From: Fibrobacter sp.
GTDB lineage: Bacteria; Fibrobacterota; Chitinivibrionia; Chitinivibrionales; Chitinispirillaceae
Length of the DNA stretch: 46,880 bases
Reading direction: 5' to 3'
Assembly (NCBI GenBank): GCA_012523595.1
Contig: JAAYIG010000097.1
Location: 1 to 46,880, forward strand
Made by a program: the position numbers and the translations under genes. The notes beneath the pieces were generated by a model. It did no database searches and had not been told where the DNA came from. It saw nothing but the letters and a program-made list of their open reading frames with translations. This document shows positions 1-46,880 of the stretch, piece after piece. Within the stretch, counting starts at the first letter, position 1. Every line of letters starts with the position of its first letter.

Positions 1-87
1 TGGGGTTGATGTTTCGGGTTTGGAGGTGGAGAAGCTATATCAGGGGTTAGCTTCGAGGTGAAACAATGATCAAAGACAAAATCCCTA

Positions 88-180
88 TGTCATCTCTGAG
101 AAAATGTTAAATCACCGATGTACCTCCGAGATGAAATCATGACTTAAGCCTTTAAGTCACTAAAGCACCTCCGAGGTAAT
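88..180. repeat. Structured palindromic mini-element, copy A (inverted relative to 30828-30900), preceded by a partial direct copy
   Basis: TACCTCCGAGATGAAATCATGACTTAAGCCTTTAAGTCAC… versus RC(B) TACCTCTGAGATGAAACATTGACTTAAGCCTTTAAGTCAC…. Confidence 0.6.
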
Positions 181-197
181 TAAAAAGCCACAAACCT

Positions 198-1310
198 TTA
201 CTTATAAGGAAATTCCTCCCACGCTCCATCAACAAACTCCTTAAACTCCCTCTCAAATCTCGAACGTGGAAATCTCTCCGCATTCCTTCTTATCTCCTGA
301 GGATCAAACTTCTCCTCTTTAGCAAGAAACTCATGTACCGCATCGATAATGCAAAGCGGATTCTGCTTGTAAAAAAACAGCCCCGTTTTTCCATCAATAA
401 CAGTCTCCAGTGCCCCTCCCCTGCCAAAAGCAATCACCGGAAGTCCTGATGCCTGAGCCTCCACATTTACAATTCCGAAATCCTCCTCAGCAGAAAACAC
501 AAATGCCCTGGCCTTGCTCAATATTTTCTCCACTTCCTCACCTGTCTGATGTCCGACAAACTCTATGTTGGGAAGAGCAATTTTCTTAAGACTTTTCATT
601 GCCGGACCATCCCCTATAATAACCAGAGGAAGCTTGAGATGATTAAATGCATGAATAATCAGGTCCACTCTTTTGTAAGGAACAAGCCTTGAGATGGTAA
701 CAAAGTAATTCTCTCGTTTGTCGCTCAGATAGAATCTCTCAACATCAACAGGGGGATATATTACCTTTGCGTGCCGGTTGTAACATTTCCAGATCCTGTT
801 GGCGATATATTTGGAATTTGCTACAAACTCATTGACCCTGTTGGCTGAAACAGTATCCCAGATCCTGATATAATGAAGCATCAAACGCACAAGGAAGCTT
901 TTTGCCCCTCCTTTAAGTCCTGCTGCCTCCAGATACTCAAATGTCAAATCCCAGATATAGCGCATCGGTGAATGACAGTAACAGATGTGAAGCTGGTCGG
1001 AAGAGTTGAGTACTCCTTTGGCAACAGCATAAGACGAGGAGATTATAAGCTTATGATCCCTGAGATCAAACTGCTCTATTGCCATGGGAAAAAGCGGCAG
1101 AAAAGCCCTGTGATGTTTTCTGGCAAAAGGGATCCTCTGAAGAATTGAGGTTTTAATACGACTTTCATCCCAAATCGTGCCTTTAACCTGCTCAGGATCA
1201 TGAAAGAGGGTATAGATCGAACCGGGGTATAATTTGTAAATAGAATGAAGTACACTCTCAGCCCCGGCAAGTGTAACAAGCCATTCGTGAATAATCGCCG
1301 TATCAATCAT
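198..1310 (-). CDS. Glycosyltransferase family 4 (group 1 glycosyltransferase)
   Basis: 370-aa ORF. The C-terminal half has the typical GT4 nucleotide-sugar-binding region (…IIGDGP…, …EEDFGIVNVEAQASGLPVIAFGRGGALETV…). Confidence 0.8.
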   Translation of the reverse strand: MIDTAIIHEWLVTLAGAESVLHSIYKLYPGSIYTLFHDPEQVKGTIWDESRIKTSILQRIPFARKHHRAFLPLFPMAIEQFDLRDHKLIISSSYAVAKGVLNSSDQLHICYCHSPMRYIWDLTFEYLEAAGLKGGAKSFLVRLMLHYIRIWDTVSANRVNEFVANSKYIANRIWKCYNRHAKVIYPPVDVERFYLSDKRENYFVTISRLVPYKRVDLIIHAFNHLKLPLVIIGDGPAMKSLKKIALPNIEFVGHQTGEEVEKILSKARAFVFSAEEDFGIVNVEAQASGLPVIAFGRGGALETVIDGKTGLFFYKQNPLCIIDAVHEFLAKEEKFDPQEIRRNAERFPRSRFEREFKEFVDGAWEEFPYK

Positions 1311-1354
1311 TGAAAGTTGATTATAACATCACGGTGTATGGTTGGGAATAGGGA

Positions 1355-1446
1355 AATTACGAGTGTACGAAGTTACGACAGCACGATAGCACGAAAGTAA
1401 TGAGGGTACGATAAGGCAGTGTACCACAAAGTTGAAGTACGATGCA
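1355..1446 (+). repeat. Array of about 11 direct repeats phased every 8 bp, core GTACGA (…TGTACGAA GTTACGAC AGCACGAT AGCACGAA…)
   Basis: ACGA/TACGA occurs at 1359, 1367, 1375, 1383, 1391, about 1400, 1408, about 1416, about 1424, about 1432 and 1439. Confidence 0.65.
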
Positions 1447-1540
1447 GATTTTATATTATGAGATGAAATGACGGTTTAACAGAAGAGAGGTGTCACCAGT
1501 ACTTATATGACAATCGAAATACCCTAAAACCAACAGATTC

Positions 1541-1604
1541 CCTCGTATCTTTGTATTTCCGTACTGTCGTACCCTCGTACTTTCATACACTCTAACTCGT
1601 CTAC
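1541..1604 (-). repeat. Inverted partner array, about 8 units phased every 8 bp, core TCGTAC (CCTCGTAT CTTTGTAT TTCCGTAC TGTCGTAC CCTCGTAC TTTCATAC…)
   Basis: It is the reverse complement of the 1355-1446 array motif and lies about 95 bp away, ending at the stop codon of the 1601-2767 gene. Confidence 0.65.
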
Positions 1605-2767
1605 ATCAAATGCCTCATAGCCCAAACCAACCTTGGGAACCGTCCAAGGCTGGCCGCGAAAATCTTTGACATAGTGAGCTGTTCAAGAGGTATTGAGGAA
1701 AGAAGCGCTGCACCCTCATTGTAATCCTCATCCGGTACTGAAAGGAGAGAGTTTTTGACCCGGGAAAGTTTGATATGACGATTACCTCGTATCCTGTTCC
1801 AGGAATCCTCGTAATTTTTACAGATTCTTCTCATCTCTCGCTCGCTGGCCGTTCCCAGCATCACTAAAGCCGCCTCCCCTGCCAGTTTCCCGGAAAGAAG
1901 AGCCTCAGATATCCCTGCTCTGGATATGGGATTTATTGTACTCGCCGCATCACCAGCTTTAATTAACCCGCTCACCGCAAAAGGGCCGTGCTTTCCCCCG
2001 CAAGGAATCGCTCCCGCAAAACGCTGCACAATTTTTGCCGAACCGAAATTTTTCCGGATAAATTCATCAAGAAGTGAACGAATATTGTACTTGCCGACAA
2101 ATTTCTTACCCAGTACTATTCCGATATTAGAACCGCTGCCCCTTGGGAAAACCCAGGCATAACCCCCAGGAGCTAATTTCTGCCCGGCATAGATATGGAT
2201 TAAATCCGACTCGATCTCCACCTCTTCTGCCCATACAAAATAAGCAGGCTCCAGGTCAGAGGGTTTCCATGCCAGTTTCTCGCCTTTACCAATTCCACAT
2301 ACCGGTCCTGATGCATCGATAACCACCCTGGCTGATACTGTTGTCCCGTCAATAAACAAAAGCCTGCGAGCGCCGTTTCCATAAAGAGAAACGCTCTTGA
2401 CTTTACAGTCAAAATGGCATTCTCCACCCATGGCTCGAATCTGTTCGGCCATATCTGACTGCATAAGCGCCCGGTTAATTATATAGCCACCGTTTTTGTC
2501 CCGGTAAGTAATCGATGAACCGGAAGGAGCATGAAAACAGGCACTGTTTATCTCCTGCCTTATCCATTCCTTTTTTACATCCACAGCCTGTTCGAAACCA
2601 AGCCTCCCCACACCCTCTGCACAGGCGATCGGATGCTCCCAGGGGGTGGTCTTGTCAACCAGAAGAAGAGATCCGGCACCAGCACGGCAAATTTGAATGC
2701 CGGCATTGAGACCAGCAGGCCCCGCTCCAATGACAGCTATGTCGTAGATTTCTTTTGAAAACCGCAC
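1601..2767 (-). CDS. FAD-dependent oxidoreductase, geranylgeranyl-reductase-like family
   Basis: 388-aa ORF. The N-terminus has a Rossmann dinucleotide motif (DIAVIGAGPAGLNAG). Overall length and layout resemble NAD(P)/FAD-dependent reductases. Confidence 0.6.
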   Translation of the reverse strand: MRFSKEIYDIAVIGAGPAGLNAGIQICRAGAGSLLLVDKTTPWEHPIACAEGVGRLGFEQAVDVKKEWIRQEINSACFHAPSGSSITYRDKNGGYIINRALMQSDMAEQIRAMGGECHFDCKVKSVSLYGNGARRLLFIDGTTVSARVVIDASGPVCGIGKGEKLAWKPSDLEPAYFVWAEEVEIESDLIHIYAGQKLAPGGYAWVFPRGSGSNIGIVLGKKFVGKYNIRSLLDEFIRKNFGSAKIVQRFAGAIPCGGKHGPFAVSGLIKAGDAASTINPISRAGISEALLSGKLAGEAALVMLGTASEREMRRICKNYEDSWNRIRGNRHIKLSRVKNSLLSVPDEDYNEGAALLSSIPLEQLTMSKIFAASLGRFPRLVWAMRHLM

Positions 2768-2861
2768 AATGTTTACTTCTGAAAAGGTAATATTGTGATA
2801 ATATAAATTATTGCGGGAAGGAGGAATCAGATCTGCCGCTTTTTAGCGGTGTAAATGATAC

Positions 2862-4118
2862 TCACAAAAGCATGTAATTGATCACTTCCTCCGGAGTGGG
2901 CACTGCATTACGCTCTTTAAGAATAGGAACAGGATAATCACCCTGAGTCTGAAGTCGGTAATCGAAACCGGCTTTCTTGACAGTATCCTCAACTGCCTGC
3001 TGACTGGGTGTATTCTCTTCACCAGAGAGTTTTTTGATAAAGAGCATATACTTGCTGCTATCCTCCACATCTTTCAGGGGTACAAACCCGTTCTGATCAG
3101 AGGTAAATGAGAACTGATCAGCAATCACCTGACGCACATAATCCTTTGCCGGCTCAAGGACAGTAAGTGCCGGCAGATCTGATGGATACATTTCAACAGG
3201 ATCTTTTTTTTCATACTTTATCATGTTTTCCCGGGCTATCTGCAGGTGTGTCAATTCATTCTCAAGCATCTGCTGCCACATGCTTTTAAGATTCGGATCT
3301 GTTTCAGAACTCATGCATGAATAATACATGTAACACTCATTGTACTCATGGCAAACCGCCATCTCAAACCATGATATTCTGGGATCCTGTAGAGAGCCAT
3401 AATGATTTACATGCTGTTCCTCAATCATCGCTATCTCCTGATACAGTCCCCGACCGGCCAAATCTGGTATCCTGTTTCCCACATTCATGTAATAGTTCAT
3501 CGTCTGCTGTTCAGCCGCAATGATAGTGACTATATGCATAAGAGTGAGCGGATCGGCTTTTGTCCAGTCTATATAGTTTCTGACACTGTCAAAAGGGTGA
3601 TGATGCTGAACGAAAGTGGGTCGTCCTGGTATCACTTCGGTGAGATCTTTTACTATTACCTCAGCTTTTACTGGATCGATTCTAAACATCAGATTTGCAT
3701 AACGATAGAGGTGATCGAGATCCTCGATAAGCGCAAATTCCAGAGCTGCTTTGACATATGGATCAGGCTCATTTCGAGCCATCGAAGCTGTCAGGTCAAC
3801 GGCAAGCTGCTCATACCCGATGCTCACCTCTAAAGTGGTCTCTGGTGCAGGTATCATCCAGTTCACCATCTTTTGCTGCTGCTGTTCTATACGACGCACC
3901 ATAGCAAGCTGACAACGCAATTCCTTATCTTCGATCATACGATGAAAGTTACAGTAAAAAAGTGCTGCTCCTACCTCGATTCCATTCATAAGAATTCCAC
4001 GAGCCCGGGTGTAGGGATGGACGCTTTCGGGATCATAAGGTTTTGTGTTCATCTCTGACCAGGATTTAAACTGCTTTTCAATGGGAATACCTTTTTCCTG
4101 AAATGGATTGAATCCCAT
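2862..4118 (-). CDS. Hypothetical ferritin-like di-iron (four-helix-bundle) protein
   Basis: 418-aa ORF. Two E…ExxH-type carboxylate/His pairs are present (…IEDLDH…, …EEQHVNH…, …ENELTHL…). I do not recognise a specific family. Confidence 0.4.
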   Translation of the reverse strand: MGFNPFQEKGIPIEKQFKSWSEMNTKPYDPESVHPYTRARGILMNGIEVGAALFYCNFHRMIEDKELRCQLAMVRRIEQQQQKMVNWMIPAPETTLEVSIGYEQLAVDLTASMARNEPDPYVKAALEFALIEDLDHLYRYANLMFRIDPVKAEVIVKDLTEVIPGRPTFVQHHHPFDSVRNYIDWTKADPLTLMHIVTIIAAEQQTMNYYMNVGNRIPDLAGRGLYQEIAMIEEQHVNHYGSLQDPRISWFEMAVCHEYNECYMYYSCMSSETDPNLKSMWQQMLENELTHLQIARENMIKYEKKDPVEMYPSDLPALTVLEPAKDYVRQVIADQFSFTSDQNGFVPLKDVEDSSKYMLFIKKLSGEENTPSQQAVEDTVKKAGFDYRLQTQGDYPVPILKERNAVPTPEEVINYMLL

Positions 4119-4193
4119 GATAGTACCTCTTTGCGGTTCTGTGGATGGAGAGTTGAGAGAATTCAGTGCAAATAATGTTCCGGGAAGGAAATA

Positions 4194-5651
4194 TCAGATC
4201 CCGGCTTTACCGCGATCCAGAGGCTCATTAACAACAAGGGGGTCAAGAGCATTTTCTGTATTAACCAATGCTTCAGTAACTTCAGTAGGATGAATCACTG
4301 CTTTCTGCCATCTGCCGGAGTGGTAATATATAAGGCTCGCTGTCATTATAACTGCAAAGCCAATTGTAAATGAGAACCAGATCCCGGTCAAACCCAGAGG
4401 GCTTTTTGATAGAATCGAAGCAAACGGAACCCTGATTCCCCACATTGCAAGAATTGTAAAAACAAGAGTGACCATGGTATGTCCGGCACCATTTATCACT
4501 CCATTTGAAACCTGCATTACAGCAAACATAATCGATGAAGTGCCTACAATCCGCAGATAGGTCGAACCGATCTCAATCACCCTCTTATCTGTAGTAAAGA
4601 TTGAAACAAGCAGATCCGGGATACTTAAAAAGAAAATCGAAAAGAAACCCGAGATACAAAGAGTCATAAATATACCCCAGCGGAATGCCCGGAATACTCT
4701 CTCATTTTTTCCTGCCCCCAGGTTCTGCCCTGCGATAACCGAGACAGACATTCCAATTGACATTGCAGGAAGAAAAGCCAGTGAGTCAATTCTGCCCGCT
4801 GCTCCGAAAGCCGCAGTCGCAGTCTCACCGAAACTGTTAACAAAAGAGGTTACTGCCGCCATTCCCAGCGAAATAGCTGACTGCTGAACTATGGATGGGA
4901 AACCGATCTTCGCGATAAGCCATGTAATATGTCCATCAAGACAGAAGATTTTCTTCAGTCTGACTGTAATTATTCCCTTCCTGCTGTTCAGGTAAATCAA
5001 TCCGGTGATCAGAGCAATGGCCTGGGCGATAATCGAAGCAATCGCAGCTCCATCAAGACCAAGAGTAGGCAGAGGACCGACCCCGATAATGAGCAGAGGG
5101 TCGAGGATAGCATTTACCACTACACCCAGACTCATGAAAAACAATGGTGTTCTGGTATCACCTACGCCCCTGAGAATTGATGTCACCAGGAAAGTCAGAA
5201 ATATTGCGGTAAACCCCATATATGAGATTTTCATGTAAGATGAGGCCAGTGGCAGTATATCCTGGGGTGTACTCATAAAGACAAGAATGCTGTCAACTAA
5301 TAGAATACCCAATACAGAGAAAACTACTCCCAGTATGATTGTCAGGCCAAAGGAAGTATCTACTGTTCTTGAGACCTCCTTGTAATTTCTTGCCCCGTAA
5401 TACTGGGAGATAAGGATTGTGGTCGCCATAGTGGCCCCCGATGCCACAGAGATGAAAAGAAAAATGACAGGAAAACTTACTGCAATAGCACCTATGGCCG
5501 CGGTGCCTGCAATCCGCCCGATCCAGATCGCATCAATTATACTGTAACCGGTATTAATAAGATTCCCCAGGAGCATGGGCAAGGCTATGGCAAGCAAATG
5601 ACGAGGAATACTGCCCGAAGTAAGGTCCCTTCCTATTGAGTTTTTACTCAC
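4194..5651 (-). CDS. MATE family multidrug/toxin efflux transporter
   Basis: 485-aa polytopic membrane ORF with the typical MATE N-terminus (…RHLLAIALPMLLGNLINTGYSIIDAIWIGRI…) and 12 predicted hydrophobic segments. Its start lies 1 nt from the stop of the upstream gene. Confidence 0.85.
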   Translation of the reverse strand: MSKNSIGRDLTSGSIPRHLLAIALPMLLGNLINTGYSIIDAIWIGRIAGTAAIGAIAVSFPVIFLFISVASGATMATTILISQYYGARNYKEVSRTVDTSFGLTIILGVVFSVLGILLVDSILVFMSTPQDILPLASSYMKISYMGFTAIFLTFLVTSILRGVGDTRTPLFFMSLGVVVNAILDPLLIIGVGPLPTLGLDGAAIASIIAQAIALITGLIYLNSRKGIITVRLKKIFCLDGHITWLIAKIGFPSIVQQSAISLGMAAVTSFVNSFGETATAAFGAAGRIDSLAFLPAMSIGMSVSVIAGQNLGAGKNERVFRAFRWGIFMTLCISGFFSIFFLSIPDLLVSIFTTDKRVIEIGSTYLRIVGTSSIMFAVMQVSNGVINGAGHTMVTLVFTILAMWGIRVPFASILSKSPLGLTGIWFSFTIGFAVIMTASLIYYHSGRWQKAVIHPTEVTEALVNTENALDPLVVNEPLDRGKAGI

Positions 5652-5652
5652 T

Positions 5653-6696
5653 TCAGACCTTTACCTCACCTGAAGAGCAGACCTCTGGTTTACTGAACTC
5701 AAGATAATCTCTCAAATTATCCCTGAGCAGTTCCGGAGTATCAATCCCGTAAGGACATCTTGACCTGCAATGCCCACAGTCGCTGCATTGATTAATAAGA
5801 AGCATCTTCTCCCGCCATTCAGGAGTAAGAAAATTCTGAGAAGGAGCTCTTCTGAGCAGAAGCGACATGCGCGCTGTCATGTTGATCTGTATTCCCTGAG
5901 GACATGGCATACAGTATCCGCATCCGCGGCAGAATTGAAAGGAGAGTTCTCTTTGATCTTTTTTTATAAGTTCCCGCAGATTCTCATCGAGAACTGGTGG
6001 GTTTTTCTCCAGTTCCAGAAATTGATCGAGTTCCTCCTCCCTCTGAATCCCCCACACAGGAACCACATTTTCATATTGACGCAGAAACGCAAACGCGGCA
6101 GCGGCATTAGTAATCAGCCCTCCCCCCATCGCCTTCATTGCTATAAGCCCGCAGTCATTCTTCAAACACTCATCAATAAGTCGAAGCTCATCACTGGTGG
6201 AAAGAATACTGAGCGGAAACTGGATTGTATCATAAATACCCGATCGGGCGGCATTGATAGCGTTCTCAAGGCTGTGATTTGTAAAACCAACATATCTCAC
6301 CATCCCCCTCTTCCTGGCTTCCAGAACCCCGGAAAGAGCACTCTGCGGATCCAAAGGATCAGGTACTTTAGATGGATTATGAAGCTGGAGGATATCCACA
6401 TAATCTGTGCGCAGGTTTTTAAGACTGGTCTCCAGGTCTTTAAGGAGATCATCTTTATTATCTGCAGAGGATTTGGTGGCCAGAATAATATCATGGCGCA
6501 CATCACCGAGCGCGGCTCCGATTTTCTCCTCACTGTCAGAATAGTTTCTGGCAGTATCGAAAAAGTCAAAACCGTTATGGTATGCTTTGCGGAGTATATG
6601 GACCGAATCGTTGAGGGATATTCTCTGTATTGGCAAAGCGCCAAAACCGCTTCGCCCAATCAAAAGCCCGGTTCTCCCCAGGCGCATCTTTTCCAT
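5653..6696 (-). CDS. Aldo/keto reductase with a fused C-terminal 4Fe-4S ferredoxin-type domain
   Basis: 347-aa ORF. The N-terminus has the AKR signature (…GFDFFDTARNYSDSEEKIG…). The C-terminus has two Cys clusters (CRGCGYCMPCP and CSDCGHCRSRCP). Confidence 0.8.
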   Translation of the reverse strand: MEKMRLGRTGLLIGRSGFGALPIQRISLNDSVHILRKAYHNGFDFFDTARNYSDSEEKIGAALGDVRHDIILATKSSADNKDDLLKDLETSLKNLRTDYVDILQLHNPSKVPDPLDPQSALSGVLEARKRGMVRYVGFTNHSLENAINAARSGIYDTIQFPLSILSTSDELRLIDECLKNDCGLIAMKAMGGGLITNAAAAFAFLRQYENVVPVWGIQREEELDQFLELEKNPPVLDENLRELIKKDQRELSFQFCRGCGYCMPCPQGIQINMTARMSLLLRRAPSQNFLTPEWREKMLLINQCSDCGHCRSRCPYGIDTPELLRDNLRDYLEFSKPEVCSSGEVKV

Positions 6697-6763
6697 TAAA
6701 ACAGTTTCTCTTTCTGACTCTTAAGATAGAAAAATACTTCAGACGCGCAGGGGAGATCAAAAT

Positions 6764-7351
6764 TCAGAGCGAATCTGAGTTTTCTCCTCGAGGTGCTGTT
6801 TCAGGAAAAACTTTTTTAGACGAAGTCTCCCGGATAGTCATGCTCCCGAAAATCACACTTGCCTTAATTAAGCGGTATGGGGCAGATTTATCGAAGGCTT
6901 TGTTCTTATATGTATAATCCCCGAAACTGACAAAATTCCCATCAGGCATCCTCGCGCCCGAAAAGGCTGCGCTTACCTTGATAAGTACCGGTATATCGGA
7001 TGGGATCTCGAGCACACTGGAGCCGAAAATGGTGTTTATTTCCAGCTTATCATTTCCCTTTGCCAATGGCATCGATGCATCTATACGGGAAGATCCGAAA
7101 ACCACGCTGTATTTATGGCTCTCCCCGGTGATCTTTAGATCACCGCTTTGGAAAATCACAGAACTGCTTCCACTCCTTGTCCAGGTTCCTCCCAGAAGGA
7201 CCTGTAATCCAAGATAGATCAGAATAAGAGCGAGGACGATACGGAATACAGGAATGTGGATATTGAATACTATACGGATTATAAGCGAAACACCGACAAG
7301 AATCAGTACCACACCCCAGAAAATTCCAGAAAAAAGAAATCCCATTTTCAA
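6764..7351 (-). CDS. Membrane protein, LiaF-like/DUF2154-like (N-terminal transmembrane helices plus C-terminal beta domain)
   Basis: 195-aa ORF. Two N-terminal hydrophobic helices are followed by a Gly/Ser-rich beta-strand domain. The family assignment is tentative. Confidence 0.4.
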   Translation of the reverse strand: MKMGFLFSGIFWGVVLILVGVSLIIRIVFNIHIPVFRIVLALILIYLGLQVLLGGTWTRSGSSSVIFQSGDLKITGESHKYSVVFGSSRIDASMPLAKGNDKLEINTIFGSSVLEIPSDIPVLIKVSAAFSGARMPDGNFVSFGDYTYKNKAFDKSAPYRLIKASVIFGSMTIRETSSKKVFPETAPRGENSDSL

Positions 7352-7452
7352 TTGTCTCCTCCACAGAAAACTGTTGACAAATTTACATTCTGCAAACTTC
7401 TCAGATTTTCTAAAATCAATTATGCAGATGCTTTCTGCAAGGTATTTTCAGT

Positions 7453-9561
7453 TTACTCAGTTTTTTCCGATACCCTTAATGCTCTGGATGAATTAAGTAC
7501 CGCAATCAGTGCCATTCCCATATCCGCAAAAACCGCCTCCCACATTCCCGCCAGGCCCACTGCTCCAAAACCAATAAACATCACTTTTACTGTCAAGGCA
7601 AAGATAATATTCTGCCACACAATAGCTCTAGTGCGTTTTCCGGATTCTATGGCCTGCGCGACTTTTGAAGGATGATCGGTCATAAGTACCACATCCGCGG
7701 TCTCTATCGCAGCATCGGAACCCAGCGCTCCCATCGCTATTCCCACATCGGCCCGTGCAATAACCGGAGCATCATTTATCCCATCACCCACAAAGGCCAC
7801 TTTCCCACGATGTGTCTTACTGGACGATATCTCCTCAAAACGCAACACTTTCTCCTCAGGAAGAAGCCCCGGGTAAAACGAATCGAGATCAACCTCCTGT
7901 GCTACCTTTCCGGCAGAAGCCTTATTATCTCCTGTTAACATCGACACTGTATGCACACCGGCTTTCCTCAGCATTTCCACAGCTATAACAGAGTCTTCCT
8001 TGAGTTCATCACCTATTACTATGTATCCTGCATAGGTTCCGTCAATTACCACATGTACAACTGTACCCTCCACATCACAGCAGTCATGCCTTATTCCCTC
8101 TCTGTGTAGAAGCGCATCATTGCCTGCCATTATGGCATGGGTGGCAGTACGTACCTTCACCCCGAAACCGGATATCTCCTGATGGTCAAGAACCTCACCT
8201 GATATGGAATCCCGACTGCGACCTGCAGCCTCAATTATAGATCCGGCAATCGGATGCCGGGAAAAGGTCTCTGCAATCGCCGCAAATTCAAGCACCTGCG
8301 AGGGAGTATGCCCGTTACGGGCTACCGTTTGTTTTACTTTAAATATTCCTTTGGTAAGTGTACCGGTTTTATCAAAAACCACAGTCTTTACATCAGCCAA
8401 AGCATCGATAAAAGTCGATCCTTTGACAAGTATTCCCCTTCTGGAAGCGCCACCGATACCACCAAAGTAACCAAGGGGAATCGAAATGACAAGCGCACAT
8501 GGACAGGAGATCACCAGAAGCACAAGTGCTCTGTAAATCCATGTGCTGAATGTCTGCCCCGAAATAAATAAAGGAGGTATCAGCGCAATACACAACGAGA
8601 GAAAGAAAACCACAGGAGTGTAATAACGCGCAAATCTGGTTATAAACTGCTCAGTACGGGTTTTCTTGGCATTGGCATTTTCGACCAGATCGAGAATTTT
8701 GGCAATTGATGAGTCGGCGAAGGCTTTGGTTACCTTTATTGTAAGCAACGCACTTACATTAATTTCACCAGCCAGCACCACATCACCCGGTTTGACAGTT
8801 GATGGAACAGGTTCTCCTGTAAGAGCAGCAGTATTTACAAGCGATGATCCCTCCAGAACTTCCCCGTCCAGAGGAATTCTCTCCCCGGCTCTTACCAGAA
8901 TTATCTCTCCAGGAAGCACCTTATCGGGTGATACTCTCCTGGAACCATCCCTGCTTTTAAGCATCGCATACTCCGGCTTGACCTGAAGCAGTGCTGTAAT
9001 AGATTTACGGGATCGGGAAACCGCCAGGTTCTGCATAAACTCACCGATTTTAAAGAAAATCATCACCCCTACGGCCTCGGAAACAGCATGAATTCCAAAA
9101 GCCCCAGCTGTAGCAATTGTCATCAGCACATTTTCATCGAAAATGATTCCCTTGCTTATTGTGCGCAAAGCACCCCTTAAAACATTGTAGCCGGCCAGAA
9201 AGTATGCACTCAGTGCTACAGCATACTCTATAAAACCCCAGGAACGCCTGTGAAAAGAGCCTTCAAAAAAAAGCAGGATTAAAAACAGCAGCATCGCTAC
9301 AGAGATTGTGACAATCTCCCTCTTTGGATCAAATTCGGCTTTCACTGCTGAAAGAGGTTCCGGAACTGATATGTCGACTTCAGGTTCGATTTTCTTTATC
9401 TCACGACGTACCTTTTCTATATCGTCTGTATCGATATGCAGAGAAAGAGAAGCGTAGTCTAATGAGACCTCTTTTACAGAAGAAATATTCCTGAGGTGAT
9501 CTTCGATTCTGGTTGCACAGTCAGGACAGTCCAGGCCAGTAACATTGTACCTTTTCATCAT
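7453..9561 (-). CDS. cadA: Heavy-metal (Cd/Zn/Pb-type) translocating P1B-type ATPase
   Basis: 702-aa ORF. It has an N-terminal HMA domain with a CxxC motif (GLDCPDCA), a CPC motif in the membrane (SCPCALV), DKTGTLT phosphorylation and GDGINDAP hinge motifs. Confidence 0.9.
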   Translation of the reverse strand: MMKRYNVTGLDCPDCATRIEDHLRNISSVKEVSLDYASLSLHIDTDDIEKVRREIKKIEPEVDISVPEPLSAVKAEFDPKREIVTISVAMLLFLILLFFEGSFHRRSWGFIEYAVALSAYFLAGYNVLRGALRTISKGIIFDENVLMTIATAGAFGIHAVSEAVGVMIFFKIGEFMQNLAVSRSRKSITALLQVKPEYAMLKSRDGSRRVSPDKVLPGEIILVRAGERIPLDGEVLEGSSLVNTAALTGEPVPSTVKPGDVVLAGEINVSALLTIKVTKAFADSSIAKILDLVENANAKKTRTEQFITRFARYYTPVVFFLSLCIALIPPLFISGQTFSTWIYRALVLLVISCPCALVISIPLGYFGGIGGASRRGILVKGSTFIDALADVKTVVFDKTGTLTKGIFKVKQTVARNGHTPSQVLEFAAIAETFSRHPIAGSIIEAAGRSRDSISGEVLDHQEISGFGVKVRTATHAIMAGNDALLHREGIRHDCCDVEGTVVHVVIDGTYAGYIVIGDELKEDSVIAVEMLRKAGVHTVSMLTGDNKASAGKVAQEVDLDSFYPGLLPEEKVLRFEEISSSKTHRGKVAFVGDGINDAPVIARADVGIAMGALGSDAAIETADVVLMTDHPSKVAQAIESGKRTRAIVWQNIIFALTVKVMFIGFGAVGLAGMWEAVFADMGMALIAVLNSSRALRVSEKTE

Positions 9562-9573
9562 CTTTGCATTAAC

Positions 9574-9969
9574 CTATTCTGTTACATGCTCCATCCCTAA
9601 TTTCATTATGCTCTCTACATGCTTATCTGCAAGCCTGAAATACACTATCTTCCCCACCCTGCGATAACTCACAAGACGAGCCTGTTTGAGGACACGCAAC
9701 TGGTGAGAGACTGCAGATTGGGTCATGTTAAGCAGTGCACTTATATCACAGCCGCACATTTCACTCTTACTCAATACATAAAGTATGCCCATCCTGGTAC
9801 TGTCCCCTAAAACACTGAAAAAATCCGCGGCTTCCAGAATGTTTTCCGAAGGAGGCAGTTCTTTTTTTACTTTGCGCACAATATCCTGGTGGATAATCTT
9901 TGAATCACAGAGATTTGATTTTTTGCTGACCTTACGCATAATGCCTCCGAAAGAATTTCGATTCATCAC
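9574..9969 (-). CDS. cadC: ArsR/SmtB-family metal-sensing transcriptional repressor
   Basis: 131-aa ORF with a winged-helix HTH (…LLNMTQSAVSHQLRVLKQARLV…) and a metal-binding Cys pair (MCGC). It sits directly upstream of the P-type ATPase. The true start may be an internal Met. Confidence 0.8.
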   Translation of the reverse strand: MMNRNSFGGIMRKVSKKSNLCDSKIIHQDIVRKVKKELPPSENILEAADFFSVLGDSTRMGILYVLSKSEMCGCDISALLNMTQSAVSHQLRVLKQARLVSYRRVGKIVYFRLADKHVESIMKLGMEHVTE

Positions 9970-10212
9970 TTGAATAAGTGTTCAATTGAAATATAACAAG
10001 AAAGAGATGAACAATCAAATATTATTCAGTAGCACGGAAAAGAAACAGCATTAAAGCATGCACTGGAAACCTTAAGGACAAGAACAATCAAAAGATATAT
10101 ACGAATCCATCTTATCGATAAGGAAAAGGCTATCGTACCCTTAAAAGCAAAAAGATAGTCCGTCCCTTTTGTTAATCGTTTAAGCCAATAATTCATCCCG
10201 CAGGACCTGTCA

Positions 10213-10240
10213 TGCTGTCGTGTTGTCGTATCGTCGTCCT
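10213..10240 (+). repeat. Three units of an 8-bp-phased TGTCGT repeat (TGCTGTCG TGTTGTCG TATCGTCG)
   Basis: It lies in the divergent promoter region between the cadC-like gene and the acyltransferase gene. The motif is related to the TCGTAC arrays at 1541-1604. Confidence 0.5.
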
Positions 10241-10307
10241 TCCCGCAGAGGACTAAATTCTACTCGATCCGGCACACCTTTCGCTCTCCACTACCCCGGG
10301 ATACCTC

Positions 10308-11357
10308 ATGAAAAACGGAAGACTCCTCTGGCCAGATATTCTAAAAATTATCTCCATTCTGGGTGTCATCCTTATACACTGTTCAGCACCGATGCTGGTA
10401 AGTGAACCTTTAGGAGGAAAAAGCTGGTGGCTGGCCAATATTTACGATTCCATGGTAAGGTGGTGTGTCCCTGTCTTTTTCATGGTCAGTGGCGCCTTCA
10501 TAATTGAAAAAGCAGGATCACCTTCCCCGGGACAATTTTTCCTGAAACGCTCACAAAAAATCGTAGTGCCATTCATAATCTGGAGTGCACTCTATTTCCT
10601 CTGGAGAATCCACAAAGGAGAAAACCTCAAATGGCTCAATTTCCCTGCTATGCTCCTCGAGGAGCCAATCTATTATCACCTGTGGTTTATCTACGTGCTG
10701 ATTGGACTCTACATCATCGCCCCTGTGCTTGGTGCCTACGTTAAAGGTGCAAGCAGGAAAAACCAGTCTTATCTTCTTTTTCTCTGGTTTATTACCGCAT
10801 CCCTTCTCCCCATGCTTCAGAACTGCTGTAAATTTCATACCTTCTTTTTCCCGGTGGAAACAGTCTCCGTTTTAAAATTCAGCGGGTACTTCTTTCTTGG
10901 CTATTTCCTGAGAGATACAAAACCCAAAGCTGCACTCATGCCGGTTTTCTTCCTCCTCTATGCAATCGGTTTTCTGATTACCACCTTTGGAACCTACTAT
11001 TTATCACTTAAAACCGGAAACGAAAGCATTTCAGAACTTCTTTACGAATACTACACAGTAAACGTACTTGCCATGTCCGTTTCGGTTTATCTCATAGTAA
11101 AGAGTATCCCATTCCCGCTGCTTTCCAGCACTAAATCCCCCATTGCCGTAACAGCCGCCTGTGTACCAGGTGTCTACTTTGTGCATGCCTTTGTAATCGC
11201 TGTTTTCAAACAGGGATTGCTTGGGTTTACATTCTCGGAGAGATCTCTCACCCCGGCAATCGGAATTCCTGTCTTTACACTGGCGGTTTTTACCGTATCT
11301 CTTTTAATCACTCAGATTCTTAGACTCATTCCAGTACTGAAATGTTCAATACCATGA
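10308..11357 (+). CDS. Acyltransferase family 3 (OafA/YrhL-like) integral membrane protein
   Basis: 349-aa ORF with the characteristic N-terminus (…DILKIISILGVILIHCSAP…VPVFFMVSGAF…) and about 10 transmembrane segments. Confidence 0.75.
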   Translation: MKNGRLLWPDILKIISILGVILIHCSAPMLVSEPLGGKSWWLANIYDSMVRWCVPVFFMVSGAFIIEKAGSPSPGQFFLKRSQKIVVPFIIWSALYFLWRIHKGENLKWLNFPAMLLEEPIYYHLWFIYVLIGLYIIAPVLGAYVKGASRKNQSYLLFLWFITASLLPMLQNCCKFHTFFFPVETVSVLKFSGYFFLGYFLRDTKPKAALMPVFFLLYAIGFLITTFGTYYLSLKTGNESISELLYEYYTVNVLAMSVSVYLIVKSIPFPLLSSTKSPIAVTAACVPGVYFVHAFVIAVFKQGLLGFTFSERSLTPAIGIPVFTLAVFTVSLLITQILRLIPVLKCSIP

Positions 11358-12418
11358 TTAACAAAGCATATATTGCACTTGCGATTCTGTTTTCAGGTTT
11401 GTTTCAGATCTCATTACCGGAGACTCCAAAGATCTTTTTTATCGACGACTACGATTACAAGACTTTTTATCGGATAGCAAAATCACGTATCAACAAAATT
11501 CACAGGTTCTCCGCATGGAAAAGAGCAGCACCCGAGGTCCGCACAGTCACTATTACCTCATCACTTGACAGCACAGCGCAAAAGGCACTGTTCTACAATT
11601 CCGGTTCCAAACATAAAAAGCCACTTCTTCTGGCACTCCACTCCTGGAGTGAGGACTACTCCCAGCACTTCAGCATTCCATACGGGATCTGGGCAATTAA
11701 AAATGACTGGGTACTTATTCATCCGGATTACAGGGGCGCTTTTACAAACCCTAAATCGACACTGTCGGAATACGCGGTAAAAGATATCCTTGATGCTCTG
11801 GAGTACGCAAAGAAAAACGCGGAGATTGACTTATCGCGTATCTATGTGACCGGTTTTTCCGGCGGAGGAATGGCCACACTGATGATGGTAGGACGGTTTC
11901 CGCATCTTTTTTCCGCTGCCGCGGCCTGGGTTCCGGTTTATGATCTGGTACAGTGGTATGGAACAACCCGCCGCGCCAGACACAATTATTCCAGACACAT
12001 AACGAACTCCTGTGGTGGAGAGCCTCTGCCGGGAAGTAAAGCATATACAGAATGTCTCAAAAGGAGTGTCAGCTCTTACCTGAAAAATGCCAGAGACGCG
12101 GGTATTCCGGTTTATATCGCTACGGGTGTCAAAGACGGATTTGTGCCTCCAAGCCATTCCATACAGGCTTTTAATGACCTGGCAGACTCCGCAGATCATA
12201 TCTCCGCAGATGACATGAAGTTTATAGATAAATACCGCAGACTTCCACGCCACCTGAGGGGAGAGTTTCCCGACAGTCTCTATACAGATGCAGGTCTGAG
12301 ACTGTTATTTGAAAAAGTTTCAAAAACAGTTACCCTTAAAATTTTCGACGGTAAACATGATGTCATCTACAACGCAGGCCTTTACTGGCTCTCAAAACAA
12401 AGAAGAAAAACCCGCTGA
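11342..12418 (+). CDS. Alpha/beta-hydrolase (S9/esterase-like serine hydrolase)
   Basis: 358-aa ORF with a nucleophile elbow GxSxG (VTGFSGGGMA) and Asp/His candidates downstream. Its start overlaps the acyltransferase stop by 16 nt. Confidence 0.6.
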   Translation: MFNTMINKAYIALAILFSGLFQISLPETPKIFFIDDYDYKTFYRIAKSRINKIHRFSAWKRAAPEVRTVTITSSLDSTAQKALFYNSGSKHKKPLLLALHSWSEDYSQHFSIPYGIWAIKNDWVLIHPDYRGAFTNPKSTLSEYAVKDILDALEYAKKNAEIDLSRIYVTGFSGGGMATLMMVGRFPHLFSAAAAWVPVYDLVQWYGTTRRARHNYSRHITNSCGGEPLPGSKAYTECLKRSVSSYLKNARDAGIPVYIATGVKDGFVPPSHSIQAFNDLADSADHISADDMKFIDKYRRLPRHLRGEFPDSLYTDAGLRLLFEKVSKTVTLKIFDGKHDVIYNAGLYWLSKQRRKTR

Positions 12419-13112
12419 GATTTTTTTATCCATCCTGTTTAACAGATTCATTCTAATTCCGGCTGTCTTTCTCCTCTTTCTCCTTTCTATTAACACCGCA
12501 GGACAGATTACAGACCTGGAGAGGACACTTCTTCGTGAGGGGTTTGTTGATGTACAGAGCATAGATTCAACAATTATGGTAGAGCTCAAATATGCCGATA
12601 CCGCCAATTTCATGGGTAAAGCAGTTTATGGTGAGCTGAAAAAGTGTTATCTCAGACCGGAAGCGGCCGGGAAACTCGCAAGGGCAAACAGGCTCCTCAA
12701 AGAGATCGATCCACAATTATCGCTGCTAGTTCTCGATGGTTTACGCCCGAGGCATATCCAGAGAATCATGTGGGATATAGTCAAGAACACACCCATGCGC
12801 CACTATGTGGCAAATCCGGAGTGGGGGTCGATGCATAATTACGGATGCGCAGTGGATATAACAATCGCAGACGCAAGCGGTAAAAGGCTCGATATGGGCA
12901 CACCTGTCGACCATTTCGGTCCTTTAGCTCAGGTGCGTTTAGAACAGGAGTACTTAAAGAGCGGTGCACTTACAAGAGATCAGATAAATAACCGCCTATT
13001 ACTGCGTAAAGTTATGACTGACGCAGGCTTTTACCCAATCCCCATCGAATGGTGGCATTTTGAGGCGTTCAGCAAAAAGCACATACGTAAAACATATTCA
13101 ATAGTGGAATAA
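12357..13112 (+). CDS. Peptidase M15 D-Ala-D-Ala dipeptidase (VanX/DdpX-like), membrane-anchored or secreted
   Basis: M15D motifs are present (…VELKYADTANFMG…, …EWGSMHNYGCAVDITI…, …WWHFEA…). The six-frame ORF begins at 12309. I placed the start at the internal MM (12357/12360) that precedes the signal/anchor segment (FILIPAVFLLFLL). The start is uncertain. Confidence 0.75.
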   Translation: MMSSTTQAFTGSQNKEEKPAEIFLSILFNRFILIPAVFLLFLLSINTAGQITDLERTLLREGFVDVQSIDSTIMVELKYADTANFMGKAVYGELKKCYLRPEAAGKLARANRLLKEIDPQLSLLVLDGLRPRHIQRIMWDIVKNTPMRHYVANPEWGSMHNYGCAVDITIADASGKRLDMGTPVDHFGPLAQVRLEQEYLKSGALTRDQINNRLLLRKVMTDAGFYPIPIEWWHFEAFSKKHIRKTYSIVE

Positions 13113-13118
13113 AAAGCC

Positions 13119-14387
13119 TCAATACAGATCGTCCAACCCGACACCTTTGAGCCAGATCTCATCCAGAAAGAGCTCCAGTGTGTCTCCGGCGCTTCCGCTT
13201 GTCACAAACTGAAATCCTTCAGTTGAATCGCACACTTCGCTCCACTGAAGGTTATCTTCCGCCTGGGGAGAGTATTCCTGAGGAAAAAGTTCAGAGGGGT
13301 AGATGGTGTGTTCCTGCCACTGTTCTGTACATTCGATATACTTTCCCCACGTTCCCCACCTCTGATTTTCAGGGTAACGGTTCAGCGCTGCGGCAAAAAA
13401 GGCGAATCTGATCCTTCCTTTACCTTTCAGGAAAAAGGAAACAGAAATCATGTTGGAAAGATCGGCATATCTGTTCCGGTCAGGAGTAATACTTGCTCCC
13501 AGACCGGCAAAGGGACTGTTCCTGTTGGCCAGGATTACTTTCATATGGAAGGATTTACCGGAATATGCTCCCTCGGTTGTAATAGCAAGAGGAAGATTGT
13601 CCTGTTCGATAATCCCCGCCGGGAATACCACAGAGAGTTCTTCGAGATCTTTCTCGTTGAATGCGTACCAGAAACTGTTCCATCCTTCATTCAGATCTGC
13701 TCTGTTGTTCAACAGGAATATATCACCATCATCGAAATTTTCCAGAAGCACCCGGGCAAACGGGACTGTAATTGTTTCATCGAGTGTATCGGAATTTAAA
13801 GAGGTGATGTTTACCGGCAGGTCTGATGAGGCGTAGCCGGACTTTTCTGAGACTATTTTCAGGGTGTAATTTCCTTCAGGTATACTATTAAAAGTAAATT
13901 TCCCGGATATGATTTCTGTACTTATGTCTGTCCCAAGGAGGACAGCATATGCCGTATCAGGAATCGTCCCATCCTCAAGTGTTATTGCACCGCTCAGGGA
14001 ACCGGGGTCTTTAAGAACCAGGGCTTCAAGCTCAATATCGGATTCTGGCTTTATAAGCATGGAGTCTGTAAAGTGGTATTTATCGGTTCCGGAAACCAGG
14101 AGATTATAATAGCCGTCAACCGGAGTATTCTGGTCAAGTTCTATACTGAAAAAGCCGCTCTGATCTGTTGTATCTCTGTAAATCTGGCCATCTGGATCGA
14201 GGGGGTTTTGTCCCGATGGAATAAGCCTGACCGCGGCGCCAAGAGCAGGAGAACTGTCGGGGAGGATAACTTTAGCAGAGACCCTGGCGTTAACTGTTTC
14301 AGTGGAACCGCCACTTAGATCCATTCTGCTGCAGTTAAAAAACAGAAGAGCAGAAATCAATACCAGGCTGTATACTGCACTCTTCAA
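13119..14387 (-). CDS. Secreted hypothetical protein with CarboxypepD_reg-like/Ig-like beta-sandwich repeats
   Basis: 422-aa ORF with an N-terminal signal peptide (MKSAVYSLVLISALLFFNC) and repeated beta-sandwich-like segments (…GNYTLKIVSEKSGY…). Confidence 0.5.
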   Translation of the reverse strand: MKSAVYSLVLISALLFFNCSRMDLSGGSTETVNARVSAKVILPDSSPALGAAVRLIPSGQNPLDPDGQIYRDTTDQSGFFSIELDQNTPVDGYYNLLVSGTDKYHFTDSMLIKPESDIELEALVLKDPGSLSGAITLEDGTIPDTAYAVLLGTDISTEIISGKFTFNSIPEGNYTLKIVSEKSGYASSDLPVNITSLNSDTLDETITVPFARVLLENFDDGDIFLLNNRADLNEGWNSFWYAFNEKDLEELSVVFPAGIIEQDNLPLAITTEGAYSGKSFHMKVILANRNSPFAGLGASITPDRNRYADLSNMISVSFFLKGKGRIRFAFFAAALNRYPENQRWGTWGKYIECTEQWQEHTIYPSELFPQEYSPQAEDNLQWSEVCDSTEGFQFVTSGSAGDTLELFLDEIWLKGVGLDDLY

Positions 14388-14389
14388 TT

Positions 14390-15220
14390 CTAATCCTCTT
14401 TTTGAACCTTCGAAACAGGAAACATCTGAAAATTAATCTGGTACACCCGGTCAGAGGGATTGTCTGCTTTAACTATCTCCACCAGTCGTCTGCGGAACGC
14501 AGCAATCTCCTGGCGGATCTGATCAAATCCGGAAGATGAAATCCCTACGGTCAGTGTAGAGATATCACGGATATCACGGGTGTGCTTCTCAATAGATCTT
14601 GAAGCCAGTTCGAGGCATTTTTTCTGGAAAAGCTGCACAGCAAAAGGAATCGTATCGGAATCTGTCCTGAGGGCAGAATCAGTCTGACGATATCGTCCGG
14701 AGGGCAGTTTTTTTATCAGGCCCAGATCACACAATATCTTTACCGCTTCCTCGGCCTGTTCAGGAGTAATTGGTGGTTCCACAGTTCTGGCAAGCAGTCT
14801 GAAATTATCCTTGAAATCGAACATGGTAACAAGCTCTCTTATCGCCACAAAATACCATTTGGAAAAATACTCAAACTGGCTCTTGAGAACAAGTTGTCCC
14901 TGAACAGCAGGTGAAAGTTCTTTTACTTTTGTAAAATAGTACTCTTTTTCCCTAATGGTTTTGGCATTATTGAAATCGACCAGAGCATTGAGATATTCTG
15001 TTTCCCTGTATTTTAATTTAATGGCTTTTGCCACCTTGAGGACACTGCTTTTTGCCAGATTCTTTTTGCCGGTGATTACCTTATGAAGATATGTTTTGGA
15101 TTTAAGACCAGCCCTGTCGGCAAGAGCCTGATAAGAGAAGGATGGATTGAGCATTTTCTGCTCTGTATAGTAGTCCCTCAGAAACAACCGATAATCGGTG
15201 TAGTCAAAGATTGAGATCAT
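14390..15220 (-). CDS. TIGR02147-family protein (Fibrobacter-type paralogous family, putative DNA-binding)
   Basis: 276-aa ORF. Its N-terminus (MISIFDYTDYRLFLRDYYTEQK…SYQALADRAGLKSKTYLHKVITGKKNL) matches my memory of the TIGR02147 family. It ends 2 nt before the downstream secreted-protein gene. Confidence 0.55.
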   Translation of the reverse strand: MISIFDYTDYRLFLRDYYTEQKMLNPSFSYQALADRAGLKSKTYLHKVITGKKNLAKSSVLKVAKAIKLKYRETEYLNALVDFNNAKTIREKEYYFTKVKELSPAVQGQLVLKSQFEYFSKWYFVAIRELVTMFDFKDNFRLLARTVEPPITPEQAEEAVKILCDLGLIKKLPSGRYRQTDSALRTDSDTIPFAVQLFQKKCLELASRSIEKHTRDIRDISTLTVGISSSGFDQIRQEIAAFRRRLVEIVKADNPSDRVYQINFQMFPVSKVQKED

Positions 15221-15424
15221 GCGGGCGACTCCTCACATTTTCCTCTATTATAATATAAAATTCCCTGCTGGTTCAGGAGGTACATGCATTTTTCGTAGCC
15301 TATCGGGGGACAGCGGGTAATTGCTCCAGAGAATCTGAGAATTAACAGGTGAATTATTATTTCTGTCCCGGAATTTGCTTCTTTACCGTCCTGCACAGAA
15401 ATTCACAAACAAATAAAAATCTTG

Positions 15425-15448
15425 TATACTGTTCATTTGAACAGTATA
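15425..15448. promoter_or_regulatory. Perfect 11-2-11 palindrome TATACTGTTCA-TT-TGAACAGTATA (CTGT-N8-ACAG, LexA/SOS-box-like operator)
   Basis: Read directly from the sequence. It overlaps a TATATT -10-like hexamer and lies about 45 nt upstream of the GyrI-like gene ATG at 15494. Confidence 0.55.
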
Positions 15449-15493
15449 TTAATGCTAACTACCCACTTTCATTTTTTTTGCTGTAAGGAGGCA

Positions 15494-15946
15494 ATGATGG
15501 AAATAAGGAACACTGTTGATCAGAAAGCGCTTGTTGTACGGCTGACAACCAGGGCATCGGAGCTCCCCCGGGTGTTCGGAGAAGCCTACGGGGAGATCAT
15601 GGCCTACATGGGCCGTAAAGGGATAAATTTATCCGGGAGGGCTTTTGCTCTGTACCATAATACCGATATGGAAAATCTTGACATTGAGATCGGATGGACG
15701 ATCGATCAGGATGACAGCGGAGAGGGACGGATCAAATTCAGGGTAATACCGGGAGGCAAAGTTGTTTATGCTCTCCATAAAGGTCCCTACTCAACCTTGG
15801 AAAATACCTATAACAAAGTTATGGCATTTATTAAGGAAAAAGAGATCAAAACCACGGAATGGATGTACGAGGTGTATCTTAATTCCCCTGAAAACACACC
15901 GGAAGAGGAGCTTAAAACAGAGATCTATTTTCCAATATCAGAGTAA
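15494..15946 (+). CDS. GyrI-like (SbmC/AraC effector-binding-like) small-molecule-binding domain protein
   Basis: About 150-aa ORF. The start is placed at ATG 15494 (MMEIRN…), preceded by AAGGAGG at 15486-15492. The six-frame ORF uses an upstream TTG at 15422, which lies inside the palindrome and is unlikely to be used. Confidence 0.6.
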   Translation: MMEIRNTVDQKALVVRLTTRASELPRVFGEAYGEIMAYMGRKGINLSGRAFALYHNTDMENLDIEIGWTIDQDDSGEGRIKFRVIPGGKVVYALHKGPYSTLENTYNKVMAFIKEKEIKTTEWMYEVYLNSPENTPEEELKTEIYFPISE

Positions 15947-16137
15947 TTATTATAAGTCGCTTTCTGAGGGGGCACAGAGTCCCCTCTACACTCACCCCGG
16001 AGAAAATCGGATAAAAAACATTCGATACCAAACCGATTCCGCCCCCGATCTGAAGAACAAATACTCGGTGCTGATTGGCAATACCTTTGCTTTTTACATA
16101 TAAATAAAAAACCTCTAAATCTTTCAGGGACACTATT

Positions 16138-16701
16138 ATGAATCCCTCAGGCCCGTTAAGAAAAGAGCATCGTCTTATCGAAAAACTCCTCACTCTTATC
16201 CATCAGGAAACTCTGTTTATCAAACAACAGAAACGGGTTAATCCAGTCTTTATCGATACTGCGGTGGATTTTATCAAAATGTATGCAGACAGGACCCATC
16301 ACGGTAAAGAGGAGCAGATCCTTTTCTCCACTCTCGAAGATCGTGACCTCAGGAAAGAAGATCGCCTCATGATGGAGGAACTGATACGGGACCATGTTTA
16401 TGTAAGAGAGCTTACAGATCAGATTTTCGAATACAAGACCAGATATGTAAAGGGGAACCATGAACTCCTGATGCCTATAGTAGAGAAGATGGATAATCTG
16501 GTGAAGTTTTACCCCGGCCATGTCTGGAAAGAGGATAATTCTTTCTTTCCCGCATCTCTGACCTATTTATCTGAACATGAGCAGCAGGAGATGCTTGAGC
16601 AATTCTATGATTACGACAAAAATATGATTCATATCAAATACACTCAGGTCATAACCCGGCTCAAGGAAACTTCACAGAGGGATATGCAAAACCACCTGTA
16701 G
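16138..16701 (+). CDS. Hemerythrin-like (HHE cation-binding) domain protein
   Basis: 187-aa ORF with His/Glu-rich hemerythrin-type motifs (…RTHHGKEEQILF…, …IRDHVYVREL…). Confidence 0.55.
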   Translation: MNPSGPLRKEHRLIEKLLTLIHQETLFIKQQKRVNPVFIDTAVDFIKMYADRTHHGKEEQILFSTLEDRDLRKEDRLMMEELIRDHVYVRELTDQIFEYKTRYVKGNHELLMPIVEKMDNLVKFYPGHVWKEDNSFFPASLTYLSEHEQQEMLEQFYDYDKNMIHIKYTQVITRLKETSQRDMQNHL

Positions 16702-16732
16702 AATCCACATTACTAATTTGTAAATTTTTCTT

Positions 16733-17614
16733 TCACCGTATCTCACGGTATCTCTTCCTGATCTTCAACAGAGATTCCTGTTTATCCTTGACTTCAAGCA
16801 TTATATCCAAATCCAGATCTCTTATGGTTTTATAAAACCTGCCAAACGTACTGAGATTGACCGATGTAGAGTGGGTTCCTGATGGCTTTGATGGTTCCTG
16901 ATCGGAATAATGGATCTTCTGACGACAGTTTCTCCAGGTTCCCTTATAGAGCAGAATAACCTCCCGGTCACTCATTCCCTGAAAACCCGGGTTCAGGGAA
17001 TGATGGTATACGTCAAAAATACCTGAGACATCAGTCCTGATACATACATTGTAGATATCTTCAGCAGTAAAGATATGCTCGTCATTTTCCAGTGCGAGCC
17101 TCCTGCGGATCTCACATGGTAAGGAGGATATGCGATTCTCCAATACATGAAGGGATTTTTCCTTGTCTTTATAGGCTCCTCCGCCATGGATTATTATAAT
17201 GTGCTCCGATGGAAGCTCCATCAGTTCAAGTATTCTGTTATGGTAGTAAAGATCACGAATAGAATTCTCATAAAAATCAGGATTTGGGGTGTTAAGAACT
17301 GTATACTGCCCCGGATGCATTGAAACACGCATCTTGTTTGCACGAATAAAGCTGCCTATCTCCCGGAACTCATCAGCAAGCTCCCTTTGCCAGACCCCTG
17401 AATTGATGGTACTTGAGCCAAAGGGGATCAGATTTGAGGTTATACGGAAAAGTGAAATCCCTTGATCCCTGTTCCACTCAAGAATCGCTCTCAGTGCAGA
17501 GATATTCTCCCTGGAAACTTCAAGCATTCTCTTTTCGGAATAATTTGCCAGTCGGAAGGTCCTGGCCGAAGATGGCAAAAGCGTGTTAATGCAGGCATAT
17601 CCGATCTTTATCAT
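16733..17614 (-). CDS. uvdE: UV damage endonuclease UvdE
   Basis: 293-aa ORF with the UvdE N-terminus (MIKIGYACINTLL…RLANYSEKRM…) and the TIM-barrel endonuclease layout. Confidence 0.85.
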   Translation of the reverse strand: MIKIGYACINTLLPSSARTFRLANYSEKRMLEVSRENISALRAILEWNRDQGISLFRITSNLIPFGSSTINSGVWQRELADEFREIGSFIRANKMRVSMHPGQYTVLNTPNPDFYENSIRDLYYHNRILELMELPSEHIIIIHGGGAYKDKEKSLHVLENRISSLPCEIRRRLALENDEHIFTAEDIYNVCIRTDVSGIFDVYHHSLNPGFQGMSDREVILLYKGTWRNCRQKIHYSDQEPSKPSGTHSTSVNLSTFGRFYKTIRDLDLDIMLEVKDKQESLLKIRKRYREIR

Positions 17615-17695
17615 AAACAGTACCCTGAAGGCGTTGTCACAAAAAGGATATAGTGCAATTGCAGGACCTGGTTTCAGGGTAGCGTATTTGCAGAA

Positions 17696-17727
17696 TAGCA
17701 GAATAATCCCATTTAAGATTATTCTGC
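17696..17727. promoter_or_regulatory. Perfect 12-bp inverted repeat AGCAGAATAATC-N8-GATTATTCTGCT, followed by A12
   Basis: Read from the sequence. It lies between the uvdE start (17614) and the PKD-protein stop (17750). It is not a canonical terminator in either orientation, because the U-run precedes the hairpin on the minus strand. Confidence 0.4.
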
Positions 17728-17749
17728 TATGAAAAAAAAAAAATTCAAA

Positions 17750-20700
17750 TTAATATGGATAAAGAAGCACTACTATATTGCTCTCTGAAGTGGAACCATG
17801 GCGATCTCTTGCTACCACCTTGCAATAGAAGGTTCCATTATAGTTTTTCGACTGAGGGTCGAACTGGTATATGAGCCATTCCCCACTCTTGCCAAAGTCA
17901 GGGCTCTTTGCCTGAGTAAAGGGAATCAATGTATCATTAATTGCATTTATCGATTTACCTGCCAGGATGGCAAAACAGGTAAGTGAATCATCCACTTTGT
18001 CCAGTTTTCTCCATTGGATCTTTACATCAGGCATGCCTGGCTGTGAAAGCGGAACGATTACCTCAGGAGCTGGAGGGAATGAATCCGGCAGTATATAAAA
18101 GCTAAACAGATTAGACCAGAGACTGTCATCATCCCGTCCACGTACAGTCACAAAGGAAGCCATATTCAGTGTAAAAAATTCTTTCAGTTCCGGAACATCA
18201 GTTTTGTAATTGTAGGTACCATCGTATTCACCCCGGTACCATTCATATTCTACAATAGTCCCGTTCGAGTCAATACCATTCACCATGTAAATCAGATCGA
18301 TGTCTTTAAAGACCGCATTAAGAGTATCAAAGTTTTCACCTTTTTTCCATTGCTGAGTGCTGTTATCAGGTCCGGCTTTAATAAGCGGTCTTCCCAATCT
18401 CACAGTTATTTGAAAACTCTTTGTTGTCCACAGAGAATCATCATCCCTGACTTTCACTTTTACAGTCTGTGTTCCTGCTTCGCTTGTATCATATCGATGT
18501 GAGAAGATGTTGACTCCCTTCCCCTCCCATTTTCCGCTGTTGTTCCAATCGATTGCAAATGTATCTACCGAACCATTCTTGTCTGTATAGTAGATCGTAA
18601 ATGAGTTTGTGCCACCAATCCAGACACTGCCAGGAACAATAGAATCTATCACAGGGGCTCCTGATTTCACTGTGAGTGTCAGAGCAGTGTCTTTAACAAG
18701 TCCGTCATTGTCTTTAATTCTGAAAAGAAGTTCTCTCGATCCGCTGTCTGCCTTCGAAAAGTAAATGTCAGGAAAAACCGCACTGTCACTGATTGCTTTT
18801 ATCTTGCGTTCAAAAATGGTATCGCCATCTGTTGAAAGATAGATGCTGTCGATAAAATCGTTGGGATCTGAGCCCTTGACAGTAAAACGAATATTATCCA
18901 AAATGTAAACTTCTGAATCGGGCCTGTTCATGGCAATAGACTTAAAAGAGGGTAATCCGAGTCTCACATACACATTGTGGATGAGGGTATCGGAAGAGAG
19001 TGAATCGTCGTCGAGCACAAAAGCCTTTACCTCTTTCATCCCCGGTGTTAAATAAGAATGGCTGAACAGATTACTCTTTTTAAACTCAAATGGTTCACCA
19101 TCTTCCCATGAAACAGCAAATCTTTTGATTAATCCGTTTTGATCCGTTCCGGTCAATTCATATTGAACCGTATCCATGTACCAGACTGAATCTGGAAAAC
19201 TGTGTTTGATTGAAGGTTTTCCGGAAAGTACAAGAATTGAAAATGTAACAGTATCGGATACCTGTTCCTCATCATCTACTACGTACACGCGTACATTTTT
19301 CAGTCCTTCAGTACTGAAACTGTGATTGAAAGTAGAATCTTCAGAATATTGGAACGATCCCTCTTCCCATTGGATATAATAGCCGGAAATATCCCCGTTG
19401 ACATCGAAGGCTGTGATGTGGTATGTGGTATCATCATATATCCAGCATGTGTCCGGTTTGACAGATTCCACAACCGGTACCCCGGATGACACATTTATAG
19501 AATCAGAGGCAAAAACATATTCTGATTTCTGTCCATCCTCATCGATTACCGCTGCTTTAATCGCGAATTTCCCGATTTCAGAGATTTCAATATTAAAACT
19601 GGTATCTATTGATTGGTTTGCTTTTACCTGGAAGACATTATCCATCACTCCATCAATCCCGATCGCAACCTGTTTTACTACACCATTGGAATCTGCCGCT
19701 TTAACGCGGACAGTAACAGGATCCCCGACATAAACGACCTTCGGAGAGAAACTCACAGACTTGACCTGTGGACTTCCCGGGATAACCTTGATTTTTACTT
19801 CAGCAAGAACATGGGCAGTATCTCCGTTTTCACTTCTGCATCCTACTGTAATCCGGTTTACACCTGTATCACTGAAAGCTGAATCAAACAGGCCCTGATC
19901 TGTTGTGCGGTCCCAAACCCCGTCATCATCAAAATCCCAGAGATATTCTGCTACTGGAGAAGAGCCGTCTCCGTCAACAGCCGGAACAAGAATCTTCACA
20001 GTATCTTTTATATAGACTGTTGTATCAATCAAGGGACGAATAAAATACGGTCCATCAGCATATACATCAACGTAAATTGAGGCTGTATCCGATATAAACC
20101 CATCATTGTCAACGGCCCAGGCCTTGATGACTTTTTTACCGGGGGTAAGAAATCTGACAGACCACTTCTTCACCCCTCCAGTACTGTATGCCGAGTCATC
20201 ATCTGATATCCTGTAAAAAATGTCTTTTATCACACCACTGTCATTACTGTCACCTGCACGCACTGAAAGCTGCAGATCCCGACTCATAGAGATCGTCGTG
20301 TCACCAGTTATAAAAGTACAGTAAGGACGGAATTTTCTTATATAGACAGATTTCTGAATGCTGTAGGTGGAATCTGTCCCCACCAAAGCTGAAACCAGGA
20401 TTGTAAACGGGGGTTGTGAATCGTTGAAAAACAGTTCAAGAGTGTTGGAACTGATACTGGTTTTGATTGAATCAAAGATACTGTCAGGAATTACATTCCA
20501 GAAATAGGAGATGCCGGTGTCTTTCAGGGCCTTTTTGCCGCGAACTGCTTCTATCTCCCACTTCGCCCATTTACCAACCATAATAGTATCAGGAAATTTT
20601 CCTGCAACAGGCTTCAGTCCGTATTCAAATGCTGAGATATTTACAAATAATGTTTCAGGATCACTCAGCATTCCATACTTGTTTGATCCCCTGAGAATTA

Positions 20701-21517
20701 CTGTGTCAATTCCCGGATCAGTAAATGTAAATGTCAGCGCATCGATGGTGCTTATCTTCCGGTTCTGCTGCTTTATTATCCAGTGCAATGAATCACAGTC
20801 TGATTTCTGAACAGTGAAAGTAAAACTCTGTCCTGCAGGCACTGTTAAGGTCTTCAGGGGAAATGATGCCTTTGGCGGTCTGGAAAGAAACAGAATTTCC
20901 ATGGTATCAGTGTTAATTGAGTTCCCCAGAGAATCTTTAACCACCGCATAAACATCCAGTGTTCCTGCCGTATCACATTTTAAGCTTAATGTTTCTTTTC
21001 CTTCTGTCCGGGCTGCGAATCTGTTACCGGCATACCATTCAACTGTCAATGCCCTGCCAGCTACAGATGAGATGCTGACAGATACTGAGCTGCCTGCGAT
21101 TGCGGTTGTCTCTCCGCTGAGCCTGAACTGGTTTTTAACAATTACAGGAAGAGTGCATGTATCTTTCAGTTCGTTAGGTCTGGTACCGATCAACCGAACC
21201 GATCCTTTGAACGGCGCGGTGAACACCACTACCATCTGTGAATCATTGAATGTTTCCCGGAGAAAGGATGTATCGAAACGATTCCCGGGTTCAGTCTGAA
21301 AATCAATTGAGGCAAATGTGTCTTTGTCTGTAATGTACATAAGAGTACATGGGGCAAGAACCGGAAAGGTATCCTGTGGTGAGATCCACTGTGCCTCAAT
21401 AGAATAATAGCCGTTATAGTCGCTTAGAAGAGGCGACTCTACCCTCTGGCAGATCGTAAAAAACATCAGGAATGCTGAGAAGATAAGAAAGCCTGTTTTT
21501 CTTGATTTCATCATCAT
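17750..21517 (-). CDS. Very large secreted/cell-surface protein with multiple PKD-like/Ig-like repeats
   Basis: 1255-aa ORF with an N-terminal signal peptide (MMMKSRKTGFLIFSAFLMFF). It has recurring ~85-aa repeats with PKD-type signatures (…FSHSYLTPGMKEVKAFVLDDDSLSSDT…, …FSHRYDTSEAGTQTVKVKVRDDDSLW…). Confidence 0.7.
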   Translation of the reverse strand: MMMKSRKTGFLIFSAFLMFFTICQRVESPLLSDYNGYYSIEAQWISPQDTFPVLAPCTLMYITDKDTFASIDFQTEPGNRFDTSFLRETFNDSQMVVVFTAPFKGSVRLIGTRPNELKDTCTLPVIVKNQFRLSGETTAIAGSSVSVSISSVAGRALTVEWYAGNRFAARTEGKETLSLKCDTAGTLDVYAVVKDSLGNSINTDTMEILFLSRPPKASFPLKTLTVPAGQSFTFTVQKSDCDSLHWIIKQQNRKISTIDALTFTFTDPGIDTVILRGSNKYGMLSDPETLFVNISAFEYGLKPVAGKFPDTIMVGKWAKWEIEAVRGKKALKDTGISYFWNVIPDSIFDSIKTSISSNTLELFFNDSQPPFTILVSALVGTDSTYSIQKSVYIRKFRPYCTFITGDTTISMSRDLQLSVRAGDSNDSGVIKDIFYRISDDDSAYSTGGVKKWSVRFLTPGKKVIKAWAVDNDGFISDTASIYVDVYADGPYFIRPLIDTTVYIKDTVKILVPAVDGDGSSPVAEYLWDFDDDGVWDRTTDQGLFDSAFSDTGVNRITVGCRSENGDTAHVLAEVKIKVIPGSPQVKSVSFSPKVVYVGDPVTVRVKAADSNGVVKQVAIGIDGVMDNVFQVKANQSIDTSFNIEISEIGKFAIKAAVIDEDGQKSEYVFASDSINVSSGVPVVESVKPDTCWIYDDTTYHITAFDVNGDISGYYIQWEEGSFQYSEDSTFNHSFSTEGLKNVRVYVVDDEEQVSDTVTFSILVLSGKPSIKHSFPDSVWYMDTVQYELTGTDQNGLIKRFAVSWEDGEPFEFKKSNLFSHSYLTPGMKEVKAFVLDDDSLSSDTLIHNVYVRLGLPSFKSIAMNRPDSEVYILDNIRFTVKGSDPNDFIDSIYLSTDGDTIFERKIKAISDSAVFPDIYFSKADSGSRELLFRIKDNDGLVKDTALTLTVKSGAPVIDSIVPGSVWIGGTNSFTIYYTDKNGSVDTFAIDWNNSGKWEGKGVNIFSHRYDTSEAGTQTVKVKVRDDDSLWTTKSFQITVRLGRPLIKAGPDNSTQQWKKGENFDTLNAVFKDIDLIYMVNGIDSNGTIVEYEWYRGEYDGTYNYKTDVPELKEFFTLNMASFVTVRGRDDDSLWSNLFSFYILPDSFPPAPEVIVPLSQPGMPDVKIQWRKLDKVDDSLTCFAILAGKSINAINDTLIPFTQAKSPDFGKSGEWLIYQFDPQSKNYNGTFYCKVVARDRHGSTSESNIVVLLYPY

Positions 21518-22440
21518 CGTTTGTCTCCCGGATCTGATTTTTTGTTTGAGAGGACTTTAAAGACTACAGCCGGTGCTAAAGTTATTCCGGCTCCGATATA
21601 ACAACCTTTGGAAATATTGTAAAGCACAGTAGCTCTGTTGCTGTACCCCTGAGCCTCAGCATGAGTGCTGCTTACCTTAACCTTCTGATCAACAGAATAC
21701 CCTGCAACAGTAAAAATCACACCTGCTGCAGCCAAAACCGCGGTCTGACCAAAAAACCAGTTCGAACCTGTTCTGTATCCTTTCTGCTCCATTCGCCTTA
21801 CCCATGGTTTAGGGCAAATAAGAGTAAACGGAGTGTCGGGAAATACTTGTGCCGATAAATCTGAATACTTTACAGAAACATTCCCCGGATCTGAAAAGGT
21901 AACGTTTTCTATAACCATCGAATCACAGATTCCCTCCGAGGAAATGCCGGTTTCTGAACCTGAAATTTTAACGTTTTTAAGAGTAAGCTTTCCTGTTTTT
22001 CCTACTTTGATACCTTTCCAGAGGATCCGTGTGGTCCTTGGAGCAATGTACATTTCATTGATATCAATTATCGAAAGAAGAGCGGGAGATTCGGTTGTAC
22101 CGGTGATTTCCACAGCACCTTCAATAAGCATCGATGCACCGGGTTCAAAGAATATCTTTATCCCCTGTGGAACTTTCAGACCTGTTCCCTGTGGAACAAC
22201 CACTTTATTAAGCACGATCCAGGTCTGACTTCTGATACCCGACAGTGAGCGCAATGTGTCTGGTAAAACAGAATATAGCTTTTTATCATAGTGCTGTGTC
22301 ACCAGTATTTTTCGATCAATAATCTCTGGTTCCACGCTCTGCCATTTGTCAGCATCCTGCCCATTTACCTGTGTTGAATAATTCAGGATAAATGATATAA
22401 ATAGAAATATAAATCCGGAGAATAGTTTTTTTACGCTCAT
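21514..22440 (-). CDS. Membrane-anchored/secreted right-handed beta-helix-like protein
   Basis: The six-frame ORF reaches 22482. I favour a start at Met 22440 (MSVKKLFSGFIFLFISFIL…), which begins directly with a signal/anchor peptide. Its stop overlaps the start of the PKD giant gene (ATGA at 21514-21517). The C-terminus has a hydrophobic segment. Confidence 0.5.
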   Translation of the reverse strand: MSVKKLFSGFIFLFISFILNYSTQVNGQDADKWQSVEPEIIDRKILVTQHYDKKLYSVLPDTLRSLSGIRSQTWIVLNKVVVPQGTGLKVPQGIKIFFEPGASMLIEGAVEITGTTESPALLSIIDINEMYIAPRTTRILWKGIKVGKTGKLTLKNVKISGSETGISSEGICDSMVIENVTFSDPGNVSVKYSDLSAQVFPDTPFTLICPKPWVRRMEQKGYRTGSNWFFGQTAVLAAAGVIFTVAGYSVDQKVKVSSTHAEAQGYSNRATVLYNISKGCYIGAGITLAPAVVFKVLSNKKSDPGDKR

Positions 22441-22533
22441 TCTAAAAAGTTCTTCTGGAATAGGAGTAATTCTCATTTTCAAGGCTGAGTAGTGAAATTA
22501 TATTAATTAACCTTAGAGAACAAGGAATTTGCA

Positions 22534-24282
22534 TTGATTGATAAAGAATCTGATCAGGGAAAAAGCCTCCTGAACACCGGAATATCCGACACATCATCTC
22601 TGCCCCGGCTCGGTGAAATAATCGGTAACTGCAGAATCACCTCCATTCTGGGTGAAGGCGGTATCGGGATCGTCTATAAGGGTTTTGAAGTCGACATCGA
22701 GATGGAACGCGCAATCAAGGTGCTCAAACCCGGTGCTGACGAGATCCTGAGGAAGCAGTTTGAGGTGGAGGCAAAGGTAACCGCCAGACTCGATCATCCA
22801 AACATCATCAAAGTCCATGGCGGAGGTATCTGGGACGGCAGATTACCGTTTATTCAGATGGAATACATCGACGGAAAATCTCTCAGGGCAATTCTCAATG
22901 AATATCCCTCGCTTCCTCCTGCTGTATGCCTTTCTATAATTTCCGTGATCGCCTCAGCCCTTGATTATGCATACGGAAAATCCTTCTCCATCTGGGGCAA
23001 TTCCTCGGAAAAACTGGTTCATCTTGACCTTAAGCCGGAAAATCTCCTTCTGACCGGGGATGGAATTCTGAAAGTGATGGACTTCGGACTGGCACAGCTT
23101 GGAGAGGAGCGATACAGGCTCGATTATGGTACTCCGTATTACATGAGTCCGGAACAGCACGACCAGCAGAAGGTAGACTGCAGAAGCGATATCTATACCC
23201 TGGGTATTATTCTTTACGAGATGCTATGCGGAGTAAGACCATTCAAAGGTGAACTGGAATCGATGATCTCCTCAAAGATGTCCGGTGAAATGACTCCAAT
23301 CAGCGAACTGGCCGGTGGATTGCCTGAAAAAGTCTATAAGATTGTTGATAAATGCCTGATGTTTGACAGGGAAAACAGGTACGATACACATGAATCTCTT
23401 CGTCGTGACATAGACAGTGCGCTTTCCGAAATTGCCTTTCTTTCCCCTCAGGAACTGATCAGAAGGTTTATGGATAACCCGGATGACTTCGATGCTACAA
23501 TCTGCATCCCCACAATAAATCTTCCACAGCATCCTGTACACAGGTACATTCCAGTATCTCTGGCAGTAATAGCTCTGATAGCTGTCGGGTATTTTGCTTT
23601 TCGATTTTTCCACTCTCCGGAAAGTAAACAAGATGAGTCTGCGGCTCTGATCGGAAAAATGAGTGACAGCGCGACAGTATCAGTGATAGATTCAATCGAG
23701 CCGCCACTGAAGGAAGTCAGTCAAAAGACTAAAGCAGCCATCCCGGCAATAAAGACCAGTTTACCATCTGTGAACCAGGAACAGCCCAGGTCTGTTCTTC
23801 AGGAGGCAATTGACGCATTTAAGGAGAAAAACTATACGGCTGTGATAGTGAGTATCAACTCCACAGGGCTCGATAATCTGACCGGGGCTACACGGGACAG
23901 TGCAGTAGTGCTCCTGGCAGATGCCTTCTATCATGCCAGATATATCCGTGAAATAATCGAATTGAGCAGCAAATACGATGTAAATGATGTACGTTTCTAC
24001 TCTGATGTCTCCCTTGCTTATGAATTAGCGCCTGATTTCAGCACTGCGGCACACTACATGGAAAAAGCGATTCTTGCGCCTTCTATAATATGGAGACAGC
24101 CCAGGGCAGAGATTCTGTTAAGAAGGGCACAGTTTTACAAACGTCGCTTTGAGGCGTTACAGGATGAAACAAGCAGGGCCAGCATGATCGAAGCGTACAG
24201 CAGATTCCTGAATGAGGGATGTCAGCGACCAGGGAAAGAATGTAATGAGGCAAAGGCTTTTCTGGAAGCTTTAAGGAGTTGA
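22534..24282 (+). CDS. Hanks-type serine/threonine protein kinase with transmembrane segment and C-terminal helical (TPR-like) domain
   Basis: 582-aa ORF with a TTG start at 22534. Kinase motifs are GxGxxG-like (GEGGIGIVYKG), VAIK-like (AIKVL), HLDLKPEN, DFG and GTPYYMSPE. A transmembrane helix (…PVSLAVIALIAVGYFAF…) follows. Confidence 0.85.
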   Translation: MIDKESDQGKSLLNTGISDTSSLPRLGEIIGNCRITSILGEGGIGIVYKGFEVDIEMERAIKVLKPGADEILRKQFEVEAKVTARLDHPNIIKVHGGGIWDGRLPFIQMEYIDGKSLRAILNEYPSLPPAVCLSIISVIASALDYAYGKSFSIWGNSSEKLVHLDLKPENLLLTGDGILKVMDFGLAQLGEERYRLDYGTPYYMSPEQHDQQKVDCRSDIYTLGIILYEMLCGVRPFKGELESMISSKMSGEMTPISELAGGLPEKVYKIVDKCLMFDRENRYDTHESLRRDIDSALSEIAFLSPQELIRRFMDNPDDFDATICIPTINLPQHPVHRYIPVSLAVIALIAVGYFAFRFFHSPESKQDESAALIGKMSDSATVSVIDSIEPPLKEVSQKTKAAIPAIKTSLPSVNQEQPRSVLQEAIDAFKEKNYTAVIVSINSTGLDNLTGATRDSAVVLLADAFYHARYIREIIELSSKYDVNDVRFYSDVSLAYELAPDFSTAAHYMEKAILAPSIIWRQPRAEILLRRAQFYKRRFEALQDETSRASMIEAYSRFLNEGCQRPGKECNEAKAFLEALRS

Positions 24283-26205
24283 ATCAAGTACCTCTATTCC
24301 TTTTTTTGTAATAACCCTCATATCCCCTCTTCTCTCAGTCACTCCTTCCTTGTCGTAAATTGATAACAGGAGAAGACAGAGCTTGCGGTTTGCACTTATC
24401 AGATCTCTGAATGCAGCCACAGTGAGACCTTCCGGGGTCTCTTTAAGTTTGCGCAACAGAGTAATCCGTGAGGAATCTACAATCGAGGAGTGGATAAGAT
24501 CCGATTCCGCTTTATATAATAAACCGGCTGAAATCAGATGTTGAATAATCTGTCTGAGCAGATGATTATCCAGACCATTTCTCCTGGCATGCAGCTCGAG
24601 TTCCGAAAGAAGAGGCGTTTTCAGACCACAGTCTTTAAAGAATCTCTCTACAATATCGATCTCCCGGACATAAAGCCCTGATGCTGCATGATGACCATGA
24701 AGGCTCCACCGATGTCCCTCTTTTCTTAATTTCTTCTGGTTAACCATCCGCGCCAGAATTGCCCCAAGAATATCTTTCCCATCCTGGCCTTGACAAACAG
24801 GGAGTATCCCCTGGAGTTCCTCAAGAGCAGGTCCTGAGGAAGCGAGCGGGTTCTTTTTGTGATAATCAGCAATTCCCCTGATAATCCTGCTGCAGGTACT
24901 ATCGAGATCAGCTTCGTCAATCAGATAGAGATCTTTTTCCCCCTGAAGACGGATAACACATGAGAGTTCAGTTGAAACAATCTCTGCGGAAGAGATATTC
25001 AACCGCTCCACAAGAGATTTCAGAGAGATTCCACCCGGGTTTTTCTTCACTTCAGAAGTAATCAGTTCCGGTAATTTCCCGGTTGAAAGTTTCTTCAATC
25101 TCTCAATCAGTTGTGAAGAACGTCTTCTGTGATGAAGCGGCGAGGCATCGATTATCTCTCCTCCGCCCAGAGTAGTATCACACGATGAACTACGCAGCAC
25201 AAAACGATCCCCGATCTGAGCAGTACAGGGTTCTTCAAGATGAATCTGGACTATAGCACATTCCCCCGCACGAATCGATTGCTTATCAAGAAGATGAATT
25301 CTGGCCTGTGACTCGAAAGTCCCCAGGAGAAAAACGGCTCGTGACCACAACTTGAGAGTTTTCCCAGATTCAAAAAGGTTGAAGTTTGCATCCAGAAGCA
25401 TTGATGAGCGCAGAAGACGGTCAGAAACCAGCATGCCTCTGGCAGTCTCCTCACGGGATACACCTGAAAGATTCAGTGATGCCCTGTCACCGGCAGTCAC
25501 CTCCTCCACTTCATTGCCATAGCGCTCCAATCGCCGCAGTTTCAGTTCCCTGCCCCGGGGAAGAAGGTATACCGTGGAGCCAGCCTTCACAGTGCCGCCA
25601 ATAACTGAACCGGTAGCCACAGTGCCGTATCCACTGACACTGAACACCCGGTCTATGAACATCCTGAAAACCTCACTACCGGCACGTACTCTGACTTCCG
25701 AAGCCGCTCTTGCTATGGCACCTTTCAGCTCATCAATACCTTCGCCGGTTTTTGAGGAGACCTTTACAATGGGTGCATTCTCCAGAAATGTACCTTTGAC
25801 CAGTTCACGAATTTCAGTCTCTGCCATATCGGAAACTTCAGGATCAGCCAGATCGATCCTGGAGATCACAATGATACCGCTGCGCACTCCCAGTATCTGC
25901 ATTATTCTCAGATGCTCCCTGGTCTGGGGCATCACTCCACTGTCTGCTGCGACAAGGAGAAGTGCTATATCGATTCCGCTTGCCCCGGCCACCATCGTAT
26001 GCACAAAATCCCTGTGCCCCGGAACATCGACTATGCCAATTGTATCACCTGATGGAAGCTTAAGGGATGTAAACCCCAGGTTTATGGTAATCCCCCGGCG
26101 TTTCTCCTCTTTGTGAGTATCGCATTCAATTCCGGTAAGTGCTTTAACAAGAGCAGTTTTTCCGTGATCAACGTGCCCGGCAGTACCCAGGATGAGATGT
26201 TTCAT
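24271..26205 (-). CDS. selB: Selenocysteine-specific translation elongation factor SelB
   Basis: 644-aa ORF with GTPase motifs (GHVDHGKT, DVPGH). The long C-terminal winged-helix extension is typical of SelB. Its start overlaps the selA stop (ATGA). Confidence 0.9.
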   Translation of the reverse strand: MKHLILGTAGHVDHGKTALVKALTGIECDTHKEEKRRGITINLGFTSLKLPSGDTIGIVDVPGHRDFVHTMVAGASGIDIALLLVAADSGVMPQTREHLRIMQILGVRSGIIVISRIDLADPEVSDMAETEIRELVKGTFLENAPIVKVSSKTGEGIDELKGAIARAASEVRVRAGSEVFRMFIDRVFSVSGYGTVATGSVIGGTVKAGSTVYLLPRGRELKLRRLERYGNEVEEVTAGDRASLNLSGVSREETARGMLVSDRLLRSSMLLDANFNLFESGKTLKLWSRAVFLLGTFESQARIHLLDKQSIRAGECAIVQIHLEEPCTAQIGDRFVLRSSSCDTTLGGGEIIDASPLHHRRRSSQLIERLKKLSTGKLPELITSEVKKNPGGISLKSLVERLNISSAEIVSTELSCVIRLQGEKDLYLIDEADLDSTCSRIIRGIADYHKKNPLASSGPALEELQGILPVCQGQDGKDILGAILARMVNQKKLRKEGHRWSLHGHHAASGLYVREIDIVERFFKDCGLKTPLLSELELHARRNGLDNHLLRQIIQHLISAGLLYKAESDLIHSSIVDSSRITLLRKLKETPEGLTVAAFRDLISANRKLCLLLLSIYDKEGVTERRGDMRVITKKGIEVLDSTP

Positions 26206-27611
26206 TGAAGCGCGCCTCTCACACAGTCAACTGTCGCCTCGACAATGACCGGCAGATCTTTACCTGACAGGGCAAAAACATCGAAAACTATCCGCCCCTC
26301 CCTCAGGATACCAAGCACAGGCAGATCCCTTTTCAGCAGATTATGGAATACCGATTCGGCGAAAGCCTCTCTGTCCTTAACAGGTGAGATAAGCGTCACT
26401 GCGTAGCTGGGGATCTTCAGGTCAGGAAGAGTACCGCCTCCGCATTGACCTGTGCTCTCTGAGATTTCGGAGGCAATCTGTCTTTTTGCCAGCTCATCTT
26501 TTAAAGTAACTGCGATTTCCCGTTTTTCTTCATCTTTACGATGCAGGAAATAGAACACAGGGTTGTTTTCGACAAGGCTTTTATCACTGAGATAACTTCT
26601 GCAGGCTTGAGAGAGTGCTGCTATTGTAAGTTTCCCCACACGCAAAGCTCTCATCAGAGGGGCACGTGAAAGTGCAGAAACAAGCTCCCTTCGCCCGGCA
26701 ATTATACCGGCCTGCGGTCCTCCCAGCAGCTTGTCACCTGAAAACATGACAAGTTCAGCACCGTCATTGATAGCGCTCTGCACATTTGGCTCATTTTCAA
26801 AGCCCTTGAGGTCAGGTTTGCGAAGCAGTCCTGAACCAATATCGTAGAAAAGTGGAATCTGATACGATCGGGCAAGAATGGAAAGCTCCCTCACCGATAC
26901 TTCCTCTGTAAAGCCCTCGATCGTATAGTTCGACTTGTGAGCCTTGAATATGGCCGCGGTGGCCGGATTTATCGCCTGTTCATAATCTGAAAGCCGGGTG
27001 CGGTTTGTAGTCCCCACCTCGATCATCTTTGCCCCTGAGGCAGCCATTATTTCCGGAATCCTGAATGCCCCTCCGATTTCAATCAATTCCCCTCTGGAAA
27101 TAATCACCTCTTTACCGGAAGCAAAAGTACTGAGGGCAAGAATTATTCCTGCGGCGTTGTTATTTACAATTATTATACCTTCGGCACCGGTAAGATAGGT
27201 CAGGAACTCGGAAAGATGTTCTGTACGATGGCCTCTGGAGGCGCTCTGAAGGTCGAATTCCAGATTGGAGTACCCGCTTATCACCGGTATCATTCCTTCC
27301 ACTACTGCATCACCAAGGGGTGCCCGGCCAAGATTTGTATGAAGCAGAATTCCTGTGGCGTTAATTACAGGTTTCAGTGAGGGTTCACAGATAGCTTTTA
27401 CAATATCACCGGCTGAGTGCGAGATGCCTTCGGGCGATAGATCTATCTTATTCTCCCCGGCTTCCATAGAGATTCTTGCGTTCTGCAGTGCCCGGCGGAC
27501 AGCATAAGTCACAATTGCACGACCGTGGCGCTCAATAAGCTCCTCTGAAATTCCGGTATGAAGTACTTTGTCAACACTTGGCAACTGTCGGAAGTTCTTT
27601 TCTGGATTCAT
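26202..27611 (-). CDS. selA: L-seryl-tRNA(Sec) selenium transferase SelA
   Basis: 469-aa ORF matching the SelA N-terminus (…FRQLPSVDKVLH…) and the PLP-fold region, located between tRNA-Sec and selB. Confidence 0.9.
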   Translation of the reverse strand: MNPEKNFRQLPSVDKVLHTGISEELIERHGRAIVTYAVRRALQNARISMEAGENKIDLSPEGISHSAGDIVKAICEPSLKPVINATGILLHTNLGRAPLGDAVVEGMIPVISGYSNLEFDLQSASRGHRTEHLSEFLTYLTGAEGIIIVNNNAAGIILALSTFASGKEVIISRGELIEIGGAFRIPEIMAASGAKMIEVGTTNRTRLSDYEQAINPATAAIFKAHKSNYTIEGFTEEVSVRELSILARSYQIPLFYDIGSGLLRKPDLKGFENEPNVQSAINDGAELVMFSGDKLLGGPQAGIIAGRRELVSALSRAPLMRALRVGKLTIAALSQACRSYLSDKSLVENNPVFYFLHRKDEEKREIAVTLKDELAKRQIASEISESTGQCGGGTLPDLKIPSYAVTLISPVKDREAFAESVFHNLLKRDLPVLGILREGRIVFDVFALSGKDLPVIVEATVDCVRGALQ

Positions 27612-27635
27612 TTGGATATTTCTCTTGAGGTATTT

Positions 27636-27730
27636 TGGCGGAGAGAGCAGGAATCGAACCTGCCACAGACGGTGTTATCCGCCCGCTACTGGTTTTGAAG
27701 ACCAGCCGGAACACCAGTTCCAACCTCTCT
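27636..27730 (-). tRNA. selC: tRNA-Sec (anticodon UCA), selC
   Basis: The minus-strand sequence has a 5/7/5 anticodon arm CUGGU-CUUCAAA-ACCAG with anticodon UCA. It also has a 6-bp D-stem with a 4-nt loop, a long variable arm, T-arm GCAGG-UUCGAUU-CCUGC and a 3' GCCA. It sits immediately upstream of selA-selB. The ends are approximate. By hand I find only 6-7 acceptor base pairs. Confidence 0.75.
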
Positions 27731-27862
27731 ATTTAAAAAAATAAGTTATTTCAGCAGTGTCCGGTTACTTAACTGAATCATTAAATCTACCGCCCACTGC
27801 TGAAGTTCTTTATATACGGAGGGAAGATGATTTTATTACATGTCCCAGCCAGCACCTGAATT

Positions 27863-29338
27863 CTACTTGAAATCAAAATTAATTATATCCATACCCCGCC
27901 TGCATATCTCAATCCCGTAATCTGTCCAGATACCCTGTCCCCAGTACCTGTAACAACTGGTCTGAGATGAAAGCAGATGGAAGAGTGCGTTTCTGTACCT
28001 GTGTTCTCTTGTATCAGGGTTTCTGCTCAGGACCTTCTGGTTGAAAAGAGAACTGAGCTTGAGCATCGGATCAAGCACGTTTTCATACCCATTTACCCAC
28101 GAAATATTGTTGGTCCAGCTTCCGCCATCCATGTGAAAACGATGATCTTCCTTCTTGAGAGTCTCAATAGTTTTAGCAAGTTTGTCCGGGCCGGTACCAG
28201 GAGTGAACCTATCCCAAATTGCTTTTTGGAAAATCGGCTGTACAACCGGGAAATCAGACTCTTTGATTCCAAGAGCGAAGAGATGTTCGAGGTATTCTGT
28301 GACATTCATAAGTACGGTTTCGGAGCCGTTGCATTCGTTTACAACCTCAGCATACTTCGCCGGGAACTCATTCATCATAACCCCGCCATTTTCTCCATCC
28401 GCAATCTGAGTCACCAAAGGCGGCACCTGTTTTCCCGCAAGTTCCCACCTGTTAAGCGACTTGGCCTCATAGTATGGCTGCATCTGAGCGACCAGTTTAG
28501 TATCACTTCCCTGAGTCTTTATAATCGCAATTATGGATACCTCATCACCTTCGGAATTCCTGCAGACAAGTCTGTGAGGAAGATGCTTCAACTGCGGTCC
28601 ATAGCCATCAAGCGGATTCTCAATTGTATGCTCCTGCACAAGAAGCCATTTATATCCGCACTCCCTGAGTGTCTTGACAAATTCATAGGCGACATCAGGG
28701 TGGTTTGGAAGAGCCATCTCTGAAGGAGAAAATCCTCGTACCCTCTCAAGTGCCTCAGGTCCAAACATCGCTGCAAAATGATGCTGCCATGCAAGAACGT
28801 GAAGCTTGTAATCCTGAACTGGCGTCGACGGGGCAACAGCATGCCCCCAGGGAGCACCCAGCCACTCCACATAATTGCGGTAATTGTGATCCATTGTAAT
28901 TCTCTTAAGATTATCGATCACATCACCAAGCCCCATCTGCTGAAAACCCCACAGAAGTGTCCCGGAATACTCAAGCATAACCCTGGGTTGTTTTCCCTCT
29001 CCCACATACTGGGGAATAAAATCACCCATCCGCTTATAACACCACTGGAACACTGGAGCATTATGATTGTCTCCTATCCCCTGGTTGTTCATCATGTGCT
29101 GAAGATTACTGATAATAGCAGCGGTTCTGAGATCCCCTCCCCCGGCAGGAATAAGAGGCTGGTGCATGTGAAGAGCGATGGCACAGGCACTCTTTATACG
29201 CTGAAAAGAAATTCTGCTGTCATTAAGGAACACTGGTTTATCGGCTGCTGAGTTGACCAGTTCCTTCAGATTACCCTCCAGCCCACAAATATTGGGCAAT
29301 CCATCTATCTGATCAGGAAAATTTCCTATCGGTTTCAT
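27863..29338 (-). CDS. Glycoside hydrolase family 57 protein (alpha-glucan-active)
   Basis: 491-aa ORF with the GH57 N-terminal signature (…ALHMHQPLIPAG…). Confidence 0.7.
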   Translation of the reverse strand: MKPIGNFPDQIDGLPNICGLEGNLKELVNSAADKPVFLNDSRISFQRIKSACAIALHMHQPLIPAGGGDLRTAAIISNLQHMMNNQGIGDNHNAPVFQWCYKRMGDFIPQYVGEGKQPRVMLEYSGTLLWGFQQMGLGDVIDNLKRITMDHNYRNYVEWLGAPWGHAVAPSTPVQDYKLHVLAWQHHFAAMFGPEALERVRGFSPSEMALPNHPDVAYEFVKTLRECGYKWLLVQEHTIENPLDGYGPQLKHLPHRLVCRNSEGDEVSIIAIIKTQGSDTKLVAQMQPYYEAKSLNRWELAGKQVPPLVTQIADGENGGVMMNEFPAKYAEVVNECNGSETVLMNVTEYLEHLFALGIKESDFPVVQPIFQKAIWDRFTPGTGPDKLAKTIETLKKEDHRFHMDGGSWTNNISWVNGYENVLDPMLKLSSLFNQKVLSRNPDTREHRYRNALFHLLSSQTSCYRYWGQGIWTDYGIEICRRGMDIINFDFK

Positions 29339-29498
29339 TCCATACCCCTTGAATTGTTAATAATTTTAAATTGATGGGAACAGCCTGCCGGCGTCTCAGG
29401 AAACCAGCAGGTTTTGAAGAAAAATTATAACATCATAGCAGTTGTAATTTCAGTAACAAAATAAGACTTCTGTATCTGATTACAAATGTAACTGTCTC

Positions 29499-30677
29499 TC
29501 AGGCATGACTTTCCAACGGCTGCATTTTCTCCATATCCTTCATCAAGCCCTCTGCTTCATCCAGGTCCTGATGACACTTATAGACCCATGCTTCACCCCA
29601 GAAAAAATTACAGCTTGTCTGCGCCCTCAGGATATGCCAGTAGATTTCATTTGCAGCCTCCGGAGATAAGCTTGCCTTTAAATCATGATATCGACCACTT
29701 ACCTCCGCTACTCGCTTTAGAGCATCTTTTTGCGCCTGAGAACCAGTCCACTGCACAAAATCTTTCCCATTGTGCCACCCTGTGTTCCAGGCAGCGGTCT
29801 TTACATTAACCCTCTTTGACGCTCCGAATTGGTTGAGGTAATCATTGATGAATACCGGAGAGATCGGTGAAGTGCCGTTTTTCACATTTTCCAGCAGATC
29901 CATATAGAAGTAATTCCAGAAATTACTCTGTTTATTGGTGTTTCTAAACCATCCTCCGTTGTCACCATCAGTACAGGTAGTCACCAGAGGAGGAAAATCA
30001 CACCATTTTGTCCGCTCCTTTACCTCTTTTTCAAACCAGCCCAGATCCATTCCCGAAAGCTGCGCATCAGAAAGCTCTCTATCCCTTACTATTACAATGA
30101 TTTCATCATCACCATATCTGGCAAAATGAGGACGGTAGCGGGTCTCCTGCCACGACATCTCATCAAGCGGCTCCACATTCTCACTATCTACAAAAACATA
30201 CCTGTATCCAAGTCTGCGCAGCATGGGAATCATCTCCATGCAAAATCCCATTTCAGGAGGCCAGAATCCAGGAAATTCCAGTCGCCAGAAAAGATGACGG
30301 GCGATACCCTGCCAGCGAATGCAGTGTTCCTCTCTGTCCTGTGAAGGAACAAGAGGCAAAACAGGATGATAATAACCGGTCCCCAGGATTTCGATGATTC
30401 TGGTGTTCTGATAATGCCAAAGCATCTTTCCACATTTCACCACACCATAAACCCTGCTCTGAAAACCCGGTGAGGAGAGGGTTTCCAGGAGAGTGCCGGA
30501 GAGTGAGAGATGGACTCTGGCAATCTCCTCATAGTTCCATAATGTCCTTGGAACCCTGTCCAGTGTCCACAGTATTTCCTTTGCTTCCCACTCGTTTTCT
30601 GCAAGCAATCCTTCCAGATTCTCTGATGGCTGGTGAAAATTCAATACTAAAGCGTGATGAATCTTATCAGGCATCAT
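29499..30677 (-). CDS. Glycoside hydrolase family 57 protein (paralog)
   Basis: 392-aa ORF with an N-terminal …LVLNFHQPSEN… motif. It is the tandem paralog of the downstream gene. Confidence 0.65.
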   Translation of the reverse strand: MMPDKIHHALVLNFHQPSENLEGLLAENEWEAKEILWTLDRVPRTLWNYEEIARVHLSLSGTLLETLSSPGFQSRVYGVVKCGKMLWHYQNTRIIEILGTGYYHPVLPLVPSQDREEHCIRWQGIARHLFWRLEFPGFWPPEMGFCMEMIPMLRRLGYRYVFVDSENVEPLDEMSWQETRYRPHFARYGDDEIIVIVRDRELSDAQLSGMDLGWFEKEVKERTKWCDFPPLVTTCTDGDNGGWFRNTNKQSNFWNYFYMDLLENVKNGTSPISPVFINDYLNQFGASKRVNVKTAAWNTGWHNGKDFVQWTGSQAQKDALKRVAEVSGRYHDLKASLSPEAANEIYWHILRAQTSCNFFWGEAWVYKCHQDLDEAEGLMKDMEKMQPLESHA

Positions 30678-30827
30678 GCCCCCCTATAATCATGAATGCA
30701 AAACTTTTTACCAGTCTGTAAGAATCGAAATGTGAGAAAAATGAGAAGAAGAAGCTCCGGATTGTCATCCTGTATTTAAATACAATATACCTCTCTGAAA
30801 ATCAAGCACTCTGTACATTATTTAGGG

Positions 30828-30900
30828 TTAAATTCTGATTCACCTCACAGGTGAATCGGTGACTTAAAGGCTTAAGTCAATGTTTCATCTCAGAGGTAAT
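30828..30900. repeat. Structured palindromic mini-element (GATTCACCT-CAC-AGGTGAATC plus TGACTTAA-AGGC-TTAAGTCA), copy B
   Basis: Its reverse complement matches 121-180 at about 36 of 40 positions in the core. Confidence 0.6.
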
Positions 30901-31247
30901 TTGATGAAAACCGATCCCAGCCCCAGACAACCTGAATACTGGAACGAAGAATGCTTGTAAATATTCCAGCCTTAATTATCCCGGATTGTGAAAATTCCTT
31001 GATTTCATACAAAAAAAGATATTAATTATTCTTATTTGTATCTGAATTGTCTGCACTTAAACCATAGAGAAAAAGACACAGAGTCTGATATGTTCCATAC
31101 CTGTATTGTCCTGTTTAAAAGCAGTTATCATTGACAGTAATCAATTCATTACCCTTTCAGATCTTCTGAAAACAGGAATAAATAACTTGCAAACAAAAAA
31201 CATAAATGATAGAATGATAATTTATAAAAATCTTTAAGAAGGGCTTA

Positions 31248-31616
31248 ATGGGAAAGAGATTGGAAATAGTTATTGTTGATGATGAAGTTCAGATCACTGA
31301 GCTGTTGAAGACTTTTGTGCAGTGTGCGACTACAAACAGCAATATCCATACTTTTAACGATTCCATGGAAGCCAAGTATTTTCTTTCAAAAAACAAGATA
31401 GATGTCCTGATTACCGACTACAAAATGCCCAAATGCAATGGAATCCAGTTAATGGAGGGATTGGGACCAGATGTTAAGAAAATCCTGATTTCAGGTTATG
31501 TGACTGAAATTGCAGAAGAAAAACTTCAGGCAATGGATGCTGTTTTTTTCGAAAAACCTGTTCCAATGAAAGCACTGGGCCAAATCGTACACGAACAGGA
31601 ACAAAGAATTTCCTGA
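31248..31616 (+). CDS. Stand-alone response-regulator receiver (CheY-like REC) domain protein
   Basis: 122-aa ORF with acidic-pocket and phospho-acceptor residues (…IVIVDDE…, …VLITDYKMP…, …ILISGY…). Confidence 0.8.
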   Translation: MGKRLEIVIVDDEVQITELLKTFVQCATTNSNIHTFNDSMEAKYFLSKNKIDVLITDYKMPKCNGIQLMEGLGPDVKKILISGYVTEIAEEKLQAMDAVFFEKPVPMKALGQIVHEQEQRIS

Positions 31617-31753
31617 CAATCTCCGCTCAAACTCTGTTCTGCAATCCACGGATTCTGTCAAATGTAACAGATTCTCTGGAGGAATGTAAATTTTAAGAGC
31701 TGAATCAATAATTTACATCTCAGTATTTTCCCCTGATATGAGGAGGTATTCAC

Positions 31754-32068
31754 TTGGAGGCAATCCTGACCTATATCACTACCAAAGACAAACAACAGGC
31801 CCGTCTCATAGGCAAAACTCTTGTAGAGGAGCGGCTCGCTGCTTGTGTCAATATTATCGACGGGATGCAATCAATTTATTGGTGGGAAGGTGCCATAAGC
31901 GAGGACAATGAGGCAATCCTTATCGCCAAAACAAGAAACAGTCTTCTTGAGAAACTGACCAACAGAGTAAAATCACTCCATACTTACACCTGCCCCTGTA
32001 TAATTGCCATTCCAATCTCCGGAGGAAACAGGGATTACCTAGGGTGGATAAAAGAGACCACTGATTAA
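31754..32068 (+). CDS. cutA: Divalent-cation tolerance protein CutA
   Basis: 104-aa ORF with a TTG start and AGGAGG at 31741-31746. CutA1 signatures are present (…RLAACVNII…YWWEG…EAILIAKT…). Its stop codon lies inside an ACCACTGATTAA repeat. Confidence 0.85.
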   Translation: MEAILTYITTKDKQQARLIGKTLVEERLAACVNIIDGMQSIYWWEGAISEDNEAILIAKTRNSLLEKLTNRVKSLHTYTCPCIIAIPISGGNRDYLGWIKETTD

Positions 32069-32090
32069 CCTGATCAATCTGAAATAGTCT
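32057..32090 (+). repeat. 9-bp-phased TGATT array starting ACCACTGATTAA (TGATT 32062, TGATC 32071, TGAAA 32080)
   Basis: Its first unit encodes the CutA C-terminal …TTD plus the TAA stop. Confidence 0.7.
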
Positions 32091-32241
32091 TGAACTGTGG
32101 TTCCTGTGATTAAGATGATTGGGATGATTTCTGGATGGATTCCTGCTTGCGCCAGGAAGGACGTGAGGGAAAATGTTCTGTTGTAAATAGTGCCTGTCAC
32201 CTCCAGGTGTCATGTCTGTGAAAACAGGCATCCAGGCCAAG

Positions 32242-32284
32242 ACCACTGATTAACCTGATTGTCCTGATCAATCTGAAACAGTCT
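32242..32284 (+). repeat. 9-bp-phased TGATT array starting ACCACTGATTAA (four units: 32247, 32256, 32265, 32274)
   Basis: It starts 185 bp after the 32057 copy. It shares about 55 bp of downstream sequence (…CAATCTGAAAYAGTCTTGAACTGT…) and has one extra 9-bp unit. Confidence 0.7.
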
Positions 32285-32483
32285 TGAACTGTTATTCCTA
32301 CTCATTTGTCCTTCTCTCCTCTCCGCACCTCTGCGTGAAAATCAATAAGACAATCAGAGAAAAGATTTGTTTTCCATAATCGTATTCACCATTCGATTCC
32401 GACCAAACCCGATCCAGACGACATACAATGGTCATTTAGAATACAATTTACCCTTTAGTCAACTGAAATAAATACTGCTGAAT

Positions 32484-33356
32484 ATGAAACAAATAAATAT
32501 GAAGAAATTGATTCCTGCTTTTATTATCATAGCCATTATCTTTATCTCCAGCCCTGTTTCACTTCAAGCCGGAGAAACAATCCCTGAGAAATATATCTCG
32601 CTTATCGATTCAATTCCTGATTATTACCAGCGTGACAACACTTTCGGTGGCTTCCCTGGTAAAGGTGCCCTTTATTGCGGTCCCGTCTCTATCTCCAATT
32701 TTCTTTTCTGGTACGGACTAAATGGCTACCCCAGACTTCTGGATAATTCAGGTGACCACAAAAAGGACCAGTACAATCTGATCAGGAAAATCGGTTCATC
32801 ACGATACATCAATACAGGCTCTCATGGCTCCAGTCCAGCAGACATTTCATCCGGATTGAAGAGATTTCTTGCCGACCACGGCTACGATTCTGTAAAGATA
32901 AAGTTTTATGGATTCAGAGATGTTCCCAATGAGTTCAAGACCGGTATAGCAATTCCTGATATGAAAACCGCCCGTGAAGCATTGTACCAAAACAAAGCTG
33001 TGCTCTTCAATATCGGCTGGTACCGCTACGACAAGAACAAAGATGAGTACCGTAGAAATGGTGGGCACTGGGTAGCGCTTGCAGGTTACGGCCATGATGG
33101 AAAAAAAGATGACCCGAACAGCATGATCATTCACGATCCTGACACCAGGCTACGGAAAAACGATTATCTGAAAACAGAAGAGATAAAAAGCGGAAAACTA
33201 ACGGGGCGCCTCAAGGGACTTCCCAGAGATGCAGCAGGATACAGGCGATATAGAATCAGCAACAACAAGTTCGGGGTAATCGGAGGGATGCTGATTCTTG
33301 AGATGGACAAATCCGGCTCTCCCATCCTGCCGGTTGCAGAATCGGTATCTAAATGA
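32484..33356 (+). CDS. Secreted papain-fold cysteine peptidase, C39-like domain protein
   Basis: 290-aa ORF with a signal peptide (…LIPAFIIIAIIFISSPVSLQA). Candidate catalytic residues are Cys in …YCGPVSISNF… and His/Asp in …NGGHWVALAGYG… and …MIIHDPD…. Confidence 0.5.
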   Translation: MKQINMKKLIPAFIIIAIIFISSPVSLQAGETIPEKYISLIDSIPDYYQRDNTFGGFPGKGALYCGPVSISNFLFWYGLNGYPRLLDNSGDHKKDQYNLIRKIGSSRYINTGSHGSSPADISSGLKRFLADHGYDSVKIKFYGFRDVPNEFKTGIAIPDMKTAREALYQNKAVLFNIGWYRYDKNKDEYRRNGGHWVALAGYGHDGKKDDPNSMIIHDPDTRLRKNDYLKTEEIKSGKLTGRLKGLPRDAAGYRRYRISNNKFGVIGGMLILEMDKSGSPILPVAESVSK

Positions 33357-33377
33357 TACACCAACCCGGATTCAACA

Positions 33378-34253
33378 TTACTTATCTGTATTCAGAATCA
33401 ACGGCAGCCCATCCTTGCCGCCTACAATCACAACCTTGGCATTTGAAGAGTTGGCAAGCTTCTCTGTGGCCTCGATACCCTTCCACTGGAGCAGCTCCCT
33501 GTTTATTCCCTCAGAAACTATCTTCTGGAAATCAGCTATACCCTGTGCTTCGATTCTCTTACGTTCAGCTTCCAGCTTCTCTTTTTCGAGCACAAACTGC
33601 ATACGCTGGCTTTCCTGCTCTGCACGGAGTTTCTCCTCGATGGCATCAGCGACTTTAGGAGGAAGTTGTATGTTCCGTAAAGGTGTACTTTCTACAACTA
33701 TTCCACGGGATTCAACGATTTTTTTCAGTTCCTCCGCTATTCCGGTGGCAAGTATCTCTCTTACAGACGTGTAAAGAGCCTTGGCTTCATAGTTTGAGGT
33801 GACAGTCCGGATAGCCGAACGAAACTGCGGAACAAGGATTATCTCTTCGTAAATCGCACCGACTGTTTTGTAAACCTCCGGAGCCGCCTCAGGATCAAGA
33901 TGATAGAGCAGACTGACTTCAAGATTAAGCGAGAGACCTTCCTGAGTCGGAACACTGGTCTCCTCCTTTATCTCCCTGGTTTTTATGCTCATTTTAATAA
34001 CTTTCGCAAAGGGATTGACCAGATTGATACCAGGCTTCAGAACATTTTTTGAAACATTACCGAAAAAATCCACGACTCCCACGTTGCCCGCGGGGATAAC
34101 AACGATCGCTTTATAGATAAGAAGAGCAGATCCGGAAAGAACCGCCACAATTCCGGTCAGCTTTGGATTGGGAACACTTCTGTTTGGGGGATAGGAAAAA
34201 AGAACGATTCCAAGAATAACGAGCAATACTGCAATAATAAAAGCCATAAACAA
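33378..34253 (-). CDS. SPFH/Band-7 (prohibitin/HflK-C-like) domain membrane protein
   Basis: 291-aa ORF with an N-terminal transmembrane helix, an SPFH core (…VVIPAGNVGVVDFFG…) and a C-terminal coiled-coil rich in E/K/R/Q. Confidence 0.85.
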   Translation of the reverse strand: MFMAFIIAVLLVILGIVLFSYPPNRSVPNPKLTGIVAVLSGSALLIYKAIVVIPAGNVGVVDFFGNVSKNVLKPGINLVNPFAKVIKMSIKTREIKEETSVPTQEGLSLNLEVSLLYHLDPEAAPEVYKTVGAIYEEIILVPQFRSAIRTVTSNYEAKALYTSVREILATGIAEELKKIVESRGIVVESTPLRNIQLPPKVADAIEEKLRAEQESQRMQFVLEKEKLEAERKRIEAQGIADFQKIVSEGINRELLQWKGIEATEKLANSSNAKVVIVGGKDGLPLILNTDK

Positions 34254-34266
34254 AAACCTCCGAAAA

Positions 34267-34962
34267 CTAAAACAACTGACGCATCATGTCCCACATCCGC
34301 TGCATTGACATGAAATTGTTGTTTGGCCCAAACGCCGCTTCTGAATGAATATCTTTTCCATTTCCAGTGATAAGGTTTTTACCCGCAAGCACACTGGAAC
34401 TTAACTGAAGATGAAGGCCGACATTGTTTTCAGTAATTATGTTTCCGGAAAGAAGCGGAGAGGCGAAATCCACCGCAATACCATAGGTATTCCGATTGAA
34501 CTTGCAGTTCTGCACAGGAGGAGCCGCTTTCTTTGTGCAGTAAATGGCATAATGATTTCCGGTGAATTGACAGGAATCAAAAGAGGGACTGGATTCCCAG
34601 ATCAGGTTTCTGTAAGCTCCTTCGAAACGGCAGTTTCTGAAATGCCCGTGCGCATTCTTCCCCACAATCTCGATTCCCTTCCAGGCGGGTTTTTCACGCG
34701 ATGAGGTTTCGCGATCCAGACCCGAAAAAAGCACAGGCTCTGACAAAGTCCCTTCTGCAATGATCAATCCGTTGACACGCAGAACATGATACCCCTCGAA
34801 CAGTACTTTTACTCCCGGTGCAACAACTAATGTAGTCCCGAATGGAATCTCGATACTCTGCTGGAAAACTGTATCACGTGTAATCTCTATCTTTACTGCA
34901 TCACCTGCAAATATTGGAAGGGCGGTGAGAAAAAAACAAACCATCAAGAGGAAATTTTTCAT
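34267..34962 (-). CDS. Secreted right-handed parallel beta-helix repeat protein
   Basis: 231-aa ORF with a signal peptide (MKNFLLMVCFFLTALPIFAG) and repetitive beta-helix rungs with N/G/C-rich turns. It is a paralog of 21514-22440 and 36853-37902. Confidence 0.5.
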   Translation of the reverse strand: MKNFLLMVCFFLTALPIFAGDAVKIEITRDTVFQQSIEIPFGTTLVVAPGVKVLFEGYHVLRVNGLIIAEGTLSEPVLFSGLDRETSSREKPAWKGIEIVGKNAHGHFRNCRFEGAYRNLIWESSPSFDSCQFTGNHYAIYCTKKAAPPVQNCKFNRNTYGIAVDFASPLLSGNIITENNVGLHLQLSSSVLAGKNLITGNGKDIHSEAAFGPNNNFMSMQRMWDMMRQLF

Positions 34963-34974
34963 AAATGAATCCGT

Positions 34975-35796
34975 TTACTCGATGTACTCCATATGAACTA
35001 TCTCACTCCAGCTCATACCCGGAAACTCATCTGCCAGAGGGGCCTTAAACTCTGCATGAGCAGTGGTAATACGTCTGGCATCGAGATCAAGCAAAACTCT
35101 CCCCCGGCCTTTACCTGCAAGCGGAAATTTGTCAAGCATACCTGCTGTATCAGGATCGATCAGTTCTATTCTGTAAGAAAAGATCCAGCTTACAGCGGCA
35201 AATCTGGATTGCGAGGTATATATGCTGTCGAAAACAAAAGACTGGTAAAGATGTCCCACTGCGTCCCCATGGCTTGTTTCAATTGGGAACTGACGATCAC
35301 GGTCCCATTTGTCGCCAGGTGCCACAGGACTCTCCGGAAATACTGGAAGAACTTTCGCAAAACTCCTGAATAGATCCCACCCCCCGATATTAATAACCGG
35401 AACATCCGTAGTATCAGTCAGATCAAGCGATCCATCTCTGGGTGAAAAAAGAAGAGAGACATTATCAAACTGCTGCTCAAGGTTCCGAATCTCCTGTTCA
35501 ACCAGAAAATCGGAATTTATTCGGGTCTGCTCAGCTTTAAAAGTGATAACTTTTCTGTTTTCAGGAGAGAGCCCGCCCTGAAGGAAAGTTCTCAGACTAC
35601 TATTAAAAATCTGAGGCACACCCTCCGATACAATTTTTCCCTTTATGTCTACTCCGAGTAGATACCGCCAGGTCTTTGCACTGTCAAAGTCGACTTCAAG
35701 AAAGATTCTTCCGCTCTTCTGGCAGGAAACAGTAAACAGGAAAGCAATCGATAACAGAGCCGGCTTAAGCATCGAGATAAGGTGTTTTTCTTGCAT
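34975..35796 (-). CDS. Hypothetical lipoprotein
   Basis: 273-aa ORF with a signal peptide and lipobox-like …FTVSC. It heads the operon with the beta-helix and SPFH genes. Confidence 0.45.
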   Translation of the reverse strand: MQEKHLISMLKPALLSIAFLFTVSCQKSGRIFLEVDFDSAKTWRYLLGVDIKGKIVSEGVPQIFNSSLRTFLQGGLSPENRKVITFKAEQTRINSDFLVEQEIRNLEQQFDNVSLLFSPRDGSLDLTDTTDVPVINIGGWDLFRSFAKVLPVFPESPVAPGDKWDRDRQFPIETSHGDAVGHLYQSFVFDSIYTSQSRFAAVSWIFSYRIELIDPDTAGMLDKFPLAGKGRGRVLLDLDARRITTAHAEFKAPLADEFPGMSWSEIVHMEYIE

Positions 35797-35914
35797 TCAG
35801 TACTTCAGATAGATACAATTATGTTGAAAATAAGCGGATCCGCTGATTGTCCTGTAATAACGCCGGATCATCTGTTTAAACAGAACTATAATTATAAATA
35901 ATGCTCCGCCGAAC

Positions 35915-36856
35915 ATGAAACCTCTGCTGAAAAAATACAAAGCCGGAACAATTCTTTTCCATGAGAATGACCACTCACGTGAACTGTATATAATTCAAAC
36001 CGGGAAGGTCAAAATCTACAGGATGATCGGCAAGCATGAAATGCAACTGACTGTACTTGGCGAGGGGTCTGTGCTTGGAGAAATGGCACTGATCGATGGA
36101 GAACCAAGAAGCGCCTCTGCCAAAGTGATCGAAGACAGCGATCTGATACAACTCGATTCGGAAACTTTTAATGAAGAGATAGAAGGAGTTCCTCCATGGT
36201 TCATGACTATCATCAAGATGACAAGCCAGAAGATATACCAGGCAAAACGCCGCCTTCAGAACAAAAGCAGTGAGCATCAGGGCGCCAACATCATAATAAC
36301 AATCCTTTATTTCTTCAATTTTTACGACAAACAGAGCAACGGCCTGGATATCAGTCAAACCCGGCTGAAACTTGTACAACTGCTTGGAGTCACTTTGCAA
36401 AAAGCAACCCATATTATCTCATTTCTGCACGGAAAAGGATTTCTTGAGATTAAAGATGAAAAGATGTTTCTTTGCTGCCGCAAAGAAATGGAGGATTACT
36501 GCAGTTTTCTGAGATTACTTATCCGTAAACAGTTTGAGGTACTCCAGCCACTGGATAATGAGGCTTTCGGGATAGTCGAGAAGATCTGGAATACCAAGGG
36601 AGGAATCAGAAAATTCGAAGAAGGATTAACAGAGATAAGCGGAGATGTTTTCTTAAGCTTTGTCGAAAACACCTCTTATTCATCAAACCCAGATGAGTTT
36701 CTGGAAATGCTCAGGAGCCAATCCCTGCTGACCTATACCAAACCCTGTAAAAATTCCGACAATTCAATTTCAAATTGTGTTCTTAAAATCGACAATATGA
36801 AGTGGAAACGTATTTACCTTTACAGCAAATTCAACCAACTCATACCGGCCGCATGA
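35915..36856 (+). CDS. Crp/Fnr-family regulator (cNMP-binding domain plus HTH) with an extended C-terminal tail
   Basis: 313-aa ORF with a cNMP-binding beta-roll (…GEGSVLGEMALIDGEPRSASAKV…) and a Crp-type HTH (…ISQTRLKLVQLLGVTLQKATHIISFL…). A tail of about 110 aa has no recognisable domain. Confidence 0.65.
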   Translation: MKPLLKKYKAGTILFHENDHSRELYIIQTGKVKIYRMIGKHEMQLTVLGEGSVLGEMALIDGEPRSASAKVIEDSDLIQLDSETFNEEIEGVPPWFMTIIKMTSQKIYQAKRRLQNKSSEHQGANIIITILYFFNFYDKQSNGLDISQTRLKLVQLLGVTLQKATHIISFLHGKGFLEIKDEKMFLCCRKEMEDYCSFLRLLIRKQFEVLQPLDNEAFGIVEKIWNTKGGIRKFEEGLTEISGDVFLSFVENTSYSSNPDEFLEMLRSQSLLTYTKPCKNSDNSISNCVLKIDNMKWKRIYLYSKFNQLIPAA

Positions 36857-37902
36857 AAAAAATCATTTTATTGCTTTCACTTGTTTTTATCTGTGGAGCA
36901 GAGCAGAGAGCAGGCGGTATCCTTACAGTCAATACCCGGTGGGATGCCGATGAGGGGCCATTTATTCTTGAACGAGACCTGGTGATACCCGAGGGTGTCA
37001 GGTTGACTATCGCTCCAGGCACAAATATCATAATTGCGCCATCCCCCATCGCCGATACCTCAAACCAGATCGACAGAACAGATTCTCTATCAATCTCCAT
37101 CAAGGTTCTCGGAGGAGCACTTATCTGCGTCGGACGACGAGATAAACAAATAAGCTTCTCTCCTTCAGAACCGCAGCCTGGAAGGCACTCATGGTATGGA
37201 ATAATTCTTAATGCCGCCGAAGAACCATTCACTGAGATCGCTTTTACAGAAATCAGCGGCGCATACTGTGCCTTGTCAATAATGAAATGCAGTCCTGTGA
37301 TCCGTAACAGTATACTGGAATACAACTATCTTGGAATTAACTGTATCAATAAGAGTTCTCCTCAGATCCTTAACTGTGTAATCTGCCGAAATTTCGCGTC
37401 TGGAATAAAAACCCGTGAATCAAATCCCTTCATTACCAGCAGCATCATCGCCTTCAACAGCAACACCGGAGTCTGGTGTGACGGGTTATCAAAAATCAAT
37501 TTTGAATACAATTGCGTTCACGGTAACGGGGACGGTAATCTCCTCGATTGTGATCCTGAACTGGGAATACTGACAAAAACAAACAAAAACAAGGACTCCT
37601 GCGACTTGCACTTCAACCTTTACCGCGATCCGGTATTTGCCGGTTCTTTAGCAGATTCCATCGCTCATGAACAGGATATCTCTGTTCCTACAAAGAAAAG
37701 CAGGATAAAGAATTTTGCTCTGGCCAGAATTATCCACGATGAAGATACGGCTAAACAAAAAGTCAAAACCAGGACAGGAAAATACAGCCTGTCGAATTAT
37801 TCCCCATGTATAAATGCCGGTAATCCAGCTGACAGGTTCAAAGACGCAGATGGCTCGAAAAACGACATGGGTGTCGAGGGAGGACGAGAATTTTACCACT
37901 GA
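36853..37902 (+). CDS. Secreted right-handed parallel beta-helix repeat protein
   Basis: Start placed at ATG 36853 (MKKIILLLSLVFICGA, signal peptide), which overlaps the Crp-like gene stop (ATGA). The six-frame ORF extends upstream to 36802. Its stop TGA lies inside a CACTGATTAAG repeat. Confidence 0.55.
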   Translation: MKKIILLLSLVFICGAEQRAGGILTVNTRWDADEGPFILERDLVIPEGVRLTIAPGTNIIIAPSPIADTSNQIDRTDSLSISIKVLGGALICVGRRDKQISFSPSEPQPGRHSWYGIILNAAEEPFTEIAFTEISGAYCALSIMKCSPVIRNSILEYNYLGINCINKSSPQILNCVICRNFASGIKTRESNPFITSSIIAFNSNTGVWCDGLSKINFEYNCVHGNGDGNLLDCDPELGILTKTNKNKDSCDLHFNLYRDPVFAGSLADSIAHEQDISVPTKKSRIKNFALARIIHDEDTAKQKVKTRTGKYSLSNYSPCINAGNPADRFKDADGSKNDMGVEGGREFYH

Positions 37903-37936
37903 TTAAGCTGATTAAAATGATTTAGCTGATTTTTTA
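37895..37936 (+). repeat. 9-bp-phased TGATT array starting ACCACTGATTAA (four units at 37900, 37909, 37918, 37927)
   Basis: The first TGA is the stop codon of the 36853-37902 gene. Confidence 0.7.
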
Positions 37937-38003
37937 AGAGAATAAGATCTCCCGTATCTGAGTATACTCGATCTAATACAATAACCCGTCTTCTTTCCAC
38001 ACG

Positions 38004-38033
38004 AGATGATTTGAATGATTTACCTGATTATCC
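38004..38033 (+). repeat. 9-bp-phased TGATT array, degenerate start (three units at 38007, 38016, 38025)
   Basis: GAGATGATTTGAATGATTTACCTGATTATCC. Confidence 0.55.
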
Positions 38034-38085
38034 AGAGAATGAGATCTCTGATATCTATAACACAGACACAGGACAATCCTCGATA

Positions 38086-39261
38086 TCACCTGTACTCTAT
38101 GACTCCATGAAATGCCCTGAAACAGAACCCAACAGGTCTGAGTCTCTCGCCCATGTAACTGTCGTAAGTGACAAGCCACAAACTGAAATGCTTTGCTCTT
38201 CTATCAAGCGGCGGCAGTAACTTCACATCGTTTGATCCCGGCGTTCTCTGAATCACAAGCAGCTTGTCATGATCCTGTCCTTCAGGGGGATAATCGTTGC
38301 GGTAAAACCATTCATGAATGAAAGTCTCAGGGTGAAGACTTCCTGAAGTCATACTCATACCATAATCAAGGGAAGCTGTACCGGGGTCGGGAATCAGAAA
38401 ATAGCTGTACCCATCCTCGATAAGCACAGTATCACTGAAAACCCCCTTCAAATCGTAGACTGCATCCACTAAAGAGGCATCTTTTACAGGGTGAAAGGAA
38501 AGGAGCGAGCTGCCTCTAACCTTGTAAAGTTTCATCCATTCTATAACCGGATTTCTATTGACCTGTACCGATGAATTAAGATACCGGATTGTACTGTTAT
38601 AACGGATCGTGAAGTCTGATTCAACCTTGCATTTATCATTAACATAAGAGAATATCTTCATTGTTACCGACAGTGCCTGAAGGAGAAGCGGCATGAAATC
38701 CGGGGCATCCTCCCCTGCGATGTCCCTGAGCATCGAATCAACCATCAGTGAGTCGACTCCATCCGGACGGCTTGCCAGAAAATCAAGAATGTCAATAACC
38801 TGGACCGGCTTCACCATCAGTAGCTCCGGAGGAACCGAGTCGCGGACCTCTGAGGGAAGAATCTCCCCCATAGTACTTACATACTCATATTTCCTGCGAA
38901 TGATATCCCACGGGAGTACAAAAGAGAAGACCACCGAATCTGTCAATCCTCCACTATACTCCATGTAACTTCCAGGCACAACAAGGGACTGAAGAGAAAT
39001 AACATCATAGTAGGTATCCACCCCGAAAGATCCAAGCAGCACAGTAGTTGAGATAGTCCACTGAATTCTATTTACCTCTTCACCCGCGAAATAAGCATGA
39101 AGATCCACGGTGTCACCCGGAGCCCCCTCTGCCAATCCCCTGTTATCGAATACGAAAGCCAATGGCCTGACCCTGTCATTATCCACCCGATCATACCTGT
39201 CCGGAAACTCCAACCCGCATCCTGCAAGCAGTAAAGAGATAAATAGAGCCATTCTTTTCAT
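38086..39261 (-). CDS. Hypothetical lipoprotein
   Basis: 391-aa ORF with a signal peptide and lipobox (…LLLAGCG). It lies downstream of the TonB-dependent receptor gene. Confidence 0.45.
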   Translation of the reverse strand: MKRMALFISLLLAGCGLEFPDRYDRVDNDRVRPLAFVFDNRGLAEGAPGDTVDLHAYFAGEEVNRIQWTISTTVLLGSFGVDTYYDVISLQSLVVPGSYMEYSGGLTDSVVFSFVLPWDIIRRKYEYVSTMGEILPSEVRDSVPPELLMVKPVQVIDILDFLASRPDGVDSLMVDSMLRDIAGEDAPDFMPLLLQALSVTMKIFSYVNDKCKVESDFTIRYNSTIRYLNSSVQVNRNPVIEWMKLYKVRGSSLLSFHPVKDASLVDAVYDLKGVFSDTVLIEDGYSYFLIPDPGTASLDYGMSMTSGSLHPETFIHEWFYRNDYPPEGQDHDKLLVIQRTPGSNDVKLLPPLDRRAKHFSLWLVTYDSYMGERLRPVGFCFRAFHGVIEYR

Positions 39262-39273
39262 GGCTTACTCCTG

Positions 39274-42018
39274 TCAAAACTCCACTTTCAGTCCAAAGGA
39301 TGGAATGAAGGGTGAAGTTACAGATATCTGTTCCGTGTAATCATAGTTGTAAATCGTGAGCTCAGGGCTTTTATACATGAACCATAGTACATTCTGCAGA
39401 TCCAGATAAAAAGACATCATCCACTTGTCATATATAATCTTTTTGTCAATCCGGAAATCGACCTGGAAAAAGGGGTCGTTACGGGCACTGTTCTCTCTCC
39501 CCATCTTGGGTTCATAGATGCGGTTAGTAATATTAAACACCCGGTCAGCAACTGGTGTAAATGGATTGCCGCTGACATAACGCACTTTTGCACCTGCCTG
39601 CCACTCCTTTGGCAGTTTATAACTGAGAATAAGCTGGAGATTATGGGTCTGATCACGGGTATATGGAATATACCTGTTCTCCCTCCGGCTCCAGCGTTCA
39701 CTTCTGGACAAAGTATAAGCAATCCATCCGAAGAACCGCTCGCTTTGTTCGTGACGGAGCATTAATTCCAGTCCATACATGCGAGCCCGTCCCCAATCCA
39801 GAAAACCGGGAGTGCTTTGGTCATTAAGCATATCAGTAGGTGTGGCCAGCTCAGGAATGTCCCACTGCGTGTTACGATATATCTGCACATCGGCATAGAG
39901 CAGATCAGAAATCTTCCACTGATATCCACCTGTAATATGGCTGGCTTTTGTCGCCGGAAGCATGGGGTTACCTACAGTGTCATGGATTGTAAAACCCATT
40001 GGCTGCGGAGTCTGGCTGTAGGAACCAACAGCCGCTTTAAAGGAATGCCGGGAATTTAACTTGTAACCGGCTGAAAGGCGCACTGATGGCTCCCCACTGG
40101 GCCCTTTTTCATTGTCAATTTTCCGGTAATCCCAGAACTCGGGCACTATCGACCCCCTGTAAAGCAGTTCCGGGTAGTAATCATATCTGAGTCCGGGAAT
40201 TATATACAGATCGGGAATCGGGTTGTATTCAAGCTGTAAATATGGACCGATAAGGCCGAATGTCGTTTTCATCGTATCCCGGAAAAATGTCTTGTCGGTT
40301 CTTGGAAAGACAGCATAGTGATAATAGGGTTGCAGCCATAGATCAGTTCCGGTGGTCAGCTTAATCTGAGGAGATATTTTACACGACGCCTCGGCACGGA
40401 GCAGATACTCCCACGCCTTATAAGTCCATTTGGCGTACCCGAAAATGGATCCAAGTCCCTCTCTTTGCACCACAGCAGCCCTCAAGCTGTTCACCCACCT
40501 CCCCGCACTGAAATCCCATCCCAACGTAGCCATATTGAATGCATTGACATTTTCCAGCCTGTCAACCATCTGATCGACTTCACTGCTTCCACCCCTCATA
40601 AAGGGCACAATCATCTTAAGTTCATCCTTGGAACCAAAAAGAGTCATGAAAAGCTTGTTTCCCGCATCGAGATCCACATCCGCCCTGACAGTGTAATCGT
40701 AATAATAAGGGACAACACTTATAGGCATGTTAAGTTTATCACCGATCTTTTTAACCACAACCCCCAGAATATCCCCGAAATAGCTTCTTCGCACATTGGC
40801 AAGTATTCCACCCCTGGATCCTATCGGTCCCTCTGCGAAAAAAGTGGCATCAAACAGATTTACATCGGCAAATCCCTTTGCCCTCTGCCTGTCGGCATTT
40901 CTGCTCTGAAGCTCAATGACTCCCGCAACTGAATTACCATACCGTGAACTGTACCCTCCTGGATAAAGATCAACCGATTCCAGAGCCTCGGAATTGTATG
41001 TGGATTTAATCCCACCGAAATGGTAAAGCATCGGTATCGATACCCCGTCAAGATAAAACTTCGAATCCCAGGTAGGTGCACCCCTCACTCTGATAGAGCC
41101 CCCTCCAAATGAGGAGCGCCCCACCCCGGGAAGCGCCTGTACCACTTTCACCGCATCTCCAGAGAAACCGGGGATTTTCCTCACCTCTCCTCTGGAAAGG
41201 GATCTTCTGGAAACTTCGCGGGACTCTGTTCTCCCATAAACCACTATCTCCAGATCTGAATAGCTTGTCCTCTGCAGTCTGTAAACAACCTCTGTAACCT
41301 CTCCGCAGGCAACTGTATCCCTCATCTCAAAAGGCTCACATCCCGCAGCAGATACCCTGACCCTAACCGGACCGCAGGGTAGAGATTTGAAGGAGAACTT
41401 TCCGGATGAATCACTGACGGTGGTAATACTTCCCTGCTCTAAGCTCTGTCCGGAAAGCCTTCCTATTTGATTTATATAGACACTAAAAGGGACATTCAGT
41501 GAGGAATCTGCAAGGGTATCTGTAAAAAACACCGCCACATCAGCATCGGTTACAGGTGTTCTGGTACCCCTTTCGTAAAGAAATCCGGTAAAATTCACAT
41601 TCTCCCCTACCCCCTCCAGCACATCTTCCAGAGCCACGGTATATTGATAAGTGATTATTACCGGGACTTTTTTCCCATCCGCTTCTGCAGGAGAAAACCT
41701 GAACCTTCTCACAGCATCCATTACCGCTCTGTCAAGCTCAGGATGAACCCCATTAATCAGTGCTACACTGTCAACATCGCCGTTTTCATTCACAAGGAGA
41801 TCCACCGTTACCGTACCCTCTATTCCTTTTCGGGATAGTACAGATGGATATTCCAGTTTTACAAATTCGATCAGTTCAGGTTCTTTCTCAAGGATAAAGG
41901 ACTCTTTCTCCGAAGAATCTGCCATATCAATCGATGATTCTACACCCGGTTCAGTCCCTGAATACACATCCTGAAAAGCAAAACCAGCCAACAGAAACAC
42001 ACAGAGTAAACTTCTCAT
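39274..42018 (-). CDS. TonB-dependent outer-membrane receptor with an N-terminal TonB C-terminal-like domain and a CarboxypepD_reg-like domain
   Basis: 914-aa ORF. After the signal peptide comes a TonB_C-like segment (…EYPSVLSRKGIEGTVTVDLLVNENGDVDSVALINGVHPELDRAVMDAVRRFRFSP…), then a plug-like region (…GNSVAGVIELQSR…) and a large beta-barrel ending in a terminal Phe (…FGLKVEF). Confidence 0.7.
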   Translation of the reverse strand: MRSLLCVFLLAGFAFQDVYSGTEPGVESSIDMADSSEKESFILEKEPELIEFVKLEYPSVLSRKGIEGTVTVDLLVNENGDVDSVALINGVHPELDRAVMDAVRRFRFSPAEADGKKVPVIITYQYTVALEDVLEGVGENVNFTGFLYERGTRTPVTDADVAVFFTDTLADSSLNVPFSVYINQIGRLSGQSLEQGSITTVSDSSGKFSFKSLPCGPVRVRVSAAGCEPFEMRDTVACGEVTEVVYRLQRTSYSDLEIVVYGRTESREVSRRSLSRGEVRKIPGFSGDAVKVVQALPGVGRSSFGGGSIRVRGAPTWDSKFYLDGVSIPMLYHFGGIKSTYNSEALESVDLYPGGYSSRYGNSVAGVIELQSRNADRQRAKGFADVNLFDATFFAEGPIGSRGGILANVRRSYFGDILGVVVKKIGDKLNMPISVVPYYYDYTVRADVDLDAGNKLFMTLFGSKDELKMIVPFMRGGSSEVDQMVDRLENVNAFNMATLGWDFSAGRWVNSLRAAVVQREGLGSIFGYAKWTYKAWEYLLRAEASCKISPQIKLTTGTDLWLQPYYHYAVFPRTDKTFFRDTMKTTFGLIGPYLQLEYNPIPDLYIIPGLRYDYYPELLYRGSIVPEFWDYRKIDNEKGPSGEPSVRLSAGYKLNSRHSFKAAVGSYSQTPQPMGFTIHDTVGNPMLPATKASHITGGYQWKISDLLYADVQIYRNTQWDIPELATPTDMLNDQSTPGFLDWGRARMYGLELMLRHEQSERFFGWIAYTLSRSERWSRRENRYIPYTRDQTHNLQLILSYKLPKEWQAGAKVRYVSGNPFTPVADRVFNITNRIYEPKMGRENSARNDPFFQVDFRIDKKIIYDKWMMSFYLDLQNVLWFMYKSPELTIYNYDYTEQISVTSPFIPSFGLKVEF

Positions 42019-42098
42019 CAGTACCTACCTCGACCCTGGAATCAACAACCGGGTGAAGACCGGCTATATCTTTTAAATAAGCAAGCAATGGACCGCTG

Positions 42099-42140
42099 AC
42101 CACTGATTAATCTGATTAGACTGATTGCGATGATTATTCA
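42099..42140 (+). repeat. 9-bp-phased TGATT array starting ACCACTGATTAA (four units at 42104, 42113, 42122, 42131)
   Basis: It lies in the intergenic region between tonB and the TonB-dependent receptor gene, both on the minus strand. Confidence 0.7.
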
Positions 42141-42289
42141 GGAGAGATGAATTTGTTCTTGTTGTAAAGTGTTCAGGCTGGAAAATAGTTGTGGAACTTT
42201 GGACAGGAATTTATTCTTCTTATGAAAGATTTCAATACCGGATTGGGGGAACCTTTAAATGTGGATACAAATAAGAATACCGGAGAAGA

Positions 42290-43096
42290 TCAACCCTGGG
42301 TGAGTTCGAAGCGGAAACGTACTATCTGCCACACAGCTACCGGCTCCTCACCTCTGAGTGCCGGTTCAAATACCAGTTTCAGGCAGGCATCATAGACTTT
42401 CTCTTTAGATCCATACCCCAGATCATCAAGCACAATGACCTGTTTTATCTTTCCATCACTGTCAATTAACACTTTTGCCCTCACCACTCCCTCAATTCTT
42501 TTCTCCAGCATCTCTCTTGAGTACTCAGGCTTTACCCTGACCTTCAGACGCGGAACCCTTGTGACAGTGGTAGCAGAGACAACCTGTCCCTGAAGATCCT
42601 CGTTTGTTGCCTTGAAAGTGTCAATTTCGGTATTGAGAGTGTTTCCCAGTTTTCCTATCACCGCATCAGAACGGCTCCCCTGCGCACCCAGACCGGTGGA
42701 GTAAACTCTCCTGAGCCCATAGACCCTCCGGGGAGCCTTCTTCGATGATTCCACCTGTTTTTCCTCCACAGTTTCATCGACTTTCTGATTCAACAGAGGC
42801 TTCTCTGTTAAATCAATCGGCTTTCCACTCTCTTTCTTTTTTTCAGGCTCTGCCTTTTTCTTCTTTACTTCAGGAATAACTTCCGTCTTTTTCTGATCTA
42901 TAATAAACCTTGCTGCCGACTCGACTATTCTCCTCTCTTCAACACGGGGATCGGGCTTGCGCAAATGCAGAAATATCCCGCTAAGAGCAAACAGGAGAGA
43001 AAAGAAGAGAAGATAGACAGGGAAAAAGTCTCTTCCTCCGGATTGTCTTCCGGAAAGGGCATAGAGTTCAAGCATCTTTTTCCGGGCAGAATCCAC
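42290..43096 (-). CDS. tonB: Energy transducer TonB
   Basis: 268-aa ORF with an N-terminal transmembrane anchor, a Lys/Glu/Pro-rich spacer and a TonB_C domain (…VKPEYSREMLEKRIEGVVRAKVLIDSDGKI…). Confidence 0.75.
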   Translation of the reverse strand: MDSARKKMLELYALSGRQSGGRDFFPVYLLFFSLLFALSGIFLHLRKPDPRVEERRIVESAARFIIDQKKTEVIPEVKKKKAEPEKKKESGKPIDLTEKPLLNQKVDETVEEKQVESSKKAPRRVYGLRRVYSTGLGAQGSRSDAVIGKLGNTLNTEIDTFKATNEDLQGQVVSATTVTRVPRLKVRVKPEYSREMLEKRIEGVVRAKVLIDSDGKIKQVIVLDDLGYGSKEKVYDACLKLVFEPALRGEEPVAVWQIVRFRFELTQG

Positions 43097-43099
43097 GTG

Positions 43100-43561
43100 C
43101 TACTCCTCCCGGACCACCAGTACCAGAAAATCGGTAAACCCGGCTTTGGAACAGGTATACATGATTTTTTTGACCGCTGCAAACTGAATATCTCTGTCAC
43201 ACTGAATCACCAGTTCGCTTCCCGATGAATCACTGCTTCTCTGACGCATCGCTTTCATCCATTCATAAACCAGGGGCACAAGAAGAGAATCCCCTGACAA
43301 AAGCGAATCGGTATCAACCAGAACACGTCCCTCGCTGATTACCGATTTTTTTGTAATTTCAATGGAGCTGCGTACCCGGGGAGTTTCCTCTGAAGTGGAC
43401 ACTGGAAGAACCAGATCTGCTGCAGGAGTCACAAGGCTTCCCTCGGAGGAAAAGCTCTTTATCAGAAAGACCAGCAGAATTGTCATTACGTCAACCAGCG
43501 ATGTCAACTGGGGGCGTACGGTGCCATCAATGGGAGCCGATTTCTGCGGCAAGATGCTCAT
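43100..43561 (-). CDS. exbD: Biopolymer transport protein ExbD/TolR
   Basis: 153-aa ORF with a single transmembrane helix (…LTSLVDVMTILLVFLI…) and the ExbD fold size. Confidence 0.8.
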   Translation of the reverse strand: MSILPQKSAPIDGTVRPQLTSLVDVMTILLVFLIKSFSSEGSLVTPAADLVLPVSTSEETPRVRSSIEITKKSVISEGRVLVDTDSLLSGDSLLVPLVYEWMKAMRQRSSDSSGSELVIQCDRDIQFAAVKKIMYTCSKAGFTDFLVLVVREE

Positions 43562-44040
43562 AGAGCTGCTCCCGGATCAGCAGTGGCACTGGAAAGACCC
43601 ACTTTTTTAAATCCTGCCTGCCTGCAAAGATCCATCACCCTGACAACATGCTTGAAAGGGATGTTGTCTCTCGATGCCACTATCACCTCATCATACCCAA
43701 GCTCGGCCACCCGCATCCTGATCCGTGCAGACAGCGTATCAAAAGGAAATTCAGACCCGACAGCCAGCGAGTCCAGCATTCTTTCTCCAAGCACAATCCC
43801 CAAATAATCGGTTCCGATGCGTACAGTCAATCTGGGAACAGGCTTCTCAGAGGCATCACCAACACTTGTGCCCAAATCCGGGGGAAGAGAAAACTCGACA
43901 ATGGCATGATGAGTAAAAACAGCCATCGATACCAGAAAAGGAATAAGAATGATAAATACATTCATGACAGGTGTCACATCGACATCTGCGTTGTCAATAG
44001 TCTGTGAGGGAGGATGGCTGGAGCGAAACAGAGAAAGCAT
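43558..44040 (-). CDS. exbD: Biopolymer transport protein ExbD/TolR (second copy)
   Basis: 160-aa ORF (…VTPVMNVFIILIPFLV…). Its stop overlaps the downstream exbD start, and its start overlaps the exbB stop (ATGA). Confidence 0.8.
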   Translation of the reverse strand: MLSLFRSSHPPSQTIDNADVDVTPVMNVFIILIPFLVSMAVFTHHAIVEFSLPPDLGTSVGDASEKPVPRLTVRIGTDYLGIVLGERMLDSLAVGSEFPFDTLSARIRMRVAELGYDEVIVASRDNIPFKHVVRVMDLCRQAGFKKVGLSSATADPGAAL

Positions 44041-44672
44041 CAGGATTTCTTCTTTTTCAGGTAGTTAAGGAACTTTACGACAGCTTCGTCAAGATCCTTG
44101 GTCAATTGATTCTGCTTGTTTACCAGAAAAGTGTATGCTACCATGCAGGGGACAGCTACAATCAGCCCGAAAGCAGTGGTGATCATCGCCTGGGAGATAC
44201 CGGTGGCCAGAAGCGCAGCCTTTTTTGCGGCATCAACTGTTGCAAGTGAAGAGAACGACAACTGTAAACCGGTAATAGTACCCAGAAGCCCCAGCAAAGT
44301 GGCGATATTGGCAAACAGAGAAAGGTAATTTAACCTCTGTGAGAGTCTTGGAACCTGCTGAATCGCAGCCTCTTCAACCCCCTCCCGGATCTCATCGATT
44401 GGCAGACCGGAGTTAAATCTCTCCAGCGCAGTCCTGAACAACACCTGCAGAGGAGCACGACCACGGCTTAAAAGCTCACCAGCCTCCCTGGACTTGTCAC
44501 TATTGAGCAGACCTGCTACCTGAGAGAGAAGCTGATTTCCCTTCCTGCCGCAGACTATATAGAAGAATATGATCCTATCTGCAACAACTGTACAGGAAAA
44601 TGCCAGAACAGCAAGAATAGCCCACATAAAAGGCCCACCATCATTGAACCACTCAGCCAGAAATTTCACCAT
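44040..44672 (-). CDS. exbB: MotA/TolQ/ExbB proton-channel protein
   Basis: 210-aa ORF with three transmembrane helices and a conserved C-terminal helix pair (…LSLFANIATLLGLLGTITG…). Confidence 0.85.
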   Translation of the reverse strand: MVKFLAEWFNDGGPFMWAILAVLAFSCTVVADRIIFFYIVCGRKGNQLLSQVAGLLNSDKSREAGELLSRGRAPLQVLFRTALERFNSGLPIDEIREGVEEAAIQQVPRLSQRLNYLSLFANIATLLGLLGTITGLQLSFSSLATVDAAKKAALLATGISQAMITTAFGLIVAVPCMVAYTFLVNKQNQLTKDLDEAVVKFLNYLKKKKS

Positions 44673-44767
44673 ACTTTCTTTCCTCCACAGGGAAAAGCCC
44701 TAAGCATTTTTCTCCAACATCCTGGAAATATGTTCTCTGAAATATATCACTTAGAAAAAACATGCCA

Positions 44768-44822
44768 AACCACTGATTATGACCACTGATTAAACTGATT
44801 TTAATGATTAACCTGATTAGAA
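44768..44822 (+). repeat. 9-bp-phased TGATT array with duplicated head (AACCACTGATTAT GACCACTGATTAA…; five units at 44774, 44787, 44796, 44805, 44814)
   Basis: It lies in the intergenic region between the DUF438-like gene and exbB. Confidence 0.7.
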
Positions 44823-44930
44823 ACTGTACTGAACCCCTTCTTATTGCGTGCTCGAACAAAAACAGAGCGATTACAAACACCTTTGGTGCTAAAGCACGAT
44901 GGAAAAGAAATTATCTACATGGATAATTCG

Positions 44931-46382
44931 CTAATAATCCAGCAATCTCTTTTCACCCTCCAGTTTCCTGATTTCAGTCACATCCTGAGAAACTTCGAGA
45001 CATCCCCTGTAAGCCGACGATGAGTCACGAAGGGCGAAGTAACGTATATGAATAAACTTTCCATGCAACTGAATCCAGAACTCAGCCACATCCTTTTTTC
45101 CTGCCCGGAAATCATCAAGGATCTGCTGAACAATCGAAACACTCTTGGGAGGATGACATTTCTGTACTTTACGTCCAATAACACCTGCACTGCGCGGGAA
45201 AATTCTCTCCGGTGTATCAGAGTAATAGACGACCTCATCGTTCTCATTCACAAAAGAGATATCAACCGGCAGATGACGGAGCATAAGATTCACCTGCTCA
45301 ACAGTTAAAAATCCGGTATCAAGCTTCATCTTTCCTGAGGTTTCCTCAGGGCTCTTTTCTACCGCCGAAACATTAACCGACCCAGGCGACACTATCCAGG
45401 CATACCCGATCTCCTCTTCACCTCTCTTTACCCTGTCCCACTCCTCACTACTTAAAATCTCAACAGCCAGAGGATAAAGGATATGCTCTTCTTTGTAAAT
45501 CATATCCCTGATAGTCTGAATAAGTTCCCGGGTCCTGACCACAAATTCTGCTGCTTTATCTGTGGCAAGCAGTTCCAGCGCATTTTTAACCATCGCCCGG
45601 ATATCATCATGCAACACCCACATAACCTGCGATGGCCCGGAAATATCGTGCTTCTCCAGAACTGGAAAGAGCTGGTTTTCCTTACGCAGGTAATGAAGAT
45701 CAATTTTCTTCAGACTCAATAAGAGATTTTCAAGATCACCACGATTCTTATTATAGGTATCACTGTCGGGGGCATCCCCGATCCGGTTAATGATCTCTTC
45801 TATTTTACTCATCAGTTCCTCAGATGCCCTGTTCTCAAGCATCAGGGTATGTACAGGATGCCCCTCAGGCATCACCGGAGCATCCTTAGCCTCCAGAGAT
45901 TCCTTGAACACCTGCACATGCACATCACAGAGCCTCTTGACCTCACTCTCCGGCATCCCCTCTTCAATCAGACGCTGCTCCATCCGGGAAATCTCCGATG
46001 CATCTATGTCACGGATCAGTTCCTGAAAGCGTTTCTTAACACTCTGCAGATCAGCTCCGTCATGAAGGTCACGGATAATATCTTTAAGAACCTCCTGACG
46101 CGCCTGAGAGTCGGTCAACCCTTCCACTTTTCCTTCATCAGAGCGGTTAACCTTTGTACCAGTACGTTTTTCGATTTCAGAAGCCACTTTTTCCACCAGG
46201 GCATCAGGAGAGATACCGGCAATCGAAGCAGCCTGGGCCAGGGTAGCCACACTTCCCACGGTTTTCAGTGCCACAGGATTTTTAAGCAGTTTAAACCTGG
46301 GGGAGACTCCGAGGAGAAAATCCAGCATAAAATCGTAGCGATCAAGCAGTTCCTTTACCTTTGTTCCTTTTGAGATTTGCAT
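44931..46382 (-). CDS. DUF1858-hemerythrin-like-DUF438/PAS multidomain sensor protein (COG2461-like)
   Basis: 483-aa ORF. It has an N-terminal DUF1858-like segment (MQISKGTKVKELLDRYDFMLDFLLGVSPRFKLL…), a His/Glu-rich central region and a PAS-like C-terminus. Confidence 0.55.
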   Translation of the reverse strand: MQISKGTKVKELLDRYDFMLDFLLGVSPRFKLLKNPVALKTVGSVATLAQAASIAGISPDALVEKVASEIEKRTGTKVNRSDEGKVEGLTDSQARQEVLKDIIRDLHDGADLQSVKKRFQELIRDIDASEISRMEQRLIEEGMPESEVKRLCDVHVQVFKESLEAKDAPVMPEGHPVHTLMLENRASEELMSKIEEIINRIGDAPDSDTYNKNRGDLENLLLSLKKIDLHYLRKENQLFPVLEKHDISGPSQVMWVLHDDIRAMVKNALELLATDKAAEFVVRTRELIQTIRDMIYKEEHILYPLAVEILSSEEWDRVKRGEEEIGYAWIVSPGSVNVSAVEKSPEETSGKMKLDTGFLTVEQVNLMLRHLPVDISFVNENDEVVYYSDTPERIFPRSAGVIGRKVQKCHPPKSVSIVQQILDDFRAGKKDVAEFWIQLHGKFIHIRYFALRDSSSAYRGCLEVSQDVTEIRKLEGEKRLLDY

Positions 46383-46678
46383 CAGACCTCAGCCCTGGTT
46401 AAGGTTAATTTTTATGTAACAGTTTACAGACTCAGGAAAACAGAAACACTAAATATATTAAATTTCTTTCTGTTCTACCTTTTAAACCGAGATTAGAGAT
46501 GAAAATAGCCCGGAATATCATGATTAAGAGATGGTTAACTGATTTTGATGAGGGAGATGGGTTTTCATTGTTCTAATTTGTATGGGAATTCTATGCACAA
46601 AGGGAGATTAAAGTATAGAGTCTGGACTGATGGTACATGAAGGATGATGCTTAGTTCAATTTGGAAATTGACAGGTTA

Positions 46679-46702
46679 ATGTGTCACCTCCGGGGTGAAA
46701 AA
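46679..46702 (+). repeat. 24-nt direct repeat TGTGTCACCTCCGGGGTGAAAAAA, copy 1 (second copy at 46857-46880, the window end)
   Basis: Exact identity between the two copies, which are 178 bp apart. It contains the CACC-TCCGG-GGTG micro-palindrome. Confidence 0.7.
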
Positions 46703-46880
46703 ATGAAATTGCAGGGGACGGACTTTCTTTTTCCTTTTTGTGAAATTGAAGAAGATGATAACCACCTTAAGGGGGAATTCTCAATTTGATTAAATCGATC
46801 TGGGGATGATTTCTGGATATGAGAAAAGGTGTTCAATTGAAAAATCGTTTAGTCGCTGTGTCACCTCCGGGGTGAAAAAA

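Follow-up and report, generated by a model that had tools for sequence, protein, structure and literature searches.

The window analyzed here is a stretch of 46,880 nt of DNA, a contig from the MAG of an uncultured member of the Fibrobacterota (labelled 'Fibrobacter sp.'), and relatives of the contig are labelled Chitinispirillaceae. Two genes on the - strand, encoding a geranylgeranyl-reductase (GGR)-family flavoprotein (1601-2767) and a GT4 glycosyltransferase (GT, 198-1310), border a spacer in which two arrays of short repeats take up the space from the GGR stop codon to near the -35 element of the GT gene. The GT promoter (1320-1348, - strand) consists of a -35 TTCCCA (1348-1343), a 17-nt spacer and an extended -10 TGtTATAAT (1328-1320), and the GT ATG (1310-1308) lies 9 nt beyond the extended -10. 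In all relatives examined (L138, L140, L142, L146 and L149), an extended -10 TGnTATAMT was likewise found 7-9 nt 5' of the GT ATG. Considering this short distance, the GT mRNA is probably leaderless or nearly so, with a transcription start predicted at about 1311-1313. Since such an mRNA would start downstream of the array next to the promoter, that array could not act within the GT mRNA.

Repeats and paralogs of other kinds are also found around the locus. Just left of the window, 360 bp past the GT gene, lies a Y1 transposase gene (321 aa, Y1_Tnp, PF01797) bordered by units of ~55-65 nt, which are bounded by ACCTCCGAGG / CACCYCNGAGATGA and were found at 1-197 of the window, in L001 at 6130-7710 and in L149 at 2400-2900. 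A TIGR02147 'Fsuc_second' / DUF4423 paralog of a Fibrobacter-type paralogous family lies at 14390-15220 (- strand, 286 bits), and another TIGR02147 copy adjoins the GGR-like gene in L149 (1-814). The presence of the paralog in the window agrees with the taxonomic assignment of the contig. There was no evidence for a link between the arrays and the nearby Y1 transposase gene or the TIGR02147 paralog.

Layout and phase of the arrays

The promoter-proximal array (1355-1411, - strand) contains seven units, six of them with perfect cores, and reads TCGTACCC TCATTACTT TCGTGCTA TCGTGCTG TCGTAACT TCGTACAC TCGTAATT in the sense (-) direction; TAGTGCTG is the core-mutated counterpart of the unit TCGTGCTG. 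On the + strand, ACGA starts at 1359, 1367, 1375, 1383 and 1391, giving five perfect units in exact 8-bp steps, and ACGA is found again at 1408, shifted by +1 against the phase, and at 1439, where the phase is restored. From the end of the last core of this array (1362-1359), it is 10 nt downstream to the GT -35. The outer part of the left arm (1412-1446, - strand) is decayed, and one recognizable core is left in it (ACGA at 1439-1442 on the + strand). It is followed by a non-repetitive core segment (1447-1540), which contains GAGGTGTCACCAGTAC at 1487-1502, exactly where the first-pass annotation of this DNA had located it. A sigma-70-like site on the + strand (1432-1459) lies within this inverted-pair segment. 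The second array (1541-1600, + strand) flanks the 3' end of the GGR-like gene with TCGT-type cores from 1543 to 1597, which stand in 8-bp phase as TCGT at 1543, TTGT at 1551, CCGT at 1559, TCGT at 1567, TCGT at 1575 and TCAT at 1583; an additional TCGT at 1597 comes just before the TAG stop codon (1601-1603, - strand), which adjoins the array. In the sense (-) direction, this array is (nnGTACGA)n and begins right after the TAG. The first-pass annotation had described ACGA every 8 bp over 1355-1446 in ~11 units and TCGTAC every 8 bp over 1541-1604 in ~8 units. Both phased arrays are real and far beyond chance, and the right one does run to the stop codon of the 1601-2767 gene, but both unit numbers were overcounted.

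The period of the arrays was strict. Eight occurrences of TACGA/TCGTA were counted in 250 bp, where the composition of the window would lead one to expect 0.29. The five-unit phased score reached 23/25 on both arms at period 8, while periods 6, 7, 9, 10 and 11 gave at most 16-17 anywhere. When (TCGT N4)x4 was searched in the window with at most one mismatch, matches were obtained only at period 8, and only at the inverted-pair locus and at 10210. A scan with the PWM of the array family gave 40.6 bits for the promoter-proximal array, 35.1 bits for the GGR-flank array and 29.4 bits for a third array, compared with a null maximum of 10.8 bits from 40 Markov shuffles; apart from these three, nothing in the 46.9 kb scored above the null. 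A period-9 PWM match at 16616 was rejected as an array, since it falls within an ORF and contains just one TCGT.

The third array (10202-10241, + strand), which belongs to the same family, reads cTGTCATG cTGTCGTG tTGTCGTA TCGTCGTC on the sense strand of an acyltransferase_3 gene (10308-11357) and ends 67 nt 5' of its ATG. The smaller related array that had been noticed near 10213 is real, with four units (10208-10240) instead of the three given. Upstream of it, the recurrence of TCGTACCC was also found, one position to the left of the reported 10134-10141: an isolated octamer at 10133-10140 (+ strand), a single unit with no array. The window holds a second dispersed array family as well, in which (G)ACCACTGATTAA is followed by decaying 9-bp units nCTGATTAn (32061-32082, 32107-32129, 32246-32276, 37899-37931, 42102-42126 and 44785-44819). 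CTGATTAA occurs six times, always on the + strand, and the ACCACTGATTAA-type copy at 37899 starts inside the TGA stop of the ORF 36802-37902.

Short repeats in direct and inverted phase bear a general resemblance to plasmid iterons and to parC/parH sites, and replication or partition iterons had been suggested for this locus, with GC skew and the proximity of dnaA as the check. The GC skew was negative and the cumulative skew monotonic across the whole window, with no sign change. No DnaA box TTATCCACA with at most one mismatch was present in 1300-1650, and no dnaA, dnaN, rep, parA/B or parM/R gene was present in the 46.9 kb. A distant-mode blastn search gave no match to plasmid or phage records, the neighbours of the arrays are the GGR-like and GT4 genes, and the array family has many chromosomal copies. 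We therefore rejected a replication origin as well as a plasmid or chromosome partition site, and give this explanation practically no weight.

Known structured RNAs and a coding origin were rejected too. With Rfam 15 at the gathering score, the only match in the window was tRNA-Sec (27641-27729) and the only match in seven related loci was to SRP RNA, with none at the arrays. The tRNA-Sec gene (- strand) adjoins selA (26202-27611) in a selenocysteine module (24271-27729) that also includes selB (24271-26205). A coding remnant does not fit a period that is not a multiple of 3, an only ORF of 44 aa, and a core between the arrays that evolves neutrally (see below). Complementarity between the two arms was 74% over 39 nt. 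The single-stranded DNA fold of the inverted-pair region was unremarkable (z = -1.45), which argues against the cruciform structures that the first-pass annotation had considered.

A dispersed family with a constant TCGT core

A metagenome scan for TCGTRYTG x2.5 returned at least 120 matches, mostly unrelated perfect repeats. Among the matches listed were five contigs of this bacterial group with degenerate TCGT arrays; their tetranucleotide signatures match that of the window (r = 0.72-0.93), and three of the five carry at least two arrays. Because the scan listed mostly unrelated repeats, the family census is small and partly ascertained by the TCGT pattern itself. By exact protein look-up, contigs L212 and L232 were found to be from the sister species itself, in which further arrays lie after the stop codon of a DUF5695 gene and upstream of a GH5 gene (L212), and after the stop codon of pgpA (L232). 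Taken by loci, the window has two (with three arrays), and the sister species has those two and three more (two in L212, one in L232). Family arrays are also present in the compositionally matching contigs L255, L166 and L248. In viral sequences, a scan for (TCGT N4)x5 gave more than 120 matches, all of them perfect 8-bp VNTRs of unrelated viruses and thus uninformative, and a degenerate scan for TCGTRYYS x3.5 gave 12 matches, none related to this bacterial group. Seven viral contigs (L028, L035, L053, L054, L071, L112 and L127) share a flank CTTGGAGCAGACTTTAAA followed by five 8-bp units, TCGTTAAT / TCGTCAAT / TCGTTATT, and this site looks like a conserved phage iteron-type site. As judged from the sequences compared, the array family is restricted to a narrow lineage: besides the two sister species, only a few contigs of similar composition carry it.

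To describe the units, we derived a consensus, TCGT-R-Y-Y-S, from 97 of them, in arrays of 4 to 14 units. Steps of 8 bp predominate, at about nine in ten outside a single 9-bp run in L255, and every period-8 TRF array in the family contigs has a TCGT/ACGA core. In these TRF-defined, motif-agnostic arrays, mismatches to the column majority numbered 11/355 in the TCGT columns and 90/323 in the spacer columns (Fisher p = 5e-21). The core columns are 97-100% conserved and the four spacer columns are variable, so that the core is ~9-fold less variable than the spacer. Considering this difference, plain uniform microsatellite decay cannot explain the arrays, and the TCGT core is either selected or regenerated. 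Perfect sub-runs are also present, TCGTGTTG x4 and, at period 9 in L255, TCGTATCTC x9. Based on these sub-runs, the 9-bp run and the unit changes between species, slippage evidently adds whole units to the arrays and removes them.

The surroundings of the arrays differ. At four independent genes (GGR, DUF5695, pgpA and CE2 esterase), repeats with ACGA in the sense direction begin 0-5 nt past the stop codon, although 4/4 orientations amount to p = 0.125 only, a weak statistic. Sense-strand TCGT arrays lie upstream of the GT, acyltransferase, GH5 cellulase and CE2 esterase genes, and at the last of these (L255), 11 nt separate the end of the last core from the -35 of a promoter, TTGACC-17-TATATT, that is unrelated to the GT promoter. 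Arrays also occur in convergent spacers without a promoter (L212 6392-6600 and L255 851-1315). Two conserved non-coding elements were noticed at different loci beside TCGT arrays and CAZyme genes, one of ~180 nt with copies that are 87% identical (L212 8687-8866 and L255 887-1065) and one of ~82 nt with copies that are 85% identical (L212 6489-6567 and L255 2859-2940). As they have no Rfam match, both are possible unannotated RNAs or regulatory modules.

The sense-strand ACGA just past four stop codons would fit an RNA-level element, in which (ACGAnnnn)n is a 3'-UTR motif that either binds a protein or signals termination or processing. At the GGR-GT spacer, it may pair with the downstream (UCGUnnnn)n into a long imperfect hairpin that ends or stabilizes the GGR transcript before the GT promoter is reached. 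The RNA folds of the sense-strand spacer are in line with this, being better than those of shuffled sequences in the two species (z = -2.77 and -3.16), unlike the fold of the antisense strand (z = -0.76). However, the other family loci have no inverted partner, and where a TCGT array is promoter-proximal, transcription of the following gene starts only downstream of it. A terminator-like hairpin with a U tract was not found, nor was a consensus hairpin-plus-U-tract terminator in any of the four spacers scanned, and with no Rfam match and so few orientations to count, we consider an RNA-level role rather unlikely.

The other spacers with two arrays carry them in direct orientation, some arrays are single, and the inverted pair occurs only at the main locus. 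The simplest view of the inverted pair is thus that two family members have come together in a single tandem-gene spacer, and the pair looks like a palindrome because the two arrays point in opposite directions. That the two arms are separate members of a lineage-restricted, dispersed octamer family with the unit 5'-TCGT-R-Y-Y-S-3' is well supported. The large palindrome seen as a functional unit in the first-pass annotation is not supported, given the single or direct arrays in other spacers, the nearly neutral core and the unremarkable single-stranded DNA fold.

Gain, loss and constancy between species

Ten contigs of the same species, assembled from different metagenomes (L001-L010), are 99% identical to the window through the spacer. 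The window differs from them by an extra G in GGG at 1404-1406 and by A instead of T at 1517; without the extra G, the phase of the core at 1408 is perfect, and the ten contigs have an additional TCGT at 1514-1517. The main locus of the window is 1 nt longer than in the ten other contigs, among which no length variation was found, nor was any found among seven contigs of the sister species. In the sister species, the GT is 97% identical in protein and 87% identical at 4-fold sites. All three arrays are kept there with the 8-bp phase held, and the gains and losses are of whole units. The array after the GGR stop has 7 units in the window and 11 in the sister species (+32 bp), the promoter-proximal array has 5 perfect cores and 4, respectively, and the acyltransferase_3 array has 4 units against 13 perfect TCGT units. 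Within the promoter-proximal array, 0/16 core positions and 6/16 spacer positions changed, whereas in the array after the GGR stop, 4/28 core and 1/28 spacer positions changed, all by CpG-type transitions, which make up most core changes. The GT promoter is nearly invariant between the two species. The 130-bp core between the arrays is ~85% identical, compared with 87% at 4-fold sites, and thus appears to evolve at about the neutral rate. At the acyltransferase_3 locus, two Logan contigs break within the 13-unit array of the sister species, and within the species, contigs break inside the array and one unit differs.

The persistence of the periodicity in relatives with conserved synteny, which the first-pass annotation had named as telling, is a matter of distance: it is kept in the sister species and gone in all more distant relatives. 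Arrays are absent from the orthologous spacer of relatives with 72-92% GT identity, although the gene order is conserved. In a lineage with 90-92% GT identity, the same GGR-GT spacer holds about seven 60-nt tandem units in place of the arrays, and six further relatives that share the GGR-GT order have a spacer of 96-268 bp devoid of arrays. The 60-nt unit is related to the units flanking Y1_Tnp and contains the octamers ACGAGTGC and ACGAGTTA, which also begin the arrays at the GGR-GT spacer. A scan of genome contigs with the GGR protein yielded one contig, which ends before the spacer. As the gene order is kept in relatives that lack the arrays, any function of the arrays is dispensable at this locus.

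Several of these observations are as expected of repeats without a function, STRR-like and driven by slippage, that fill the free intergenic space up to a stop codon or a -35, so that the pair and the promoter would be incidental. The unit numbers differ between the sister species (7 and 11; 4 and 13), the perfect sub-runs TCGTGTTG x4 and TCGTATCTC x9 indicate recent slippage, and Logan contigs break inside the 13-unit array. The arrays are also missing from relatives with conserved gene order, another lineage has a 60-nt tandem repeat in the same spacer, the arrays extend precisely up to the stop codon on one side and the -35 on the other, and the core between them evolves neutrally. Nevertheless, uniform decay cannot give a core with 9-fold lower variability (p = 5e-21), one core is common to all period-8 arrays at unrelated loci, and no unit-number polymorphism was seen at the main locus in either species (11 and 7 contigs). 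We regard neutral repeats as a serious but somewhat unlikely explanation.

A non-autonomous mobile element (MITE or foldback element) with subterminal repeat arms, or an invertible promoter segment, was also considered. The block of ~250 bp is an insertion relative to relatives with spacers of 96-160 bp, its arms are inverted, the sigma-70-like site at 1432-1459 (+) would face the GT gene on flipping, and there is the Y1 transposase gene 360 bp beyond the GT gene. However, a second copy of the core between the arrays was not found in any fetched locus, where it appeared only at the orthologous locus, and no flanking direct repeat that would mark a target-site duplication was seen when the flanks were read by eye; on these two grounds, a MITE was rejected. 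The unit number of the arms differs between species, the remaining members of the family are unpaired, and a recombinase gene was not found nearby. The pair has a single orientation throughout the 18 assembled contigs of the two species, which (as distinct from reads) give no sign of an inverton. A 10-bp inverted repeat that is perfect in the window has mismatches in the other ten contigs of its species. We therefore consider a mobile or invertible element very improbable.

Proposed tandem binding and comparison with known systems

The explanation that we rank first, though tentatively, is the phase-locked tandem binding of a putative factor beside the GT promoter and at gene ends. The arrays would then be reiterated recognition sites for a sequence-specific factor of this bacterial group, with one TCGT per protomer and neighbouring protomers packed every 8 bp along double-stranded DNA. 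By analogy, the packing geometry could be that of ribbon-helix-helix proteins, as on the met-boxes of MetJ, the parH boxes of ParG and the heptads of omega. A nucleoprotein stretch beside the -35 may tune or insulate the GT promoter, an array at a gene end may hinder read-through from the GGR-like gene, and the unit number would set the occupancy.

In favour of tandem binding are the strict period of 8, the dispersal of the arrays, the constraint on the core, the last core 10-11 nt from the -35, and the start of the GT mRNA, which is predicted to lie downstream of the array. Against it, arrays are found in promoterless convergent spacers too, and a rigid protein lattice would not tolerate the period-9 array TCGTATCTC x9 in L255. 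In the array at the GGR stop, the cores changed more than the spacers (4/28 and 1/28), and the arrays are dispensable here, as seen from relatives that have the same gene order without them. In addition, ACGA in the sense orientation at the stops of four independent loci hints at a strand-specific, RNA-level role. The binding platform for an oligomerising regulator that the first-pass annotation envisaged agrees with the fixed core, the free 4-bp spacer and the 10 bp to the GT -35, though binding itself is only inferred.

A related possibility, which we hold to be improbable, is that the arrays are polar boundary marks of this bacterial group, where RNA polymerase is stopped by a protein or by the nascent RNA when it meets the ACGA-sense face first. 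The polymerase would meet this face after a stop codon, or antisense when coming from the next promoter, and reiterated octamers would insulate transcription units in place of hairpin terminators.

The combination of four fixed and four free bases at a strict 8-bp phase is an unusually clean recognition signature, and since copy-number variants exist between sister species, beside identifiable promoters and stop codons, the question is directly testable. A binder, should there be one, would be a new global factor with affinity for DNA or RNA in the Fibrobacterota, a group of fibre degraders that has been little studied; if there is none, the arrays would be a case of constrained-looking repeats that arose without function. 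In addition, short-read assemblies break at the arrays, and this affects the quality of MAGs.

We found no published description of the array family, and a literature search for Fibrobacter intergenic repeats returned nothing relevant. Its closest precedents are the cyanobacterial STRRs and the paired octanucleotide sites of Geobacter metallireducens, both catalogued for decades without a function. The STRR heptamers, the classical example of such repeats, are 7-bp units, repeated as a whole unit, that are lineage-specific, dispersed, intergenic and variable in copy number. The arrays described here are likewise lineage-specific, dispersed, intergenic short tandem repeats of variable copy number. 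What sets them apart from STRRs is that just 4 bp of each unit, the core, are fixed while the remaining 4 bp vary freely, as would be the case for a recognition site and not for a satellite.

Among protein-bound arrays, those of ribbon-helix-helix proteins consist of 8-bp met-boxes for MetJ, of 4-bp boxes with 4-bp spacers in parH for ParG, and of 7-bp heptads for the omega repressor, and they sit at promoters of the binder's own operon or regulon. The present arrays resemble them in their contiguous units (7-8 bp), short conserved core, variable copy number and orientation, and abutment on promoters, but they also lie after stop codons and in convergent spacers, and reach up to 14 units.

In G. 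metallireducens, the class 1 predicted global regulator binding sites are tandem octanucleotides GTTGCTYN, found at 24 loci as paired sites on opposite strands at variable distance, with four units each, of which the outer two are weak (Aklujkar et al. 2009, PMC2700814). G. sulfurreducens lacks these sites, and binding by a protein, a global regulator, has been proposed for them (PMC2700814). Both systems have tandem octanucleotides in many spacers of one species that are missing from close relatives. They differ in consensus and unit number (TCGTRYYS in 4-14 units here, GTTGCTYN in a fixed four there), and, in contrast with the Geobacter sites, our family has one inverted pair only, at the main locus, and no IS element at a fixed distance.

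The hmw1A/hmw2A genes of Haemophilus influenzae are reported to carry 7-bp repeats and belong to the SSR contingency loci of promoters or 5'-UTRs (PMC8262952, PMC12721329). In such loci as in our arrays, short tandem repeats separate surface- or envelope-related genes from the promoter region, and the unit number could tune expression; contingency repeats are perfect and polymorphic within populations, whereas the main-locus arrays are degenerate and show no length variation in 18 contigs. Taken all together, the array family sets itself apart by its consensus, its host phylum, its variable unit number, its division into a 4-bp core and a 4-bp spacer, and its association with gene ends.

What the first reader, a model, noticed from the sequence alone, without database searches (positions are those of the whole stretch)
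32057..44822. Dispersed family of 9-bp-phased TGATT mini-arrays sharing the 12-mer ACCACTGATTAA
Six arrays in this window consist of 3-5 tandem units in which TGATT, or a degenerate TGATC/TGAAA, recurs exactly every 9 bp. They start at 32057, 32242, 37895, 38004, 42099 and 44768. Four of them begin with the identical 12-mer ACCACTGATTAA, as does the second head of the 44768 array (at 44782). An exact 12-mer seen five times in 47 kb is far beyond chance. All arrays are intergenic or lie at gene 3' ends, and none is a hairpin. A 9-bp spacing places successive units on a slowly rotating face of the helix. That fits an oligomeric DNA-binding protein such as a regulator, a partition or nucleoid protein, or a replication-type iteron. 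I do not recognise the motif as a DnaA box, Chi, KOPS, dif or a known operator. The number of copies in so small a window points to a genome-wide dispersed element.
Basis: seen in the sequence. Interest (0 to 1): 0.75.

Follow-up and report, generated by a model that had tools for sequence, protein, structure and literature searches.

The report
Orphan arms of GxxExxY mini-cassettes
The 9-bp TGATT arrays are real and match the terminal repeats that flank a small, widely transferred nuclease-like gene (GxxExxY) in many other bacteria; here they are gene-less single-arm copies, most likely selfish-DNA remnants rather than host regulatory sites.

Summary
ACCACTGATTAA occurs 5 times (0 expected). 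TGATT-N4-TGATT occurs 14 times (0.3 expected). All hits are on the + strand between 32 and 45 kb, and a seventh array lies at 32105.

The arrays are not private to this genome. The same head plus 9-bp GATT units recurs across the FCB group and beyond. There it forms the arm of 85-155-bp inverted-repeat elements with the layout tGTCTGAACCnCTGATT...AATCAGnGGTTCAGACa.

These arms also bracket a ~125-aa GxxExxY / PF13366 PD-(D/E)XK gene. Every GxxExxY gene I examined carries such arms: six independent gene copies found by protein homology, plus four found next to arrays. In 66 of 120 close homologues the C-terminal tail is (NQx)n, the in-frame translation of the right arm.

The window comes from a Chitinispirillaceae-like bacterium from anaerobic digesters. 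It holds only gene-less single arms that lack the GTCTGA tip. These arms gain and lose units between ~93%-identical lineages and are absent from syntenic genus-level relatives, so they are not conserved operators. None folds as a hairpin.

Best reading: MITE-like remnants of a mobile GxxExxY cassette. What the 9-bp modules do is inferred, not shown. No description of this arm family turned up in my searches.

The parts
32057..32087 (+). Array 1a: ACCACTGATTAAC CTGATCAAT CTGAAATAG. The CutA stop codon (TAA, 32066-32068) lies inside the 12-mer head.
32087..32104 (+). GTCTTGAAC-TGTGGTTCC. This is a tip-like motif, a variant of the canonical terminal GTCTGAAC. The same TGTCTTGAAC variant heads the left arm of a GxxExxY gene in L153.
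32105..32143 (+).
32242..32298 (+). Array 2: ACCACTGATTAAC CTGATTGTC CTGATCAAT CTGAAACAG, followed by GTCTTGAACTGTTATTCC. It lies 186 bp upstream of the + strand gene at 32484.
37895..37951 (+). Array 3: ACCACTGATTAAG CTGATTAAA ATGATTTAG CTGATT, followed by the tail AAGAGAATAAGATCTC. The stop codon of the NosD-like gene (TGA, 37900-37902) lies inside the head. The array is present in the ~93%-identical lineage L137/L144.
38005..38048 (+). Array 4: gATGATTTGA ATGATTTAC CTGATT, followed by the tail CAGAGAATGAGATCTC. It has no 12-mer head. It is a partial copy of array 3 lying in a 109-bp segment that is absent from L137.
42096..42135 (+). Array 5: CTGA-CCACTGATTAAT CTGATTAGA CTGATTGCG ATGATT. 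It lies between tonB (3' end at 42290) and the start of the TonB-dependent receptor gene (42018), both on the - strand.
42139..42178 (+). Tail of array 5: CAGGAGAG ATG AAT TTG TTC TTG TTG TAA AGTGTTCAGGC. It may be the remnant of a deleted cargo region ending in a degenerate right tip (GTGTTCAGGC versus GGTTCAGAC). 22 bp of it are absent in L137. This reading is inferred.
44768..44837 (+). Array 6: AACCACTGATTATG ACCACTGATTAAA CTGATTTTA ATGATTAAC CTGATTAGA, followed by AACTGTACTGAACCCC (tip-like). The four-unit body is absent in L144. The head abuts the best sigma-70-like promoter of the exbB operon on the - strand (TTGGCA-16-TGaTATATT, 44768..44741).

Best explanation
The arrays are gene-less, single-arm copies (MITE-like derivatives or decaying remnants) of the terminal repeats of a small mobile gene cassette. 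The cassette's cargo is a ~125-aa GxxExxY protein (Pfam PF13366 PDDEXK_3, TIGR04256), a predicted PD-(D/E)XK nuclease of unknown function.

Shown, full element: in the full element a left arm (tGTCTGAACC-n-CTGATTAA, then CTGATT/ATGATT units every 9 bp) runs up to the gene's ATG. An inverted right arm ((AATCAGnnn)n-AATCAGnGGTTCAGACa) overlaps or follows its stop codon.

Shown, derivatives: internal deletion gives 85-155-bp palindromic elements, and further decay gives single arms.

Shown, this window: the Chitinispirillaceae-like lineage of this window carries a variant that keeps the ACCACTGATTAA head and the 9-bp units but has lost the GTCTGA tip and the partner arm. Copies were gained within this lineage, and they expand and contract by unit-sized and larger indels.

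Inferred, not shown:
(i) Spread depends on the cassette's machinery supplied in trans, most plausibly the PD-(D/E)XK protein, with the phased CTGATT modules acting as its multiple recognition sites. This would parallel the subterminal repeats of transposons.
(ii) The 9-bp period is a whole number of codons. It persists because arms routinely overlap the ends of reading frames, so unit gain or loss never shifts frame. The head supplies TGA and TAA stops to the upstream gene.
(iii) In this window the copies have no dedicated host function. They do have side effects: they provide the stop codons of cutA and of a NosD-like gene, make up most of the 183 bp between two convergent genes (8 bp apart in a relative), and sit against the -35 box of the exbB promoter.
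For: Family outside the window.
- A scan of one genome per species with ACCACTGATTAANNTGATT hit its 120-locus limit. True multi-unit arrays occurred in Chitinispirillaceae, Ignavibacteria, Melioribacter, many Bacteroidota, Calditrichota, Latescibacterota, Raymondbacteria, Desulfobacterota and others.
- An information profile over 57 copies shows conservation only from -6 (GTCTGA) to about +37, with GATT every 9 bp.
- 14 complete inverted-repeat elements were found, six of them within 8 kb of Cytophaga aurantiaca DSM 3654.

Link to the gene.
- I compared all ORFs within 1.5 kb of arrays in 60 loci against each other. The top recurrent family (four loci from different genomes) was a single small protein; the only other family recurring in three loci was an ABC-type ATPase. 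It scores PF13366 E=2e-38 and TIGR04256 E=2e-40.
- In L084 the gene is exactly bracketed: GTCTGAACCACTGATTAAATTGATTAAATGATTTAACT|ATG ... AAT CAA CGT AAT CAA ATA AAT CAG ATA AAA TCA TAG|TTCAGACA.
- I then sampled genes by protein homology, without reference to arrays. All six independent copies reached this way (L152, L153, L154, L155/L156, L159/L160, L164) and the second copy found beside one of them (L155b) carry the arms.
- 66 of 120 close homologues end in N[QH]xN[QH]. 21 end in NQRFR, which is AAT CAG CGG TTC AGA, the translated terminal repeat.
- A second gene subfamily has co-varying arms (TGTCAGAATCAC, with GGATT/AGATT units).
- Homologues are 79-99% identical across phyla. A published survey records multiple transfers for PDDEXK_3 (PMC3424549).

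Window copies.
- They align to the left arm of gene-bearing cassettes over the first ~45 nt.
- Array 4 and the body of array 6 are absent in a ~93%-identical lineage, and array 5 differs there by 7-bp and 22-bp indels.
- Syntenic relatives with ~70% ExbB identity have no arrays. Their convergent genes lie 8 bp apart, against 183 bp here.
- In 16 of 30 arrays whose head faces a gene's 3' end, the stop codon lies in or within 26 bp of the head.
Against: - No GxxExxY gene was found in the window or in the ~15 kb of flanking strain sequence I could reach. An active partner in this genome is therefore unproven.
- The window copies lack the canonical TGTCTGAACC tip, which is not enriched in the window (38 matches at up to 2 mismatches against 44 expected). 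They also lack any inverted partner.
- No target-site duplication could be defined, and the element ends are fuzzy.
- No transposition, nuclease activity or DNA binding has been shown for any GxxExxY protein.
- All seven window arrays share one orientation within 13 kb. A random-insertion model does not predict this, though for six independent sites p is only about 1/32.
- Much of the cross-phylum identity could reflect transfer of whole restriction-modification islands that carry the cassette, rather than autonomous mobility.
Confidence: 0.62

Rival explanations
1. The arrays are host operator or nucleoid-site arrays. An oligomerising host DNA-binding protein nucleates on ACCACTGATTAA and spreads over the 9-bp CTGATT sites to regulate or organise neighbouring genes, here the TonB/ExbBD cluster.
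For: Tandem unspaced short repeats are a known operator format (from established knowledge: MetJ 8-bp boxes, omega-repressor 7-bp heptads). The units keep CTGATT while the three spacer bases vary freely. Direct and inverted arrangements both occur. Arrays 3-6 punctuate the tonB/exbBD/receptor cluster. Array 6 abuts the -35 box of the best promoter-like site.
Against: The arrays are absent from the same intergenic regions in syntenic relatives. They are variably present, or altered by indels, in a ~93%-identical lineage. Orientation and distance to gene starts are inconsistent in the window and in 60 other loci. The tight, reciprocal linkage to a selfish-looking gene is unexplained by this model.
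Confidence: 0.13
2. The elements act at the RNA level. The two arms pair into a long interrupted stem that is processed (for example by RNase III, as for 23S rRNA intervening sequences), or that terminates or stabilises transcripts. On this view the window copies are degenerate halves.
For: Complete elements fold at -26 to -54 kcal/mol. Arms of gene-bearing cassettes pair with z-scores of -3.6 to -6.4 against shuffles. In the same operons, PF05635 genes are also bounded by inverted repeats. From established knowledge, PF05635 is the ORF of 23S rRNA intervening sequences.
Against: The window arrays do not fold (z from -1.3 to +1.0) and have no partner arm. The sense strand is not favoured over the antisense strand. 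In many elements the spacer triplets are not complementary between arms while CTGATT is kept on both, which points to a motif constraint rather than a pairing constraint. Window arrays would be read as UGAUU in some transcripts and as AAUCA in others.
Confidence: 0.1
3. The elements are integron-like attC recombination sites. The palindromes (...TCTGAAC ... GTTCAGA...) would be attC-type sites recombined by a tyrosine recombinase, and the same-orientation arrays in the window would be a cassette-array remnant.
For: The size range (85-155 bp), imperfect palindromy, AAC...GTT ends and single small ORF cargo resemble attC cassettes. All window arrays share one orientation.
Against: TCTGAAC and GTTCAGA each miss the RYYYAAC / GTTRRRY consensus at 2 positions. 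The ORF lies inside the palindrome, not beside it. No integrase is seen in any locus. The window segments between arrays are multi-gene and on both strands. The cassettes sit in restriction-modification operons, not in cassette arrays.
Confidence: 0.04
4. The arrays arose as local tandem-repeat expansions that happen to resemble one another, with no common origin or shared partner.
For: Unit-level indels between close lineages show that slippage does operate on the arrays.
Against: An identical 12-mer head occurs five times against 0 expected. The same head plus units occurs in dozens of unrelated genomes.
Confidence: 0.02

Closest known systems
MITEs (miniature inverted-repeat transposable elements) and their parent elements
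   Same: Both are short, non-coding and multi-copy and sit mostly in intergenic DNA. Relatives of the window arrays have terminal inverted repeats. A longer form with the same ends carries a gene. Presence and absence differ between close lineages.
   Different: The cargo is a 125-aa PD-(D/E)XK-fold protein, not a recognised transposase. No target-site duplication was found. The arms are built from 9-bp-phased modules. The window copies are single arms without the terminal tip.
REP / BIME / REPIN elements with RAYT (Y1) transposases, and ERIC elements of enterobacteria
   Same: All are interspersed extragenic repeats that occur singly, in direct pairs or in inverted pairs, in mosaic arrangements. 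Their sequence is conserved over an unexpectedly wide taxonomic range, as for ERIC. REPs are linked to one small gene flanked by the repeats, the RAYT.
   Different: REPs are 20-40-bp palindromes with GTAG or CGTC heads. The arms here are 40-50-bp non-palindromic module arrays. The linked gene is PF13366, not PF01797. A PF01797 gene sits just outside this window but is flanked by a different repeat.
23S rRNA intervening sequences carrying the PF05635 ORF (the 'four helix bundle protein'; from established knowledge, described in Leptospira and Coxiella)
   Same: Both consist of a tiny ORF enclosed by inverted repeats that can form a long stem. PF05635 genes co-occur with GxxExxY genes as passengers in the same type I restriction-modification operons and have inverted repeats of their own.
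   Different: The repeat sequences are unrelated and have no 9-bp modules. The insertion target here is not rRNA.
Subterminal transposase-binding repeats (Tn7 TnsB sites, Mu ends, plant CACTA/En-Spm 12-bp motifs)
   Same: Both show several phased short motifs inside each terminal arm, capped by a distinct tip.
   Different: The known units are 12-22 bp long and bind characterised transposases. Here the units are 9 bp long and binding is only inferred.
Tandem short operators (MetJ 8-bp met boxes, omega-repressor 7-bp heptads, plasmid iterons)
   Same: Both are unspaced tandem short repeats, in direct or inverted arrangement, read cooperatively.
   Different: Those sit at conserved regulatory positions next to their regulon or replicon. 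These arrays are not positionally conserved and travel with a selfish gene.
Neisseria DNA uptake sequences (GCCGTCTGAA)
   Same: They share the heptamer GTCTGAA with the canonical tip. DUS are also often found as intergenic inverted pairs (paper hit: PMC3868556).
   Different: DUS are single 10-12-mers without module arrays or a linked gene, and they occur in a different phylum. The resemblance is probably coincidental, and the window copies lack the tip.

Membership tests
Terminal arms of GxxExxY (PF13366) cassettes (family defined here) | Head ACCACTGATTAA (or CCnCTGATTAA) followed by at least two GATT-containing units in 9-bp register | tested here: met
   Five window heads are identical to the heads of arms in L084 and L077 and of elements in L101. 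The register is confirmed.
Terminal arms of GxxExxY (PF13366) cassettes (family defined here) | Terminal tip tGTCTGAAC immediately 5' of the head | tested here: not met
   The window heads are preceded by gag, aag, ttt, ctg or atg. TGTCTGAACC is not enriched in the window (38 against 44 expected). Only displaced variants occur (GTCTTGAAC at 32087 and 32281, GTACTGAAC at 44825). Copies in the Chitinispirillaceae MAG also lack the tip.
Terminal arms of GxxExxY (PF13366) cassettes (family defined here) | Inverted partner arm within about 50-500 bp | tested here: not met
   There are no TGATT or GATT arrays on the - strand anywhere in the window.
Terminal arms of GxxExxY (PF13366) cassettes (family defined here) | Adjacent PF13366 gene | tested here: not met
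   tblastn finds no homologue in the window or in the strain flanks. The window copies are gene-less.
MITE | Terminal inverted repeats | tested here: not met
   This is not met in the window, which holds single arms only. It is met by 14 related elements in other genomes.
MITE | Target-site duplication | tested here: inconclusive
   The flanks of 14 elements show no consistent duplication. The ends grade into a CAATTG-like palindrome.
MITE | Related longer element with the same ends that encodes the mobilising enzyme | tested here: inconclusive
   A gene-bearing form with the same ends exists. Whether its PD-(D/E)XK product mobilises it is unknown.
MITE | Insertion polymorphism between close relatives | tested here: met
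   Array 4 (with 109 bp of sequence) and the body of array 6 are absent from the ~93%-identical lineage. All arrays are absent from syntenic genus-level relatives.
REP/RAYT system | 20-40-bp imperfect palindrome with a GTAG or CGTC head, flanking a PF01797 gene | tested here: not met
   The arrays are not palindromic. The nearby PF01797 gene is flanked by a different repeat.
Operator / iteron arrays of a host DNA-binding protein | Positional conservation next to orthologous target genes | tested here: not met
   No arrays occur in L138-L141, L143, L150 or L151 despite conserved gene order.
Operator / iteron arrays of a host DNA-binding protein | Binding by a cognate protein | not testable with these tools
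   This needs EMSA, DAP-seq or ChIP.
Integron attC site | R'' RYYYAAC ... R' GTTRRRY boxes, folded bottom strand with extrahelical bases, and an integrase or a cassette array | tested here: not met
   The canonical tips each miss the consensus at 2 positions. No integrase or cassette array was seen. No attC covariance model was available to run.
Known RNA families (Rfam 15) | Covariance-model match at or near the gathering score | tested here: not met
   The window gives only tRNA-Sec. Complete elements elsewhere give only sub-threshold hits to plant miRNA precursors, which are generic long hairpins.

The most novel reading that the evidence does not exclude
The GxxExxY protein is the nuclease or recombinase of a previously unrecognised, roughly 0.5-kb autonomous mobile element, among the smallest known. 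The element is defined by arms of 9-bp-phased CTGATT modules that the protein reads cooperatively. It inserts at gene ends and brings its own stop codons, and sometimes a replacement 3' end, for the host gene. Its gene-less derivatives, of which the window arrays are examples, make up a repeat family across the FCB group. That would assign a function to a very large family of unknown function (more than 8000 hits in each of two searches) and explain a common intergenic repeat of Bacteroidota and their relatives.
Probability: 0.3. Interest if true: 0.8.

Novelty: new variant of a known kind. Interest (0 to 1): 0.6.

Why it matters
GxxExxY / PF13366 is a very large protein family with no assigned function. 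Two searches each returned about 8000 hits, the best 120 being 79-99% identical across phyla. The family is conspicuous as a passenger inside restriction-modification operons. Linking it to a specific, modular terminal repeat, and to gene-less copies of that repeat scattered through FCB-group genomes, gives a concrete hypothesis that can be tested: protein plus arm DNA. It also explains a class of intergenic sequence that gene callers turn into spurious (NQx)n or (LIK)n peptides. It further shows how such inserts reshape host genes, by supplying stop codons, spacing convergent genes and sitting against promoters. For this window alone the consequence is modest. The arrays are best annotated as repeat remnants, not as regulatory sites.

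Tried and rejected
- Rfam gathering and permissive scans of the window and of eight loci found nothing relevant.
- The tRNA/tmRNA scan found only tRNA-Sec, so the idea that the ACCA head is a tRNA 3' end was dropped.
- Folding all array regions on both strands showed no significant structure.
- Literature searches by sequence string returned only primers and the Neisseria DUS paper.
- A search for Bacteroidetes MITE papers found only a lineage-specific IS982-derived MITE of Cardinium, which is unrelated.
- blastn of a consensus arm against PLSDB plasmids gave no match.
- The viral contig scan gave only 10 hits, so the family is not phage-associated.
- A search for arm pairs 0.25-5 kb apart that might enclose a transposase found only ordinary genes between separate elements.
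- The target-site duplication search was inconclusive.
- Sense versus antisense duplex energies showed no strand preference.
- The AlphaFold model of a GxxExxY protein was poor (mean pLDDT 56.5, C-terminal half below 50). I therefore ran no fold search and take the PD-(D/E)XK assignment from Pfam only.
- The PDB sequence search and PADLOC gave no hit, and PHROGs gave only a marginal hit to a family of unknown function.
- A Fur-box or iron-regulon idea for arrays 5/6 was dropped, because the arrays are absent from orthologous TonB clusters.
- The RAYT idea was dropped, because the neighbouring Y1_Tnp gene has its own different repeat.
- Replichore polarity could not be tested on about 62 kb of sequence.

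Full report
**1.
ACCACTGATTAA occurs five times, at 32057, 32242, 37895, 42099 and 44782. All five are on the + strand, and no match appeared in any of 100 dinucleotide-preserving shuffles. TGATT-N4-TGATT occurs 14 times, again all on the + strand, against 0.31 expected. A three-unit degenerate pattern occurs 11 times against 0.02 expected. Tandem Repeats Finder reports period 9 at each site.

It also shows a seventh at 32105-32143 (TGTGATTAAG ATGATTGGG ATGATTTCT GGATGGATT), directly after array 1. Every array lies between 32 and 45 kb.

**2. Context in the window.**
The window is ordinary bacterial chromosome. It carries selA, selB and tRNA-Sec, GH57 genes, cutA, and an exbB-exbD-exbD-tonB operon followed by a TonB-dependent receptor gene.

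- Array 1 starts inside the last codons of cutA (...ACC ACT GAT TAA).
- Array 3 starts inside the last codons of a NosD-like gene (...TAC CAC TGA).
- Arrays 3 and 4 fill most of the 183 bp between two convergent genes.
- Arrays 5 and 6 lie between co-directional genes on the - strand.

So all arrays point the same way, but they bear no constant relation to gene direction. None of the regions folds better than its shuffles, with z-scores from -1.3 to +1.0. Rfam finds nothing at the arrays. The best sigma-70-like site of the region (TTGGCA-16-TGaTATATT, - strand) has its -35 box touching the head of array 6.

**3. The motif is not private to this genome.**
I scanned one genome per species with ACCACTGATTAANNTGATT. 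The scan reached its 120-locus limit. About half of the hits are chance single matches inside genes. The rest are true multi-unit arrays in:

- a Chitinispirillaceae MAG (9 loci);
- Ignavibacteria, Melioribacter and Kapaibacterium;
- many Bacteroidota, including the isolate Cytophaga aurantiaca DSM 3654;
- Calditrichota, Latescibacterota, Raymondbacteria and Desulfobacterota, among others.

Outside the Chitinispirillaceae the head is usually preceded by GTCTGA. An information profile over 57 copies shows conservation only from -6 to about +37, with GATT recurring every 9 bp. 56 of 60 arrays are intergenic. In 16 of the 30 arrays whose head faces a gene's 3' end, the stop codon lies in or within 26 bp of the head.

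**4. In those genomes the array is one arm of an inverted-repeat element.**
Pairing TCTGAAC with GTTCAGA within 220 bp gave 14 complete elements of 85-155 bp. Six of them lie within 8 kb of Cytophaga aurantiaca. Their layout is tGTCTGAACC-n-CTGATT-nnn-CTGATT ... AATCAG-nnn-AATCAG-n-GGTTCAGACa.

They fold at -26 to -54 kcal/mol. To Rfam they look only like generic long hairpins, giving sub-threshold matches to plant miRNA precursors. In some copies the three spacer bases are complementary between the arms. In others they are not, although CTGATT is kept on both arms. Direct (head-to-tail) pairs of arms also occur (L012), as in window array 1a/1b.

**5. Link to a gene.**
I compared all ORFs within 1.5 kb of arrays in 60 loci against each other. 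The top recurrent family, present in four different phylum-level groups, was a single ~125-aa protein; the only other family recurring in three loci was an ABC-type ATPase. It matches Pfam PF13366 PDDEXK_3 (E = 2e-38) and TIGR04256 'GxxExxY protein' (E = 2e-40).

In L084 the gene is bracketed exactly. The left arm is GTCTGAACCACTGATTAAATTGATTAAATGATTTAACT, followed by ATG. The last codons, AAT CAA CGT AAT CAA ATA AAT CAG ATA AAA TCA TAG, followed by TTCAGACA, are the right arm. In L109 the gene ends TTT CAC CAC TGA TTA A, which contains the window's 12-mer.

I then sampled genes by protein homology, without reference to arrays. All six independent copies reached this way carry the arms: L152, L153, L154, L155/L156, L159/L160 and L164. 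So does the second copy found beside one of them, L155b. Together with the four copies found next to arrays, no examined gene lacks them.

Of the 120 closest homologues, 66 end in N[QH]xN[QH]. 21 end in NQRFR, which is AAT CAG CGG TTC AGA, the translated terminal repeat. A second protein subfamility has co-varying arms, with the tip TGTCAGAATCAC and GGATT/AGATT units, still in 9-bp register.

Each search returned about 8000 hits, and the best 120 were 79-99% identical although they come from different phyla. The sampled genes sit as passengers inside restriction-modification operons, next to RhuM and PF05635 genes. A survey of the PD-(D/E)XK superfamily lists PDDEXK_3 as 'Unknown', with multiple transfers (PMC3424549). 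I found no paper linking it to repeats.

**6. Dynamics in the window's own lineage.**
The organism is a Chitinispirillaceae-like bacterium of anaerobic digesters. The nearest named ExbB homologues (65-70% identity) come from Chitinispirillaceae MAGs, and identical genes occur in biogas metagenomes.

Near-identical strains carry identical arrays. A lineage about 93% identical (L137, L144) differs as follows:

- it keeps array 3;
- it lacks array 4 together with 109 bp, a segment bounded in the window by the direct repeat AGAGAATnAGATCTC;
- its array 5 has a 7-bp partial-unit insertion and a 22-bp deletion;
- it lacks the four-unit body of array 6.

Relatives with about 70% ExbB identity and the same gene order have no arrays at all. 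Their convergent genes lie 8 bp apart. The arrays are therefore recent, unstable additions and not conserved operators.

The window copies align with the left arm of gene-bearing cassettes over the first ~45 nt. They lack the GTCTGA tip, a partner arm and a GxxExxY gene. Displaced tip-like motifs do occur: GTCTTGAAC after arrays 1a and 2, and GTACTGAAC after array 6. TGTCTTGAAC is also the tip of a genuine left arm in L153.

**7. Mechanism.**
Shown:

- the arrays are homologous to cassette arms;
- arms and gene are reciprocally linked;
- gene-less palindromic and single-arm forms exist;
- copies are gained, lost and resized within this lineage;
- the heads supply stop codons to upstream genes.

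Inferred:

- The family spreads as a selfish element, and the gene-less copies depend on the cassette's product.
- The phased CTGATT modules are multiple recognition sites for that product.
- The 9-bp period, which equals three codons, persists because arms overlap the ends of reading frames. The head and units close at least two forward frames in all 47 copies examined, and all three frames in 26 of them, while leaving NQx and ISx frames open on the other strand.

One filled-versus-empty comparison (L155 against L157) shows that the insert is preceded by a recoded duplicate of the last ~13 codons of hsdM. The original copy is retained after the element. This suggests that the insert carries a replacement 3' end for the host gene.

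**8. Rivals.**
- A host operator or nucleoid array is disfavoured by the lack of positional conservation and by the linkage to the gene.
- An RNA hairpin role is possible for complete elements. It cannot apply to the unpaired window copies, and I saw no strand preference.
- An attC-like reading fails on consensus, architecture and context.
- Chance or independent local expansion is excluded.

**9. Novelty and verdict.**
By kind, this is a MITE/REP-like repeat derived from a small selfish cassette, so it is not categorically new. The specific system appears undescribed in everything I could search. That system comprises 9-bp-modular arms, a PD-(D/E)XK cargo of unknown function, and distribution across the FCB group. 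In this window the arrays are best annotated as orphan arms of that family. Interest is moderate to high, because the link gives a direct experimental handle on the GxxExxY family.

Noticed in passing
window 1359-1394 (+), 1560-1592 (opposite sense), 10218-10237 (-): A second, unrelated family of mini-arrays with 8-bp-phased (T/C)ACGA units (ACGAGTGT ACGAAGTT ACGACAGC ACGATAGC ACGA). Two sets in opposite sense lie within one 290-bp intergenic region, and a third lies upstream of the gene at 10308. The 1359 and 10218 arrays are also detected in strain contigs L161/L162.
   Followed up: partly
window 30841-30898; L161 11137-11200 and 12590-12690: A REP-like palindrome that shares the 21-mer GTGACTTAAAGGCTTAAGTCA with a repeat lying just upstream of a 321-aa PF01797 (Y1_Tnp, IS200/RAYT-like) gene about 0.4 kb beyond the window's left end in strain contigs. 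Repeats on the other side of that gene share only the flanking CACCTC/GAGGTA motifs. This is a separate candidate REP/RAYT system.
   Followed up: partly
window 44741-44768 (-): The best sigma-70-like promoter of the 31.7-45 kb region (TTGGCA, 16-bp spacer, TG-extended TATATT) lies upstream of exbB. Its -35 box overlaps the end of array 6.
   Followed up: partly
L121 16572-17011: One metagenome assembly of the same strain has a 440-N scaffold gap exactly over arrays 3 and 4. This suggests the repeats break short-read assembly.
   Followed up: no
L155 2990-3700 versus L157 380-480: Insertion of a GxxExxY cassette between hsdM and hsdS is accompanied by a recoded duplicate of the last ~13 hsdM codons. 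EADELLESIANLIV* precedes the element, and ESAEILNSILELI* is retained after it, just before the hsdS ATG.
   Followed up: partly
L154 6440-6900; L156 1600-2040: PF05635 (23S_rRNA_IVP, 'four helix bundle') genes in the same restriction-modification operons are flanked by their own, unrelated inverted repeats (for example AATGGTTAATTG ... CAATTAACCATT). This suggests a wider class of small ORF cassettes bounded by inverted repeats.
   Followed up: no
L121-L124 1-385 (about 8 kb beyond the window's right end): A PF04754 Transposase_31 (Rpn/YhgA-like PD-(D/E)XK) gene lies near the window in strain contigs. No arrays lie next to it.
   Followed up: no
window 27637-27733 (-), 24271-27611 (-): tRNA-Sec lies next to selA and selB, so the organism uses selenocysteine.
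   Followed up: no
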